Positions 1 through 64,000 of a DNA stretch of 64,000 nt are shown here, one piece after another (position 1 is the stretch's first letter; each line of letters starts with the position of its first letter). The notes under the pieces are model-generated. The model searched no databases. It was not told the origin of the DNA and saw only the letters and a list, made by a program, of their open reading frames with translations. The position numbers were made by a program, and so were the translations under genes. The DNA comes from an uncultured Planctomycetaceae bacterium (lineage in GTDB: Bacteria; Planctomycetota; Planctomycetia; Pirellulales; Pirellulaceae): NCBI GenBank assembly GCA_937967665.1, contig CALBSZ010000696.1, positions 194-64,193 of the forward strand. The letters run 5' to 3'.

Positions 1-967
1 CCTTGGCCACGGCATACGAGATCTGTCCCTTATTGCCTTGCGACGACACCGATCCCATGAATACCACGACTCCCTGAATCGTTTCCTCCGGTTCCCAACG
101 CTTCAGACCGCGCTGGGCGCGATCCTCCGCAATCCGGGCCACCATCTCGATTCCCCAGTAAATGGGGGCCAGCAGGTTGACTTCCGTCACCTGCCGAAAA
201 CTCTCGATCGGGTAGAGTTCGGCGCGGCCGGTCTCTTTGTTCACGCGAACGGAAAGGGCGTCCCGCGTGATCCCTGCCGCCGGCACGCAAATCGTCACGA
301 TGCCGAACTCGTCCACCGCTTCGTTGAAGACACGTTTGCGGAACGCTTCGTCCGTCGTGTCGCCAACCTTGGCCACCGCTACCGTACGCCCGGTCTGCTC
401 GTTAATCGTGCGAGCCAATTCTTGAACGGCCTCGCTTCGATCTACCAGCAGGACGGCCTTGGCATTGCGATTCGCCAGTTCCAATGCCACCGCTTCACCG
501 ATGCCACTGGCCGCGCCGGTGACAATCGCCACCTTTTGCGCAATATTCTCAGCTTCGCGGGGGACCGACCGCGCCGCCTCTTGCGGAGGCCGTTCGGCCG
601 CTACCGCCACAGGGGGTGCCGTATCGGTTTCCGCCGCCGCAGGTGCCTGCTGGGCGACGGCCTCCTTCGCGGTCGGCGCCGTGTTCCCGTTATGGGAAAC
701 ATCCATGATCTGGTCGAACGCCGAAATCGCCGCGTCGAATTGCCGGTTGAGCAGCTTGCGCTGAGCGCGCGCGGCGCTCATCACGTGGTTTGATATCTCG
801 GGACGAAAGTCACCCGGACGCTCCGTTCGATCGGTGGGTCGAGCGGAAAAGCCGGGGAGCAAGCGCGTCAAGCCGAGCAACCACTCCTGCTGTAATTGCA
901 GGTTGGCTTCCGTGGCATCGACGGCACCCTGAATCATGGTGTCGAGTAACGTTTTGGCTGTAGACAT
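1..967 (-). CDS. Short-chain dehydrogenase/reductase (SDR) with ~125-aa N-terminal extension; 3' end runs off the window
   Basis: Not in the ORF track because it is open at the window edge. My reverse-strand translation is stop-free from ATG (965-967, AGGAG 6 nt upstream) to base 1. It contains the KVAIVTGAASGIG Rossmann motif and YAVAK (YxxxK) right at the edge. Confidence 0.8.
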   Translation of the reverse strand, partial: MSTAKTLLDTMIQGAVDATEANLQLQQEWLLGLTRLLPGFSARPTDRTERPGDFRPEISNHVMSAARAQRKLLNRQFDAAISAFDQIMDVSHNGNTAPTAKEAVAQQAPAAAETDTAPPVAVAAERPPQEAARSVPREAENIAQKVAIVTGAASGIGEAVALELANRNAKAVLLVDRSEAVQELARTINEQTGRTVAVAKVGDTTDEAFRKRVFNEAVDEFGIVTICVPAAGITRDALSVRVNKETGRAELYPIESFRQVTEVNLLAPIYWGIEMVARIAEDRAQRGLKRWEPEETIQGVVVFMGSVSSQGNKGQISYAVAK

Positions 968-1176
968 GACCTTTTCTCCTCATGCGAAGACGAACCTCCT
1001 GGAGGCCGCTGTATTGCTGCAACTGCAGCAATGCGGATGCAGTTGCAAAACATGTGCCATTCACGCTTCCATGCACGGTACAGAGAGAACGGTTGACGCA
1101 CTCGCATCAGGAAGTGCACAGCTGCGCACTTGCGCGCGCGGATACGACCGGTTTTGCACTGCCTGCGCCGGGACCG

Positions 1177-2238
1177 TCAGGCGATCGTTACGTCTTCCGC
1201 CAGGTAGACATCCTGAATGGCTTGCAGCAATGCGGCCCCTTCTGCCATGGGGCGTTGGAAGGCCTTGCGGCCGCTGATCAGCCCCATGCCACCGGCCCGC
1301 TTGTTAATCACTGCCGTCCGCACCGCTTCGGCAAGATCCGATTCTCCGCTAGACGCGCCCCCCGAGTTGATCAGGCCGCAGCGGCCCATGTAGCAGTTGG
1401 CAACCTGGTAGCGGCAGAGGTCGATGGGGTGATCCGTGGTGAGTTGCTTGTAGACCAGGGGGGACGTCTTTCCAAATGAAATCGCCGTGTAACCTCCGTT
1501 GGTCTCCGGAAGCTTCTGTTTGATGATGTCGGCCTGGATGGTGACGCCCAGGTGATTTGCCTGACCGGTCAAGTCGGCCGCGACGTGGTAATCGGTTTCC
1601 TTCTTAAAAGCGGGATTCCGCAGATAGCACCAAAGTATCGTGGCCATGCCCAGTTCATGGGCAAGGGAGAATGCTTCAGCGACCTCGACGATTTGCCGGC
1701 GTGATTGGTCCGAACCGAAATAGATCGTGGCGCCGACCGCGACCGCTCCCATGTCGTAGGCCCGCTGCACCGTACCAAACATGACCTGATCAAACTGGCT
1801 CGGGTAACCCAGCAATTCATTGTGGTTTATCTTGACGATGAACGGGATCCGGTGTGCGTACCGGCGCGCAACCGCACCCAGCACGCCAAAAGTCGAAGCC
1901 ACACCATTGCAGCCACCTTCGACGGCCAGACGCACGATGTTTTCCGGATCGAAATAGACCGGATTCGGGGCGAAGGACGCGCCCGCCGAATGTTCGATTC
2001 CCTGATCCACAGGCAGGATCGACAGGTATCCGGTGTCTTGCAACCGTCCGTGGCCGAACAGACGCTGGAGGTTGCCGAGCACACGCGGGCCGCGGTCGCT
2101 GCTTCCATAGTGCTGGCTGACAACGTCAGGGCCGGGCACGTGCAGCTGTTCACGCGAGATGGTCTGGCACTGGTGTTTCAGCAACGCATCGGCGTCGGAC
2201 CCGAGCAGTTCTACAAGGCGGTCAATCATCTTCATCAC
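1177..2238 (-). CDS. fbaB: Class I fructose-bisphosphate aldolase (FbaB/DhnA type)
   Basis: 353-aa ORF. Length and sequence blocks ([41 protein letters not shown]) fit the DhnA-type class I aldolase family as I recall it. Confidence 0.8.
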
Positions 2239-2460
2239 TCCTTTTCAAGCGGACAAACGGTTCAAGTTAAGAACCGACCAAGTTTGAGACATGCTGCAGT
2301 CAATTACCGCAAAGGATGTACCGTTAGCGGAGGTCGCGCCGACAATCCCGCGGCCCGCGCGTGAACTCGCGGCAACGCTTACGCGTGCCCTGGAGATTTC
2401 GCCATGGGACACAGGGACGCGCAGCGCGGCAGTCCGGGGCGGCCGGCCGCGCGAAGCGAA

Positions 2461-3774
2461 CTATTCCCCGCTCAGTCGGTAGAGGTGCTGGTCGCCGCGC
2501 AACAGGATCGAGTCGCCGGCAATCGCCGCGGACGCGCTGAAGCGATCATCCAGCTCGTTCCATGCCAGCACGCGGGGAATGGCGTCGTGAGTGATCACCG
2601 CGGTCACGCCCTCTTGATCGGTGACGTAAACACGATTGGCGGCGGCAACGGGTGAGGCGTAGATGTTGCCCAGCCTTCCGAGCCGCATGGCACCCGGTTG
2701 CGCTTCACCCGTTTTCGCATGGACACGGGTCAAGATGCCCTGGTAGTGGGTGAGGTAGTACAGTGCATCACCGTATAGCAATGGCGACGGAACATAAGGC
2801 GTGCCGCGTTGGACGCTCCAGACAACGTGATCTGAATTCGTGATGTCGCCACGCGCCCCACTCAGCCTAATCGCCATGAGAATCCGTTTTTCATAACTGC
2901 TGCCGACGAAAACCATCCCTTCGGCGGCGACCGGTGTGGCGACGATATTGTTGGACATGCCGCCGCACTCCCAGATAACCCGGCCTGTCTTCAGGTCGTA
3001 GGCTCGCACACGCTCTGTCCCGCATACAATCACCTGCAAGTCGTCACCGACCGGAACGACGATGGGGGTCGACCACGACGTGACTTCGTCCCGATGAACG
3101 CGCCAGCGTTGTTTCCCAGTAGCTTTGTCCAGCGCCACCACAAACGACGCTCCTTCATGATCCCAGTTCACGACAAGAGTGTCGCCATGCAAGGCGGGAG
3201 AACTCCCTTCGCCGTGCCCGTGTTTGGTCTGCATTTTCCCCAGATTCTGATTCCAAATGACATCCCCAGCGAAGTTCAAGCAGAACAGTCCGTGAGAGCC
3301 AAAGTGTGCATAAACGTTTTCGCCATCCGTCACGGGGGACGCAGAAGCCAGGCTCGCCGTGTAGTGAGCGCCTTCGTGAGGCAAGGTTTCGTGCAGCGTT
3401 TTCTGCCATGTCACCTTGCCGCTTCCCAAGTCCAACGCCAGGGCCACAAATCGATGGCGCTGGCGAATCGGCAGGTTGTCATGCGCGCCAGGCGCGCCGC
3501 TATACTTGGGCGGCAACATGTCTCCGTACGGAATCGCCGTCGTCAGGAAGACTCGATTTCCCCACACGATCGGAGACGAATGCCCGCGCCCGGGTATCGC
3601 AACTTTCCAGCGCACGTTGCTCTGTTCGCTCCATTCCACCGGTGGATTCGCGTGTTCGGCGACGCCCGTTCCCCGCGGTCCCCGCCACTGCGGCCAAATC
3701 GGCGTTTCCGCTCCGACTACGACCGGAGTAAGGAAGGCGAGCAAGAACAAGGGCATAACACGCATCGTACTCAT
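2461..3774 (-). CDS. Secreted PQQ-like (BamB-like) beta-propeller repeat protein
   Basis: 437-aa ORF. Signal peptide MRVMPLFLLAFLTPVVVGA, then WPQWRGPRGTG. Repeated V..G.V.A.D..TGK..W-type blades run through the protein. Confidence 0.75.
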   Translation of the reverse strand: MSTMRVMPLFLLAFLTPVVVGAETPIWPQWRGPRGTGVAEHANPPVEWSEQSNVRWKVAIPGRGHSSPIVWGNRVFLTTAIPYGDMLPPKYSGAPGAHDNLPIRQRHRFVALALDLGSGKVTWQKTLHETLPHEGAHYTASLASASPVTDGENVYAHFGSHGLFCLNFAGDVIWNQNLGKMQTKHGHGEGSSPALHGDTLVVNWDHEGASFVVALDKATGKQRWRVHRDEVTSWSTPIVVPVGDDLQVIVCGTERVRAYDLKTGRVIWECGGMSNNIVATPVAAEGMVFVGSSYEKRILMAIRLSGARGDITNSDHVVWSVQRGTPYVPSPLLYGDALYYLTHYQGILTRVHAKTGEAQPGAMRLGRLGNIYASPVAAANRVYVTDQEGVTAVITHDAIPRVLAWNELDDRFSASAAIAGDSILLRGDQHLYRLSGE

Positions 3775-4446
3775 TTACCGAGGGGGAAAACTCGAGCGCA
3801 GACCGACGAACGGATTGTTGCGTTTCTCGTCACCAATGGTAGTCGGTTCGCCGTGGCCGGTGAAGACAATGGTGTCGTCGGGCAGCGTGAAAAGCTTCCG
3901 ATGAATCGAATCGACCAGATCTTCGAACGATCCGTCCGGGAAATCGGTACGGCCGATGCCGCCTTGGAAAAGAACATCCCCATTGTAGACGATCCAGGGA
4001 CTGTGGTCCTTGTCGATCAGAACGATGTGCCCCTCGCTGTGACCGGGCGTTTCCAACACGTGCAAGCGGATCCCGGCTTCCTCAAAAACATCTCCTTCGT
4101 TTAACGTCCGTTCCGCCGGAGGACTGAGGATCGACAGACCGTACTTGCCCGAAAGATTGAGCATGGCATCAGTCAGCTTGGGAGCGTCGCCCGTGCCGAT
4201 GACGATCGGGGCATCCGGCCAGCGGTCCTTGACGGCCTGATTGCCGACAATGTGGTCGATATGGCCATGCGTGTTCACGATCGCCGCCACCTCCAACTCC
4301 TTGGTTTCAATATGGCGAATGATCTCCTGGAAATCGAAACCAGGGTCGATCACCAGGCACTGGTCCTGGCCGTTCAGGTTGAGGATATAAGTGTTTTCTG
4401 CGTAAATCTGGTCGACTTTAACGTCAATGTTTAGCTTCGAAGTCAC
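3775..4446 (-). CDS. MBL-fold metallo-hydrolase (hydroxyacylglutathione hydrolase-like)
   Basis: 223-aa ORF with THGHIDH (HxHxDH) and a downstream ETPGHSEGH metal-ligand block. It abuts the PQQ-like gene with no gap. Confidence 0.85.
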   Translation of the reverse strand: MTSKLNIDVKVDQIYAENTYILNLNGQDQCLVIDPGFDFQEIIRHIETKELEVAAIVNTHGHIDHIVGNQAVKDRWPDAPIVIGTGDAPKLTDAMLNLSGKYGLSILSPPAERTLNEGDVFEEAGIRLHVLETPGHSEGHIVLIDKDHSPWIVYNGDVLFQGGIGRTDFPDGSFEDLVDSIHRKLFTLPDDTIVFTGHGEPTTIGDEKRNNPFVGLRSSFPPR

Positions 4447-4563
4447 GAAGTCGCCTCCCCTAGGGATCGGAACTTGAGTAGAATAGGGCAGCTTTGCTGG
4501 AAAAACGTATCGTATACGGAGTGTTTACAGTTTTCGCAACGATTAAGTTGCGGATTGTAATGC

Positions 4564-4593
4564 TTGACTTGGCTCCCGGGCGATACCTAATAT
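4564..4593 (+). promoter_or_regulatory. Candidate sigma70-like promoter (TTGACT-N18-TAATAT) upstream of the DUF1571-like gene
   Basis: Hexamers read directly in the 230-bp divergent intergenic region. AGGAG lies 7 nt before the ATG at 4676. Planctomycete promoter rules are poorly known. Confidence 0.25.
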
Positions 4594-4675
4594 CACGCAA
4601 GCCCATAATCAAGGATGACGACCAGGGCGGCTCGCTCCCACCTTCGCCCCGCCGTCTCCAGTCAGGAGAATACGG

Positions 4676-5560
4676 ATGGCCTCTTATTTTCGAGTATACA
4701 GAATTGCTTCCCTTGCCACCGTCATTTTGACGGCATCGTCATTATACGCACAACAACAGCCTCGCGACGACTTGCGTGAGCCTGTCTTCCGCATCGCCAA
4801 CGCCAACAACATCGGTGATGTTAATGCGGCGAGCCAGCATCCGCTGGATCCTGCGATCGAAATTGCCCAGCGTTCCCTGGCCCATGTTCAGGCCAACATC
4901 GCCGACTACGATGCGATCCTGGTCAAACGCGAGCTCGTCGGCGGCGCATTGACGGATCACGAATACATCCTCACCAAGGTCCGTAACCGCAAGGTCGTCA
5001 ACGGCCAGGTGCAGGTCCCCTTCAGTGTCTACATGCGTTTCCTGAAACCGGCCAGCGTCAAGGGGCGGGAAGTCCTGTACGTCGAAGGCTGGAATAACAA
5101 CAAGCTGATGGCCCGCGAAGCCGGTCTGCTGGGGAAGGCCACCGGCGCTGTCAGCCTCAACCCGAACGGCATCCTGGCGATGCGTGGGAATCGCTATCCG
5201 ATCACCGAAGTCGGGATCGAAAACCTGCTGGTCCGTTTGATTGAGAAAGGGGTCCGCGACCGTCAGCACGGCGAATGCTCTGTGAATTTCTATGACAACT
5301 TCAAAATCAATGGTCGCGCTTGCACGAAGCTGGTCGTCACTCACCCCGTCCGCCGCGACTACTTCGACTTCCACATCGCGGAGGTCTTCCTGGATAAGGA
5401 ACTGAATATTCCGATTCGCTATGCCGCCTACGATTGGCCGGCCCAACCCGATGGCGAACCTTCCTTGATCGAGGAATACACGTACCTGAAGCTGAACTTG
5501 AACGTGGGACTCACCGACGCGGATTTCGATTCCAAGAATCCCAACTATAGTTTCAATTAG
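4676..5560 (+). CDS. Secreted hypothetical protein, DUF1571-like (recalled, unverified)
   Basis: 294-aa ORF with an N-terminal hydrophobic signal (IASLATVILTASSLYAQ) and clean coding character. The resemblance to the Rhodopirellula-type DUF1571 family is from memory only. Confidence 0.6.
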   Translation: MASYFRVYRIASLATVILTASSLYAQQQPRDDLREPVFRIANANNIGDVNAASQHPLDPAIEIAQRSLAHVQANIADYDAILVKRELVGGALTDHEYILTKVRNRKVVNGQVQVPFSVYMRFLKPASVKGREVLYVEGWNNNKLMAREAGLLGKATGAVSLNPNGILAMRGNRYPITEVGIENLLVRLIEKGVRDRQHGECSVNFYDNFKINGRACTKLVVTHPVRRDYFDFHIAEVFLDKELNIPIRYAAYDWPAQPDGEPSLIEEYTYLKLNLNVGLTDADFDSKNPNYSFN

Positions 5561-5650
5561 TTGCAGCCCACTCACTGCTCTTCGTAATCCGACAGAAAGC
5601 CTCGCCAGACCCGCGAGGCCGCGTTCGAAAACTCGCGAGAATACCAGCAG

Positions 5651-5666
5651 GCAGCGCGAGCAAGTG
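5651..5666. repeat. Copy of dispersed 16-mer core GCAGCGCGAGCAAGTG (ACASGLY-type planctomycete repeat)
   Basis: Identical 16-mer at 21339-21354. Near-identical reverse copy at 34616-34631. The flanks ATAC(C/A)AGC are also similar. Confidence 0.7.
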
Positions 5667-5893
5667 TATTCGGGCGACCCACATGGCCGTTGGCCCCAAC
5701 GATGCTAATGAGTTCTCCAAAGCATGCGGGTCGAGCGGGGCGTCGTACGCCTCCCCGGGCTGTAAGTGCGTTTGCGTATGAATCTGCATTCGCCCGCTCT
5801 GTCATGGCCCAGGATCACGTACGGCGACTCGGCTTCGGTCACCAAAACAGTAGGAACCGCTTCCGGAATCTGTGCCCGCAACCCATGCACGAC

Positions 5894-6472
5894 TCAACCT
5901 CGGACGTCTTGACTAGCCCTGGTCTGATGTGCGGCGAATCGACCCGCGTCCTTCCACATCACTCGAACGGCGCGGGGATCAGCTACATATTGCAGTCGTT
6001 CCCAAAAGCCAATTGCGGAAGGCCTCGGCTGAAGCCGTATTTCGCGCATTTCCAGTAATCGGGCCGCGGCCTCTGTGGCCCGCACTAACTGCGCCCCAAC
6101 GCCATTCGAGCGGTAACATGACGCCACTTGGATTGAGCCAATCCACAATTGGCGTGAATCGAAATGAAATCGGCAGTCAATGAACGTGCGTTCTTCTGAA
6201 TTGGCTCTTCCCCGGCAGATGTAAAAGAGTCGCACCTCCTCGAGCACACATTCGACAATGATGGGGTCGGTTTCGTCAAACCACGGGAATGTCCTCGTGA
6301 GAGCATGTCGGCTGATGTCGTGGACATCAGACACCCGTGTTGCGTCACGAAAATGCGACTTCCCGCTGCTTAAATTACTGCTGGGCATGCGACTCGGATC
6401 GAAGATCGCCGGCAAAGGCCCCTCGCTCGCGCCCGGCCGATTTCGACATTGTTCTGTTGTCGGGGCGGTCAC
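5894..6472 (-). CDS. Possible GNAT-family N-acetyltransferase
   Basis: 192-aa ORF. The C-terminal half has a GNAT motif-A-like block (IQVASCYRSNGVGAQLVRATEAAA ... FWERLQY). The N-terminal 60 aa are low quality. Confidence 0.4.
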   Translation of the reverse strand: MTAPTTEQCRNRPGASEGPLPAIFDPSRMPSSNLSSGKSHFRDATRVSDVHDISRHALTRTFPWFDETDPIIVECVLEEVRLFYICRGRANSEERTFIDCRFHFDSRQLWIGSIQVASCYRSNGVGAQLVRATEAAARLLEMREIRLQPRPSAIGFWERLQYVADPRAVRVMWKDAGRFAAHQTRASQDVRG

Positions 6473-7129
6473 TTGCTCATGTCCTATTCAGGGGCGTCGT
6501 CCTGCTACTCATCCATCCGTTTCGTCTCATTGGTGTCATGTAAATCCGCCCGATACCTTACGGTGTATATCGATGTCGCATTGCCGAAAGCGACTGTTCC
6601 CAGGCGGCTGCGCCTGAGGCTTTGAAGGTGGTGGTTCCGGTTCGGGGCGTGATCCAGGCTTGGGCTTGGCAGGGGGCGGCGCGGATGGTGCCGTGCTCAT
6701 CCTGTTTCCTCCGATTGCTTTCAAATTCGGTTCCGCACTATTGATCAGTTGGGGTGCGGCCGCCGTTTCGTGTCGCCGACGCGATGTTGGGACAACCAAC
6801 TCGTCGTGAACGCGTCGCACGATCGCCTCAATACGCTGCATCTCGTCGAGTGGAGCGCCAGCGCGGTTTCTCACAACAGTCGCCGTGACTACCTTTGGTG
6901 CCGATTTGGTAACTCGCCAATGTCAGTGGCTCGAATGTGTTCATGAATTGATTGAACGTTGACGCCAACCGCTCGCCAGCCGTGATGATAATGTCGTTTA
7001 GACTGGGCACGTTCTCAAACGCTGAACAAGACATTGCCACCGAACTCTTCAACGACTCGATGTCGTCTTGAATCTCTTGAGTCAACACGATGTCGTCCGT
7101 CAAATTCAAGTCTCGGACGAGTTGGATGT

Positions 7130-7558
7130 TTACGCGACGTCGAGCAACGAAATCTCAAACGTCAGCGTTTGCCCTGCTAGAGGGTGGTTTGCGTCGACGG
7201 TGACGGCGGATTCGCCGACTTTCGCGATGGTAGCAACAATTGGCGATCCATCACGTTGTTTGAGTTGCAGTTGCTGCCCAACCTGAAGCTCAACGTCGGG
7301 AGGAAAACTGGAGCGGTCGATCGCCACAATCATTTCATCCCGCCTCGCTCCGAAAGCCTCGTCCGGTGGTATCTTGACCGTCTTTGAATCTCCCGGGCTC
7401 ATGCCCAAGATGGCGTTTTGGAACCCAGGCATCAGTTGCTCCTGGCCTAACACGAATTGAAACGGCTCTCGATTTTCGGTTGTGTCGAATACCGAACCGT
7501 CGTCGAGTTTACCTGTGTAGGTGACTTTGACAGTGTCGCCCGTCTTTGCCTGTGACAT
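7130..7558 (-). CDS. FKBP-type peptidyl-prolyl cis-trans isomerase (SlyD/FkpB-like, no His-rich tail)
   Basis: I use the internal start MSQAKTGDTVKVTYTGKLDDGSVFD of the 177-aa ORF; AGGAG lies 6 nt upstream of the ATG at 7556-7558. Also present: LMPGFQNAILGM and a C-terminal DANHPLAGQTLTFEI block with an inserted flap domain. Confidence 0.85.
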   Translation of the reverse strand: MSQAKTGDTVKVTYTGKLDDGSVFDTTENREPFQFVLGQEQLMPGFQNAILGMSPGDSKTVKIPPDEAFGARRDEMIVAIDRSSFPPDVELQVGQQLQLKQRDGSPIVATIAKVGESAVTVDANHPLAGQTLTFEISLLDVA

Positions 7559-7589
7559 GGAATGCTCCTTCTGTTGTTGTGCTGTCCGC

Positions 7590-8099
7590 TCAGCACGAGT
7601 GAATCGTTCTTGCAAAAAAAAGGGGAACCGCCAAGCGGGGCAGAAGCCTAGCGGCTCGGGCACCTCTGCGAACAGAGACGTCGGAAGTTAAACTTTCAGC
7701 CGATGATCGGTTGCGGTGTTTGATCGTCCCCTTATCCTCCAGCCGCTTCGTTACTTCCGCTGTCAAGCACCGAGAACTTGATGGGGCGGATGATGCGCCG
7801 GCATAGGTTTCTCTCGGTTCTCTGACGTGCGCGACGACCAATGCCGCATCGATGTCACTTGCCCGCGCGGTTGCGTACAGCAGGCGCGCCCAAGCAGCCT
7901 CGGAGAAGTCGCTGGGATACGCGTAGCAAGAGTTGGTGCCGAGACCTTTGCGGTTTCGAACCAATGGCCAGATTTCGGCAGCATCCCTGACAATCGGATT
8001 TCGGATCGCAATTGCAGTGGTGTGGCCGGAAACATCCGTATTGTGTATCTGTGACGTCACGGTTTCGTGTGGGGCGATCTCGAATGAGATGGCGGCCAA
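7590..8099 (-). pseudogene. Possible decayed GNAT (EctA-like diaminobutyrate acetyltransferase) fragment
   Basis: Only residues ~28-62 of the 169-aa ORF (AIRNPIVRDAAEIWPLVRNRKGLGTNSCYAY) resemble the EctA N-terminus (IRKPT..D....I..LV.....LD.NS.YAY). The rest has no family character and overlaps the slyD-like leader. Confidence 0.25.
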
Positions 8100-8478
8100 A
8101 CCCGAACGAAGCTGGTGTCACTCCACCCAAGCGGACTGCTGTATCTCCTGTGGATGCGGCATAACCGTTGGTGCAACAATGATTGCATGTGCAACGGTTG
8201 CAAGAGCAAGCTTATCGCCTTTCAAGAGCGTGTGCAAGGGTGCGGTGCCGGCGGTTGAAGAGGACGCAGCTGTTTCTGTTGCGCTGGCGTCCGTTTGTGA
8301 AGGCCGTGCCTCTGTGGTGGCTTGAACGCGCGAGGTGAAACCACGAGGCGCGACTACCCCTCCGAACGATTGTATATTAAGGACAGGAGAGTGAGTTTCC
8401 GGATTGGACCAGGAGGCAGCTTCCACGGTGCTGACAACGCCCCCGGCCGCCCCCGCGTCAGACGCTGCCGCGGGCGGG

Positions 8479-8529
8479 AGGGTTGCACAACGCAGAGGGT
8501 TGCACAACGCAGAGGGTTGCACAACGCAG
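8479..8529. repeat. Perfect 3 x 17-bp tandem repeat (AGGGTTGCACAACGCAG)
   Basis: Counted base by base: 8479-8495, 8496-8512 and 8513-8529 are identical. It lies in a non-coding-looking stretch downstream of the sulfatase gene. Confidence 0.95.
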
Positions 8530-8708
8530 CACAGGATCGACACGCACGTTGAAGATGCGGAAGTTATTCTTGACTCATTACTGATGGTGGGAAGCGAGAC
8601 TTTCTTCCTGACCTTTTCTCGGAGATGTCGTTAGCGGATTTCCGACTCGGCAAGTCGCCAGGACTTTCGACGAGTGCCAAAGAGCGACAATCTTAGAGCC
8701 AGTCACTG

Positions 8709-10274
8709 CTATGGGAAGCGGCGCACCTTGACGTCGTTCTTCTGCGGTGGTCCTTGCGTGCTGCGACCGTTGGTGATGATTTCTTCCAGCAGTGCTTGCA
8801 TCTCCGAGAGGCGTTGGGGTTGCGCAGCGGCAAGGTTTTTGGATTCGCTGAGGTCCGTAGAAAGATCGTAAAGCTGCACCGGTTGGCTTTGGTCGCCGCC
8901 CTTGCCCCAGCCGCCGGAACCGCGAGCCGCGATGTATTTCCAGTTGCCGGCCCGCAAACTCGGCGTGCCGTTGATGGAACAACTGACCGCAGTCTCACGC
9001 ACGGGTCCATCTTCGCCTCTCATCAGTGGAAGAAGACTGAAGCTGTCCTCGCCGGCGTTGTCAGGCAAATCCGATCCCAGAATGTCTGCAATCGTGGCCA
9101 ACAAGTCGGCTTGATGGACGAGCTGGTCGTTAACGCTGCCTGCCTCCACAATGCCGGGCCAGCGGACAATGAAGGGGACGCGATGTCCGCCTTCCCACGC
9201 ATCGGCTTTGTAGCCCCGCAGAGGCCCGCTCGGGTAGTGACCTTTCTTTTCCAGGTCGGCCACACCGATGTACGGCGCGCAGCCGTTGTCGCTCGTAAAA
9301 ATGACGAGTGTGTTCTCTGCTGCTCCGCTTTCTTCCAAGGCCTCGAGCACCTGCCCGATAACCGCGTCCGTTTCCATGACGAAATCGGCGTAGAGGTTAA
9401 GGTCGCTCTTACCCTTCCATGGTTCGTTGACGGACAGAGGCGTATGGGGGGACGTGAACGGCAGGTAGAGCAGGAACGGCTGCGGCGTCTTCGCTTCGCG
9501 TTTGATAAATTCCGCCGCCCGCTCACCCAGGGCGGGCAGGATCGGTTCCAGTGTCCATCCCTCCAGCGCCGGCCCTTGCTGGCTCGCCTGGTTCTTGGCA
9601 AACAGCTTTGGATCGGCGTATTCGGAAGGAATGCCGACGGTACGATCGTTTTCGATGAAACAATAGGGGGGCCAGTTAGGTACGTCCGTGCCGAAGTATT
9701 CATCAAATCCGACCGCGGTCGGCCCACCCGGAATGGGTTGCGAGAACGCCTCACGCCACGCCGCACGATGCTCATCCGTCGCCTGGATGTTTTTCTTTCC
9801 GCGATAGCCGGTCGTCCGAAATAACGCTGCTTTGCCCGCGGGAATCGGCCAGTTCCAGCCAAGATGCCATTTACCAATGCAGGCGGTTTGATATCCATGT
9901 TGTTTCGCCAACGAGCCCAGGGTCATGCGGTCGGGCGTGATCAGCGGCGCTCCCCACAGCCCTACAATTCCGCGCTGCAATCGCGACCGCCAGTGATAGC
10001 GTCCGGTGAGAATCGTGTACCGGGAAGGCGAGCAGACACCCGACGACGAATGCCCGTCGGTGAAGCGCATTCCGTCCGAGGCCAGTTGATCGATGTGCGG
10101 CGTGGGTATCTTACCACGCTGCCTGTTGTAACATTGCACGTCGCCGTAACCGAGGTCATCGGCATACAGCACGACCATGTTCGGCCGTTCCGCGGCGCCG
10201 GCCAGCGTCGCAGCAAGGGCGAGAAGAAGCGGCAGCAGGAACGTGAGTAGTAGAGGTGCAGTTTTCTTCGTCAT
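8709..10274 (-). CDS. Arylsulfatase (formylglycine-dependent sulfatase family)
   Basis: PNMVVLYADDLGYGD followed by SSSGVCSPSRYTILTGRY (CxPxR FGly motif). I prefer the start MTKKTAPLLLTFLLPLLLALA (signal peptide) at 10274 over the ORF-track start at 10325. Confidence 0.9.
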   Translation of the reverse strand: MTKKTAPLLLTFLLPLLLALAATLAGAAERPNMVVLYADDLGYGDVQCYNRQRGKIPTPHIDQLASDGMRFTDGHSSSGVCSPSRYTILTGRYHWRSRLQRGIVGLWGAPLITPDRMTLGSLAKQHGYQTACIGKWHLGWNWPIPAGKAALFRTTGYRGKKNIQATDEHRAAWREAFSQPIPGGPTAVGFDEYFGTDVPNWPPYCFIENDRTVGIPSEYADPKLFAKNQASQQGPALEGWTLEPILPALGERAAEFIKREAKTPQPFLLYLPFTSPHTPLSVNEPWKGKSDLNLYADFVMETDAVIGQVLEALEESGAAENTLVIFTSDNGCAPYIGVADLEKKGHYPSGPLRGYKADAWEGGHRVPFIVRWPGIVEAGSVNDQLVHQADLLATIADILGSDLPDNAGEDSFSLLPLMRGEDGPVRETAVSCSINGTPSLRAGNWKYIAARGSGGWGKGGDQSQPVQLYDLSTDLSESKNLAAAQPQRLSEMQALLEEIITNGRSTQGPPQKNDVKVRRFP

Positions 10275-10324
10275 TTGTTTGGTCCCATTCCGAAATGGAT
10301 GCTCGACTTGGAGAGGGCGAGCCA

Positions 10325-11803
10325 CTAAGCCAGCAGTTCCTCAACGACATGACCATGGACGTCGGTCAGGCGATAGCGACGTCCCTGGTGCCGGTAGGTC
10401 AGACGCTCGTGATCAATGCCCAGCAGGTGCAGCAGGGTCGCCTGGAAGTCGTGAACGTGGACGCCGTCTTCGACCACGTTGTATCCGAATTCGTCGGTAC
10501 GGCCGTGTTGTGTGCCAGGCTTGATGCCACCGCCGGCCATCCAGATGGAGTAACAGCGAGGGTGATGGTCACGGCCGAAGTTGTTGCCGTTCAAGCGGCC
10601 TTGGCAGTAATTGGTGCGGCCGAATTCGCCCGCCCAGACGACCAGCGTGTCTTCGAGCATGCCGCGCTGGGCAAGGTCCTTAATCAGCGCCGCAGACGGT
10701 TGATCCGTTTCCGAGCACTGCTTACGAATACCGGCAGGCAGGCCGCCGTGCTGATCCCATCCCTGGTGGTAAAGCTGAATAAACCGCACGCCTCGTTCCG
10801 CAAGCCGACGGGCCAGCAGGCAGTTAGCCGCAAATGATCCAGGCTTGGCAACGTCCGGCCCGTAGGAATCGAGGGTCTCTCTGGTCTCTGCCGAAACGTC
10901 GAGGACGTCGGGAATCGACGTCTGCATCTGAAAGGCGAGTTCGTACTGAGCAATACGTGATTCGAGCAACGGGTCGGACTGCTCGCCCAACTGAAGCTGG
11001 TGCAAGGCTTCGAGTGCATCGAGCATTCGCCTTCGACTTGACCGATCCAGGCCGTCGGGGTTGTCCAAATACAAAACGGGATCCTTGCCGGATCGGAAGC
11101 GGACACCCTGATGGCGGGCCGGAATGAATCCGCTGCCCCACAACCGCGAAACCAGCGGCTGGCCGCCTTTGCCCTTGGTCACCATGACCACGAACGACGG
11201 GAGATCTTCATTGGCGCTGCCCAGTCCGTAGCTCAGCCAAGCCCCAATGCTCGGACGTCCGGGAAACTGGGAACCGGTTTGGATGAACGTCACGCCGGGG
11301 CCGTGGTTGATCGCTTCGGTATACATCGAATTCACAATGCAAAGGTGATCGGCAACTCCGGCCGTATGCGGCAGCAGTTCGCTGAACCACTGCCCGGAAT
11401 CGCCGTGCTGCCTGAATTTGAAGGGCGAACCAACGAGCGGAAGGCTCGACTGGTTGCCGCTCATGCCGGTTAGCCGCTGGCCTTTGCGCACCGAGTCCGG
11501 CAGCTGCTGTCCGTGGAGCTCGTTCAAGTGCGGCTTGTAATCCAACAAGTCGATCTGCGATGGACCACCGCTCTGGAAGAGGAAGATGACGCGTTTGGCC
11601 TTTGGCAGATGGTGGTAGTCCGCAAGGATGCCGCCGGTTGGTGGTAACGGGTTATTCCCCCTGGATTCGGAACTCAGCAGATCCACCAGTCCCAAGGCTC
11701 CCAGTCCCATCCCGAACTGTCCCAGAAATCCGCGCCGAGACATCCCCAGAGGGGATGCATATCCCGTGCATCGCGTGTCTGTCGGCTGGTGATTCATGTG
11801 CAT
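10325..11803 (-). CDS. DUF1501 domain protein (sulfatase-fold, Tat signal)
   Basis: Twin-arginine signal MSRRGFLGQFGMGLGALG, typical DUF1501 length, and a position directly downstream of a PSD1 gene. ATG at 11803-11801 overlaps the PSD1 stop (TAATG); 11797 and 11821 are alternative starts. Confidence 0.85.
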   Translation of the reverse strand: MHMNHQPTDTRCTGYASPLGMSRRGFLGQFGMGLGALGLVDLLSSESRGNNPLPPTGGILADYHHLPKAKRVIFLFQSGGPSQIDLLDYKPHLNELHGQQLPDSVRKGQRLTGMSGNQSSLPLVGSPFKFRQHGDSGQWFSELLPHTAGVADHLCIVNSMYTEAINHGPGVTFIQTGSQFPGRPSIGAWLSYGLGSANEDLPSFVVMVTKGKGGQPLVSRLWGSGFIPARHQGVRFRSGKDPVLYLDNPDGLDRSSRRRMLDALEALHQLQLGEQSDPLLESRIAQYELAFQMQTSIPDVLDVSAETRETLDSYGPDVAKPGSFAANCLLARRLAERGVRFIQLYHQGWDQHGGLPAGIRKQCSETDQPSAALIKDLAQRGMLEDTLVVWAGEFGRTNYCQGRLNGNNFGRDHHPRCYSIWMAGGGIKPGTQHGRTDEFGYNVVEDGVHVHDFQATLLHLLGIDHERLTYRHQGRRYRLTDVHGHVVEELLA

Positions 11804-14800
11804 TATCTCTTTGTAACGCATTCGTCGTGATTGATCAGGGTATTGGCAACACTCGACCAGGCCGCGAGCGTGGCGAGATCGGCATCGGACATTCGCTGTG
11901 TGTCGAAACCCGTTCCGCCGACCGCTGAGTCACCGGTGGAACGTCGATAACTGCCATACTCGCCGTTGCTCAGGTACTTGGCTGCCGCTTCAGGAGCGTC
12001 GAGGAAGTGCTCGCGCTGCGCGTGAAAGAGTTCCGTGAGAATCGATCGCTCGACGTCGCTTGGGGTGCGGCTTGTCAGAGTTCGAAACATGTCGATGGCG
12101 ATGCCGTCCGTCTGGTCCTTCCCGTGCCTGTGAATCAGCCGCTGACTGAGTGCGCGTGACGCCTCGACGAATTGCGGGCCGTTGAGCATGGCCAGTGCCT
12201 GCAGCGGCGACGAGGTGTGTTCGCGTTTGACTCGGCAGACGTCGCGTTTGGCGGCATCCAGGGCCAGCATCACCGGAGCGGGTCCCGTGCGTTTCCAGTA
12301 GGTGTACAACGACCGCCGATAGAGGCCCTCGCCTTTGTCCGGCTTCGATGCTTTGAAGGAAGCGGCCAGTTCGTAGGGTCTGACCGGCGGGCCGCCGATC
12401 TTGTCCACCAGCAGGCCGCTGACCGCCAGCACATTGTCTCGCAGCATTTCCGCTGGGAGCCGATAAGCCGGGGCGCGAGCCAGCAATTCGTTGGCGGGGT
12501 CGCGCTGCAGCAGTTGCTGCGAAGCCGAAGTGGATTGCCGGTATGCCCGCGACATCACCATCTGTTTCAACAGACGTTGAACGTCCCAGCCATGGGCGAC
12601 GAAATCGTTAGCCAGCCAGTCGAGGAGCTCTGGATGCGTTGGCGGCGCTCCCTGACGACCAAAGTCTTCTGGCGTACGAACGAGACCCTGGCCAAAGATT
12701 AGCTGCCAGAAGTGATTGACGGCGACCCGCGCTGTCAATGGATGCTCGGGCGATGTCAGCCAGCGCGCCAGACCAAGGCGGTTCTTCGGGAGCGACTCGT
12801 CCATCGCCGGGAACACGGCTGGTGTCTCCGCGGACACCTCTTCGAGCCGCTCGCTGTAAAGACCTCGCCGCAAAATGTACGCCGGCTTGGGTTCCGGCAA
12901 CTCGCGCATGACCATGATCTCGGTCAGTCCATCGAGCGATCGACAAAGCTGCTCGCGTGCGGCCCGCAGTCGGGCTCGATGCGCGTCGTGTTCCGTGGAG
13001 TCATTGAGCCGCAGGTGTTCCACCAGCACTTGCTGCTGGTGTGGGGGCAAGCCACCCGCGGCGATCGCATCCTGAAAACTCTTGCGAGTCGTCTCGTCGT
13101 CATGCAGAACGCCAACTTCCAATTCAGACAGCTGCCGATCGTAAACGCGGAACGACGACACCTGACCGCCCGTCAAGCCGCGGTCACGAAAACGTTGGCC
13201 GATGGCAATGTGATTGCCGCCGCCTCCCGTAATGTTCTTCGTGAGACGGTTTTTAATGACGTCCACGGCGGCTCGTTTGCCGTCAACAAAGATCGACAAT
13301 CCGTTGGCGTCGACGCTGCCGTCGTAAACCACGGCGATGTCCGTCCAGCGATTGACGGGAAGCGGTTCGCGAGTCTTCACACTGATCGCGTTGCCGGGCC
13401 AGAAATGCACCAGCGACGCACTCAGCTTGCCGTCTTCGATCAGCAGTTGATAACCGCGACTTCCCGCGTCGGTCCAGGCGCGCGACCGATGGAACACGAC
13501 CGCGCGCTCCTTCACGTCCGGAACGTGGATCGAGAGCGACACCGAGAACGGCTGATAGCGGGTAAAGTTTCCGGTCTTCAGTCCGACGGCGTCGTCTCCG
13601 GTCAATCGGACCGCAGGATTGCCGCGTGCGTCGGTAGTCTTCGTGTTGCGGCCAGCGACTTGGGAAAAGTCAACGACTTCGATGGGCGGCTTTCCGCGAA
13701 CTTCCAGCGCCTGCTCCACTGCCTCTGCGTCGCCCGGATCGAATGAAGTCTCAGGGGCCTGCCTGGGGAGCGCAGCTACCTTGGCCTGGAGCTCGGCCCG
13801 CGACTGGTGCGGAGCGTTGCGTGTCAACGCCAGGGTCGGAGTTGGCACGGACCTGGTGAAGTAAGAGTAGAGGCCCGATTCGTCGATGTTGTTGAAGAAC
13901 GCAAAAAGCTGGTAGTACTCCTGCTGAGAAATGGGATCGTACTTGTGGTCGTGACAGCGGGCGCATTCCATGGTCAGTCCCAGGAATGCGGTGGCAAACG
14001 TCTGCGTCCGATCGGCGACATACTCGACGCGGAACTCCTCTTCCGTACTGCCGCCTTCAACTTTCTGCGGATGCAGCCGATTGAACGTCGTGGCCAGAAT
14101 CTGGTCGTCCGTGGCGCCCGGAAGCAGGTCGCCGGCCAGTTGTTCGATCACAAACTGGTCGTACGGCATGTTGGCGTTGAAGGCTCGGATCACCCAGTCG
14201 CGCCAAGGCCAGACATAGCGGTCACGATCGACCTGATAACCATAGGTATCGCTGTAGCGGGCGATGTCCAGCCAGTCCGATGCCATTCGCTGGCCGTAGT
14301 GGTCTGATTCGAGGAGGCGATCAACGACGTTCTCGAAGGCCTGCGGCGAGTCGTCGGCCAGGAAGGCGTCGATCTCACCGAGCGTGGGCGGCATGCCGGT
14401 CATATCGAACGTGCCTCGCCGTATTAGTTTCTCCTTCGCGGCGAGCGGCGCGAAACTTAATTCTTCTTTTTCGCGACGGGACAGCAGAAACCGGTCGATG
14501 GCACCGGCGACGAGGTCCATTGAGCGAACTTCGGGGAGAGCCGGTTGGGAGCGAGGCGCGAAGGCCCAATGCTGCTTCCACTCGGCTCCCTGCGTGATCC
14601 ACGCGGCGATCAACTGCCGTTCGCGCTGGGACAGCGAAAGCTTCGAAGCGGGCGGCGGCATGACCTCGTCGGCGTCTTCCGACAGGATGCGCCGCAGCAG
14701 CTCGCTGTCAGCGGGATTTCCGGGCGACAGCACGCCCAACGCCTCCTCGCGTACATCGAGCCGCAGATCCGCCTGGCGCGTGGCCGCGTCCGGACCATGG

Positions 14801-14940
14801 CAAACGTAGCAGCGGTCCGAAAGAATCGGCCGGATCTCCCGGTCGAAATCAACTTCGTCCATGGCTGATTGAGCCGGCGCGGCGGAAGGAATTCCGGCCA
14901 GTACCAGGCCAATCAAAAGCAAAACAAAGCGGGCAAACAT
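11803..14940 (-). CDS. PSD1-type protein: planctomycete cytochrome c domain + DUF1549 + LamG + DUF1553
   Basis: Signal MFARFVLLLIGLVLAGIPSAAPA, then FDREIRPILSDRCYVCHGPD (CxxCH), a LamG-like middle region, and a C-terminus typical of DUF1553. I use the start at 14940 rather than 15015. Confidence 0.85.
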   Translation of the reverse strand: MFARFVLLLIGLVLAGIPSAAPAQSAMDEVDFDREIRPILSDRCYVCHGPDAATRQADLRLDVREEALGVLSPGNPADSELLRRILSEDADEVMPPPASKLSLSQRERQLIAAWITQGAEWKQHWAFAPRSQPALPEVRSMDLVAGAIDRFLLSRREKEELSFAPLAAKEKLIRRGTFDMTGMPPTLGEIDAFLADDSPQAFENVVDRLLESDHYGQRMASDWLDIARYSDTYGYQVDRDRYVWPWRDWVIRAFNANMPYDQFVIEQLAGDLLPGATDDQILATTFNRLHPQKVEGGSTEEEFRVEYVADRTQTFATAFLGLTMECARCHDHKYDPISQQEYYQLFAFFNNIDESGLYSYFTRSVPTPTLALTRNAPHQSRAELQAKVAALPRQAPETSFDPGDAEAVEQALEVRGKPPIEVVDFSQVAGRNTKTTDARGNPAVRLTGDDAVGLKTGNFTRYQPFSVSLSIHVPDVKERAVVFHRSRAWTDAGSRGYQLLIEDGKLSASLVHFWPGNAISVKTREPLPVNRWTDIAVVYDGSVDANGLSIFVDGKRAAVDVIKNRLTKNITGGGGNHIAIGQRFRDRGLTGGQVSSFRVYDRQLSELEVGVLHDDETTRKSFQDAIAAGGLPPHQQQVLVEHLRLNDSTEHDAHRARLRAAREQLCRSLDGLTEIMVMRELPEPKPAYILRRGLYSERLEEVSAETPAVFPAMDESLPKNRLGLARWLTSPEHPLTARVAVNHFWQLIFGQGLVRTPEDFGRQGAPPTHPELLDWLANDFVAHGWDVQRLLKQMVMSRAYRQSTSASQQLLQRDPANELLARAPAYRLPAEMLRDNVLAVSGLLVDKIGGPPVRPYELAASFKASKPDKGEGLYRRSLYTYWKRTGPAPVMLALDAAKRDVCRVKREHTSSPLQALAMLNGPQFVEASRALSQRLIHRHGKDQTDGIAIDMFRTLTSRTPSDVERSILTELFHAQREHFLDAPEAAAKYLSNGEYGSYRRSTGDSAVGGTGFDTQRMSDADLATLAAWSSVANTLINHDECVTKR

Positions 14941-15102
14941 AGGACTCGTGATCCTGGCTTCGACTTCGAGCGACACACGCTCATCAATTCTGATTGGAAT
15001 TCCCGACTCCGGCAAGAAGGAAAGGCACCGCGGGGTTCATTGCACAGACGAATCGCGACGCAAGCAATCAACAAGTCGATGCAGGCATGTGGCATCTTCT
15101 CG

Positions 15103-15155
15103 GCAGCACACGAATTCTCCGCAGCACACGAGTTCTCCGCAGCACACGAGGATTC
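15103..15155. repeat. Imperfect 3 x 18-bp tandem repeat (GCAGCACACGA(A/G)TTCTCC)
   Basis: Copies at 15103-15120, 15121-15138 (1 mismatch) and 15139-15155 (diverged end). It is intergenic, upstream of the leftward PSD1 operon. Confidence 0.9.
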
Positions 15156-15322
15156 AGGCTCTCCACTTCCTGTCTCGGATCACTTCCAGTCTCGGATCTC
15201 TCTGTTTTCGATCTTCTTGCCGCGTTCACGATAACACAAATTCCCGTGCAGTGTCAGGACGACGTCTTCCGGCGTCTTGCGGGCACCAAACGAGAACCGA
15301 CCCTGTTTTTTTCAGGAACCGA

Positions 15323-15868
15323 TCACTTGGGGTGACACATGCCGACGGCGGCGCAGGTGGAGCAGCCGCCGGTGCCGCAGCCGCTCGCCGCCGCGTCGGT
15401 TCCGCAGTCGGGGCCGCAGCCTGTCACCAGGGTTTCCGCGAAGGTGCCGATCTTCGCTTCCGACTCGTACACCGCGGCCAGATCGGCGGTCAGATTCTCG
15501 AGGAGCGGCGTGCTGCCTCCGAGGAAGTAGAAGTAGAGCGACTTGCCATCAAAGGTCGCTTCCACATCCATCAGCGTCGCCGAGACCTTCCGTTCGGCCA
15601 GCAGGCGGCAACAGGCCAGGAACGCCGAATCCTTGTGCTTTTCGATGCGGCTGAGCAACAATTCGTCTTCCACGGTCATGCGGCGCAACAACTCGCCGTC
15701 GGGCGTTCCCGTGCCGCGCGCGGAGTCGTCCAGCACCCTGCCCACCTCGAGCCCGCGCGCAGTACGGCAGATCACGCGGGTTTCGCGCGGATAACGTACG
15801 GCATCGACCGCGCTAAAGCGGCCGATGTTTCCAAATGCTCCAACCTGGACAAGATGTTCGAGGGGCAC
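15323..15868 (-). CDS. PSP1 (YaaT-like) domain protein with Cys-rich C-terminal tail
   Basis: The block MTVEDELLLSRIEKHKDSAFLACCRLLAERKVSATLMDVEATFDGKSLYFYFLGG matches the PSP1 C-terminal pattern (R.AT.ED...........A.......I.......MKLVDVEYTFDGSKL.FYF.A). The tail is GCGPDCGTDAAASGCGTGGCSTCAAVGMC. Confidence 0.7.
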   Translation of the reverse strand: MPLEHLVQVGAFGNIGRFSAVDAVRYPRETRVICRTARGLEVGRVLDDSARGTGTPDGELLRRMTVEDELLLSRIEKHKDSAFLACCRLLAERKVSATLMDVEATFDGKSLYFYFLGGSTPLLENLTADLAAVYESEAKIGTFAETLVTGCGPDCGTDAAASGCGTGGCSTCAAVGMCHPK

Positions 15869-16012
15869 AGCGGCCTTTCCCGGAAAAACGAACGGGACGA
15901 TCGGGGCGGAACGTGGCTGGAAGAACCACCGCCTTACATGGTATCATTCTGCCGGACTGGGCACGGTTCGCCAAGGTGCCCGCAACCGACAAATGACGAT
16001 TGAGAGACGACC

Positions 16013-17032
16013 ATGCACAGCACGCTTTCGGAACACGGCACTCGTAACTGGCAGGATCTGGCCGAGCAAATCCTGGCGGGGGAGCAACTCAACAAGGACG
16101 ACGCGTTGGCCATCCTGCGGGCGCCCGATACGGAACTGCTGGAGATCCTGTCGGCGGCCTACCGCATTCGCCATCGGCATTTTGGTAATACCGTACAACT
16201 CTATTTTCTGATGAACGCCAAAAGCGGCCTCTGCCCGGAGGATTGCGGATACTGTTCACAGTCCAAGGTCGCCACTTCCGATATCCCCAAATACAACATT
16301 CTGAGCCGCGAAAAGCTGATGGACGGCGCCCGGGTGGCGCACGAACGCAAGTCCAAGACCTACTGCATCGTCATTTCCGCGCGGGGGCCCAACGAACGCG
16401 AAATAGCGGCGGTGGAATCGATCGTGCCCCAAATCAAGGAACAGTACGACCTGAAGATCTGCGCCTGCCTGGGGCTGCTCACGCAAGACCAGGCGGACCG
16501 GCTCAAGGCCTGCGGTGTCGACCGCGTCAACCATAACCTCAATACCAGCGAGGAATTCTACGACGAGATCTGTTCGACGCACTCGTACGCGGACCGGGTC
16601 GACACGTTACGGGCCGTGCGAACCGCCGGCATGGAACTTTGCAGCGGCGGCATCATCGGGATGGGGGAAGAGGACATGGACGTGGTGAAGATGGCGTTCG
16701 AACTTCGCGATCTGGGCGTCGAGTCAATTCCGGTCAACTTCCTCAACCCAATCGACGGCACACCGCTGGCCGGCAGCAACCGGCTGAATCCTCGCTATTG
16801 CTTGAAAACACTCTGCATGTTCCGCTTTGCCAACCCCGATCGCGAAATCCGCATCGCGGGCGGACGCGAAATCCATCTCGGCAACCTGCAGGCAATGGGC
16901 CTGTACGCCGCCAATTCGGTATTTGTGGGTGACTACTTGACCACGAAGGGACAGGTTCCCGAGGCGGACTACAAGATGATCGAAGAGATGGGATTCGAAA
17001 TCACGCGCACGGACGAAGTCCAGTCCGCCTGA
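16013..17032 (+). CDS. bioB: Biotin synthase (radical SAM)
   Basis: 339 aa. Contains CPEDCGYCSQS (CxxxCxxC radical-SAM cluster), later CACLGLL and GGIIGMGE blocks, and a typical length. Confidence 0.92.
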   Translation: MHSTLSEHGTRNWQDLAEQILAGEQLNKDDALAILRAPDTELLEILSAAYRIRHRHFGNTVQLYFLMNAKSGLCPEDCGYCSQSKVATSDIPKYNILSREKLMDGARVAHERKSKTYCIVISARGPNEREIAAVESIVPQIKEQYDLKICACLGLLTQDQADRLKACGVDRVNHNLNTSEEFYDEICSTHSYADRVDTLRAVRTAGMELCSGGIIGMGEEDMDVVKMAFELRDLGVESIPVNFLNPIDGTPLAGSNRLNPRYCLKTLCMFRFANPDREIRIAGGREIHLGNLQAMGLYAANSVFVGDYLTTKGQVPEADYKMIEEMGFEITRTDEVQSA

Positions 17033-17062
17033 TGGAACAGTGCCACGCGTGATCTGGGGCAA

Positions 17063-17093
17063 TACGGTAGTACGGTATTACGGTAGTACCGTG
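17063..17093. repeat. Octamer-phased TACGGTA x3 followed by inverted TACCGTG
   Basis: TACGGTA at 17063-69, 17071-77 and 17079-85; TACCGTG at 17087-93. The last two form ACGGTA-G-TACCGT. It lies 31 nt after the bioB stop. Confidence 0.9.
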
Positions 17094-17108
17094 TCGCGGG
17101 TCTGAGTA

Positions 17109-17162
17109 CCTGTTTAACCCCAAGCCGCAGGCGCCGGCGCCTGCGGCTTGGGGTCAAACAGG
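17109..17162. repeat. 54-bp near-perfect palindrome (36-bp perfect core CCCCAAGCCGCAGGCGCC|GGCGCCTGCGGCTTGGGG); REP-like element or T-tract-less terminator
   Basis: Paired base by base. The core 17118-17153 is perfect; the outer 9 bp have one mismatch. It lies between bioB and the oxidoreductase gene, both on the + strand. Confidence 0.9.
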
Positions 17163-17236
17163 GAACTGGCCCTAGCTAGCAAGACCGGATTTCGAAACAA
17201 GGCTGAGTAAGACCAAATAACCGCGAAGGACGAACC

Positions 17237-18229
17237 ATGAAAGCTGCGTACATCGAACAGACAGGACCGCCCGATTGCATTCGCTACGGGGATTTGCCCA
17301 CGCCGGAACCGACGGGCTCGCAAGTCCTGGTAAAGGTCGGCGCCGTCTCGGTCAATCCCATCGACACGTATATTCGCAACGGCGCCAACTATTGGGAATT
17401 GCCCAATCCTTTTGTAATCGGTTGCGATGTTGCCGGCACGGTGACCGCCGTCGGCCCGGACGCAAAACGCTTTCAGGTCGGCGATCGGGTCTGGGGTTCC
17501 AACCAGGGGCTGCTGGGGAGGCAAGGGACGTTTGCCGAGTTCGCTGCGATTGACGAACAGTGGCTGTACCCGACGCCTGACGGTGTGGACGACGAAGCCG
17601 TCGCCGCCTGCGCCTTGGTCGGCATTACGGCTCATCTGGGCCTGTTCCACGCGGGACGCTTACAGGCGGGCGAAACGATTTTTGTCCACGGCGGCACCGG
17701 TGGCGTCGGCGCGATGGTCCTGCAAATGGCCAAGATCGCGGGTGCGCGCGTGCTGGCCACGGGGGGCAGCGACGACAAGTGCGCGCGCTGCCAGAGCCTG
17801 GGCGCGGACGCGGCCGTCAATTACAAGACGCAGGATGTGGCGGCCGCGGTGGAGGCGTTCGCGGCTGACGGAGTCAACGTGTTCTGGGAGACGCTCCGCG
17901 AACCCGATTTCGATACGATCGTCAGCTACCTGGCAGAGCGGGGGCGGATCGTCTTGATGGCCGGTCGCGACGCGCGGCCTCCGTTTCCGGTAGGTCCCTT
18001 TTATGTCAAAGGCTGCACGCTGGTCGGTTTCGTGATGTTCAAGGCCACGCCCGACGAACAGCGAGCCTGCGCGGCGGATATCAACCAGTGGCTGGCGTCG
18101 GGAAAACTGCAGCCGCAGATCAGCGAAGTCATGCCGCTATCGGACGCCGCCAAGGCGCATCAGCTTCAAGAAGCCAACACGCTTGGCAAAGCCGGCAGCC
18201 TGGCCGGCAAAATCGTGCTCAAGCCATAG
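17237..18229 (+). CDS. Zinc-type alcohol dehydrogenase-like NADPH:quinone oxidoreductase
   Basis: 330 aa. The N-terminus MKAAYIEQTGPPDCIRYGDLPTPEP..VLVKVGAVSVNPIDTY and the Rossmann block VHGGTGGVGAMVLQMAK are typical of the MDR/Qor family. Confidence 0.85.
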   Translation: MKAAYIEQTGPPDCIRYGDLPTPEPTGSQVLVKVGAVSVNPIDTYIRNGANYWELPNPFVIGCDVAGTVTAVGPDAKRFQVGDRVWGSNQGLLGRQGTFAEFAAIDEQWLYPTPDGVDDEAVAACALVGITAHLGLFHAGRLQAGETIFVHGGTGGVGAMVLQMAKIAGARVLATGGSDDKCARCQSLGADAAVNYKTQDVAAAVEAFAADGVNVFWETLREPDFDTIVSYLAERGRIVLMAGRDARPPFPVGPFYVKGCTLVGFVMFKATPDEQRACAADINQWLASGKLQPQISEVMPLSDAAKAHQLQEANTLGKAGSLAGKIVLKP

Positions 18230-18266
18230 TTCATCTCGGCGCCGCTGCCCTTGGTTTGCCGAGCGA

Positions 18267-19607
18267 CTACTCGGGACGTTCGGACTCGGGAATGTGCACG
18301 ATCATGAAGGCGCAGGTGTTCCAACGCACCTTCTTGTCCAGGCTTTCCGCGCCGCGAGCGCCGTTCCAGGTAATGTAGACCTTATCTCCCGCGGGCGAAA
18401 CGGCCGTACCGAACACACCGCTGGGAACGTAATCGTACTTCTTGAAATAGAACGGATGCAGGAAGGCGATCACTTTGCGTTGGCGGGTCTTCACATCGTA
18501 TTGGACCAGCGGCGAGCCGTCTCGTTCGGCCCCCCCGTGCGCGCCGGGCACGTAATACAGATAGCGATTGGTCTGAGGATCCAGGTCGATGCTGGTGGTA
18601 TAGGTCATGCTGCCCACAGCCGCTGAGCCCATGTCGACCACCTTTTCCGTCTGCGTGTTAAAGCTCCACAGGTTGTCGTGATCAATCGTATAGACGTGAT
18701 GATCGGCCGATTCTTCCGAGGCGGCGCGGAGACCGAGGCGCGCGGAGGTCTTCTCCAATCCTTTCGCCGTTTCCGGGTCAAAACGTACGAGTTGCCTTGG
18801 ACCATCCGTCGAATTCGGACTGGACTTGCCTCGGTGGAAATAGAGCTTCCCAGTCGACTTGGCGAAAATCGCGTAGCGGGAAGGGCCGTCTTCGCACGAG
18901 AAGAGCACTTTGCGGCGGGCAATGTCGTAGGCCAGGAACATGGGATCTTTTTCATTCGCGCCGTCCTGAGTCCCGGCGTAATAGATCAAGCGATCGGGAT
19001 CCAGCACGCTCATCGGCAACGTCTGCATCGGCAAAGGCGCGTGCGCCACGATCTCCGCTTTCTGGTCCTCGGGATGATACCGCAGGATCCAATCCCCCTT
19101 GAAGCCGAACTTGGGAATGGTGACGCGCGTCGAGCCTCGATGGGTTGAAAAGTAGAGCCAGCCGTCGCTGCCCAGATCGATCCGGCTGTGAATTTTCCCC
19201 GGCGTGTATTCGCCAGCAGGGACCTTCAAAAGCTTCTTGACATCAACAACCACACGCAGCGATTTCGTCGTCGAGTCGTACTCGTAAAGCAGCGCGTTGC
19301 CGGACGGGCCGTCGTGGTCGCCGATGGCGGAATAGCAGCGATCGCCGACCGCCAGGTTATCGCCCCAGGCCGACCAAAGCTTTGTTTCGTAATCCTGGCC
19401 GGGGTAATACATGAAGTCGACCGTCGGCGGTTCCTTCGCAATGGCAACGCCTGCGCGAAGCGTGTCGGTGGGCTTGAGCATTTGCGGCGACTTATCGGTC
19501 ACGACCGTCTGGCCACCGGGCAACGCCGGTGGAAAGGTGACCTCGGCGGCGTTAACCGCCAGCGGGAAGGCGAATGCGAACACGAGTGCTGAGAATTTGA
19601 GTGACAT
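18267..19607 (-). CDS. Secreted hypothetical protein (probable beta-propeller)
   Basis: 446-aa ORF with signal peptide MSLKFSALVFAFAFPLAVNA and consistent coding character. I recognise no family. Confidence 0.6.
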   Translation of the reverse strand: MSLKFSALVFAFAFPLAVNAAEVTFPPALPGGQTVVTDKSPQMLKPTDTLRAGVAIAKEPPTVDFMYYPGQDYETKLWSAWGDNLAVGDRCYSAIGDHDGPSGNALLYEYDSTTKSLRVVVDVKKLLKVPAGEYTPGKIHSRIDLGSDGWLYFSTHRGSTRVTIPKFGFKGDWILRYHPEDQKAEIVAHAPLPMQTLPMSVLDPDRLIYYAGTQDGANEKDPMFLAYDIARRKVLFSCEDGPSRYAIFAKSTGKLYFHRGKSSPNSTDGPRQLVRFDPETAKGLEKTSARLGLRAASEESADHHVYTIDHDNLWSFNTQTEKVVDMGSAAVGSMTYTTSIDLDPQTNRYLYYVPGAHGGAERDGSPLVQYDVKTRQRKVIAFLHPFYFKKYDYVPSGVFGTAVSPAGDKVYITWNGARGAESLDKKVRWNTCAFMIVHIPESERPE

Positions 19608-19625
19608 TGTGCGGGCCTCGCTAGG

Positions 19626-21218
19626 TTACTCTTCCAAAACAATTCTTTGATTTGCTGCCACGTTGGTTCGGGTGATGCGTTTTCCGTTGGGGAAGCGCAC
19701 GGCCAGGTCCACCGTGTCGTGCTGGGCAAGTCCGAAATGGCAAACCGCCTCCTGGCCGCTGGCATAGCCGTAGCCGATCGTGAGTTCCTGGAAGCCCAGC
19801 AGCGATGGTTCGTCCGTCAACTGTCCGGCGGGGTAGACGCGGATCTGTGAGCCGATCCCCTGCCGGTTGAACGATCGCCCGCGAACGGCCACTTGCAGCC
19901 AGCCCCGTTCCGGAGTACTGGCGTTCCGGAGCAGTCGGGTATGATTGCCGCTGAACCAGTTAATCAGGCACAGATCCACCCGGCCGTCGCGATCGAAATC
20001 GGCCGAGGGTCCCGCGGGGAAATAGACCACTTCGCCCGAGGGTGTCGCCGGCGCGGCGAACCGCGGCAGGCCGTTGTGCAGGCCCAGGTTGCGATAGACC
20101 AGCGGCGTGATCGTGCCATCGTTTCCCAGCCAGGCCGTGGACAGGTAGATGTCGACCCAGCCGTCGTTGTCGAAATCCTGCAATTCGACATGCGGCGACT
20201 TGTTGGACAGTTTCGCCGGCAGGCCCACGGCCGCCGTCACGTCGCGAAACACGGGAAAGCCGTCTTCGATTCCTTCATTCAAGTAGACGCGATTGCGAGG
20301 CTCATGATGATGGATGCTCAGGACCAGATCCAAGCGACCGTCGCGATTCAAATCGGCAAAGTGGGCGCCGCAGGGCCAGTCTTCGCCGTCCACGGGATCC
20401 CAGCGAAATACATCGTTCACAGCGGCGGATTCAACATACTTGCCATCGCGAGTGCTGAAAAACAGGCGGTTGCTGTGCCCAACGAAGAAATCAGGACGGG
20501 TGTCGTCATTCAAATCGGCCACGGCCAGGCCCAGGCCAAAGACATCGTCCGGCAGTCCGACCTGCGTGCTCGCGTCGGAGAAACGGAGATCGCCATCGTT
20601 ATGGAACAAAACCGAGCGGGGATTTTTGGTAAAGCGGTCCTCCACAACGAACAGGTCCAGCAGTCCGTCCTGGTCGTAGTCGAAGACGCCGATGTTCCGA
20701 GCCGTGCCCAGCGAGTTGGGGCAGGCACCCGACTCCGAGGAAATGTCGACAAGCATTCCGCCGTCGTTGCGGAACAGGTTGGAATAACGAAGCTGGGCAT
20801 CATGCTGCGGGCCCGAGTCCCGTTTCGTTCTCCCTTTGCAATTGTTGGCCACGTACAGTTCCGGCAAACCATCGTTATTCAGATCGGCGAAGACCGCGCC
20901 ACTGGTCCGGCCATAGAATTGCACACCGGGCATCTTCGCCAGGGTGAAGACGCCGTTGCCATCGTTAAGGAACAGGCAATTCTTCAGCGGTCCCGGCGCC
21001 GGCAGGTACTCTTCGTCCGGCCGATCGGCGAACCCGCCCACATAGAGGTCCACATCGCCGTCGCTATCGACATCTCCCCAGGCGCCACCGTGTCCCATCA
21101 TGCCCGCCAGCGGTTGTCTTACCCCGGCAGACTCGGTCACGTCCTCAAAAACGATCTGAGCGATCGCGACATGGTTCAGCAGCACGTAAACCAGCGAAAA
21201 CGTTATCGTTCGCAGCAT
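19626..21218 (-). CDS. CRTAC1-family protein (FG-GAP/VCBS repeats + ASPIC/UnbV C-terminal domain)
   Basis: Repeated D.D.DG..D(L/I) FG-GAP-type loops (GDVDSDGDVDLYVGG, ADLNNDGLPELYV, FDYDQDGLLDLFV and others). The C-terminus is WLQVAVRG...GIGSQIRVY...GYASGQE...HFGL (UnbV/ASPIC pattern). Confidence 0.85.
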   Translation of the reverse strand: MLRTITFSLVYVLLNHVAIAQIVFEDVTESAGVRQPLAGMMGHGGAWGDVDSDGDVDLYVGGFADRPDEEYLPAPGPLKNCLFLNDGNGVFTLAKMPGVQFYGRTSGAVFADLNNDGLPELYVANNCKGRTKRDSGPQHDAQLRYSNLFRNDGGMLVDISSESGACPNSLGTARNIGVFDYDQDGLLDLFVVEDRFTKNPRSVLFHNDGDLRFSDASTQVGLPDDVFGLGLAVADLNDDTRPDFFVGHSNRLFFSTRDGKYVESAAVNDVFRWDPVDGEDWPCGAHFADLNRDGRLDLVLSIHHHEPRNRVYLNEGIEDGFPVFRDVTAAVGLPAKLSNKSPHVELQDFDNDGWVDIYLSTAWLGNDGTITPLVYRNLGLHNGLPRFAAPATPSGEVVYFPAGPSADFDRDGRVDLCLINWFSGNHTRLLRNASTPERGWLQVAVRGRSFNRQGIGSQIRVYPAGQLTDEPSLLGFQELTIGYGYASGQEAVCHFGLAQHDTVDLAVRFPNGKRITRTNVAANQRIVLEE

Positions 21219-21338
21219 GGGATCCCTCGTTCATTGAAGCGCTGCCGACCAGCATAACACCAATGCAAACCGCCGCATAGCATCGCGGGCGATTGGTAGT
21301 GTCCTAATCTTGTGGTGCAGGCGTGAAAATACAAGCCC

Positions 21339-21398
21339 GCAGCGCGAGCAAGTGCGTTTTCTCCGGGATTTCGACACTGACTCACTCGCTTGCGCGTC
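21339..21398. repeat. Inverted pair of the dispersed GCAGCGCGAGCAAGTG core repeat
   Basis: Forward core at 21339-21354, identical to 5651-5666. A diverged reverse copy CACTCGCTTGCGCGTC at 21383-21398 matches 12 of 16 bases when reverse-complemented. It is intergenic between the CRTAC1-like and EF-hand genes. Confidence 0.65.
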
Positions 21399-21536
21399 GT
21401 GCTTATACCGGCACCACAACTTTAGGACACCGCCGGGAGATTCGCTGTTGTCCGTCCCGTCTTTTTTTCCCGCGAGTCCACGACCGCCCCCGTTCGCCGA
21501 TTGATGAACCGAAAGCAACAGGTCGTTCCGCCGGCG

Positions 21537-22739
21537 CTATCTGGATGATTCGGCTTCGAGGCATTCCGCGGCGGTGATGCAGCCATCGCCATTCAGATCG
21601 CAAGTGGCGAACTCGGCCGCTTTCGCGTCGCTCCAGATCGCGGCGTACTCCGACATCATTACCTGGCCGTCGGCGTTGGCGTCCACTCGCAGGAACCAAT
21701 CCGGCAGTCCCTTGGGTAAGCGTTCGGCCGGTGTCAGGAAGCGGTAGCTCTTCCTATCGCTAGACGAAGAACGCGCGTCGTTATCACGGGACCTGTAGCG
21801 AGAACCGGAACGCGAGGAGGTGTTCGAACGACGCGTGTCCGACGTGGACGCAGCGCTTGACGAACCGCTCTTACCGTAGTTGGACAGTCGCGCGGTGAGT
21901 TCGTCGAGCGTCAGGATGCCGTCTCCGTTGGCGTCGGAGTTGCGAGAATAGCCGCGCATTTTTTGCCACTCGTCTTTTTCGAGTACTCCGTTCTTGTTGG
22001 CATCGTACTGCCGCAGCAGCCCTTCCGCGTAACGTCGCACGCGGCTGCTGTCGCCGGATGAGGAACTGCTGGAACCGGACTGCCGGCCGAACCCCGACGG
22101 GGACTTCGATGACGGCGAGGACGAAGGCTTTTGCGATCCCCAGCGCTGAGCCACACGTTCACAGAACTCGACGCGCGACAGGATCCCATCATGGTTCAAA
22201 TCCGATTCCGTCGGCGGCGGACTGGACCAGCGCACTCCATTCCATTCCTCCTGGTCCAGTTGCCCGTTCTTGTTCTTGTCGTAGCGATAGAGGATGCGGT
22301 CGACATACTCGATCACACGCTTTTCGTAACGTTGCTCAATCGGCCGCGTCGATGCCAGCGGGCTGTCCGGTAACACGTCGAATCCAAACGGCTTCGGCCG
22401 GTCGTCGGGTTCGCCAAAGCCGGGCACGAGCGGCTCGGACTGCGATCGCGTGCCACGGGAAGAACGCTCCGTGCTGGCAGACGATTCGCGTGAACGTGAA
22501 TCGGATCGCAAGGCTGCGTAGACGTCCTTGAGCTTGACAGGCTGGCTGAGATCCAGTCCAGCCTCCTGCGCCTTCCGTGTTAAGAATGGGCGAACGCGAT
22601 CGGTGATTTCGCCCGGCTGCAGCAGGCCGTCCTCGTTTTCGTCCAGCCGGCGGAGCATTTCCTTGGCATCGAACGACTGGGCAGGGGCCAGCGCTCCCAC
22701 ACCTGTCAATAGAAGAAAAACAAAAAGTCGCACCTTCAT
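21537..22739 (-). CDS. Secreted multi-EF-hand calcium-binding protein
   Basis: Signal MKVRLFVFLLLTGVGALAPAQS (start at 22739 preferred to 22817). It has seven canonical 12-residue loops: DENEDGLLQPGE, DKNKNGQLDQEE, DLNHDGILSRVE, DANKNGVLEKDE, DANGDGILTLDE, DANADGQVMMSE, DLNGDGCITAAE. Confidence 0.85.
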   Translation of the reverse strand: MKVRLFVFLLLTGVGALAPAQSFDAKEMLRRLDENEDGLLQPGEITDRVRPFLTRKAQEAGLDLSQPVKLKDVYAALRSDSRSRESSASTERSSRGTRSQSEPLVPGFGEPDDRPKPFGFDVLPDSPLASTRPIEQRYEKRVIEYVDRILYRYDKNKNGQLDQEEWNGVRWSSPPPTESDLNHDGILSRVEFCERVAQRWGSQKPSSSPSSKSPSGFGRQSGSSSSSSGDSSRVRRYAEGLLRQYDANKNGVLEKDEWQKMRGYSRNSDANGDGILTLDELTARLSNYGKSGSSSAASTSDTRRSNTSSRSGSRYRSRDNDARSSSSDRKSYRFLTPAERLPKGLPDWFLRVDANADGQVMMSEYAAIWSDAKAAEFATCDLNGDGCITAAECLEAESSR

Positions 22740-22967
22740 GCCGGCACCTTCGCTCGAGTATGCGTCCTTCTTATTGTACCGCAAGTGCTTTGAGAATAAA
22801 ATGTTGTGTTCCGCCACGCCTAAAAGATTTTCGCCAGCGAAACAATCCGGACTCGAACGGGTTAATACAGACTGAGCTCATGCCGATCGACAGCTTGCTG
22901 GATAAGGCCGCGTGAAGCCGCTGTGTAAGTCGAAACAATTCATCCTTGCTATCCGGAGTAGAAAACT

Positions 22968-23693
22968 ATGTTGCGTCGTTACAGTCTCCTGTTGTCGTTC
23001 GCCGTCTTGGGCGTTCTGGGCGTGTCAACCATGGCGACAGCTCAACCACCCGGACGCGGTCCCGGTGGTTTTGGTGGTGGCCCCCGTGGCGGCGGGCTGT
23101 TGGACCTGCTGCGTAACGAAGAAGTTCGCACGGAATTGGGCATCCTGGACGACCAACTGGCCCCGCTGCGTGAAGCGGAACAGGAAATGCGGAATCAAGC
23201 GCGGGAAATGTTCTCGGGCCTCCGCGACCTTAACCAGGAAGAACGCGAAGCCCGGTTCGCCGAAATACGTGCCAAGTTCGAAGGCTTGCGCGAAGAGATG
23301 CAAAGCAAGATTGAATCGAGCCTGCTGCCGCACCAGGTGGACCGCTTGCGGCAGATTGCCACGCAGATGCAGATACAGCGCGGAGGGGCGAGCGGCATTT
23401 TGAACGATCGCATGAAAGAATCACTGGGCATTAGTGACGAGCAGGAAGAGGCACTGCGCAAAGCCGCGGAAGAAGCGGAAACGGAAATGCGGGCCAAAGT
23501 GGCTAAACTGCGGGAAGAAGCCCAGCAAAAGGTGCTCCGCGTGCTGACCCCCGAGCAGCGGGCCAAGTTCCAGGAAATGGTCGGCGAACCGTTCGAATTG
23601 ACTCAGCGACCCGGATTCGGCGGGGGGTTCAATCGCGGTGGCCGTGACGGAAGCCGGGGCCGCGGGAGCAACCAGCGTTCCGAGTCCGAGTAG
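22968..23693 (+). CDS. Secreted Spy/CpxP-like (LTXXQ-motif) helical protein with Gly/Arg-rich termini
   Basis: Signal peptide, a charged helical core with LTPEQRAKF and LLPHQVDRL motifs, and GGFGGG / RGG-rich ends. Confidence 0.6.
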   Translation: MLRRYSLLLSFAVLGVLGVSTMATAQPPGRGPGGFGGGPRGGGLLDLLRNEEVRTELGILDDQLAPLREAEQEMRNQAREMFSGLRDLNQEEREARFAEIRAKFEGLREEMQSKIESSLLPHQVDRLRQIATQMQIQRGGASGILNDRMKESLGISDEQEEALRKAAEEAETEMRAKVAKLREEAQQKVLRVLTPEQRAKFQEMVGEPFELTQRPGFGGGFNRGGRDGSRGRGSNQRSESE

Positions 23694-23763
23694 AATTGGC
23701 AGACGAACCAGGGTGTGGACTCGACGGGGATATCCGGGTCGCGCTCCACGCCATTTACGACTA

Positions 23764-23794
23764 GCACCCCGGCTGCCTGAAACGGCCGGGGTGC
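23764..23794 (+). terminator. GC-rich hairpin (10-bp perfect stem, 11-nt loop) between the LTXXQ gene and gspE
   Basis: GCACCCCGGC...GCCGGGGTGC paired base by base. It is followed only by a weak T run (GTGTTT) and ends 17 nt before the gspE ATG, so it could equally be a 5' leader structure. Confidence 0.35.
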
Positions 23795-23810
23795 CGGTGT
23801 TTGGGAAATC

Positions 23811-25430
23811 ATGGAAGCAGGCGATATTTTACTCCGTCGAGGACTTCTCGACAGCGATCAACTCAAACGGTCACGTACGGCAAATGGCGAAGAAGGAACG
23901 TTAGTCGACGCGGCGGTTCGCCTGGGATTCTGCCAGGAAGCGGACGCGCTGCGCGCCGTCGGAGATGAAATCGGCATCGACTTCGTGGACCTCAACGAGG
24001 CGGAGGTCGACCTGACTCTGCTGGCGGGGTTTCCTCAAAAGCTGATCTATCGCGAATCCCTCTTTCCGATCCGGCGAAATAACGGCCAGCTGGTGGTGGC
24101 CACTTGCGATCCGTTTGATCTGTACCCCTTGGACGAAGTGAGTGCGGCCACGGGGCTGTCGGTCCTGCCGGTGCTGGCCGAACGGCACGAAATCGCCAAG
24201 CTTATCAAAAAGCATCTCGGCGTCGGCGGTGAAACGATCGACGGCTTGATGGAACAGACCAAGGACGACGACCTGCAGCTGATCGGCGATATCGAAACGG
24301 ACGACTCGGAACTGTCCGAGATGGCGCAGGAGGCGTCCGTCATTCGGCTCGTGAACGAAATCCTGCTGGAAGCCATCGAGTCGCGGGCTAGCGATGTGCA
24401 CATCGAATCGCAGCCCACCGGACTCACCGTCCGCTACCGGATTGACGGGATGCTGCATCCTCAACCGGTGCCGCCCGAGATTCGCCGCTTTGAATCGGCC
24501 ATCGTCAGCCGCTTGAAAATCATGGCCCGCTTGAACATCGCCGAGAAGCGGCTGCCGCAAGACGGCCGCATGAAACTGAAAGTCGGCGGTCGCGAAATCG
24601 ATGTCCGCGTCTCGGTCATTCCCATGATTCACGGCGAGGGAATCGTGCTCCGTATCCTGGACAAGGGGAGCATGAACTTCGACTTGAAACAGCTGGGCAT
24701 GGCTCCGGACACGTACCAGATCTACCGTGAATTGATCGAAATGCCCCACGGAATTGTGCTGGTTACCGGGCCCACCGGGTCGGGTAAGACAACGACCTTG
24801 TATAGTTCCCTGCTGGAAATCAAGAGCGATTCCAACAAGATCATCACTACCGAGGATCCCGTGGAATACCAGTTGGCCGGGATCAATCAGATTCAGGTTC
24901 ATCACCAGATCGGCTTGACCTTCGCCCATTCGTTGCGAAGCATCCTGCGACACGATCCCGATATCGTTCTGGTCGGTGAAATTCGAGACTACGAAACGGC
25001 CGAAAACGCCATTCAAGCCTCCCTGACGGGACACCTGGTATTCAGTACGCTGCACACCAACGATGCGGCCGGAGCGTACACGCGTTTGGTGGACATGGGG
25101 GTGGAACCGTTCCTGGTAGCCAGCACGGTCGAAGCCGTGATGGCGCAGCGGCTGGTCCGTCGTCTGTGCAAACACTGCCGCGTTCCCTACACCCCCGGCG
25201 ATCAGGATTTACCGCAAGACTTCCCGCTTAACGAACTGACCGGCGACATCTACCGCAGTGCTGGTTGCCGTCAGTGCCGCGGTGTCGGTTATCAGGGCCG
25301 TGTCGGTATTTACGAGCTGCTGGTCACGTGCGATGAAGTGCGTCAATTGGCCCATGACAGCGAAAGTAGTTGGAAAATCAAGCAGACTGCTGTGCATAAT
25401 GGAATGCAGACCCTGCGACACGACGGCTAG
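23811..25430 (+). CDS. gspE: Type II secretion / type IV pilus assembly ATPase (GspE/PilB family); ORF ends at an in-frame TAG, conserved C-terminus continues to 25511
   Basis: N-terminal T2SSE_N-like domain, Walker A GPTGSGKTTT, Asp box, Walker B IVLVGEIRD, His box, and a CxxC...CxxC tetracysteine. After TAG (25428-30) the same frame reads RKVLEGVISVEEVLRVTKGDRIIDMK*. Confidence 0.9.
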   Translation: MEAGDILLRRGLLDSDQLKRSRTANGEEGTLVDAAVRLGFCQEADALRAVGDEIGIDFVDLNEAEVDLTLLAGFPQKLIYRESLFPIRRNNGQLVVATCDPFDLYPLDEVSAATGLSVLPVLAERHEIAKLIKKHLGVGGETIDGLMEQTKDDDLQLIGDIETDDSELSEMAQEASVIRLVNEILLEAIESRASDVHIESQPTGLTVRYRIDGMLHPQPVPPEIRRFESAIVSRLKIMARLNIAEKRLPQDGRMKLKVGGREIDVRVSVIPMIHGEGIVLRILDKGSMNFDLKQLGMAPDTYQIYRELIEMPHGIVLVTGPTGSGKTTTLYSSLLEIKSDSNKIITTEDPVEYQLAGINQIQVHHQIGLTFAHSLRSILRHDPDIVLVGEIRDYETAENAIQASLTGHLVFSTLHTNDAAGAYTRLVDMGVEPFLVASTVEAVMAQRLVRRLCKHCRVPYTPGDQDLPQDFPLNELTGDIYRSAGCRQCRGVGYQGRVGIYELLVTCDEVRQLAHDSESSWKIKQTAVHNGMQTLRHDG

Positions 25431-25632
25431 CGCAAAGTGCTGGAAGGCGTGATTTCGGTGGAAGAGGTACTGCGCGTGACCAAGGGTGACCGCATCATCG
25501 ACATGAAATAGCCGCTTTCGGGGGCCCACAAATTCACCCACGATTTCAACGCGTCTGGACCGAAAACGTGCCCGATCGAGACCATATCGAATAGAACAAC
25601 TGCCACCGCCGTACGACATCCCTCGACAACCC

Positions 25633-26832
25633 ATGCCTGATTTCGCCTACATCGCGCGCAACACAACCGGCCAGAAGGTGAGTGGTCGCGTATCGGCCGG
25701 CAGCGAGCGGGAAGTGGTGGCGATCCTGTCGGGGCAAGCTCTCTTTCCCGTCCCTGTGACCGAAGAAAAGCGTGCGCGGCGGATCGGGGGACGACGCGTC
25801 AGCGGCAATTTGATGGCTGCCACTTACGGCCAACTGGCCGCGCTGCTCCGTAGCGGCGTCGCGCTCCTCCGCAGCCTGAACGTGCTTCGCGAACAGACCT
25901 CGAACGAGCGCCTGAAGGAAGTGTTGGACGACGTCCATCATCGTGTGGAAGAGGGATCGACGCTGGCGGACGCCATGGCACGCCATCCACGCGTCTTCGC
26001 CGAGATGGCTGTCAGTATGATTCGGGCCGGCGGCGAGGGCGGGTTTCTGGAAGATGCCTTGGATCGGGTGGCTCAGTTTACCGAAGAGCAAGAAGACCTG
26101 AAGAGCCGCACGGTCGGCGCGCTGGCCTACCCGATCATCCTCATGACCATCGGCTCGACAGTCGTGTTTGGCCTGGTCGTGTTCTTTGTGCCGAAATTCG
26201 CGGCCATGTTTGACCGCTTGCGGCAGCGCGGGCAACTTCCCGTCCTGACCGATTGGTTGTTGTGGTTTAGCGATACCATGCGGGACTGGGGCCTGTACTT
26301 GCTGCTGGCGCTGGTGACCGTATTGTTTCTGCTGCGCACGCGGCTGGCATCAGAAAACGGCCGCCGTTGGCGCGATCGGGTGGAACGCCGCATCCCCAGG
26401 GCGGGTAATATCTTTACGAATCTGGCCGTCGCCCGTTTTTGCCGGGTCCTGGGGACACTGCTCAAGAATGGCGTGCCGATTTTGAAAGCCCTGGAGATCA
26501 GCCGGGAAGCCGCCGGGAACCGGATTCTGTCCGAGGCGGTGGGGCAGGCCTCGGAGAATATCACCGCCGGCCAGTCACTGGCGGAGCCCCTGGCCAGTTG
26601 CAAGTACTTCCCCAAAACGGTCGTCGAAATGATCGCGGTTGCGGAGGAGTCCAACACGCTGGATCGGGTGCTGGTCGATATTTCAGACGGACTGGAACGC
26701 CGCACCACAAGAAGACTCGACTTGATGGTCCGTTTGCTGGAACCATTGATGCTGGTGATCCTGGCAACGGTCGTGTTGCTGGTGGTCATCGCACTTTTGC
26801 TACCTGTAATTAAGATGAGCAGTTCGATTTAA
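25633..26832 (+). CDS. gspF: Type II secretion system platform protein GspF/PilC
   Basis: 399 aa. It has two repeated T2SSF halves (ATYGQLAALLRSGVALLRSL... and VARFCRVLGTLLKNGVPILKAL...) and three hydrophobic segments. Confidence 0.9.
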   Translation: MPDFAYIARNTTGQKVSGRVSAGSEREVVAILSGQALFPVPVTEEKRARRIGGRRVSGNLMAATYGQLAALLRSGVALLRSLNVLREQTSNERLKEVLDDVHHRVEEGSTLADAMARHPRVFAEMAVSMIRAGGEGGFLEDALDRVAQFTEEQEDLKSRTVGALAYPIILMTIGSTVVFGLVVFFVPKFAAMFDRLRQRGQLPVLTDWLLWFSDTMRDWGLYLLLALVTVLFLLRTRLASENGRRWRDRVERRIPRAGNIFTNLAVARFCRVLGTLLKNGVPILKALEISREAAGNRILSEAVGQASENITAGQSLAEPLASCKYFPKTVVEMIAVAEESNTLDRVLVDISDGLERRTTRRLDLMVRLLEPLMLVILATVVLLVVIALLLPVIKMSSSI

Positions 26833-26941
26833 ATCAATAGTGAAGCCGTGGCCGCACACTGGCTGTCGCGATCCGGGAACGGAGTCGAGGCGACGCTGCC
26901 GGGAAACCGCACGGCCTGACTCAAGACAAGGAGATGAGGAA

Positions 26942-27358
26942 ATGAACCGAAAAGTGTCACGCCGTCGGCGGCAAGGATTTACTCTGCTTGAAGTGCTCTT
27001 GGTCCTGGCGATCCTGGTGATCCTGGGATCGATGGTCGGCGTCTACTTCGTCGGCATGCAGGACCGCGGCTACGCGGATGCCGCGAAGACGCAAATGGGA
27101 TTGTTTGAACAGCAAATGAAATTCTTCCGCATGGACGTCGGCCGCTATCCGTCGAACCTGGAAGACCTGCGCAAGGCGCCCGCGGATCTCGCCAACCCGG
27201 AAAAGTGGAAAGGCCCGTACGCGGAGAAAGACCTTCCCCCGGATCCCTGGGGACGGCCTTATCAGCTGGAAGCGGACGGACAGTTCTATACCATCAAGTC
27301 GCTGGGCCCCGATATCAACGACGCCTCCGATGACATTACCGTGTCGAACAAGTCATGA
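26942..27358 (+). CDS. gspG: Major pseudopilin GspG
   Basis: Start at ATG 26942 with AGGAG upstream. Prepilin leader RRRRQG|FTLLEVLLVLAILVILG, then the GspG core (KTQMGLFEQQMKFFRMDVGRYPSNLEDL...WKGPY...PPDPWGRPYQ...SLGPD). Confidence 0.9.
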   Translation: MNRKVSRRRRQGFTLLEVLLVLAILVILGSMVGVYFVGMQDRGYADAAKTQMGLFEQQMKFFRMDVGRYPSNLEDLRKAPADLANPEKWKGPYAEKDLPPDPWGRPYQLEADGQFYTIKSLGPDINDASDDITVSNKS

Positions 27359-27960
27359 CCGCACGCCGCGCCTTATCGCTGTTGGAACTGCTGCTGGTGC
27401 TGGCCCTGCTGGTCGTCGTAGCGGCGCTGGTCCTGCCGGCCCTGGCCAACACGATGGAAAATCAGCGGCTCAGCAAAGCGGGAGACGTCGTGCGGGCGTC
27501 GTGGAACAACGCCCGAGTGCGGGCCATGCGCAGCGGACGCATCCACATGTTCCGCTATAGTCCCGGCGGTAATCAGTACTACGTGGAACCATGGTTTGCG
27601 GTTACGGACGAGATCGAATCGAGCGATAAGTCGTGGGACACGTCGGCGGGAAACGCAGACCTGCAAGCGGCGTTGGCGGTGCGGGCGAATCCGGAGGAAT
27701 TGCCGGAAGGAGTCACGTTCGTGCAGGCGCAAACATTTTTCGATTCCCGGGACCAGGCCGCCACGGAAGACATCGCCGGAGCCGGACTGCCGCTGCCGGC
27801 AGCTCCCATTCTGTTTTATCCCGACGGCACCACGTCGACCACACGCCTGCTGTTGATGAACGAACAGGAATCCTACGTCGTCGTGCAGTTGCGCGGCCTG
27901 ACGGGAATCGCCAAAGTCAGTGAACTGCTCACTCCCGCGGAACTCATCGCATGGCGCTAA
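27355..27960 (+). CDS. Minor pseudopilin (GspH-like) with Ala at the -1 cleavage position
   Basis: The N-terminus MTARRA|LSLLELLLVLALLVVVAAL is a prepilin-like methylation segment with Glu+5. ATGA overlap with the gspG stop. Gene order supports the call. Confidence 0.65.
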   Translation: MTARRALSLLELLLVLALLVVVAALVLPALANTMENQRLSKAGDVVRASWNNARVRAMRSGRIHMFRYSPGGNQYYVEPWFAVTDEIESSDKSWDTSAGNADLQAALAVRANPEELPEGVTFVQAQTFFDSRDQAATEDIAGAGLPLPAAPILFYPDGTTSTTRLLLMNEQESYVVVQLRGLTGIAKVSELLTPAELIAWR

Positions 27961-28442
27961 AACACGAGCACGCTCCGACATTTCGCAGCGGCCGTCAACG
28001 CGCGGGCCTGTCGATCCTCGAGGTGATGTTGGCCCTGGCCATCCTGGGACTCGCTGTGACTGCCATTGGGCAGCTGATTCATATCGGGTCGATGAGTTCC
28101 GTCGCGGCCAGTCACGAGACCACGGCGCAGATGATCTGCGAGTCGAAGCTGGCGGAGATTACGTCGGGTATCCAGCCGACAACACCGCTCGCCAACGTCC
28201 CCTTCGAACTTGACGACGACTGGAACTACAGCATCCAACGCGAAGAGATTAACGACTTGGGCCTGGTGGCCATTCAAGTAACGGTGGAACAGCGAGCCGA
28301 TCGCTACGACCGCCCGGTAACGTTCTCACTGATTCGCTGGGTCAATGAAAACGATCTGCCGACCATGGAGGAGGTGCCGGCGGAGGACGGCGGCAGCGAG
28401 GACGCGACTCGTGGAAACACAACGGGCGAGGCCGCGTCATGA
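27951..28442 (+). CDS. Minor pseudopilin (GspI-like)
   Basis: RQRAG|LSILEVMLALAILGLAV prepilin-type N-terminus, small size (163 aa), and a 10-nt overlap with the previous gene. Confidence 0.65.
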   Translation: MALKHEHAPTFRSGRQRAGLSILEVMLALAILGLAVTAIGQLIHIGSMSSVAASHETTAQMICESKLAEITSGIQPTTPLANVPFELDDDWNYSIQREEINDLGLVAIQVTVEQRADRYDRPVTFSLIRWVNENDLPTMEEVPAEDGGSEDATRGNTTGEAAS

Positions 28443-29455
28443 CACGAATCCCCCGGAAACCAAACGCCGTCCGCCGGATGCCTCGCAACGGTTTTTCGCT
28501 GCTGGAAGTGTTACTTGCCCTGGGCCTGTCCGTCGTGGTCTTGGGCCTGATCGCCGCGGCCGTGGACAACACGCTGCGAATGTTGGACGAACGCCGCACG
28601 AACGTCGAGAAGGCGCAGTTGGCCCGCGCGGTCTTGAGGCAGATTGCCAGCGACCTGCGTAGCTCCGTCCAGTATGAACCAGTGGATCTGGAAGGCATTG
28701 AAAGCATGTCGGCGACCGAGGCGCTGACCGGCGTCGATCCGGCAACGCTCCAATCGGCCGGCGCGGCGGCGGAGATCGATTTCGGGTCCGTGGCCGAGGA
28801 AGCGGATGAGCAGTTGGCCGGGATCGCCAGTACGCTTTCTCCCGCGACGATCCCGGGACTTTACGGCAACCAGTTTGAATTGCAGGTCGACGTCTCGCGA
28901 CTGCCCAGGCTGGACGAATACGAAGTGTTCTTGCGAATCGATCAACCACTGGCCATCGCGCAGATTCCCAGCGACGTCAAGACGGTGGCCTACTATCTGC
29001 AGGCGACTCCCGATGACGTGCTCGATCCGCTCGCCGCGGACGTCGCGGAAGACACTTCCGCGACGGCGCCGCGCGGGCTGGTGCGGCGCGAATTGGATCG
29101 GGCCGTCACGACCTGGGCGATGAACAATGGCAATCTGGAATCCCTCCAGAATTCGGCGGACCTGCTGGCGCCCGAAGTCACCGCGATCGAATTCCGCTAC
29201 TTCGATGGCCAACAGTGGCTGCTGCAATGGGATTCGGAAGTCGAGGGCGGGCTGCCGATTGCCGTGGAGATTGCGCTCTCGATCGCTCCCGATGATCCGC
29301 TCAACGCTCCGATTCCGACGACCTTGCTGGGCACTTCCATCGCGGGCGTGTTTGGGGACAACGTCTTTCGCATGGTCGTACAGTTGCCGGTGGGAAAACG
29401 GCAGCCTGACGAGTCCGCGAACGGTTCCACCGGTTTGGAGGAGCTGGGGCTATGA
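28439..29455 (+). CDS. Minor pseudopilin (GspJ-like)
   Basis: PRNG|FSLLEVLLALGLSVVVLGL prepilin-type N-terminus, 338 aa, ATGA overlap. Confidence 0.65.
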   Translation: MTRIPRKPNAVRRMPRNGFSLLEVLLALGLSVVVLGLIAAAVDNTLRMLDERRTNVEKAQLARAVLRQIASDLRSSVQYEPVDLEGIESMSATEALTGVDPATLQSAGAAAEIDFGSVAEEADEQLAGIASTLSPATIPGLYGNQFELQVDVSRLPRLDEYEVFLRIDQPLAIAQIPSDVKTVAYYLQATPDDVLDPLAADVAEDTSATAPRGLVRRELDRAVTTWAMNNGNLESLQNSADLLAPEVTAIEFRYFDGQQWLLQWDSEVEGGLPIAVEIALSIAPDDPLNAPIPTTLLGTSIAGVFGDNVFRMVVQLPVGKRQPDESANGSTGLEELGL

Positions 29456-30990
29456 CACGTTGTCGACGCGGAGTAGTTCTGATCATCGTGCTGGTGGTGG
29501 TGGTGGTCCTGTCGCTGGCGGCCTACACCTTCAGCGATTTGATGCTGACGCACAACGAGGCCAGTCAGTTGAACGGCCGCAGCCTGCAGGCTCGCGAAGT
29601 CGTGGCTTCGGGAGCGGAATGGGTGCGGACCTTTCTGATGCTGGACGACGAAACGATTATCGAAGCCGGCGGCATCTACAACAATCCACAGCAGTTTCAA
29701 GCGATTCCCGTTGTTCAGGATATTGAAGAGGATTTTCGCGCGAACTTCACGCTGGTGGCGCCCGCACTGGACGACGAAGGAAACCTGGCCGGCGTGCGCT
29801 ACGGTTTGCAGGACGAATCAACCCGCTTGAACGTGAACGCGCTGCTGGCGCTCGAGGACCAGCAAACGGGGGCGGGACGGCAATTGCTGCTGGCCCTGCC
29901 GGGAATGACCGAAGACGTCGCCGATGCCATCCTGGATTGGCTGGACGAAGACGACGACCCGCGTGACTACGGCGCCGAAGCCGAATACTACAGTACGATG
30001 CAGCCACCATACGGTCCCAAGAACGGACCGCTCGACACCGTCGAAGAACTGCTACTCGTCCGCGGCGTGACGCCTCGCCTGCTGTTCGGCATGGACGTCA
30101 ATCGCAACGGCATGATCGACAACTATGAATTGCAGTCGACCGAGTTGGCGGAAGACGCCACGACGACCACGGAGTTCACGGAATTCGGCTGGGCCAGTCT
30201 CCTGACGCTGCACGGCGCCGAATGGAACGCAAATTCGCTGGGAGAACCGCGGATCGATCTGAATGACGAAGACTTGAAACAACTGTACGCCGACCTGACC
30301 GCCGTCTTCGACGACGAATGGGCGAAGTTTATTGTCGCCTACCGGCAAGGGGGCGCTTACACCGGAAGCGATCCCGTCGATTCATCGGCCGGCCGCGAGC
30401 TCAATTTCGACTTGCCGGCTCAGTCCAACATCACGCAGGTGCTGGAATTGATCGGCGCGAAGACGCAAGTCACGTTTGCCGGCGCCAGCAGCCCGACGGT
30501 CCTGGCATCGCCGTTTGACACCGGCATTGTGGCAATGAACGTCTACTTGCCGATCCTGTTGAACCAGGTGTCCGTGAATCCCGCGCCGACCATTCCAGGC
30601 CGGATCAATATCAATCAAGCGCCTCGCGTGATGCTGGAAGGAATCCCGGGCATGACGACGGAACTGCTGGATACCATCTTGAAATCTCGCCCGGTGGAAC
30701 CGGTCGTGGAAAACCTCAACTTTGGGTACGAGACCTGGTTGCTGACGGAGGGGCTGGTAACGCTGGAACAGATGCGCGCGCTGTCGCCGTTCGTCTGTGC
30801 TGGTGGCGACGTGTATCGGGCTCAGATCGTCGGCTATTACGAAGGTGGAATGGCCTCGTCCCGCGCGGAAATCATTTTCGCTGCTACCGGGACCGCGCCT
30901 CGCGTATTATCCTGGAGAGATGTCAGCCATCTGGGGCGCGGCTACGCGATTGAGACATTGGGCGTCCAGATGGTGGGCGAGGAAATGTAG
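29452..30990 (+). CDS. GspK-like minor pseudopilin
   Basis: RRG|VVLIIVLVVVVVLSLAAY has no Glu+5, as in GspK. The LLLALPGMTEDVADAILDWLDEDDD and EQMRALSPFV regions resemble the GspK helix-hairpin-helix-like domains. 512 aa, ATGA overlap. Confidence 0.7.
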   Translation: MTRCRRGVVLIIVLVVVVVLSLAAYTFSDLMLTHNEASQLNGRSLQAREVVASGAEWVRTFLMLDDETIIEAGGIYNNPQQFQAIPVVQDIEEDFRANFTLVAPALDDEGNLAGVRYGLQDESTRLNVNALLALEDQQTGAGRQLLLALPGMTEDVADAILDWLDEDDDPRDYGAEAEYYSTMQPPYGPKNGPLDTVEELLLVRGVTPRLLFGMDVNRNGMIDNYELQSTELAEDATTTTEFTEFGWASLLTLHGAEWNANSLGEPRIDLNDEDLKQLYADLTAVFDDEWAKFIVAYRQGGAYTGSDPVDSSAGRELNFDLPAQSNITQVLELIGAKTQVTFAGASSPTVLASPFDTGIVAMNVYLPILLNQVSVNPAPTIPGRININQAPRVMLEGIPGMTTELLDTILKSRPVEPVVENLNFGYETWLLTEGLVTLEQMRALSPFVCAGGDVYRAQIVGYYEGGMASSRAEIIFAATGTAPRVLSWRDVSHLGRGYAIETLGVQMVGEEM

Positions 30991-30991
30991 T

Positions 30992-32449
30992 ATGGCACGA
31001 ATCCTGGCAATCGAATGGGACGCCCGCGAGGCGCGTGCCGTGGTGGCCCGCACACGGGCCGACGACGTGACCGTGGAAGACGCGTTCGTCATCGACGTGA
31101 CTCCCCGCGCCGGCCAGGAGACGTTGAGCGACGAGGAAGTGGGCGCGCGCATCTTGTCGGCCTTGTCCGCGCGCAATATCAGCAAGCTGGAGACGCACGT
31201 CTCCGTCGGCCGCGCGAATATCGAATTGCGGTTCCTCAACGTCCCGCCGGCGCCCGAGGAAGAATTGCCCGGGATGGTCCGGTTGCAGGCCGGACGCCAC
31301 TTTTCCAATCTAGGTGCCGACTCGACCCTTGATTTCGTCCCTGTCGGGCAGGCCGAAGATGGCAGCCTGAATCTGCTCGCCGCCGCCACCTCGGCCGAAT
31401 TCCTGCGCGATGTCCAACAGACGTGCTCGGCCGCGCAGCTGACTCCGCAGAGTATCGTGCTGCGGCCGTTCGCGACGGCGTCGTTGTGGCGGCGCAGCAA
31501 CGACGTAACACCATGCACGTTGATGATCGACGTGCTGGGAAATGAAGCCGATCTGACCGTGTTGGTGGACGGCAATGTGGTCGTCACACGCACCGTGCGA
31601 TTGCCAGACGACCCCGCGGCGATTGCAGCAGCGCTGATTGGCGAAGTCAAACGGACCTCGGCCGCCGCTCAGAATCAGACGTCCGGACGCAAGGTCGACG
31701 GGATCGTGCTGCTGGGGGACGTCAGTGAATTTGGCGACGCCCAGGAAACCCTTTCACAAGCGCTCGAAATCCCGGTTGCGTTCTTCAATCCGTTTACCAA
31801 TCTGAAATTCGCCGAAGGTTGGCGAGCGCCCGGTCGCAGCGGACGGTTTGCCCCGCTGCTCGGCATGATTCTGGACGAATCCGCCGGCGAAAGGCATCTG
31901 GTCGATTTCCTGAATCCACGACGCAAGCCCGAAGCCGCCAGTTACAATCGGCGGCAGGCCATGGTCGGTGGCGGCGTCGCGGCGCTCGCCCTGCTGGTGC
32001 TCGTGATCTTGTGGCTGCAATTCCGCGCGCTGGATCAACGCATCGAGCAACTCACACAGGAATCCGCCAGCTGGGACCCGCTGGTCAAGAAGGCACAGCA
32101 GCTGACCAGGGACGTCCACGAAATCGAGCAGTTCCAGGATGCCAACGTACGCTGGCTGGACGAACTGCGTCTGATGTCCGAAGTGGCGCCTCCCGCCGAA
32201 GACATGATTGTCCGGCAATGGACGTCGGCGGCCAGGAAGGAGGGAGGCGGTGTGATCGCGATCGAAGGACAAGCCGAGGAGTTTTCGACCATCGAACAGC
32301 TCGAACGCGCTCTGCGGGATCCTCGTCATCAGGTGTTTGGTCGCGGTGGACGCGAAGACGAGAAAGCCGACGCTTATCGCTGGGTGTTCAATGAGGAGAT
32401 TGTTGTCAGTTCGTCGTCGTCGGCGGACGGGGCGGAGGAAGCGCCATGA
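30992..32449 (+). CDS. GspL/PilM-PilN-like assembly-platform protein (cytoplasmic actin-like domain + TM + periplasmic domain)
   Basis: I use the start MARILAIEWDAREARAVV, 1 nt after the gspK stop. PilM-like N-terminal half, a single TM (VGGGVAALALLVLVILWL), then a coiled-coil and a ferredoxin-like tail. Confidence 0.65.
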   Translation: MARILAIEWDAREARAVVARTRADDVTVEDAFVIDVTPRAGQETLSDEEVGARILSALSARNISKLETHVSVGRANIELRFLNVPPAPEEELPGMVRLQAGRHFSNLGADSTLDFVPVGQAEDGSLNLLAAATSAEFLRDVQQTCSAAQLTPQSIVLRPFATASLWRRSNDVTPCTLMIDVLGNEADLTVLVDGNVVVTRTVRLPDDPAAIAAALIGEVKRTSAAAQNQTSGRKVDGIVLLGDVSEFGDAQETLSQALEIPVAFFNPFTNLKFAEGWRAPGRSGRFAPLLGMILDESAGERHLVDFLNPRRKPEAASYNRRQAMVGGGVAALALLVLVILWLQFRALDQRIEQLTQESASWDPLVKKAQQLTRDVHEIEQFQDANVRWLDELRLMSEVAPPAEDMIVRQWTSAARKEGGGVIAIEGQAEEFSTIEQLERALRDPRHQVFGRGGREDEKADAYRWVFNEEIVVSSSSSADGAEEAP

Positions 32450-33645
32450 TCCACCGTGAACGTATCCTCTTGTCCCTGGTAGTGGGACCCGGCATCGCCG
32501 CGATCGCCTTTGTGGGCGTGGCCAAAGTTCGCAAAGGGCTGTCTGATCGGCGAGACCGCGTGGCATTGCTGCAAAAAGAGATCGCCGACAAGGAGTTCGA
32601 GGTCGCGTTGGGCGAACGCAAAGCACTGGAACTGATTGAGTTGGAAGCGCGGTCACTGCCCCCCAGCCGCGAGCAAGCAATGTCGGTGTACCAGGCCTGG
32701 CTGCTGGACCTGGTCAAGAATGCCGGTTTGCAGGATGTGGACGTCAAACTGCAATCGAACCGCTCGGTCCGTGATGTCTACACGATGTTCACGTTTGCCG
32801 TCACGGGAGATGGTGATCTGCCCAGGCTGACCGAATTCCTGCACCGTTTTTACGAAGCCGATTTCCTGCATCGCATCGGGCGCCTGAATCTGAAACCGAT
32901 TCGCGATCGCCGCGAACTGTCGCTGTCCATGTCAGTCGACGCGCTGGCCTTGCCGGGATCCCCGCACCTCAAGACCCTGCCGACCGACCTGCAGCCCCCC
33001 CGGGATCTGCTGACACTCGAGGAATACCGGACCGCAATCCTCGGCCGGAATCTTTTCGGGCCGCCCAACAACAAGCCGCGCTTGACCATCTCCGGATCAC
33101 AGCGTGCCTACGTCGGACGCTCGCTGACGGTTTCCCCTCAGGCCAGCGACCCGGATAAACTGGATTCGCTGCGCTACAGTGTCGCTGAAAAAGAACTTCC
33201 CAGCGGCATGCGATTCGACGCCCAGACCGGCAGCCTGCAGTGGACACCGCGGGAAACCGGCGAGTACTCCGTCACGTTGATCGTTAGCGACGATGGGCTG
33301 CCGAGCAAGTCCGATAGCCAACTTGTCAAGATCAGCGTCAGCGAACCGCCCCCGCCTCCCACGCCGCGCCCGACCCCGCCGGCGAAACCAAGTTTTGACC
33401 CGGCACAGTACACGTTCCTGACTTCGGTCGTCGAGATCAACGGGGAGCCGCAGATCTGGTTGATCGACCGTACCACGGGGACACGATACGAATTGTCTGT
33501 GGGCGATTCCTTCGACATTGGCACCTGGAAAGGTACGGTGGTCCGTATCGGGACGAATAGTGCCGAGGTCGAATCCTCGGGCCACGTCTACCTGATCTCG
33601 ATCGGCGAACCGCTCACCAGCGGCGAAGAACTCGACAGCGTCTAA
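32446..33645 (+). CDS. GspM/PilO-like protein fused to a cadherin-like Ig domain, a Pro-rich linker and a PilP/GspC-HR-like C-terminal beta domain
   Basis: N-terminal TM plus coiled-coil plus a PilO-like block (AWLLDLVKNAGLQDVDVKL...FTFAVTGDGDLPRLTEFLHRFY). Ig-like SLTVSPQASDPD...LQWTPRETGEYSVTLIVSDDG. Linker PPPPPTPRPTPPAKP. C-terminus YTFLTSVVEINGEPQIWLIDRTTGTRYELSVGDSF..GTVVRIGTNSAEVESSGHVYLISIG. Confidence 0.6.
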   Translation: MIHRERILLSLVVGPGIAAIAFVGVAKVRKGLSDRRDRVALLQKEIADKEFEVALGERKALELIELEARSLPPSREQAMSVYQAWLLDLVKNAGLQDVDVKLQSNRSVRDVYTMFTFAVTGDGDLPRLTEFLHRFYEADFLHRIGRLNLKPIRDRRELSLSMSVDALALPGSPHLKTLPTDLQPPRDLLTLEEYRTAILGRNLFGPPNNKPRLTISGSQRAYVGRSLTVSPQASDPDKLDSLRYSVAEKELPSGMRFDAQTGSLQWTPRETGEYSVTLIVSDDGLPSKSDSQLVKISVSEPPPPPTPRPTPPAKPSFDPAQYTFLTSVVEINGEPQIWLIDRTTGTRYELSVGDSFDIGTWKGTVVRIGTNSAEVESSGHVYLISIGEPLTSGEELDSV

Positions 33646-33676
33646 AACGCGCCGCAGATGGGACATGGTCTGTAGC

Positions 33677-33803
33677 CCCGCGGCTCCGCCCGCGGGATTC
33701 CGCGAACGGAGTCGCGGAACTACGACAACGGGACCCGCGCGGAGTTCGACACTCGTTCCCGGGCTCCCGCCCGGGGACGCACTATCTCCGAGGCTCCGCC
33801 TCG
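33677..33803. repeat. Cluster of four short GC-rich hairpins sharing a CTCCG-type loop
   Basis: 33677-96 CCCGCGG-CTCCGC-CCGCGGG. 33698-719 TTCCGCGA-ACGGAG-TCGCGGAA (loop in reverse orientation). 33756-77 TTCCCGGG-CTCCCG-CCCGGGGA (8-bp stem, one G-U wobble pair). 33789-803 CGAGG-CTCCG-CCTCG. All are directly downstream of the T2SS-like operon. Confidence 0.8.
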
Positions 33804-33976
33804 CACCCTTGCTGGTCCAACTGCTACAGCTCGCCCCCAAAAAAAAGCGACCGGCTCACAGCGTCTCCTCGCTGCCTGCCACAAGTCATCTGCATTGTTG
33901 CAACGCGAAACCTGAATGATTACGTTAGTACAAAAATCCGAAAGTCCCGCTTACATCCTACTTATGGAGACGTCAC

Positions 33977-34507
33977 ATGAATGCCCGCATTGCCACTGTC
34001 ATTCTGGTCCTGCTTCTTGGTACTGCCGTCCGTGCGGAAGACAGCGAGTTCGCTCGCCAGACGATCGACATAGGTGTCGTGGTGAGCGATATCGAGAAGG
34101 CCGTGGACTTCTACACTAACGCCATCGGTTTCAAGGAACTGGACGGCTTCAAGGTGCCGGCCGACTTCGCCACCGATTCGGGGCTGACGCAAAACCAGCC
34201 GCTGGACATCCGAGTGCTCGCTTTGGGCGAAGAGGAATCGGCAACCCGCTTGAAACTGATGCAGCTTCCGGGGGTGAAGAGCAAAAAGTCCGATAACACG
34301 GTCATCCACTCCCAACTCGGTGTCAGCTACATCACGATCTTTGTCACCGACACGAACGCTGCCCTGGCACGTCTGAAGAAAGCGGGTGTTGCAGTGGCTG
34401 CGAAAGGTCCGGTCGAGCTGCCGAAAGGCTTTCCCGCCGGCGTCTACTTGACCGTGGTCAAGGACCCCGACGGCAACATTGTCGAGCTGGTCGGCCCCAA
34501 GAAATAA
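33977..34507 (+). CDS. Secreted VOC-family (glyoxalase/bleomycin-resistance fold) protein
   Basis: Signal MNARIATVILVLLLGTAVRA. IDIGVVVSDIEKAVDFYTNAIGFKE and the C-terminal VKDPDGNIVELV are classic VOC beta-alpha-beta-beta-beta blocks. Confidence 0.8.
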   Translation: MNARIATVILVLLLGTAVRAEDSEFARQTIDIGVVVSDIEKAVDFYTNAIGFKELDGFKVPADFATDSGLTQNQPLDIRVLALGEEESATRLKLMQLPGVKSKKSDNTVIHSQLGVSYITIFVTDTNAALARLKKAGVAVAAKGPVELPKGFPAGVYLTVVKDPDGNIVELVGPKK

Positions 34508-34615
34508 GACTCGGTAGGTTGTTCCGGATCCTGATGGGCTCGGGACCTGATAACGGGGGCGACGTGTTGTCTCTTGGCTCAAAACGCGAACGCCTGGGGC
34601 ACGTACGTCCGGACA

Positions 34616-34631
34616 CACTTGCTTGCGCTGC
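34616..34631. repeat. Reverse-orientation copy of the GCAGCGCGAGCAAGTG core repeat
   Basis: CACTTGCTTGCGCTGC equals the reverse complement of the core with one mismatch. The flanking GTGCTTGTAT also matches ATACAAGC(C/A)C of the 21.3-kb copy. Confidence 0.7.
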
Positions 34632-34675
34632 GTGCTTGTATTCTTGCGGATTGCCGGGAGGTCGACGCTCTCCAA

Positions 34676-36280
<1,605 letters not shown>

Positions 36281-36519
36281 CAGCTCCTGCGATCCTTGGT
36301 TGAAGGCCGTTCTCTTCAAGTGTAGGGGGCCAGGTTCGCTGGGTCGACCGTACTCGTTCCAGAACAAACGAGGTCGATGACTCTTGGAACTGAAATTCAA
36401 AGCACGAATATCGAAAAGCGAAACAATTTCGAATGTCACAATACCAAAGTCCGAAACCCCAACGGGGGTTGCGTTCCGCATTTCAGATGAATGAGCAGTA
36501 TTGCCCATCCTGGCCACAG

Positions 36520-38031
36520 TCACTTTTTTGACGGCGATAGCTGCCAGTTCGGATCGGGTTCGTGCAATTTGTTGAGCAGGTTTGTGGCGTGCTTGACCAG
36601 ATCGGGACGGCGCGGGGCGTAATTGTGATCTTCGTCGTGGTCCCACGACAGGTCGTACAATTCAATCTCGCCGGTGAACATCGGCGAGCGAATGGCCTTC
36701 CACTTGCCGAACCGCACCGCCTGCGACGAGCCTCGTTCGTAGAATTCCCAATAGAGGGGACTCTGGCGTTTCCACTTGTTCGGCTCGACGTGCCCGCGCA
36801 GCGCCGGCAGGAAGCTGTCGCTATCGATCCCCTCCGGCGCGTCGACACCGGCCATTTCGGCGGCGGTCCGCATCAGATCGCCAAAATACCAGGCCAGCTC
36901 GTTCTCGGTATTAGCGGCGACGGTGCCGGGCCACCAGGCGATGGTCGGCACGCGGATGCCTCCTTCGTAAAGATCCCTTTTGATGCCGCGATACTTGCCG
37001 TTCGAATCGAAATGATCGGCGCGATGGCCGCCTTCCTGGTGGGGGCCGTTGTCGGAAGTAAAGAGGACCAGCGTGCGATCATCAATCTCAAGCTCTTCCA
37101 GCAGATCCAGGATACGGCCTGTGTCGCGATCGATGTTGCGGATCATGGCGGCAAAACCTTTTTCCGGATCCGGCCAGTCGCGTGTGGAGAACTCGCCCAG
37201 TTCCGGCACTTCCATCCCCAGGTTCCCCGCTTCGTTGTTCGCATGGGGGACGTTCAGGGCAAAGTACAAGAAGAACGGACGCGCCTGGTTCTCCCGAATA
37301 AAATGCAATGCGTCTGCGGTGAACAGGTCCGGTGCGTACTGCACTCGTTTGACGGCGACGCCGCGTCCTCCCTGCGGCAGCTGCGGATCCTGCCACGGCA
37401 TCCACTTTTCGCCCACGACATTCTGCAGCGTTTCCACCTGGCCGTTCCGAATCAGGAATTCGGGATAGAAATTATGGGCGTGCCACATGTTGATGTAGCC
37501 GTAGAAATGATCGAAGCCGACGTCATTCGGGTTCGTCAGGTTATCGGGAGTCCCGATTCCCCACTTCCCAATGCAACCGGTGGCGTAGCCCGCGGATTTC
37601 AGCACCGAAGCGACCGTCGGCTGTCCGGGCTGGATGATCACCGGCGCCGTCGAATTGCCGCGTACGACTGTTCGTCCGCCGTGCCGGCCGGTCATGAGTA
37701 CACTTCGCGACGGCGCGCAGACCGTGCAACCTGCGTAGAATTGCGTAAACCGCATCCCCTCCGTCGCCATCTGGTCCAAGCGCGGAGTTTGTAGCGTCTT
37801 TTGCCCGAAACAGCCCAGGTCGCCATACCCCAAGTCGTCCGCCAGGATCACGATAATGTTGGGCCGATCGATCTCGGCGGCCCCTGCCGGCACCGCAGAA
37901 CCTGACGGTGCGCTGAGTCCCAGGATCCACACGATCGCTAGCTTGGCAAAGCGCCCCGCCGAACTCACTGAATGGGACTCACGGCTCATGGCCAGCGCCC
38001 CTGTCAAACGCCATCGAATCGATCCACTCAT
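36520..38031 (-). CDS. Arylsulfatase (formylglycine-dependent)
   Basis: PNIIVILADDLGYGD and CTVCAPSRSVLMTGRH (CxPxR) with a signal-like N-terminus. The start could also be the Met at 37989. Confidence 0.9.
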   Translation of the reverse strand: MSGSIRWRLTGALAMSRESHSVSSAGRFAKLAIVWILGLSAPSGSAVPAGAAEIDRPNIIVILADDLGYGDLGCFGQKTLQTPRLDQMATEGMRFTQFYAGCTVCAPSRSVLMTGRHGGRTVVRGNSTAPVIIQPGQPTVASVLKSAGYATGCIGKWGIGTPDNLTNPNDVGFDHFYGYINMWHAHNFYPEFLIRNGQVETLQNVVGEKWMPWQDPQLPQGGRGVAVKRVQYAPDLFTADALHFIRENQARPFFLYFALNVPHANNEAGNLGMEVPELGEFSTRDWPDPEKGFAAMIRNIDRDTGRILDLLEELEIDDRTLVLFTSDNGPHQEGGHRADHFDSNGKYRGIKRDLYEGGIRVPTIAWWPGTVAANTENELAWYFGDLMRTAAEMAGVDAPEGIDSDSFLPALRGHVEPNKWKRQSPLYWEFYERGSSQAVRFGKWKAIRSPMFTGEIELYDLSWDHDEDHNYAPRRPDLVKHATNLLNKLHEPDPNWQLSPSKK

Positions 38032-38562
38032 TCGTATCTCCAGTGCGTTTTCCGCGACGACCTCGAAGTGTTACCCTCCCCAGCTGCAGCCGTGAAACTC
38101 GCTCGGAACAGCTATCAGAAGGAAGCGGACAGCCAGCCCCGCGTGCCCGACGCGGAATCTATAGTTTTTCCCGTCATTTTCGTTGCATTCGTTATAATCG
38201 ATTATTATAGTGTCGATTGGTGGCCGGCGGAACGGGCGACACTTCAGAGACCCTGGCCATTACAAGGTTCATCGCGACCGCGTCCTCGAAAAACTCCATT
38301 CTTGGAATTCGGCGGCCCGGTTTCGCGGTTCCGGAACGGAGAAAGGACTTTCGAGAATCTCGTCCAACGTGACGTTCGAGAGGTCTTCCGGTGAATGCGT
38401 ATTTTATTTCACGTGGCGGGCGATTGCGTTCTGACATGACACTTCGCGACGGTATCGCTGCGCGCTGTGGATCCGCATTCGGAAACGACGCACGTCGCCA
38501 TCGACCGGTGAACCGACCCAACGGCTGATTGCCAACCCTTCAACCCGAGCGAGCACACTATC

Positions 38563-41500
38563 ATGCCACGAAGCCTGTCCAAGCAATTACGTCATCGCCA
38601 GAACGTGCGGCGCCTGCGATCCCTCCGACAAAGCCTGCAAATGGAATCCCTGGAAGCCCGTATGCTGTTGACCGCCTATGCTGATGCCGTCCTGGCGGAC
38701 AACCCGTTGGCCTTCTTTCAGTTTGACGAAGGCTCGGGAACGACGGCTAACGACTCGACGGCCAATGCAACGCATGGCAACATCGAAAACGCCACCTATT
38801 CACTCAATGGCGGAGGTCGCGGCGGTGACGCCGGTAACTACGCGCTGAGCTTCGACGGCAACGGAGACTCGGTTCGCGTGGTGGACGATGCTACCTCCGT
38901 GAACACGAATGCGTTCAATTCGATCACGGCCAACAACAAGGTCACGGTCGAATTCTGGCAATACGGGATCGGCCAGGCTCGCGACGACACAATCTTCGGC
39001 GGCTTCGACAGCAGCGGCAATCGTCAGGTCATGTCCCACCTGCCGTGGGGCAATAGCAATGTGTATTTCGATACGGGTGGTGGCGCGTCGACACCGAGCC
39101 AACGCATCAACACGGCCATGCCAGCGACGACCTTCAACGGGCGGTGGAATCATTGGGTCTTCATCAAGGACGGCAACAACAAGACGGTGTACAACAACGG
39201 TGTCGCCATACCGGCGCTGACGCAGTCCAATGCCACAGCAAACATCGGAGATATTCATCGCTTCTTTGTTGGAAGCGAAGCGAATTCGAGCGGCGGTATT
39301 ACCAACAGCTACCTTGGTTTGATCGATGATTTCGCCGTTTACGATAAGGCTTTATCCGCGGCGCAAGTGGCGGATCATTATCAGGCGAGTTTTGACGATG
39401 CCTTCGCCACGGACGAAGACACGGCGATCAGTGTCGATTCGTCTGTCGGCCTGCTGACCAACGATATGCCGCTGTATCGCTTCGAAAATGTCGCGTTGTC
39501 CAGCGCCGGCGGTGTCGCCTCACAATCCACCGATCGAGTCGGCAGCGGTTGCAATGTCGCGTCGTGCGCTATCGATGGCGATACCAACGGTAGTTTTGGC
39601 GGTAACTCCGTCACGCACACGCTTAACGAAACTCAACCTTGGTGGCAGGTGCAACTGCCGGCGATGCGTGACATCAATTCCATTAACTTGTTCAACCGCA
39701 CGGATTGCTGCAGCAACCGCCTGGACAACTTCCGCGTCTCCATCTGGCAGGGAGACCCGAATAGTGGCGGTGTCGAACAGTTCGGCCGCGATTTCTCATT
39801 CCCCGGCGGGCCGGGAACTTCTCTGTCGCTGGACGTCCCCAACTTTGTCAAAGGCAACTACGTTCGCGTGCAGTTGGCTAACGACGGGGAGAGCGAACCG
39901 CTGTCTTTGGCGGAAGTGCAGGTCTTTGCCGCGGCGCATGAAGTCGCTTCTGCCCAGGGCATGTCGTTGGGCGGCAGTACGACGGCCCGCGGCGACGGCT
40001 CGGTGACCGTCACAACCGACAAGGGTGGTTCGCTGACAATCACTGATGACGGCGGCTTTGACTATGATCCTTCCGTATCGTCAACGTTAAACACTCTTCC
40101 CGCCGGCGCCACGGATACCGACACATTCACCTATACCTACACCGATGGCACGTCCAGCCGTACGGCGACCGTCACGCTGACGATAACCGGTGTGAATGAC
40201 GCGCCTAATGCTGTGGACGACCCCAATGGCGGACTGCCCAATGCGGCATACACGACCACTGAAGACGCCGTGCTCAACGTTCCCGACGGCCCCGACGACG
40301 TGCTGGCCAACGACACGGACCCCGACACAGGCGATTCCATCAACCTTGTCACCTTCGACAGTACCAGCGTCAACGGCGCGGCGGTTGTCGTCAATCCTGA
40401 TGGCAGTTTCTCTTACGACCCGTCCGGTTCTGCGACGATCCAGACGCTTGACCAAGGTCAACCGCTGACGGATACCTTCACCTACACCATCACGGACTCG
40501 CTGGTACCGGCCAATGGTCGTTTCATCCGGGTCCGGAACAACGGCCCCGTAGATCGTTTGCTTCACATCGGTGAAATCGAAGCGTTTGCCCCAGGCGTGA
40601 CTCCAGCCGCCAACTTCGACGGGACCAACGATCTGGCGTTGAGTTCCAAAGGGGCTACGGTCGAATCGACCGTAGGGGGTGGCGGACATGGAAACCCGAA
40701 CGCCACCATCGACGGCAGTGAACAAACGGGTGGCTCGACCTGGACCAAACAGGCCGTCGGAACGGAAATTGTCATTGACTTGGGCGGATCGTTTGACATC
40801 GAACGCGTCCGCGTGCACCAGCGCAATGACAGTTGTTGCCAGGACCGCCTGATGGACTTCACCGTTTCCTTACTCGCCGACGACGGTTCCGGGAATCCAG
40901 GTGCTGTCGTACAGAGCGCCAGCTATCCCGGCCAGCCACCCACCAACTCGTTCGGTGAAGTCGCGCTGGATCCGGTGCCCTCGGGCGCCTTGCAAGTCGC
41001 CACGGTCAGCATTGCTGTCAACGGAGTCAATGATACCCCGAATCCGGCGGACGACGTGAACGACATCACCGAGTTGTCCGACGATACGGTCACCGTGAAC
41101 ACCGTCAGCGGTGACCTGTTCAGCAACGATACCGACGTAGACGATCCGGCAAGCTCCTTCAGCCTGGTACAAGTCAATGCGGACACCAGCGGAAACACAG
41201 TGGGGCTTTACGGCACGTTAACCTGGTCGCCCAACACCAACGGCGACGGAACCTACACGTATGCCCTGGACGATAGCAACGCGGCTGTGCAAGCGCTCGC
41301 CCCGGGGCAGACTCTCACGGACACGTTCACCTATACATTAAGCGACAATCATAGTGACGGCAGCGGCAGCAACAATCCACTTACCAACACCGCGAACCTG
41401 GTGATTACCATCAAGGGCGCTAACGATTCGCCGAATGCCGAGGACGATGCGGCCGATGTCATTGAAGACACCATGGTGACGACCGCAGGAAACGTCATTT

Positions 41501-44073
41501 CCGATGCGCCGGCCGACAGCGATGTCGACAATAGTTCGAGCGGCTTCGCGGTAACGGATGTCGATGGCAACGCGGTGAGCACTAATACGAACATTGTCGG
41601 CAGTCACGGCACGCTGACGATTTCGAGCGACGGCAGCTACAGCTACGCCCTGGACAACGCCGCCGCGCAACCTCTGGCTGAAGGCCAGACCGTAACGGAT
41701 AGTTTCGTGTACACGCTAGATGACAATGCCACAGGCCCGACGGTCGCCCGCTTTGTCCAGGTCATTGAGGCGACACCGAGTACATTCCACCTCAGCGAAC
41801 TCGAAGTTTTCGAAGCCGGCGTGACGCCCGATAACACGGGCGGCGCGACATTCGGTGGCCTGACTACCAGCAGCAACGACATCGCCGGCGGAGTGCCATA
41901 CAGCATAGGGAATGTGTATCCCGCGGTCGGCACGACGTCCATGATCCAACATGGCAATGTCAACAACCAGACAAACAATGTCCTGGAAAACGGCGGCGCG
42001 GTCTGGTCGACGAACGTCAGCGGTCAGAACCCGCAGTTCACGCTCGACCTGGGCAGCGAATATGCCATTGACCGTGTCCGCGCGTGGCCCCGTGCTGACA
42101 CTTGCTGTCCTGAACGCTGGGACGCTTTGACGATCAATTTCTATGCCGATGATGGCACGGGCAGCCCGGGAACGCTGGTGAGTTCCGTGAGTATCGCCGA
42201 TCCCAACGCAAACACCCCCCATGACGTCTCGGTGCCGGCCGTGCCGGTGCCGCTGACGGATACGGCTACGTTGACGGTCACCGTTACCGGATCGAACGAT
42301 GATCCTGTCGTCGATGCCGGCGGCGATCAGTCGGTGAATGAAGGTGCGACGGTAAACCTGGATCCGGCAACTTTCACGGATGTGGACACGAACGACACGC
42401 ACACGGCGACGATCGACTGGGGCGACGGCAGTCTGCTGGATACCGGAGTCGTGGAGCCGACCCTGCATACGGTATCGGGAAGTCATGTGTACGCCGACGA
42501 CGGCACTTATACGGCAACCGTGTGTGTTGACGACGGAACGGCGTCCGTCTGCGACACGTTCTCAGTGACGGTGAACAACGTGGATCCCAGTGTCACGGTC
42601 TCGGACCGCACGACTTCCGAGGGCGCCGCGCTGAACATTACGGGCCTGGCCACCTTTACCGATCCAGGTTTTGACAACGCCGCGAACCCGAACTCGCAAC
42701 CCCCGCTTCACGTGGAATCGTTCACCTACAGCCTCGACTGGGGCGACGGCTCCGCGCTGGAATCGGGCTCGGTCACGATGGTCACGCCCGGTTCGGCCGG
42801 GACACCCACCTCGGGCTCGATCAACGGCAGTCATGTCTACGCGGACAGCGGCGTTTACGACGCCACGGTGACGATCACCGACGACGACGGTGGGTCGACA
42901 ACGGAAACGTTCGGCGTCACCGTCAACAACGTGGCGCCAACCGGTACGATCAGCGGTCCCGGAGACGCCTCGCCATCGGAAGAACTGACGTTCACCTTCG
43001 AAGGCCACGACATCTCGCCCGCCGACGAGCTCATCCTGGATTGCAACGTCAACTGGGGCGACGGCAGCATGGACAGCCTGGGGAACTGCACGACCCCTGT
43101 GACGCGAACGCACGAATACGGCACGTTGGGATCGTTTTCCGTCGTACTGAGCATTACCGATGACACGGAAACGACCAACGTCACGCACACAGTAAGCGTA
43201 ACGAACAATCCGCGCATCGACGCGAACGGCAACTTGCTGGTGCCCGATTCGCTGGAGGGCAGCAACGACATTCTGATCTACAAGTCCAGTCGGGGCGGTC
43301 ACCTGGTGAAGCGTAACGCAACGACTTACGGTCCCTTCTTCCCGACAACAGGGACCACGGTGGTGATCACGGGCGACTACCCGGACCGGATTACGATCGT
43401 GTCCGACACACTGTGCGGCAACGTCGATGCCGGAGGCGGGGACAACATCTTCAACGGCAGCGGTTGTGACGATACGTTTGTGGCCACCGATGGCCGTAAC
43501 GTCGTAATTGCCGGTGCCGGAAACGACACGATCACCGTTGGCAACGGCGACAACGATATCGACGCCGGCGCTGGCGACGATGTCGTGACGACCGGTTCCG
43601 GCAACGACGAGATCATTGGACGCGACGGCAACGACGTGCTCAACGGCGGCGGCGGGAACGACGACATCTCCGGCGAAAGGGGCGATGACATCATCCGTGG
43701 CGGGGACGGTAACGACACGCTCAGCGGCGGAGAAGGCAACGACATCGTGCTCGGCGAGGCAGGGCAGGACCGAGTCTTCGGCCGACAGGGGAACGATATT
43801 CTGTTCGGCGGCCTGGGCGCGGACGACGTTCAGGGCAATAACGATGACGACATCGTGGTCGGCGGCGGCGTCACCTTGGACAACGTGGCGCTCGGTCATA
43901 TCCGCAGCGAGTGGACGAGCAACAATTTGGCGTCGACACGGTTGAGCAACATCCTGATTGGAGCCGGATTGACGATGGGCAACGCGCTCAATTCCACCAC
44001 GGTGACCGCGGACGGTGTGGGTGGGGGATGCGGTGTGGGCTCGTATTTGTATGTCGTGGAGGATCGGTTATGA
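38563..44073 (+). CDS. Giant secreted adhesin-like protein: ESLEAR leader motif, LamG, F-type-lectin/discoidin-like x3, cadherin/VCBS-like, PKD-like, RTX repeats
   Basis: 1836-aa ORF. N-terminus ...SLQMESLEARMLLTA. LamG-like region at ~38.7-39.4 kb. HT...PWWQVQL...NRTDCCSNRL at 39.6 kb, plus two degenerate copies. Repeated DTFTYT..D VCBS-type blocks. IDWGDGS...SHVYADDGTYT PKD-like units. 12-13 GxGxDxUxx nonapeptides near the C-terminus. Confidence 0.9.
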   Translation: MPRSLSKQLRHRQNVRRLRSLRQSLQMESLEARMLLTAYADAVLADNPLAFFQFDEGSGTTANDSTANATHGNIENATYSLNGGGRGGDAGNYALSFDGNGDSVRVVDDATSVNTNAFNSITANNKVTVEFWQYGIGQARDDTIFGGFDSSGNRQVMSHLPWGNSNVYFDTGGGASTPSQRINTAMPATTFNGRWNHWVFIKDGNNKTVYNNGVAIPALTQSNATANIGDIHRFFVGSEANSSGGITNSYLGLIDDFAVYDKALSAAQVADHYQASFDDAFATDEDTAISVDSSVGLLTNDMPLYRFENVALSSAGGVASQSTDRVGSGCNVASCAIDGDTNGSFGGNSVTHTLNETQPWWQVQLPAMRDINSINLFNRTDCCSNRLDNFRVSIWQGDPNSGGVEQFGRDFSFPGGPGTSLSLDVPNFVKGNYVRVQLANDGESEPLSLAEVQVFAAAHEVASAQGMSLGGSTTARGDGSVTVTTDKGGSLTITDDGGFDYDPSVSSTLNTLPAGATDTDTFTYTYTDGTSSRTATVTLTITGVNDAPNAVDDPNGGLPNAAYTTTEDAVLNVPDGPDDVLANDTDPDTGDSINLVTFDSTSVNGAAVVVNPDGSFSYDPSGSATIQTLDQGQPLTDTFTYTITDSLVPANGRFIRVRNNGPVDRLLHIGEIEAFAPGVTPAANFDGTNDLALSSKGATVESTVGGGGHGNPNATIDGSEQTGGSTWTKQAVGTEIVIDLGGSFDIERVRVHQRNDSCCQDRLMDFTVSLLADDGSGNPGAVVQSASYPGQPPTNSFGEVALDPVPSGALQVATVSIAVNGVNDTPNPADDVNDITELSDDTVTVNTVSGDLFSNDTDVDDPASSFSLVQVNADTSGNTVGLYGTLTWSPNTNGDGTYTYALDDSNAAVQALAPGQTLTDTFTYTLSDNHSDGSGSNNPLTNTANLVITIKGANDSPNAEDDAADVIEDTMVTTAGNVISDAPADSDVDNSSSGFAVTDVDGNAVSTNTNIVGSHGTLTISSDGSYSYALDNAAAQPLAEGQTVTDSFVYTLDDNATGPTVARFVQVIEATPSTFHLSELEVFEAGVTPDNTGGATFGGLTTSSNDIAGGVPYSIGNVYPAVGTTSMIQHGNVNNQTNNVLENGGAVWSTNVSGQNPQFTLDLGSEYAIDRVRAWPRADTCCPERWDALTINFYADDGTGSPGTLVSSVSIADPNANTPHDVSVPAVPVPLTDTATLTVTVTGSNDDPVVDAGGDQSVNEGATVNLDPATFTDVDTNDTHTATIDWGDGSLLDTGVVEPTLHTVSGSHVYADDGTYTATVCVDDGTASVCDTFSVTVNNVDPSVTVSDRTTSEGAALNITGLATFTDPGFDNAANPNSQPPLHVESFTYSLDWGDGSALESGSVTMVTPGSAGTPTSGSINGSHVYADSGVYDATVTITDDDGGSTTETFGVTVNNVAPTGTISGPGDASPSEELTFTFEGHDISPADELILDCNVNWGDGSMDSLGNCTTPVTRTHEYGTLGSFSVVLSITDDTETTNVTHTVSVTNNPRIDANGNLLVPDSLEGSNDILIYKSSRGGHLVKRNATTYGPFFPTTGTTVVITGDYPDRITIVSDTLCGNVDAGGGDNIFNGSGCDDTFVATDGRNVVIAGAGNDTITVGNGDNDIDAGAGDDVVTTGSGNDEIIGRDGNDVLNGGGGNDDISGERGDDIIRGGDGNDTLSGGEGNDIVLGEAGQDRVFGRQGNDILFGGLGADDVQGNNDDDIVVGGGVTLDNVALGHIRSEWTSNNLASTRLSNILIGAGLTMGNALNSTTVTADGVGGGCGVGSYLYVVEDRL
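43513..43863 (+). repeat. RTX-type calcium-binding nonapeptide repeats (12-13 consecutive units) within the giant CDS
   Basis: In-frame split into nines: GAGNDTITV GNGDNDIDA GAGDDVVTT GSGNDEIIG RDGNDVLNG GGGNDDISG ERGDDIIRG GDGNDTLSG GEGNDIVLG EAGQDRVFG RQGNDILFG GLGADDVQG NNDDDIVVG. Confidence 0.85.
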
Positions 44074-44127
44074 GTGGTTATGGCGGGCGACACGGCCACG
44101 TTGCTGTAGTCTTTGCAGACACGTAGA

Positions 44128-44174
44128 ATGGACGTTGCCAGGCAGCTCGATGCCTGCAACGTCCATTTCTTTTT
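44128..44174 (+). terminator. Intrinsic terminator after the giant gene
   Basis: 16-bp stem (one bulged C), 6-nt loop (GCTCGA), followed by TTTCTTTTTC. Paired base by base. It starts 55 nt after the stop codon. Confidence 0.75.
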
Positions 44175-44183
44175 CTGGAGCGT

Positions 44184-45308
44184 ATGATGGCTCGCTTCAC
44201 CGTCGCGCTGTTTCTTTCCGCGACCGCCGCCGTGGCGTCCGCGCACACAACCGGCCGGACCGAGCCGTGGCCCGCCGGTACCCAGCAGGCGCCCGCCCGC
44301 GTCCCCGACGATACTCCGCAACTGCCTTCGCTAATCGAAACGGACAACCCGCCAACACGGGATGGCTGGCAGGCACGCCGCGCGCAAATCCAGCGTGAAT
44401 GGCTCGAGTTCCTTCATCCATGGACGAAGGAGCGTCCGCGTTCTTCCTGGGAAGTGCTGAACACGGAACAGGTTGGCGACGTCGAGCGGGTGCTGCTGCG
44501 CTACGAAACGGAACCTGGCATCTTCACGGAAGCCTACCTCTTGCACCCGAGGCAGCGAGGAGAGTCTCGCCCGGGCGTCGTGGTCTTTCATTCCACGGTG
44601 GATCACTCGATCCGGCAGCCCGCGGGCGTCGAGGGCGTTCCGGAAAAGGCATTCGGGTTGAAGCTGGCGCAACGCGGCTACGTCACCTTGTGCCCGCGTA
44701 ATTTCCTCTGGCCGGACAATCACCGGATCGACGCGGCCGAGCAGACTCGGTTGTTTCAGCAGCGCCATCCTGGCTCGAAAGGGATGGCCAAGATGCTGCA
44801 TGACGCGCACCGCGCGGTCGATCTTTTGATTTCCTTTCCGGACGTGGACAAGAACCGCATCGGCGCGGTCGGTCACTCGCTGGGTGCCAAGGAGGTGCTG
44901 TACCTGGCGGCGTTCGATCCGCGGGTGAAAGTGACGGTTTCCAGCGAGGGTGGTATCGGCACGACGTTTTCCAATTGGGATGCGGCTTGGTATCTGTCGC
45001 CGGACATTCGCAACGGCGTTTTCCCACGCGAGCACCACGAGCTGCTGGCGCTGATTGCGCCGCGACCGTTCCTGTTGATTGGCGGCGAATCGGCCGACGG
45101 GGACCGCAGCTGGCCATATATTGACGCCGCGCTGCCGGTGTACCGACTGTTCGGTGATCGCCCCGCCTGTGGACTCTACAACCATCGGCAGGGGCACGCC
45201 GTTCCCAAAGGTGCTGAAGAACGCATCTATGATTGGTTTGACGCCTACCTGGGAACGGACGCGGGAAATGAGCAGCACATCGAGAATCGTCATAACGATC
45301 GCAATTGA
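44184..45308 (+). CDS. Secreted alpha/beta hydrolase (dienelactone hydrolase / acetyl-xylan-esterase-like)
   Basis: Signal MMARFTVALFLSATAAVASA and nucleophile elbow GHSLGAKE (GxSxG). Later Asp and His candidates (GGESADGD, NHRQGHAVP). GGAG RBS. Confidence 0.75.
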   Translation: MMARFTVALFLSATAAVASAHTTGRTEPWPAGTQQAPARVPDDTPQLPSLIETDNPPTRDGWQARRAQIQREWLEFLHPWTKERPRSSWEVLNTEQVGDVERVLLRYETEPGIFTEAYLLHPRQRGESRPGVVVFHSTVDHSIRQPAGVEGVPEKAFGLKLAQRGYVTLCPRNFLWPDNHRIDAAEQTRLFQQRHPGSKGMAKMLHDAHRAVDLLISFPDVDKNRIGAVGHSLGAKEVLYLAAFDPRVKVTVSSEGGIGTTFSNWDAAWYLSPDIRNGVFPREHHELLALIAPRPFLLIGGESADGDRSWPYIDAALPVYRLFGDRPACGLYNHRQGHAVPKGAEERIYDWFDAYLGTDAGNEQHIENRHNDRN

Positions 45309-45357
45309 CCTTCGGCAGAAGAATTCCGAGCTCGGCGTCAAATCCTGCTGATGAGAA

Positions 45358-45387
45358 TTGACAGGTCGCACCGAAAATGTGTAGGTT
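45358..45387 (+). promoter_or_regulatory. Candidate promoter TTGACA-N18-TAGGTT upstream of the DUF1559 operon
   Basis: Consensus -35 hexamer and a TAnnnT -10-like hexamer read directly, ~80 nt before the GTG start at 45466. Confidence 0.25.
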
Positions 45388-45465
45388 CAGGGAATCGACC
45401 GCAGCGTGATCACGCTCCCTCGTCCGTCGTAACCATGAGAATGCTCATCGAAGAGGCACAGCCGA

Positions 45466-46380
45466 GTGAATGTTAAGCGGTCTTCCCGGGTTCATCCGGG
45501 AGCGAGTGGTTTCACGTTAGTCGAGTTGCTGGTGGTAATCGCGATCATCGGCATCCTGGTCGCCTTGTTACTGCCGGCGGTGCAGGCCGCCCGCGAATCG
45601 GCGCGGCGCACAACGTGTTCCAACAACCTCAAGCAGCTGGGGCTGGCGGTCCACGAATACCACGACGCCTTTCGCCGCGTGCCGTCGAGTTTTGATTGGC
45701 TGGGAAATCAGCGGCGCGGCTGGATCGTGGGCATCCTGCCGTTCATCGAACAAGACGCTCTGTTCGCCACGCTGTCGGAGATCCATTTTCAGTTGCCCGA
45801 CCCCAAAGCCGCGCCGGTGAGGACCGCCGTCATCGACACCTTGATCTGTCCCACGGATGGCCGCACCGGCAAGTCCGGCACGCCTAATCGCATCACCACC
45901 AAACAGTTTCAGTGGGTGGGAACCGAAATGGCCACCACGAACTACAAGGGAGTGATCGGGGACCCCAACATGGGCAACGGCTGGCCGGGGATGGGCAGCC
46001 AGGACTTCCACAACACGTCTCCCAACAACGGCATGTTCTGGCGTTACAGCTTCCGGCACCCCGTGGCCTTCAACCAGGTGATCGACGGGCAATCCAACAC
46101 GCTGATGATCGGCGAAGACATCCCCTTTCACAACCACCATTCGGCCTGGGCGTATTCGAACGGCGACTATTCGAGTTGCCATGCGCCGTTGAACTACCTG
46201 CCCGATCCACCCGAGCCGGATCACTGGCCGCGCGTGATGGGGTTTCGCAGCTTTCATACCAGCATCGTCCAATTCTGCGCGGCCGACGGGTCGGTCCACG
46301 CGGTTCGCGACACCATCAATCACGACATCTATCGCGGCTTCTGTACTCGAGCTGGCGGGGAAGCGGGAAACCTGGAATGA
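45466..46380 (+). CDS. DUF1559 protein with prepilin-type N-terminal methylation domain
   Basis: GTG start. GFTLVELLVVIAIIGILVALLLPAVQAARESARRTTCSNNLKQLGLAVHEYHD is the canonical planctomycete DUF1559 N-terminus. The C-terminal H-X9-DG-like block is FCAADGSVHAV. Confidence 0.9.
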   Translation: MNVKRSSRVHPGASGFTLVELLVVIAIIGILVALLLPAVQAARESARRTTCSNNLKQLGLAVHEYHDAFRRVPSSFDWLGNQRRGWIVGILPFIEQDALFATLSEIHFQLPDPKAAPVRTAVIDTLICPTDGRTGKSGTPNRITTKQFQWVGTEMATTNYKGVIGDPNMGNGWPGMGSQDFHNTSPNNGMFWRYSFRHPVAFNQVIDGQSNTLMIGEDIPFHNHHSAWAYSNGDYSSCHAPLNYLPDPPEPDHWPRVMGFRSFHTSIVQFCAADGSVHAVRDTINHDIYRGFCTRAGGEAGNLE

Positions 46381-46907
46381 GCAGTCACGCAGGCGATGGG
46401 GTTGGCCTCGATACGGCGACACGTTTCACCACATCACGCATTCGCCACCGTTGTCTTGTTTGCCGAAACGCCAGCGTTTGCCGCAATGCCTGCGCGTTGG
46501 CATCGAGCTGCATTTTCCTTCTGCTGCTGGCCACGGGTTGCGGGTCACGTCTGGAAAGTTCGGTATCGGGAACCGTGACGCTGGACGGCGTCCCGCTGTC
46601 GTTCGGCACGGTCACGTTCAAACCGGTCGGGCAGGGCGCGACGGCTTACGGTACCATCGCCGCTGATGGCACGTACTCCGTCAAGACGGGTAGCGGCCAG
46701 GGACTCGACCCCGGCGAATACGCGGTGGCCGTGGCCGCCACGAAAATGCCCGACGACTACGACGATTCGGCCGCCGAAAGCCCGCTGCCCGAATACGTTT
46801 CGCCCGAACGATATGCCGATACCGCCACGTCCGGATTGAGCTATGCGGTGAATCGGGGGAAAAACTTGATCAATATCGAATTGCGATCCGCTGCGAATTT
46901 GCCCTGA
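46377..46907 (+). CDS. Lipoprotein with carboxypeptidase-regulatory-like domain (usual DUF1559 partner)
   Basis: ATGA overlap with the DUF1559 stop. Lipobox-like LLLATGC, then VSGTVTLDGVPLSFGTVTFKP...GTIAADGTYSV. The ORF-track entry 45912..46907 is chimeric with an out-of-frame overlap. Confidence 0.7.
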   Translation: MSSHAGDGVGLDTATRFTTSRIRHRCLVCRNASVCRNACALASSCIFLLLLATGCGSRLESSVSGTVTLDGVPLSFGTVTFKPVGQGATAYGTIAADGTYSVKTGSGQGLDPGEYAVAVAATKMPDDYDDSAAESPLPEYVSPERYADTATSGLSYAVNRGKNLINIELRSAANLP

Positions 46908-47004
46908 GCCGTCCCTGCCGTGGAACGGATTCTTCGAGTGCGATTGTTTTTTGTTCATCGCACCCGACGGGAACGCACGGTTCGCTGCAGACTGTCATGC
47001 GAAC

Positions 47005-48582
47005 ATGGAATTCAACAACATCATCGTTGTCGGCGGTGGTACCTCGGGATGGATGGCGGCGATCTCGCTGGCCAGCTACCTGCCGGACAAGAGGATTACC
47101 GTGATTGACCCGGCGAGCATCTCGCCGATCGGTGTCGGGGAAGCAACGACGGGCGTGGTGCAGCGGTTCGTCAATGACCCGCGGCACCGCCTCTCCCAAC
47201 AGGATCTGTTTCGACACTGCGATACGACACTGAAACTGGGCGTTTGGTACAAAGACTGGCAAGGCGCGGGGACCGATTATCCAACCCCCATCGATGCGCC
47301 GTTCCGCTGGTTCCCGCACACGTATGGCCAGGACGGCGAGGACTTCTACGCGCTGGCGGCGGCAGACGGCCAGGCGCTGGGCGATATCCAGATCCACGCC
47401 ATCTTGATGCGGTTGAACAAGACCGATCTCATCCGTCAACCCGACGGCGCGATCTCGGACCAGTACGCGGATCCTTCCTGCCATTTCGATGCGCTCCAGT
47501 TCGCGGCGTGGTTGAAACGCGTTGCACCGTCGCGGGAAAATATCGTCCATGTGGACGACGTGGTCACGTCGTTCGATCAGGATGCAACGACCGGCCATAT
47601 TCGCAGCGTCACGACGGAGCAAGGTCAAACGTTCGCGGGCGATTTCTTTCTCGACTGCACCGGCTTTCGCCGTCAATTGCTGCAACCGGCCTACACCCCC
47701 GCCTGGATCGACTATTCCAGGCACATCCGAGTCGATTCGGCAATCCCCTTTTTTACGCCGCACGATGACGCCGCCGATATCCCCGTATTCACCGCGGCGC
47801 AAGCCCTGCGTCATGGTTGGATGTGGCGGTTGCCTACCCAGTCGCGGATGGGCAACGGTTACGTCTATTCATCCAGTTATGTCAGCGACGAAAACGCGGT
47901 AAGGGAGCTCCAGCAAGCCGGCTTCGACGTCGGCGAAACGCCGCGCATCATCAGGTTCCAGCCGGGACGCTTCAAATCGCAGTGGCAAGGCAATGTCTGC
48001 GCCCTGGGACTGGCTGGCGGGTTCCTCGAACCGCTGGAAGCGACGACCATTCATATTACGTCGGTGCAGATCAAGGCGCTCGCGGAATTGTATCTGCCTT
48101 TCTATACTTCAGCAGCCGCGGCCGTGTTCGCCCGCGATTTCAACCGGCTGATGCAGTCAATGTATGACGATTTCGTGGACTTCATCAGCATCCACTACCA
48201 CGCCGGCCGTGAAGACTCGGAATTCTGGCGAGACTATCAGCGCGACGACTCGATCACGGCGACGAATCTCGAGCGTCGGGAAAAGTGGCAATACCGTTTT
48301 CCCGTCCGCGAGGACCTGACGCCGATCAACACCAGCCGCCTGCACCTGGTGGCCGGTATGCCCGTTTGGATGCCCACACTGTCGGGACTCGGCTACCTGC
48401 AACCGCGCCAGGCGCAGCAGTTCTGCCGAACGTCCCCGTTCCCAACGCAAGCCCAGGAAAACGCGCAACGCTACCTGAGGATGCGCGAAGTCATTTGCCG
48501 GAATCCCGTGTCACATCGGGATGCGATTGCGTACCTTCGCGGCGAATCACGCGGCACGCCGGCGGCCGCGCCGATGAACTGA
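47005..48582 (+). CDS. Flavin-dependent (tryptophan-type) halogenase family protein
   Basis: Start MEFNNIIVVGGGTSGWMAA (GxGxxG). IGVGEAT; Lys in CDTTLKLGVW aligns to RebH K79; GWMWRLP (WxWxIP-type); GFLEPLEATT (EPLE Glu). Confidence 0.85.
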   Translation: MEFNNIIVVGGGTSGWMAAISLASYLPDKRITVIDPASISPIGVGEATTGVVQRFVNDPRHRLSQQDLFRHCDTTLKLGVWYKDWQGAGTDYPTPIDAPFRWFPHTYGQDGEDFYALAAADGQALGDIQIHAILMRLNKTDLIRQPDGAISDQYADPSCHFDALQFAAWLKRVAPSRENIVHVDDVVTSFDQDATTGHIRSVTTEQGQTFAGDFFLDCTGFRRQLLQPAYTPAWIDYSRHIRVDSAIPFFTPHDDAADIPVFTAAQALRHGWMWRLPTQSRMGNGYVYSSSYVSDENAVRELQQAGFDVGETPRIIRFQPGRFKSQWQGNVCALGLAGGFLEPLEATTIHITSVQIKALAELYLPFYTSAAAAVFARDFNRLMQSMYDDFVDFISIHYHAGREDSEFWRDYQRDDSITATNLERREKWQYRFPVREDLTPINTSRLHLVAGMPVWMPTLSGLGYLQPRQAQQFCRTSPFPTQAQENAQRYLRMREVICRNPVSHRDAIAYLRGESRGTPAAAPMN

Positions 48583-48839
48583 TCCAGCGCTGAGTCAAAC
48601 ACGGTGACCGGACGCTGCAGGGGAGGGAGGCAATTGCCGGAACGGATACCGTTGAACGCTTCACCCTTCAGCCACCCGAATTGCCATCTCCGCTCGATCC
48701 TCGCGACTCTCCCGAAGGGAGCATCCAAGACACTCTTCCTTCGGCAGGGTCGGACTTCGTAGCGGGTGCCATGTCAGGTTTGGTGAGCTGTTGGAAGGCT
48801 TCGTCCATCTGTTGGCGGCGCTCGCGCGGCTGGGTGGCC

Positions 48840-48861
48840 GGGGTCGAGCGCAGCGAGCCCC
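48840..48861. repeat. Left copy of 22-bp direct repeat GGGGTCGAGCGCAGCGAGCCCC flanking the IS
   Basis: Identical 22-mer at 50312-50333, counted base by base. Confidence 0.95.
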
Positions 48862-50312
48862 ATACGCATCAAGTTAAGAAAAACTGCTCTTCGCGAAAAG
48901 GCGGAAGCTCCGCCAGAATTGAGGGTTGTATCAAAAAACAATCCTGGGAGAAGGAGCTTCCGCATGAGTATGATAGCAAAGGTGGCTGCCGCGTTGCAGA
49001 GCGTTTTCGGTGCGTGTGCAGAGATTGCTGCTGAGGAATCAAAAGTTATTCAGAGACGGCGAAAATTTACTCCGCAATCCTTAGCACAGGTGTTCGTGTT
49101 GGCGTTGCTTCAGAATCCGAGAGCCAACAGTGAGGATATGGCGAGCATGGCGGCCGCGAGTGGCATCGAGGTCTCTCATCAAGCGGTCGAGCAACGCTAT
49201 TCGCTGCGACTCGTGGAGTTCTTCCGGGAGTTGTTCCAGCAGATGACGAAGCAAGTCGTGTCCTCGGATACCGCTTTGGCTAAGCTCTTGGAACGTTTTA
49301 CTGAGGTCATTGTGATCGACAGCAGCGTGATCACCTTGCCAGACAGCCAACAGGAAAACTTTCGCGGCTGTGGCGGAAGTTACGAAGGTGGCAAGTCGGC
49401 TTTGAAACTTCAAACCGAACTGGAGCTTCGTGGGGGAGAACTCCGTTGTGTTCAGATCGAGCAAGGGCGCTCTCCCGATGGTGCTAGCGATCGTCAACAC
49501 GTCGCTTTTGCGCCGGGTTCGTTGCGCCTCGCCGACTTGGGATATTTCAACCTTCCTGTGCTGAAAAGGATCGCTGCCTCGAAAGCCTTCTTCCTCACCC
49601 GGTTGCCGCATCACACGAAAATCTATTTCGCAGCCAAAAAACACGACGTGGTGGCTTGGCTTAAATCGCAGGGCCGAATGCTGGTCGATACGTGGATTGA
49701 AATTGGCTCCGAAGCTCGCGTTCAATGTCGCTTAATCGCGTGGCGAGTTCCCGAGGAAGTCGCGAACCGCCGCCGTCAGAAGCTGATCGAAAAGACGCGT
49801 AGCAAGACAGGACGGGCTCCCACGGCCGAGTCGCTGGCCTCATGTGATTGGGAACTCTTGGTCACCAATCTTCCCGAAGATCAGCTGGGCGTCAAAGAAG
49901 CCGTTGTGCTGTATCGCTCCCGTTGGCAAATCGAATTGCTGTTTAAACGTTGGAAGTCACTCTGCTTGATTGATGAGTTAGACGGCCGCAACGATGTCGT
50001 GACGATGGTGAGGTTCTGGGCTCGCCTGTGCGGGGTGCTCATACAGCATTGGCTAACGGTCGGTGCGGCTTGGTCGGATGCGCTTCACTTAAGTTTCACG
50101 AAAGTGGCCAAGCTAGTGCGAAAGTTTGCGAAGGACCTTGCTATCGCCCTCTCCTCAGCTGGAGACGTGGAGCTGATTATTGAGCGATTCTGCACGATGG
50201 CTCGCACCGGATGTCGACGGAACAAACGCAGGAAACACCCCGGAACCATTCAGTTATTGAGAAACCCGGAATTGCTCGACTACACTTTAATCGGCTTAAC
50301 TTGATGCGTATG
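48861..50312 (+). mobile_element. IS4-family insertion sequence (~1.45 kb) with 18-bp perfect terminal inverted repeats
   Basis: IRL CATACGCATCAAGTTAAG (48861-48878) and IRR CTTAACTTGATGCGTATG (50295-50312) are exact reverse complements. It carries a single DDE transposase ORF whose stop lies inside IRR. Confidence 0.9.
48964..50304 (+). CDS. IS4-family DDE transposase
   Basis: Start MSMIAKV with AGGAG upstream. VIVIDSS (D1) and LRLADLGYF (D2). YRSRWQIELLFKRWK fits the Y-x2-R-x3-E-x6-K signature exactly. Confidence 0.9.
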   Translation: MSMIAKVAAALQSVFGACAEIAAEESKVIQRRRKFTPQSLAQVFVLALLQNPRANSEDMASMAAASGIEVSHQAVEQRYSLRLVEFFRELFQQMTKQVVSSDTALAKLLERFTEVIVIDSSVITLPDSQQENFRGCGGSYEGGKSALKLQTELELRGGELRCVQIEQGRSPDGASDRQHVAFAPGSLRLADLGYFNLPVLKRIAASKAFFLTRLPHHTKIYFAAKKHDVVAWLKSQGRMLVDTWIEIGSEARVQCRLIAWRVPEEVANRRRQKLIEKTRSKTGRAPTAESLASCDWELLVTNLPEDQLGVKEAVVLYRSRWQIELLFKRWKSLCLIDELDGRNDVVTMVRFWARLCGVLIQHWLTVGAAWSDALHLSFTKVAKLVRKFAKDLAIALSSAGDVELIIERFCTMARTGCRRNKRRKHPGTIQLLRNPELLDYTLIGLT

Positions 50313-50333
50313 GGGTCGAGCGCAGCGAGCCCC
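50312..50333. repeat. Right copy of the 22-bp direct repeat flanking the IS
   Basis: Identical to 48840-48861. Confidence 0.95.
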
Positions 50334-50352
50334 CGGGAGGCCAAGGTTCTGT

Positions 50353-50381
50353 GGGGTCGCTGCGCTCCACCACAGCCACCC
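50353..50381. repeat. Inverted partner arm of the REP-like element targeted by the IS
   Basis: GGGGTCGCTGCGCTCCACCACAGCCACCC aligns at about 27 of 32 positions with the reverse complement of 48832-48861 (GGGGCTCGCTGCGCTCGACCCCGGCCACCC). Confidence 0.75.
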
Positions 50382-50404
50382 ATTCTCCACTCTTGAGACA
50401 ACGC

Positions 50405-51541
50405 CTAGGAGTGCGACGCCGTCGGCAGGTCCGCTGTCGCCGAATCGGGTCTGGTCAGCTGGCCGAATACGGCTTCCATCTGATTGCGGCGAGCGGGCGA
50501 CCACCAGTCGAAAAACGCCTGGCGCGACGTTTCGAGTAGTTGCTGCTCGGCACACAGCGTGCGTTCCAGGTACTTCACCTCTTTCGGCTTGTCCGCTTCG
50601 CGCAACCAGCGCTGCAGGCGTCGGACGGCCGTCGCATGGTCATTGATTTTCCCCAGCTTGTCCTGCATCTCGGACAGGCAGGGATAGAGCGACGCGCGCA
50701 GCTGCTCCGGAAACGCCGCGGCCAGCAATTCCATCGCGTAACGAAGCTTCTTGCCCTGGATACGAAACTGGTGCAAGTTGTCGTGGTCCGTGAAATCGGC
50801 CCGGCCGGCGATCAGGAAGGCATCGATGTACGACTGCAACTGCAGCGCCGACCAGGGTCCGAACTGGAGCGGCGAGGCGGCCGGTTCGCCGCGCCAGCGC
50901 GACCGCTTGACGAGCTTGCGAACGCGCCGGGGAAACCGCTTTTTGTACATCAACCGCCGATAAACTTTTCGGATTGATCGCTGTGCCCGCCGCCGGTCCG
51001 CGCGCACGCGCTTGAGTAGCCGCGCCGCCCCGGCGTCTCGCTTTTCAGATTTCAGGCGCAGGATACAGACATCGTCATCGCGAGACTCGCTGGTAGCGCG
51101 GAGGATGCGTTTGAGTTGTCTTAGGATCCACCGCGCGCGTCGGCGCGGCACGAAGTCGCCATACAATTCGACGGCTGCCTGGGCACGGCGGCTCCAGACA
51201 CGCAGTTGATGCACGTACTCGACGTTCTGTTTCGAACGCGTCGCCGCCAATCGCAGATACTTTTGCAGCGGCGACAGGCGGCTCAGCAAACTCTGCCGAA
51301 CGACGTCGTCGACCGGATCGGTCGGCGAAACTTCGATCCATTTGACAGGTTGCGGCACGTTTCGACCTCGTCGTCCAATCAAGGATGTACTGTGAAGCAA
51401 CGAAGCCAGCCGGCCCGTGCACTCCTGTATTAGGCCATTGTGAAGGCCGCCGGGCAAGACGCAATAAGGTTCCTGTTCTAGAAGCCCCTGTAGCCCCACG
51501 CCCCGCGCGGTTTCGGGTTTCGCCGAGTCGACTCGCGTCAA
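50405..51541 (-). CDS. CHAD domain protein
   Basis: Two CHAD-type helical blocks with conserved His/Arg: VHQLRVWSRRAQAAVELYGDF and LHQFRIQGKKLRYAMELLAAAF. The start codon is uncertain. Confidence 0.75.
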   Translation of the reverse strand: MTRVDSAKPETARGVGLQGLLEQEPYCVLPGGLHNGLIQECTGRLASLLHSTSLIGRRGRNVPQPVKWIEVSPTDPVDDVVRQSLLSRLSPLQKYLRLAATRSKQNVEYVHQLRVWSRRAQAAVELYGDFVPRRRARWILRQLKRILRATSESRDDDVCILRLKSEKRDAGAARLLKRVRADRRRAQRSIRKVYRRLMYKKRFPRRVRKLVKRSRWRGEPAASPLQFGPWSALQLQSYIDAFLIAGRADFTDHDNLHQFRIQGKKLRYAMELLAAAFPEQLRASLYPCLSEMQDKLGKINDHATAVRRLQRWLREADKPKEVKYLERTLCAEQQLLETSRQAFFDWWSPARRNQMEAVFGQLTRPDSATADLPTASHS

Positions 51542-51679
51542 GGCTTCCTCTTAACGGCCTCTTAACGTAAACTTCATCCGTGCTTCATGTGATGGGCTGC
51601 CGAGAAGGCGTTGCCTGGCTCGACGGTAATCGACCATTCGCGGTGGTCATGGAAAACGGTGGGAGGAGTAATTCAGCGA

Positions 51680-53836
51680 ATGACCAGCATTTTTCCTCGT
51701 CAAAGAATCGAGTGCGGGGGGCCGTTGCGCGCGGCACCCCAACGCGTCGCAGCTGGATTCGTTACTGTCCTGATGCTGGGCATGCTCGTGCCCGCCTCGG
51801 CGGTTTCCCAGCAAGTCGAGAGGTCAGCGGCGGCATCCCCTTCGGGTGGCGACGTCGCCGCGCCTGTCGGGAATGGAATTCCCGCGGAAGACTCAACGGC
51901 CCGCGTTGTTTCGAAACTGGTTCCCGATTTCAGAATGCTGTCCGGGTCGCCGGCAACTACGGTGGACCTGCGCGGCCTGGAACAGCTGCCAGATGCCGGG
52001 ATCGCTTGGGGAACGGCGAGTATTGTATTTAACAAGAAAAGCAAAGTCGTGGCGGCGGAGATTGTGGACGACCGGTTCCTGGTGCTCAAGCCGGGCAAGG
52101 TCGGCGCCAGTGAACTCGTCGTCGAGTTCGCTTTGTCGAATGGCCAGCCGTTACATTCGAAGTTCAACGTCGAAGTCTGGGAGCCGGACTACTGGAAACT
52201 AGCGCTCACCGTCATCGGCGGATTGGGGATTTTCCTGCTGGGCATGAAGAGCATGTCGGACGGGCTGCAAGCGGTCGCCGGCAATGGACTTCGTCGCATG
52301 ATCGCGGTGGTAACGAACAATCGCGTAATGGCCGCCGGCGTCGGAACACTCGTCACCATGATCCTGCAATCCAGTTCGATCACCACCGTCATGGTCGTTG
52401 GCTTCGTCAACAGCGGATTCATGACCCTGGCGCAGGCCATTGGCGTCATTTTTGGAGCCAACATCGGCACGACGATTACTGGCTGGATCCTGGTGCTCAA
52501 GATCGGCAAGTACGGACTGCCGATTGCCGGAGTGGCGGCATTCGGGTACCTGTTCCTGAAGCGGGACCGCTGGCGTTACGCTTCGATGGCCCTGATGGGA
52601 CTCGGCATGGTCTTTCTGGGTCTCGAATTGATGAAAGACGGTTTCGCGATCATCAAGGACTTGCCGGCCTTCGAACAATGGTTCGAGCGGTTTGCGGCAA
52701 ACAGTTATATCGGCGTTTTGAAATGCGCGGCGGTGGGTTGCGTGCTGACATTCATCGTGCAGTCGTCGTCCGCGACGCTGGGCATCACCATTGGGCTGGC
52801 ACAGATCGGCGTGATTCCCTTCGAAACGGCCGCGGCACTTGTGCTGGGCGAGAACATTGGGACCACGATTACGGCGTGGCTGGCGTCCTTTGGCACGACG
52901 GCCAACGCGAAACGTGCGGCCTTCGCGCATATTACGTTCAATGCTCTCGGTGTGGCCTGGATCACTGCGATTTTCCCCTGGTACATCACGCTGATCAAGA
53001 CCTTTATCAGCGGCAGTCCCACGGGCGATGTATCGGCTGACGTCACGGCCGCCATCGCTGCGACGCACACGGGTTTTAACGTGGTGAATACGCTCGCCTT
53101 CCTGCCGCTCGCCGGCGTCATGGCTAAAGGACTGACGCGTCTCATTCCCGAACGCGGCAGCCCGATGCAGCCCCATTTGACAAACCTGGACGTCCGCATC
53201 CTGGAATCTCCGGTGCTGGCGATCGAACAGTGTCGCGTGGAAGTATTGAGAATGGCCGAGTCCTGCAAGGTGATGATGGCGTGGCTGCGCGAGGTGCTGG
53301 CAAGTGACGTTCCGGATTCCGCCATCGTGCAGCAGGCCTCTCGGGAAGAAAAGGACGTCGACGTCATGCAGGACGAAGTGGTGGCGTTCATGACCGGCCT
53401 GCTGGCGTCGAATATTCCCGAAGACCTGATTAACGAAGCACGTCGCCTGCTGCGCATGGCTGACGAGTACGAATCGATTACGGACTACGTGGGCAGAATC
53501 ATCAAGTATCAGGTCAAGCTGCACGAAGCAGGCTTGACCTATGACGACACGGAGCGGCAAAGCCTGCTGCATTTGCACGAAATGGTTGACGCCTACCTGC
53601 AAGCCACCATCCAGGATTTTCGACAATTGCAATCGGGACAGGCAGCGGCGGAAAGTGGACGCGGACGGGATATCGCGCGGGAAGTCCGCAACTTGAGGAG
53701 TAAGATTATGGACCGCATGTCCCAAAACGGCATTCCTCCCCGCGTTAGCGTGACGTACAACCGGCAAATCAACGCCTACCGCCGCGTACGCGACCACGCC
53801 GTGAACATCGTCGAGGCCATCGCGGGAACCAAATAG
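51680..53836 (+). CDS. Na/Pi-cotransporter family protein with C-terminal PhoU-like domain and ~170-aa N-terminal extracytoplasmic extension
   Basis: I use the start MTSIFPRQ with GGGAGGAG 12 nt upstream. GGLGIFLLGMKSMSDGL...QSSSITTVMVVGFVNSG and the second half QSSSATLGITIGLAQ are the duplicated NaPi-II motifs. The helical PhoU-like tail has DEVVAFM / DEYESITDY. Confidence 0.85.
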   Translation: MTSIFPRQRIECGGPLRAAPQRVAAGFVTVLMLGMLVPASAVSQQVERSAAASPSGGDVAAPVGNGIPAEDSTARVVSKLVPDFRMLSGSPATTVDLRGLEQLPDAGIAWGTASIVFNKKSKVVAAEIVDDRFLVLKPGKVGASELVVEFALSNGQPLHSKFNVEVWEPDYWKLALTVIGGLGIFLLGMKSMSDGLQAVAGNGLRRMIAVVTNNRVMAAGVGTLVTMILQSSSITTVMVVGFVNSGFMTLAQAIGVIFGANIGTTITGWILVLKIGKYGLPIAGVAAFGYLFLKRDRWRYASMALMGLGMVFLGLELMKDGFAIIKDLPAFEQWFERFAANSYIGVLKCAAVGCVLTFIVQSSSATLGITIGLAQIGVIPFETAAALVLGENIGTTITAWLASFGTTANAKRAAFAHITFNALGVAWITAIFPWYITLIKTFISGSPTGDVSADVTAAIAATHTGFNVVNTLAFLPLAGVMAKGLTRLIPERGSPMQPHLTNLDVRILESPVLAIEQCRVEVLRMAESCKVMMAWLREVLASDVPDSAIVQQASREEKDVDVMQDEVVAFMTGLLASNIPEDLINEARRLLRMADEYESITDYVGRIIKYQVKLHEAGLTYDDTERQSLLHLHEMVDAYLQATIQDFRQLQSGQAAAESGRGRDIAREVRNLRSKIMDRMSQNGIPPRVSVTYNRQINAYRRVRDHAVNIVEAIAGTK

Positions 53837-53893
53837 CAGCACAGGGAGGCTAACAGCGCCGAGGCGTTCTCGCAGTGACTCAATCGCCGCAAT

Positions 53894-54349
53894 TCAGGTG
53901 TTGAAGCATTCCGCGGCAATCCGGTCCGCGGTGGCTTGCAACAAGTCGAGCAGTTCGGCATCTGTCACCAGTTCGGCGGCATCCGTTAACGAAACCCAGC
54001 GCCGTTCCCGACGATGCGATTCGTTCCAAATCACATCGGTTCGAGACACCTTCATCAGAAAAGCAATGACAGTAAGCTGCTTGCGACGCTTCGTCATCTG
54101 AATGCAACCCAGCGGTTCGCCGATGATTTCGCCATGCAGGCCGGCTTCTTCCTCGGCTTCCAGCAACGCGATGCCGGCCTCCGATTCGCCGCCCTCCACG
54201 TATCCCTTGGGAAAGATCCACTTGCCGGCACTCGAAGTGATCAAGCAGACTTCAGTCAAGTTGCCGCGCCGGCGAAAGGGGACGGCACAGGCTTGATCAA
54301 TGCGTGAATCGTCATGGGGAGCGGGTGTCATGCCATCCTTGCCTCGCAA
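53894..54349 (-). CDS. NUDIX hydrolase
   Basis: Nudix box GYVEGGESEAGIALLEAEEEAGL (Gx5Ex7-[L]-EUxEExGU), 151 aa. An alternative start is at 54331. Confidence 0.8.
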   Translation of the reverse strand: MRGKDGMTPAPHDDSRIDQACAVPFRRRGNLTEVCLITSSAGKWIFPKGYVEGGESEAGIALLEAEEEAGLHGEIIGEPLGCIQMTKRRKQLTVIAFLMKVSRTDVIWNESHRRERRWVSLTDAAELVTDAELLDLLQATADRIAAECFNT

Positions 54350-54910
54350 AATCGCAACGGAAATCCTTGCCGCTGCAAGAACTTAGCAAAACCACACCGG
54401 TGGAAACAAGACGAATCGCTGCCGTCGTCACGATAAGATGCCGCGGCTTGCTTGCCTCACGCGGCAGCTACGCCGCCTTTCGCCCCCGCAGCGCCCGTCT
54501 TGGCCCCGCTATGGGGTAGCGGATTCCTATGGCTCGTGTTCCGAGACGAAGCCGTTTTGTTCAGAGTTCGCGACATTTCCTCGCAATAGGAACATTCATG
54601 GCCAACAAACCTGCCATTTGATTGCAATCCACAAAATCAGTTACTAAAGTATGCATTAGGCGCTTGAAGTCGTCGGAATCGAACCGGGATTTGCGTGTTC
54701 GCAAACGTTGTACTGTCTTCCCGCGTTCGACGGCGACTCACGCTCCTCTCTTCGGGACAGAGACGTAGCGAGGCGGTCATTCGATCCTTTTCCTGAACGA
54801 ATGCAGTTGCGTCCCAAAAAGACGGTAACGGTTGGAGACACGGTGAAACAGGGCTGCACGAGCAGTTCCTTATTTTTCGCTGTGCGCATACCACATTTGG
54901 AGAGTCACTC

Positions 54911-57900
54911 ATGACGAAGCGAAGACAGCTGTCCCGACGTCGCGCACGCAGGCAGCAACAGCGTGATTCCCGGCGAGTCCTTGTGGAATCGCTTGAAGCC
55001 CGGCAGATGCTGGCGGTCATCGCCTGCAACAACGGGACGAACTTGGGTGACCTGACGCTGACGGAAGATACGACGATCGACAATCAATCGGGCACGTGCC
55101 TGATCGGCAACGTCGACATGGGTAACTTTAGTCTGATCGTCGATGGTGACGGCGACACGACCATCTCCGGCAACCTGACCGGAAACGCCGCCGCCGGAAA
55201 CACGCTCAACAATTTCGACGCGCTCGGCACGGGCGATTTTTCTTTCACTGCCGATTCACAAACGTTCGACGCGCGACTCGACGACGACGGCACCGACTCC
55301 TGGCTGCTGGTCGGTCGCGGCCGCGACGGCTGGGAATTCGACGCGGACGGACCTGGGGGAGCACTGGCCGCGGTCAATCAGAATCTCGGCACACCAGCCG
55401 CTTTCACCCCTGCCGCCTACGACGACGCGATTATCAACGGTTTGCTTGCACAGATTGGCGTTGACCTGACCAACGTGGAAATCCGCCTGAAGCGGGCCGC
55501 GAACACAGCGGGAACCGAGTACCAGGAAGTTCGCTGGAATCCAACAACACAAACGACCTGGACTTGGGATTTCGATGCCGGAGCCAGCGGCTACGCGGTA
55601 TCTCACGAAGTCGGCGCGTCGGTACTCGGCGGCGCGTTTACCGACGCCACCAGCCAGACGCGTGATACGTTAAGTGCGGGCGGAGGCAATAACCACGAAC
55701 GCGTCTTCACCTGGTCGTGGGGCGGCCACGGCGGCCGACAGGGGTTCAGTTATGGGGGTTCGGTACAGGGCACCGACAACAACAGCCCCACGACGTTTCT
55801 CTGGGAAATCGGCAACGAGAATCACGCCATTCCCTACACCGAAGTCTATATCCGCAGCACCGGTGCGCGCGGGGCGGCCAATCACCTGATCAAGGAAGGC
55901 ATCGGCTCGCTCACGCTGCAGGGAAGCAACACCTACACCGGCGAAACCCTGATCAAAGCCGGGACGGTAGTGGCCGCTGCCGACATGGCATTGGGCGCGA
56001 CGACCACGAATACGCAAGTTCATCACGGAGCGGTTTTGGAATTGTCCGGCGGCGTGAACCTTCCCGAGCAGCTCGAAGTGACAGGGCAGGGCGAAGGCAA
56101 CGGCGTCATTGTCAGTTCCAGCGGTTCCAACGCGATTTCAGGAGACGTCGTTGTTGCCGGTCCGAGGACCTCGGTTACGACCGCTGGCGCTGTGACCGGT
56201 GGCGATCCGGGTGAAGGACTCGACATGTCCGGCGATTTCCACTACGCCGTCAACGCGCTCGGCGTCGGAGGCATGCAGGTCGGCGACGCCTTATTCACCA
56301 ACCAGGCGGGTGAGCCGAACGTTACCATTACTTCCAATCAAGCGGCAGCAAACTGGGACAACGCTTCTGATTTCGGATCCTCGGCCAACGACGCGGCGTT
56401 GAACACCATCATGCGTGACATCCGTTGGAGTTCGAACCCGACGCCGCTGGGAATCACTCTGAATGGTCTCACGATCGGCACGAAGTACAAATTCCAAGGG
56501 CTGTTCCAGGAACGCTGTTGCAATCGCGGCTGGGATGTGATTGTCGACGGACAGAAAGTGCTGCAAGACTTCAGCCCGAACGCCATCCAGGGTGGCGACT
56601 ATGTCAATACCGGCGCGGTCCTGACGCACGAGTTTACGGCGTCCGCCGAATCAGTACAAATCACGTTCGACGGCACGGCGACGGCGTTCCCAGACAAAAA
56701 TCCGATCCTCATGGGCCTTACGGTCGAGGACCTGGGCGAATCGAGTATCGTGCTGTTTGCTGCCGACAACGGCGCGGATTTGGAAATCAGCGGCAATGTG
56801 GATCTCGGTACTTCGGACCTGGTGGTTGGCGGTGCCGGCAGCACCACCATCGCCGGCGACATCGCGGGTGCGGTGACAGGAAACAATTTGAGTTCGCTGG
56901 AATCCTTGCATTCAGGTGAGCACTCATTTACCGGTGACGCACAGACGTTCGACGGACTGATCGACAATGACGGCCTGCATTCCTGGCTCCTGGTGGGCCG
57001 CGGCCGGGAAGGCTGGGAATTCGATGCTGACGGTCAGGGAACTCTCGCCGATGTGACGCAGGATCTCGGCACTCCAAACGCGTTCGCGCCGGCGGCTTAC
57101 AGCAACGCCATCATCAACGATCTCATCACGCAAGCAGGTATCGACCTGACCGACGTCGAAATCCGGCTCAAGCGGGCCGCCAATACTTCCGGTACCGCGT
57201 ATCAGGAAGTGCGCTGGAAGCCACTGACGCAACCTACCTGGACCTGGGCGTTCGATCCGGGCTATGCCGTGGCCCTGGACGTGCAGCCATCGGTACTTGG
57301 CGCGGCGTTCTCGGATCCCACCAGCGAAACCCGCGACGGCTTTTCGTCAGGGGCGGGAAACAACTACCAGCGCGTCTTCACCTGGGCCTGGGGTGGGCAC
57401 AACAACCAGCGGGGCTTTAGTTACGGCGGCAGCGTCGCCGGTACGGACAACAACAATCCAAGTACGTTCCTGTGGGAATTTACTACGGAAAACCACGCCA
57501 TGCCCTACACGGAAGTCTACGTCCGCAGCCTTGGAACGCAACGGGGTACCAATCGCGTTACTAAGGTGGATGACGGCACGCTCACCTTGTCGGGCGACAA
57601 TTCCTATCGCGGCTTGACCGAAGTTCAAGAAGGGATCCTCGTCGCCGCGTCCGACAATGCGCTCGGAGATGTCGACGCGAACACCACCGTCTTCGACGGC
57701 GCCACCCTGGAACTGGCCGGCAATACCAGCATTCCCGAGCCGCTGACGGTGACCGGCGCCGGCGTGGCCGGCACCGGCGCCATCCTCAGCAGCAGCGGCA
57801 ACAATACGCTTACCGGAACCATCACTGCCCTGAGTCCCCAGCCTATGGCAACGACTAGTCGCGGCGCGGTGACGGGAGGTGATCCTGGTGAAGGTTTGGA

Positions 57901-60900
57901 TATGGAAGGAAACTTCCTGTACGCCGTCAATGCGCTCGGCGCGGGTGGCCAGCAGGTGGGCGATGCGCTGTTTACCGACCAAGCGGGCGAACCGAACGTC
58001 GTGATTTCGGCCAACGCCAACGCCGCGAACTGGGTGACAAGCACGTATGATTTAGGCACGTCAGCGAATGACACGGCTCTCGAAAGTGTCCTTCGTGATA
58101 TTCGTTACAGCGTGGCGCCGCAGGTGGTTTCCATCGACATCCAAGGCCTGACCATCGGCAACCAATACAAGTTCCAAGGTCTTTTCCAGGAACGCTGCTG
58201 CGACCGCGGCTGGGATGTCCTTGTCGACGGCCAGTTAGTGAGCGAAGACTTCAGCCCTCTCGCGATTCAAGGGGGCGATCAAAACAATACCGCCGCCGTG
58301 CTGACGCACGAATTCACGGCGGCCTCCACATCCGTGAACATTGTCTTCGACGGTAATCCGACGGCATTCCCCGACAAGAACCCGATCCTGATGGGGTTGA
58401 CGGTCGAACAACTTGGTCCCTTCCAGCGTGACCTCGTTATCGGCAGCGACGGCGGCACGCTGAACATCAACGGCGACATCGAATTGCAGGACAACGTAGG
58501 ACTCGAGTTGACCGGATCGGCGGACACGATCGTCAACGGCATAATCTCGACCCCCGCGCCGACGTTGAACAACATCGGCGGCCTCGGAGCGGGCGAATTC
58601 TCGTTCACCGCGGATTCGCAGACATTCGACGCCCTGGTGGACGACGACGGCGAGGCGGCTTGGCTGCTAATCGGGCGCGGACGAAATGGCTGGCAGTTCG
58701 ATGCCGATGGCCCGGGCGGAAGCCTGGCCGCTGTCACACAAGGACTGGGCACACCCGCCGCGTTTACTCCCACGGCCTACAGCGACGCCATCATCAATGA
58801 CCTGCTGGCCCAAGCTGGGCTGGACCTCACGGATGTCGAAATCCGCTTGAAGCGGGCCGCCGATACGACCGGCGACTCGTACCAGGAAGTACGCTGGAAT
58901 CCGATCACGCAGTCATTCTGGACCTGGGATTTCGACGCGGGCAGCAATGGGTACGCCGTCTCGCATGAAGTCCGGCCTTCTGCGTTGGGCGGAGCCTTCA
59001 CGGATCTGACCAGCGAGACTCGCGATACCAATGCCGCGGGCTCGGCAAACAATCACGAACGTGTCTTCACCTGGTCGTGGAGCGGACACGGCGGCCAACA
59101 GGGCTTCAGCTACGGGCAGGATGTCGTCGGTACCGATGGCAACGACCCCAACACGTTCCTGTGGGAAATCGGTACGGAAAATCACCCGTTGCCCTACACG
59201 GAAGTCTATATCCGCGCGAGGGATGCCCTGGCGATTCCGGTTTCTCTTTCCAAAACGGGCAGCGGCACCGCAACGCTGGCGGGTAACAACACGTACCTCC
59301 TGCCGACCGACGTCATCGAAGGAACACTGGTCGCCGCCAGCGACAACGCGCTCGGCAGCACTTACGCGGACACGACCGTACGCGCGGGTGGCACACTGGC
59401 GTTGCCCGGCGGCGTCGACTTGCCAGAAAACATCCTCGTCAACGGCACGGGGAATGCCGGCGCAGGTGAGATCGTGAATACCGCCGGCACCAATACCTTG
59501 TACGGCGCAGTCACGCTGATCGGCGCGCCGCTACCTGGTTCCGCTACGACCGCGGGAGTAGTGACCGGCGGCGATCCGGGCGAGGGACTCGATATGGACG
59601 GGAATTTCCTCTATGCGGTCAACGCACTTGGCGCTGGAGGCCAACAAGTCGGCGATGCGTTGTTCACCGACGAAGCGGGCGAACCCAACGTCGTGATCAC
59701 GGCGAATGCGAACGTCGCCAACTGGGATAACGCATCCAACTTTGGTTCGTCAGCCAACGACGTGGCACTTAACAGTATCATGCGCGACATTCGCTACAGC
59801 GTGGCGCCACAAGTCGTTTCGATCGACATCAACGGGCTCACCGTGGGCAACCAGTACAAGTTCCAGGGACTGTTCCAGGAACGCTGTTGCGCGAGGGGCT
59901 GGGATGTCATTGTCGACGGCAACCTCGTGCTGGAAGATTTCAGTCCGAACCTCATTCAAAGCGGCGACTACGTCAATACGGGCGCCGTATTGACGCACGA
60001 ATTCACAGCGACCTCCAGTTCCGTGAACATCGTCTTCAACGGCAATCCAACGACGTTCGCCGACAAGAATCCCATCTTGATGGGGCTGACCGTCGAGGAT
60101 CAGGGTGCCACTCAGCGTCCGGTGAGCATCGGCAGCGCGGCGGGCGAATTGATTGTCAACGGTGAATTGAAACTCGTGGACGCCGACGCCGAGATCACGG
60201 GAGCGGGCGATGTCACGGTCAACGGTACGATCACTTCGCCGGCCCCCAGCCTCAGCAATCTCAGCGCCTTGGCGACCGGTAACTACTCCTTTACGGCCGA
60301 CAGCCAGACATTCGAAGCACTGGTCGATAACGACGGTACGGACACGTGGCTGCTGATTGGTCGTGGCCGCAACGGTTGGGAATTTGACGCCGATGGACCC
60401 GCATCGGTGCCCGATGAAGTCAACGATGGTCTGGGAACTTCCGCCGCCTTCGTACCGAAAGCGTTCGACAGCGCGATCATCAACGATCTGCTCGCCACCG
60501 CGGGGCTCGACATGAGCGACGTCGAAGTACGCCTCCGCCGCGCCGGCGACAGCGCCGGCACGGGAGACTACCAGGAGGTCCGCTGGCGCGATTTTACTGG
60601 CAACGGTAATCAATGGACCTGGGATTTTGACGGCACTCCCTACGGTGTGACCATGCAGCACTTGAACGTCGTTGCGGGACTGCCCGGAAGCCAGGCCTAT
60701 ACCACGACCGGCGGAAACACCGACGATTTCTACGGACTAGGGTCCGGACGAAACGATGCGACGCGCGTCTTTACCTTTGCCTGGAGTGGCCACGGTGATC
60801 AGCAGGGGTTCAGCTACGGCCTGACGGTCGGGGGCGTCAACAACAACGATCCCAACACGTTCCTCTGGGAAATTGGCAACGAAGATCACGCCATTCCCTA

Positions 60901-63900
60901 TACCGAAGTGTATCTCCGCAGTCGCACGTCTCCCACCCAGTTGCCCGATAATCTGCTCAAGACCGGTGCCGGTACGCTGACGCTGAACAGCGCGAATACC
61001 TATAACGGGCTCACCGAAATCGAAGGCGGCACGGTCGTGGTAACCGACGAAGGCGCCCTGGGGAACCCCAACGTGGGAACCACGGTGGACGGCGGGACGC
61101 TGGCTCTATCCGGCGGGATTAACCTCAGCGCGGAAGACGTGACGATTACGGGCACCGGGGCGGCGACGCAGCCGGGCGCCTTGGTCGGCATCAGCGGGAA
61201 CAACGAGTTCAGTGGACAACTGTCCGTGACCGGCACGACGGCCGGCGTCGGATCGGTAGACGATCCGGGCACCGGGTTTGTCGACACGCTCACCATCAGT
61301 TCGTCGATTGACTTGCAGGCCGGGTTAGTGGTCGATGGCGATGGGGACACGGTCGTCACAGGCAACATTATCGAAACGCTGGGGGTCCACCAGTTGGAAG
61401 CCTTGGGGGCCGGCGAATTCGCCTTTACCGCTGCTGGCCAGGATTTCCTCGGCACGGTCGATAACGATGGCACGAACTCCTGGCTGCTCGTGGGACGCGG
61501 TCGTGAAGGCTGGCAATTCGACGCGGACGGTCAAGGCAACATCGCTGATGTGAACCAGAATCTCGGCACCAGCGCCGCCTTCGCTCCGGCTGCGTATAGC
61601 GAAGCCATTGTCAACGAATTGATCGCGCGTGCAGGCATCGATATGAGTGATATCGAAATACGCCTGAGTCGCGCTGCTGACACGTCGGGAATCAATCAAT
61701 ACCAAGAAGGTCGCTTTCGCAACCTGGCCACCAGCGACTGGCGTTGGGACTTTGACGCTGGAACTGGAGCTGGCGCACTAACGGGCACTTGGGAGATCAC
61801 CAATAACGTGCTCGGCGGTCCGTACCTCGATACCACCACGGGAACGCGTGACACTTTTGAAAACCCGCCGAATAACAACGACGGACGCCGGGTCTTCACC
61901 TGGGCCTGGAGTGGACATGGCGACGTGCGCGGCTTCAGCTACGGCAGCAGCGTGAACGGTGTGGCCAACAATGACCCGAACACGTTCTTATGGGAGATTG
62001 CCAACGAAAACCATGCCATCCCGTATACCGAGGTCTACATCCGCAGCCTCGGCACACAGGCACCCGTGAACGGTATTACGAAACTTGGCGCCGGTACCCT
62101 GACCGTCACCGGTAACAACACATACAACGGCGATACGATCGTATCGGAGGGCGTCTTGGTCGCCAACACCAGCGGCCCGAATTCGGCAACCGGCGGCGGC
62201 AACGTCGTTGTGCAGAATGGCGGGTCTCTGGCAGGGGCGGGCAACGTCAGCGGTGCCGTGACGGCCGCATCCGGCGGAACCGTCGCGCCGGGTGATACGG
62301 TTGGTGCGATTTCCACAGGCGACCTCACATTGCAAGCAGGAGCCAACTACGAGTTCGAGCTGGCTTCCGATACGCTTCATGATACGACCAATGTGTCCGG
62401 CTCCGTGGATGTCACCGGCGCCAACCTGGTCGGCTCCGATACGTCGGCTTCCGGCGTGACGGGAACCTTTGTCATCATCAACAACGACGGCACCGATCCG
62501 GTCGTGGGCGAGTTCGCCGGAGTTCCCCAAGCGACGGCCGTGACGATCGGGGCGCAGAGCTTCTTTATCGATTACCAGTACGACTCCGGCACCAGTACAC
62601 CGGCTGCGGGCAATGATATCGCGCTCGTCTCGAACAGCGCCCCGGATGCCGTGGACGACCCGAATGAAACCACCGACGAAGCGTCAGCCATGAATATCGA
62701 CGTGATGGACAACGATTCCGATCCCGATGAGGCGATCGGCGACACGATCTTCCTGCAAGGAGTGTCTACGCTGGGGACCCTCGGCAGCGTGACCGTCAAC
62801 GATGGCACCACTCCCGCCGACGCCTCGGACGACACCGTCGATTACGATCCCAATGGACAGCTTGAATACCTCGGCGTCGGTGACAGCGCCACCGACACGT
62901 TCACCTACACGATCAGCGACCGCGGCGGACTCACCGACATGGCCACCGTCACCGTGACGATCAGCGGGCTCAATGACCCGCCAGTGCTCAGCGTGCCCGG
63001 TCCGCAAACAGTGGCGGAAGGGGCTCTCTTGGACCTGAGCGGGCTGGTCAGCTTCACCGACCTGGATCTCACCGACAGCCATACGATCACGATCGACTGG
63101 GGGGACGGCAGCGCCGTGGAAAACGGCAGCGTCACGGAAACGATGGGCAGTGCTCCGGCCAATCCGGACACGTTTGCTTTGACGAACTCGCACACCTTCG
63201 CCGACGATGGCAGCTACACCGTCACCGTCACCGTCGACGACGGCGAAGCACTCGGTTCGGTGACCGAAACGATTAGTGTTACCGTGACCAACGCGCTGCC
63301 TGCCCTGACGCTGGCCGCAGCGGCCCAGAACGAAGGCACGGCGTTTGCCATCACGGACCTTGGTGTGATTACCGACGCCGGTTTCCGGAATCCCGCCAAC
63401 CCCAACGGCGCCTCGGACGAAACGTTTACCTATTCCATCGACTGGGGCGACTTCTCCGCGGCTGCGACGGGAATGGCCACCATTGACGACATCGGCGGGA
63501 TGGGCGATTTGACCGACGCGTCATTCGATGGCAGCCATTCATACGACAACAACGGCGTCTATACCGTGACCGTCCGCGTGGCGGACGACGACATGACCGG
63601 GGACTTCACGGGCGGTGATGACGGCGTCGACTTCGTCGAACAGACGATCTCGCTCACGGTCAACAACCTGCCGCCGACGGGTACGATCAGCGGTCCCACG
63701 GATGCGTTGCCGTCTCAGACGTTGACGTTCACGTTCAGCGGCGACGACCCGTCGCCGGTGGACGACACCAACCTCTCCTGTTCGGTCAACTGGGGCGACG
63801 GCAATAGCGATGCGTTGGGCAATTGCTTCACACCGGTGGTACTCGATCACGAATATAACGGGCTTGGTATCTTCACCGTTTCCCTCACCATCACCGACGA

Positions 63901-64000
63901 CACCGTCACACAACTGGTCGACACGCACACGGTGAACGTCACCAACAATCCACGCGTGGACGGCCAGGGCAACCTGCTGGTTCCCGATTCCTTGATGGGC
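54911..64000 (+). CDS. Giant modular surface protein (>3030 aa, 3' end beyond the window): ESLEAR leader, 5x novel ~205-aa domain, PATR beta-helix repeats, 3x CBM-like domain, cadherin/VCBS-like and PKD-like domains
   Basis: Absent from the ORF track because it is open-ended. I translated the frame from ATG 54911 (GGAG upstream) to base 64000 (9090 nt, 3030 codons) with no stop. All minus-strand ORFs listed here are antisense shadows. The N-terminus is MTKRRQLSRRRARRQQQRDSRRVLVESLEARQMLAV. Confidence 0.9.
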   Translation, partial: MTKRRQLSRRRARRQQQRDSRRVLVESLEARQMLAVIACNNGTNLGDLTLTEDTTIDNQSGTCLIGNVDMGNFSLIVDGDGDTTISGNLTGNAAAGNTLNNFDALGTGDFSFTADSQTFDARLDDDGTDSWLLVGRGRDGWEFDADGPGGALAAVNQNLGTPAAFTPAAYDDAIINGLLAQIGVDLTNVEIRLKRAANTAGTEYQEVRWNPTTQTTWTWDFDAGASGYAVSHEVGASVLGGAFTDATSQTRDTLSAGGGNNHERVFTWSWGGHGGRQGFSYGGSVQGTDNNSPTTFLWEIGNENHAIPYTEVYIRSTGARGAANHLIKEGIGSLTLQGSNTYTGETLIKAGTVVAAADMALGATTTNTQVHHGAVLELSGGVNLPEQLEVTGQGEGNGVIVSSSGSNAISGDVVVAGPRTSVTTAGAVTGGDPGEGLDMSGDFHYAVNALGVGGMQVGDALFTNQAGEPNVTITSNQAAANWDNASDFGSSANDAALNTIMRDIRWSSNPTPLGITLNGLTIGTKYKFQGLFQERCCNRGWDVIVDGQKVLQDFSPNAIQGGDYVNTGAVLTHEFTASAESVQITFDGTATAFPDKNPILMGLTVEDLGESSIVLFAADNGADLEISGNVDLGTSDLVVGGAGSTTIAGDIAGAVTGNNLSSLESLHSGEHSFTGDAQTFDGLIDNDGLHSWLLVGRGREGWEFDADGQGTLADVTQDLGTPNAFAPAAYSNAIINDLITQAGIDLTDVEIRLKRAANTSGTAYQEVRWKPLTQPTWTWAFDPGYAVALDVQPSVLGAAFSDPTSETRDGFSSGAGNNYQRVFTWAWGGHNNQRGFSYGGSVAGTDNNNPSTFLWEFTTENHAMPYTEVYVRSLGTQRGTNRVTKVDDGTLTLSGDNSYRGLTEVQEGILVAASDNALGDVDANTTVFDGATLELAGNTSIPEPLTVTGAGVAGTGAILSSSGNNTLTGTITALSPQPMATTSRGAVTGGDPGEGLDMEGNFLYAVNALGAGGQQVGDALFTDQAGEPNVVISANANAANWVTSTYDLGTSANDTALESVLRDIRYSVAPQVVSIDIQGLTIGNQYKFQGLFQERCCDRGWDVLVDGQLVSEDFSPLAIQGGDQNNTAAVLTHEFTAASTSVNIVFDGNPTAFPDKNPILMGLTVEQLGPFQRDLVIGSDGGTLNINGDIELQDNVGLELTGSADTIVNGIISTPAPTLNNIGGLGAGEFSFTADSQTFDALVDDDGEAAWLLIGRGRNGWQFDADGPGGSLAAVTQGLGTPAAFTPTAYSDAIINDLLAQAGLDLTDVEIRLKRAADTTGDSYQEVRWNPITQSFWTWDFDAGSNGYAVSHEVRPSALGGAFTDLTSETRDTNAAGSANNHERVFTWSWSGHGGQQGFSYGQDVVGTDGNDPNTFLWEIGTENHPLPYTEVYIRARDALAIPVSLSKTGSGTATLAGNNTYLLPTDVIEGTLVAASDNALGSTYADTTVRAGGTLALPGGVDLPENILVNGTGNAGAGEIVNTAGTNTLYGAVTLIGAPLPGSATTAGVVTGGDPGEGLDMDGNFLYAVNALGAGGQQVGDALFTDEAGEPNVVITANANVANWDNASNFGSSANDVALNSIMRDIRYSVAPQVVSIDINGLTVGNQYKFQGLFQERCCARGWDVIVDGNLVLEDFSPNLIQSGDYVNTGAVLTHEFTATSSSVNIVFNGNPTTFADKNPILMGLTVEDQGATQRPVSIGSAAGELIVNGELKLVDADAEITGAGDVTVNGTITSPAPSLSNLSALATGNYSFTADSQTFEALVDNDGTDTWLLIGRGRNGWEFDADGPASVPDEVNDGLGTSAAFVPKAFDSAIINDLLATAGLDMSDVEVRLRRAGDSAGTGDYQEVRWRDFTGNGNQWTWDFDGTPYGVTMQHLNVVAGLPGSQAYTTTGGNTDDFYGLGSGRNDATRVFTFAWSGHGDQQGFSYGLTVGGVNNNDPNTFLWEIGNEDHAIPYTEVYLRSRTSPTQLPDNLLKTGAGTLTLNSANTYNGLTEIEGGTVVVTDEGALGNPNVGTTVDGGTLALSGGINLSAEDVTITGTGAATQPGALVGISGNNEFSGQLSVTGTTAGVGSVDDPGTGFVDTLTISSSIDLQAGLVVDGDGDTVVTGNIIETLGVHQLEALGAGEFAFTAAGQDFLGTVDNDGTNSWLLVGRGREGWQFDADGQGNIADVNQNLGTSAAFAPAAYSEAIVNELIARAGIDMSDIEIRLSRAADTSGINQYQEGRFRNLATSDWRWDFDAGTGAGALTGTWEITNNVLGGPYLDTTTGTRDTFENPPNNNDGRRVFTWAWSGHGDVRGFSYGSSVNGVANNDPNTFLWEIANENHAIPYTEVYIRSLGTQAPVNGITKLGAGTLTVTGNNTYNGDTIVSEGVLVANTSGPNSATGGGNVVVQNGGSLAGAGNVSGAVTAASGGTVAPGDTVGAISTGDLTLQAGANYEFELASDTLHDTTNVSGSVDVTGANLVGSDTSASGVTGTFVIINNDGTDPVVGEFAGVPQATAVTIGAQSFFIDYQYDSGTSTPAAGNDIALVSNSAPDAVDDPNETTDEASAMNIDVMDNDSDPDEAIGDTIFLQGVSTLGTLGSVTVNDGTTPADASDDTVDYDPNGQLEYLGVGDSATDTFTYTISDRGGLTDMATVTVTISGLNDPPVLSVPGPQTVAEGALLDLSGLVSFTDLDLTDSHTITIDWGDGSAVENGSVTETMGSAPANPDTFALTNSHTFADDGSYTVTVTVDDGEALGSVTETISVTVTNALPALTLAAAAQNEGTAFAITDLGVITDAGFRNPANPNGASDETFTYSIDWGDFSAAATGMATIDDIGGMGDLTDASFDGSHSYDNNGVYTVTVRVADDDMTGDFTGGDDGVDFVEQTISLTVNNLPPTGTISGPTDALPSQTLTFTFSGDDPSPVDDTNLSCSVNWGDGNSDALGNCFTPVVLDHEYNGLGIFTVSLTITDDTVTQLVDTHTVNVTNNPRVDGQGNLLVPDSLMG
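55238..62047 (+). repeat. Five tandem coding modules (periods 1689, 1671, 1686, 1134 nt) inside the giant ORF
   Basis: Novel-domain copies at 55238-55858, 56927-57529, 58598-59218, 60284-60922 and 61418-62047. All are in frame, each starting (F/Y/H)(S/A)FT and ending PYTEVY(I/V/L)R(S/A). CBM-like copies at 56192-56734, 57869-58414 and 59561-60103. Confidence 0.9.

Follow-up and report, generated by a model that had tools for sequence, protein, structure and literature searches.

Modular layout of the giant open reading frame

A giant open reading frame (ORF) lies at the 3' end of the window, i.e. the whole 64-kb stretch of DNA analysed (Table 1). Frame 1 is stop-free from an ATG at 54911 through the window end, and a Shine-Dalgarno-like GGAGAG motif is located at 54899-54904 (+), 6 nt 5' of this ATG. 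The product is best explained as the first part, at least 3030 residues long, of a giant protein that a planctomycete-like bacterium secretes or carries on its surface. It is built from three ~560-aa super-repeats, each containing a domain named A here, a PATR beta-helix spacer and a domain named B, which are followed by two A-PATR units and then by Ig-like domains. The super-repeat units, holding A copies 1-3, are 61-65% identical across the entire unit. The original prediction of five copies of a ~205-aa domain in an open-ended ORF was borne out; its description of them as tandem does not strictly apply, as copies 1-3 sit in the super-repeat. The second repeated domain, B, had not been noticed at that stage.

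As had also been predicted, every copy of A is followed by PATR-like repeats: Pfam PATR and TIGR02601 each marked five stretches, one directly 3' of every domain A copy. The PATR score of the protein is 87.9 bits, with the best stretch at aa 2389-2417, and an EprS-passenger-like segment spans aa 2389-2508. In the stalk, Big_9/VCBS is found at aa 2575-2683 (Pfam Big_9, 1.9e-10) and PKD at aa 2688-2792 (PKD_4, 3e-10), with more PKD-like repeats beyond aa 2792. A surface or extracellular location is suggested by the PATR, Big_9 and PKD modules and the Planc_extracel-like N-terminus (PF07595, matched weakly with 18.2 bits where the cut-off is 25.5, at E 0.002), together with PEP-CTERM anchors within the family (15 of the 37 family members scanned, which comprised 32 homologues and the five window copies). 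The C-terminus of the protein lies beyond the window and so, likewise, does its mode of anchoring. The neighbourhood looks planctomycete-like, including a DUF1559 protein with an N-methyl motif and a sulfatase, and a second giant protein nearby carries LamG, F5-F8-C, cadherin, PKD and RTX domains.

Table 1 Positions of the giant ORF and the modules of its product
Feature	Position	Strand	Residues (aa)	Basis or remark
Giant ORF, 3030 codons, open at window end	54911..64000	+		Source contig, 65,658 bp
N-terminal 'planctomycete extracellular' motif (VLVESLEARQMLA), weak match	54971..55018	+		Pfam PF07595
Domain A copy 1, fibrinogen-related-like	55217..55864	+	103-318	
PATR beta-helix spacer 1	55865..56161	+		Pfam PATR / TIGR02601; motif KEGIGSLTLQGSNTY at aa 328
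Domain B copy 1, predicted malectin/CBM35-like beta-sandwich	56162..56779	+	418-623	
Domain A copy 2	56900..57535	+	664-875	
PATR beta-helix spacer 2	57536..57838	+		Pfam PATR / TIGR02601; VTKVDDGTLTLSGDNSYRG
Domain B copy 2	57839..58459	+	977-1183	
Domain A copy 3, modelled copy	58577..59224	+	1223-1438	AF2, Foldseek
PATR beta-helix spacer 3	59225..59530	+		Pfam PATR / TIGR02601
Domain B copy 3, modelled copy	59531..60148	+	1541-1746	AF2, Foldseek
Domain A copy 4, older paralogue	60263..60928	+	1785-2006	NJ tree
PATR beta-helix spacer 4, without B domain	60929..61396	+		Pfam PATR
Domain A copy 5, most divergent	61397..62053	+	2163-2381	
PATR / autotransporter-passenger-like beta-helix segment	62054..62632	+		Pfam, NCBIfam
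Ig-like stalk, Big_9/VCBS and PKD, runs off window end	62633..64000	+		Pfam, NCBIfam VCBS

Age and distribution of domains A and B

A tblastn search with copy 3 (58577-59224) as the query detected exactly five copies of domain A and none elsewhere in the 64-kb window, copies 1, 2, 4 and 5 being matched at 55223-55858 (E 1.5e-110), 56906-57529 (E 2e-93), 60269-60925 (E 4e-75) and 61403-62047 (E 5e-76), respectively. The domain is ~215 aa long (212-222 aa per copy), and the copies share protein identities of 59-75% and about 85 invariant columns. All the conserved motif blocks listed originally are present, but W-x-WDFD is not invariant, since copy 2 has WTWAFD. In an NJ tree, copy 4 clusters with copy 2 of the homologue P0050. 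That misassembly of a repetitive region produced the five copies is exceedingly improbable, because the general hazard of repeats in metagenome assemblies is all that speaks for it, against pairwise nucleotide identities of 59-71% (29-41% of positions differ), no exact shared word longer than 19 nt, saturated synonymous sites (pS 0.65-0.77) with a dN/dS of 0.09-0.24, and the occurrence of 2-3 domain A copies in related proteins elsewhere. The copies are old duplications kept under purifying selection, in agreement with the earlier proposal.

None of the five copies had a match in Pfam-A, NCBIfam or the PDB sequences, and neither Fibrinogen_C (Pfam) nor NF040941 (NCBIfam) gave a score for any of them. 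A literature search found no functional study or other paper on the family. Domain A has 47 close homologues and belongs to a small family of bacterial proteins. The phyletic spread, one of the checks proposed with the original prediction, takes in PVC phyla, Omnitrophota and Proteobacteria; in a set of 1.84e9 proteins, 479 representative clusters match at E<=1e-3, of which 214 reach E<=1e-30. The family signature is W-L-L-V-G-R-G-R-x-G-W ... R-V-F-T-W-x-W-x-G-H ... G-F-S-Y-G ... P-Y-T-E-V-Y-x-R. The fibrinogen/intelectin hallmark YCDMTxDGGGW survives in part of the family, within YCDMTxDGGGWTLIGRGREGW, and its loss is graded: CD..GGGW is present in 41 domains, GGGW alone in 14 and neither in 121. 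In the window subgroup the hallmark is replaced by (V/L)D(D/N)DGxxxW (consensus VDNDG), with both cysteines gone. The best explanation is that this subgroup lost the hallmark and the N-terminal disulfide, while a sister subgroup still has YCDxxxxGGGW (NF040941). Three proteins, P0032, P0042 and P0037, can be aligned with the window copies at E values of 1e-28 to 1e-40, the alignments covering 86-90% of the query with 38-40% identical residues, and two of them, P0032 and P0042, serve as bridges, scoring above or near the cut-offs of both models (28.6 bits against 22 for Fibrinogen_C and 73-78 bits against 30 for NF040941).

Domain B is a repeated ~200-aa domain whose three copies are 69-76% identical and carry motifs of their own, namely GGDPGEGLD, FQERCC with adjacent cysteines, and DxNPIL. 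Its sequence has no match in Pfam, NCBIfam or PDB, and it is rare, with only 7 homologues among 5.8e9 clusters. In Foldseek, the AF2 model of copy 3 (pLDDT 88.2, pTM 0.86) matched malectin-like domains, CBM35 and CBM51 with a probability of 1.0, TMq being 0.54-0.63 for the FERONIA/ANXUR malectin-like domains and 0.35-0.41 for CBM35, which predicts a malectin/CBM35-like beta-sandwich. In 11 further members of the family, B is likewise found downstream of A. Among 45 genome loci, 11, belonging to Omnitrophota, Verrucomicrobiota, Kiritimatiellia, Phycisphaerae and Pirellulales, have B within about 2.6 kb of A, usually on its downstream side. It is missing from two of the five window A copies and from most family members, and stand-alone B proteins have PEP-CTERM-like tails. 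The pair A-B, in this order, is best seen as a cassette that evolution has conserved across phyla.

Relationship of domain A to fibrinogen-related domains and intelectins

The original prediction had related domain A, as a hypothesis, to fibrinogen-related domains (FReDs) and intelectins, and the bridge-protein matches together with the following comparisons support it. The AF2 model of copy 3 (pLDDT 92.6, pTM 0.92) was compared with PDB by Foldseek, as had been suggested, and the top 16 matches were all fibrinogen-like domains over 224-282 aligned columns (probabilities 0.57-1.0, the top 14 at 0.8 or more), with ANGPTL3/4, FGL1, MFAP4 and fibrinogen nearest, but with low TM-scores of 0.37-0.41 and an rmsd of 8-9 A. 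Intelectins were absent among these structural matches. When PDB was searched with a profile of the hallmark-bearing subgroup, intelectins were the best sequence matches (2.6e-12 to 6e-10), and FIBCD1, angiopoietins, tenascins, fibrinogen beta/gamma, tachylectin-5A and ficolins were also matched. Further hhalign analysis with a 154-domain family profile, against profiles whose template sequences had been validated, gave Prob 93.2% and E 3e-7 for FReDs (reversed control, E 0.56) and Prob 92.7% and E 4.4e-7 for intelectins. The FReD alignment is confident over the N-terminal ~50-80 residues or columns only, and the remaining ~175 residues alone gave a non-significant E of 0.12. A relaxed alignment is co-linear end to end (GGGWT.QRR / LRV.L / MKIRP), reproducing the block order proposed originally and placing PYTEVYIR on MKIRP. 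In its low-confidence part, no obvious acidic residues line up with the DxD of FSTxDxDxD, which provides the canonical Ca2+ ligands of FReDs, and the intelectin Ca2+/diol site (N260, E262, E274) shows no recognisable conservation in domain A.

That A is no FReD homologue, its likeness stemming from convergence, model bias or a mosaic of a FReD-type N-terminal hairpin and an unrelated body, is improbable. The TM of just about 0.4 and the ~175 C-terminal residues without significant similarity to FReDs or intelectins would agree with it, and in intelectins, too, the part in common with FReDs is just the N-terminal one; yet the 16 structural matches span essentially the whole domain, the relaxed alignment reaches the terminal strand, and the members that bear the hallmark grade into the other members without a break. 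Homology to FReDs, with A as a highly diverged member of the FReD/intelectin superfamily, is very likely. The earlier description of A as unassigned holds for Pfam-A, NCBIfam and PDB, but its novelty, originally tied to the lack of a Pfam or HHpred match to a described domain, is reduced by the HHpred-type match to FReDs: rather than an 'unknown family', A would be a divergent branch, as yet uncurated, of a superfamily already known.

Possible function and comparison with known systems

The C-terminal sub-domain is the glycan-binding part of FReD lectins (ficolins, TL5A, FIBCD1) and of intelectins, and malectin and CBM35 domains are carbohydrate binders. Since A is a diverged FReD relative and three of its copies are paired with the sugar-binding-type B, we infer that the protein most likely serves as a surface adhesin that binds glycans multivalently (probability about 0.55). 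Carbohydrate binding by domain A itself is slightly favoured, and a role of the whole protein as an adhesin or glycan-capture protein is modestly probable. Five A and three B modules would be displayed along a single polypeptide, with short rigid PATR beta-helix segments between them and the Ig-like (Big_9/PKD) stalk as the carrier, like 'lectins on a rod', and multivalency would arise through intrachain repeats, not through oligomerisation as in ficolins, tachylectin-5A and intelectins. The putative ligand site of A probably falls within its C-terminal third, a loop-rich part that corresponds to the P sub-domain of FReDs and holds the majority of the invariant aromatic and polar residues (T148, D150, N158/159, R162, W168, H171, F177, F194, W196, E197, E201 and H203).

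In animals, the ligands of many FReDs (fibrinogen, angiopoietins, tenascins, FGL1) are proteins, not glycans, and domain A may be FReD-like but serve protein-protein or matrix contacts, for instance in cell-cell aggregation or rosettes, holdfast or S-layer assembly, or binding of host or prey proteins. Such a role parallels these FReDs and agrees with the nearest structures being protein-binding ones, with lectin-type Ca2+ and acetyl-site residues that are not evidently conserved, and with partner domains (cadherin-like, Big_9, PKD, TSP3, LamG) typical of adhesion proteins generally. It is nonetheless rather unlikely, as A is repeatedly fused with a malectin/CBM35-like module, aromatic and polar residues abound in its putative site, a sulfatase and an esterase nearby point to polysaccharide use, and stand-alone PEP-CTERM forms occur in exopolysaccharide-producing taxa. 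It is improbable that A is catalytic, e.g. polysaccharide-modifying or -cleaving, with B as its appended carbohydrate-binding module: the conserved A-then-B order resembles the usual catalytic-domain-plus-CBM layout of CAZymes, B resembles the CBM35/CBM51 appended to glycoside hydrolases, acidic and His residues of A (D150, E197, E201, H171, H203) are invariant and dN/dS is very low, but no catalytic family is matched in Pfam or NCBIfam, five copies of one catalytic domain per polypeptide would be unusual, two of the five window copies of A, like most of the family, lack B, and to our knowledge no enzyme has the FReD fold.

Among known systems, proteins with NF040941 (GGGWT_bact, 'fibrinogen-like YCDxxxxGGGW domain') belong to the same family as the window copies across the whole ~215-aa domain, sharing GRGRxGW, RxFTWxWxxH, GFSYG and PYTEVYxR; the model itself covers 46 residues of the N-terminal hallmark only, the other ~170 residues being without a curated model. 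With animal FReDs (Pfam PF00147), domain A shares the predicted fold (Foldseek top 16), an aligned N-terminal hairpin, central strand and first helix (hhalign 93%), and the same block order, in which the final strand comes back to the central sheet, at a sequence identity of 10-14% and a TM of about 0.4. In contrast to them, it is bacterial and about 215 aa long, lacks disulfides as well as recognisable Ca2+ (DxD) and acetyl-pocket residues, differs in its loop-rich C-terminal third, and is multivalent by intrachain repeats rather than coiled-coil/collagen oligomerisation. Intelectins or X-type lectins (hIntL-1, XEEL), the best PDB sequence matches of the hallmark-bearing subgroup, are about 100 residues longer, align confidently over the N-terminal ~45 residues only, and show a weak, non-significant co-linear match (E 0.58) of WSWSGHGGQQGFS with FDWSGYGTHVGYS over the W288/Y297 aromatic box. 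Domain B has the predicted beta-sandwich fold in common with malectin-like domains, CBM35 and CBM51, with no match at the sequence level. Finally, PATR giant surface proteins and autotransporter passengers share the PATR repeats and the EprS-passenger-like segment with the window protein, in which, unlike in those proteins, the PATR segments are short spacers between globular modules.

Probable relationship of domain A to fibrinogen-related domains and intelectins

The domain repeated five times in the giant ORF (domain A, ~215 aa) was described as unassigned in the original prediction, and indeed no Pfam or NCBIfam model recognized the window copies. Neither single copies nor a 37-sequence profile produced a hit in Pfam, NCBIfam or PDB sequences; the best PDB-sequence match, a calcium-channel alpha2delta subunit (E 0.56), was taken as noise. 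The window ORF and every copy failed to match PF00147 (Fibrinogen_C, gathering threshold 22 bits) even at E<=10, and neither the window ORF nor copy 3 matched NF040941 (cut-off 30 bits). In the strict HMM sense, the window copies are outside both families.

The relatives of domain A include proteins that bear the YCDxxxxGGGW hallmark of fibrinogen-related domains (FReDs). The five-copy profile matched three such A-family proteins from elsewhere, P0032, P0037 and P0042, with E values of 9.5e-40, 5.7e-33 and 4.5e-28 over 86-90% of the query. P0032 (77.8 bits) and P0042 (72.8 bits) passed NF040941, and P0032 also exceeded the PF00147 cut-off (28.6 vs 22 bits), over profile positions 2-53 only. 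These full-domain relatives open with '...GxYxIDPDG...F.AYCDMTxDGGGWTLIGRGREGW', the classic fibrinogen/intelectin signature. A canonical FReD carries C...YCD....GGGWT(V/I)(F/I)QRR and the A-sub-domain disulfide, whereas the window copies, which are cysteine-free and read F.A.VD(D/N)DG...WLL(V/I)GRGR, have neither. Among 178 family domains, CD....GGGW was present in 41, GGGW without the cysteine in 14 and neither motif in 121, the last class containing all five window copies (VD(D/N)DGxxxW). The diagnostic motif has thus been lost in most members examined, which makes them invisible to Pfam and NCBIfam. Searched against the PDB, a profile of the hallmark subgroup matched intelectins first (XEEL, 2.6e-12; hIntL-1, 2.7e-10), followed by FIBCD1, angiopoietins, tenascins, fibrinogen beta/gamma, tachylectin-5A, MFAP4 and ficolins, every match being limited to the first ~50 residues.

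Copy 3 was modelled with AlphaFold2 from a 37-sequence alignment, and the model was confident (pLDDT 92.6, pTM 0.92). The FReD fold consists of A, B and P sub-domains, its last strand running back into the central sheet. Foldseek comparison of this predicted fold with the PDB returned fibrinogen-like structures for all of the best 16 matches (E 1.4e-4 to 0.09), including ANGPTL3 (E 1.4e-4, prob 1.0), FGL1, MFAP4, ANGPTL4, ANGPTL2, Ang1 and fibrinogen chains, and nothing at E<=1e-3 in the viral BFVD library. Further hhalign analysis with a 154-domain family profile as query aligned domain A to a FReD profile of seven canonical sequences, checked against PDB chains at ~2.3 bits per residue, with Prob 93.2% and E 3e-7 over 79 columns, as far as the first helix; the reversed-template control gave E 0.56. 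Against an intelectin profile, for which the hIntL-1 sequence was validated, the values were Prob 92.7% and E 4.4e-7, confident only over the N-terminal ~45 residues. With single-sequence templates (hIntL-1, fibrinogen gamma), only 43-57 N-terminal columns were aligned by default and 39-40 without realignment. A relaxed, low-confidence alignment ran co-linearly to the end of the domain, pairing VEIRLKRA with LRVELED, NTRD with FSTxD, and FLWE...PYTEVYIR with GIxW...YS...MKIRP, and so reproduced the block order on which a parallel with lectins had been proposed.

A closer relationship of domain A to intelectins, by way of a 'WSGHGxxxGFS' segment resembling the W288/Y297 box, was considered and rejected, as the match had an E of 0.58 and the confident alignment was N-terminal only; there were also no intelectins among the Foldseek matches of domain A. 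The intelectin ligand site comprises the Ca2+ ligands N260/E262/E274, H263 and an aromatic box formed by W288/Y297 (PMC12800186). An intelectin is distinguished by a ~290-aa fold and these ligand-site residues, and neither was recognized in domain A. In FReDs, the Ca2+ site (DxD in FSTxDxDxD) and, next to it, the acetyl-binding S1 pocket lie in the P sub-domain. In the low-confidence alignment to FReDs, NTRD falls over (F)STxD, but the two positions of the Ca2+-ligand Asp residues are paired with N/A in copy 3. Judged from these alignments, neither the canonical FReD Ca2+/acetyl site nor the intelectin Ca2+/diol site is recognizably conserved in domain A, so that, if it is a lectin, its relatives cannot reveal its specificity. 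The ligand site would most likely lie in the loop-rich C-terminal third, which holds most of the invariant aromatic and polar residues. A FReD-like domain A that mediates adhesion through protein binding would be compatible with the lack of a recognizable FReD Ca2+/acetyl site, and less so with the malectin/CBM35-like fold predicted for its partner domain (below); we regard it as rather unlikely.

The C-terminal two-thirds of domain A, compared with the same part of FReDs, gave no independent sequence support (E 0.12; reversed control 0.52), and the Foldseek alignments, which cover 224-282 columns, have modest TM scores of 0.37-0.41 with rmsd of 8-9 A. These values leave some room for a domain A that is not homologous to FReDs, or is a mosaic. 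Such an origin is improbable given the hallmark-bearing relatives, the fold matches and the hhalign E of 3e-7, which together support the loose parallel with fibrinogen-related/intelectin-type lectin domains that the original prediction had offered as a hypothesis. We therefore consider that domain A, with a probability of roughly 85%, belongs to the FReD/intelectin superfamily, as a strongly diverged representative whose bacterial family has not been curated.

Family spread and pairing of domain A with domain B

The five-copy profile matched 47 proteins in a collection of 5.8 billion clusters, most of them secreted proteins of ~280 aa with little beyond one A domain; a PEP-CTERM anchor was found in 15 of the 37 family members scanned (32 homologues and the five window copies). 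When 1.84 billion representatives were scanned exhaustively with HMMER, 479 proteins reached E<=1e-3, and 214 of these reached E<=1e-30. Among 187 proteins, 176 had one A domain, nine had two and one had three, the window protein having the highest number, five. Genome loci found with the five-copy alignment as query belonged to Planctomycetota (Pirellulales, Phycisphaerae), Verrucomicrobiota, Kiritimatiellia, Victivallales, Omnitrophota and Alpha-, Beta- and Gammaproteobacteria, and the best identity among these loci, from species-representative genomes, was 59%. In the hallmark-bearing P0037, a DUF7495 domain (66.9 bits) stands at the C-terminus, and in other family members domain A is joined with TSP3_bac repeats, CHRD, LamG, Big_5, cadherin-like or RTX modules. 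Domain A has thus been widely shuffled among surface proteins. Many proteins of the hallmark-bearing subgroup have Ala/Pro-rich, high-GC-type signal regions together with 'SCWxIKQ...FYCDMTTDGGGWVLVGRGR', and by these sequence features look actinobacterial.

A second repeated domain of the giant ORF (domain B, ~200 aa), absent from the original prediction, occurs in three copies that are 69-76% identical. Domain B had no matches in Pfam, NCBIfam or PDB sequences; the best match in these searches, a chitinase (E 0.79), was counted as nothing. Only seven homologues were found among 5.8e9 clusters, all of them small and ending in PEP-CTERM-like tails. Three motifs mark domain B, namely GGDPGEGLD, FQERCC, whose adjacent cysteines possibly form a vicinal disulfide, and DxNPIL. 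The AlphaFold model of domain B (pLDDT 88.2, pTM 0.86) matched, at prob 1.0, the malectin-like domains of FERONIA, ANXUR1 and ANXUR2 (TMq 0.54-0.63) as well as the sugar-binding domains of Bacteroides beta-glucuronidases, CBM35 and CBM51. The fold of domain B is thus predicted to be malectin/CBM35-like.

Domain B follows domain A in 11 other A-family proteins. Of 45 genome loci, 11 have domain B no more than about 2.6 kb from domain A, mostly on its downstream side; these 11 belong to Omnitrophota, Akkermansiaceae, other Verrucomicrobiia, Kiritimatiellia, Phycisphaera, Anatilimnocola and Pirellulaceae. Domain A followed by domain B is therefore a cassette conserved across PVC phyla and Omnitrophota, and the conserved order argues that both domains act on one target. 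A catalytic domain A with domain B as its CBM could produce the same pairing, and the CBM-like fold predicted for domain B would suit it; with domain A predicted to have a fibrinogen-like fold, we give this arrangement a poor chance of being right.

Architecture and genomic setting of the giant ORF

The giant ORF, absent from the supplied gene track, runs in frame 1 over 3030 open codons from an ATG at 54911, with a Shine-Dalgarno-like GGAGAG 6 nt upstream, to the window end. The source contig, 65,658 bp long, ends ~1.6 kb past the window, and the assembly has therefore probably cut the gene short as well; a C-terminal beta-barrel translocator of the type V autotransporter kind, if there is one, would lie beyond the window end. 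Pfam and NCBIfam scans detected a weak 'planctomycete extracellular' (Planc_extracel-like) motif at the N-terminus, Big_9/VCBS and PKD in the C-terminal region, and autotransporter-associated beta-strand (PATR) repeats, with 87.9 bits for PF12951 (cut-off 27) and 95.7 bits for TIGR02601 (cut-off 19.85). Each model found five stretches, one directly 3' of every A copy, as had been predicted. A super-repeat of ~560 aa, consisting of domain A, a PATR spacer, domain B and a linker, occurs three times, the whole units being 61-65% identical, and is followed by two shorter A-PATR units and an Ig-like stalk. On the minus strand, many ORFs of 80-300 aa lie antisense to the giant ORF between 55084 and 62530 (e.g. 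59750-60661, 303 aa); these are expected opposite a long gene in 60% GC DNA and are without independent support.

Searching the window by tblastn with one copy recovered exactly the five copies of domain A that had been reported (E 4e-75 to 4e-147) and no others. The copies are 59-75% identical in protein sequence with ~85 invariant columns, and all the motif blocks described as invariant are present, but 'W-x-WDFD' is not invariant, reading WTWAFD in copy 2. Their DNA identity is 59-71%, with saturation at synonymous sites (pS 0.65-0.77) and a dN/dS of 0.09-0.24. Purifying selection clearly acts on each copy, in agreement with the earlier view of old duplications kept under selection. In a neighbour-joining tree, copies 1-3 form one clade, copy 4 clusters with one from P0050, an A-family protein of another organism, and copy 5 is more distant still, so the duplications differ in age and some are older than speciation. 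An assembly artefact as the source of the five copies is ruled out for practical purposes by this DNA divergence and by the length of the longest exact word common to them (<=19 nt).

Features of the giant ORF and its neighbourhood (boundaries of the domain A copies are our own)
Feature	Position (nt)	Strand	Residues of giant ORF (aa)	Details
Sulfatase	36520-38031	-		
Second giant secreted protein	38563-44073	+		1836 aa; LamG, F5/8 type C (NedA-like), bacterial cadherin-like, Big_9, PKD, RTX Ca-binding repeats
DUF1559 protein	45466-46380	+		N-terminal methylation motif
Tryptophan-halogenase-like gene	46951-48582			
DDE_Tnp_1 transposase ORF	48919-50304	+		461 aa; between tryptophan-halogenase-like and CHAD genes
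CHAD-domain gene	50405-51541	-		
Domain A copy 1			103-318	
Domain B copy 1	56162-56779		418-623	
Domain A copy 2			664-875	
Domain B copy 2	57839-58459		977-1183	
Domain A copy 3			1223-1438	
Domain B copy 3	59531-60148		1541-1746	
Domain A copy 4			1785-2006	
Domain A copy 5			2163-2381	

Directly upstream of the giant ORF are genes for a DDE transposase, which may be part of an insertion sequence, a CHAD protein and a Na/Pi cotransporter with a PhoU domain, and no functional link between the giant ORF and these immediate upstream genes was evident. The second giant protein, 11 kb upstream, is also adhesin-like. The wider neighbourhood, which includes this second giant protein, a sulfatase, an esterase and a protein of DUF1559, a planctomycete signature family, fits a polysaccharide-using planctomycete. 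The DUF1559 protein, the sulfatase and the Planc_extracel-like N-terminus of the giant ORF jointly indicate an origin in Planctomycetota.

Proposed function and comparison with known systems

It is common in these phyla for giant, modular adhesin-like proteins to contain modules that have no annotation. From the demonstrated domain composition and conservation, the predicted folds, the cassette and the signatures of surface or secreted location, we infer that the window protein would be a multivalent glycan-binding adhesin or capture protein, in which five FReD-like and three malectin/CBM-like modules are set apart by short rigid PATR beta-helices on an Ig-like stalk. Going beyond this, we tentatively suggest, as a proposal with the odds against it, that the 'GRGRxGW...PYTEVYxR' family is an ancient bacterial fibrinogen/intelectin lineage rather than a recent animal import, that it has its own ligand site, and that with domain B it forms an unrecognised two-module glycan-recognition cassette for attachment or polysaccharide capture in the PVC group and Omnitrophota. 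If such an ancient lineage is real, the FReD fold of animal immune lectins would have bacterial roots.

The N-terminal hallmark of the sister subgroup is already known, having been modelled by NCBI curators. What is new is the motif-less subgroup that escapes every curated model, the definition of the family over the full-length ~215 aa, the five-copy arrangement, which is the most in the family, and the conserved pairing of domain A with a rare malectin-like domain; no literature was found on that subgroup, the family, the five-copy layout or the A-B pairing. The novelty claimed for domain A thus holds in that no curated model covers the window copies, but its predicted fold is that of a well-known superfamily and it is not strongly unknown. 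A family of ~480 clusters is hereby brought to light over several bacterial phyla, and with a curated whole-domain model 'hypothetical' surface proteins and giant adhesins could be annotated in their hundreds. The A-B cassette and the stand-alone PEP-CTERM forms (~280 aa) are tractable targets for finding ligands, and bear on the ways in which planctomycetes and verrucomicrobia attach to polysaccharide-rich surfaces or harvest them.

FReDs are usually treated as an animal innovation, with roles in clotting, as innate-immune lectins and as angiopoietins. On their occurrence, a 2024 review states only that they are found in all metazoan phyla (PMC11401434). Our literature search turned up no relevant work on FReDs in bacteria, on YCDxxxxGGGW or on fibrinogen-like proteins of planctomycetes. 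In the FReD lectins of animals, avidity comes from oligomerisation, whereas the window protein is proposed to gain it through repeats within one chain.
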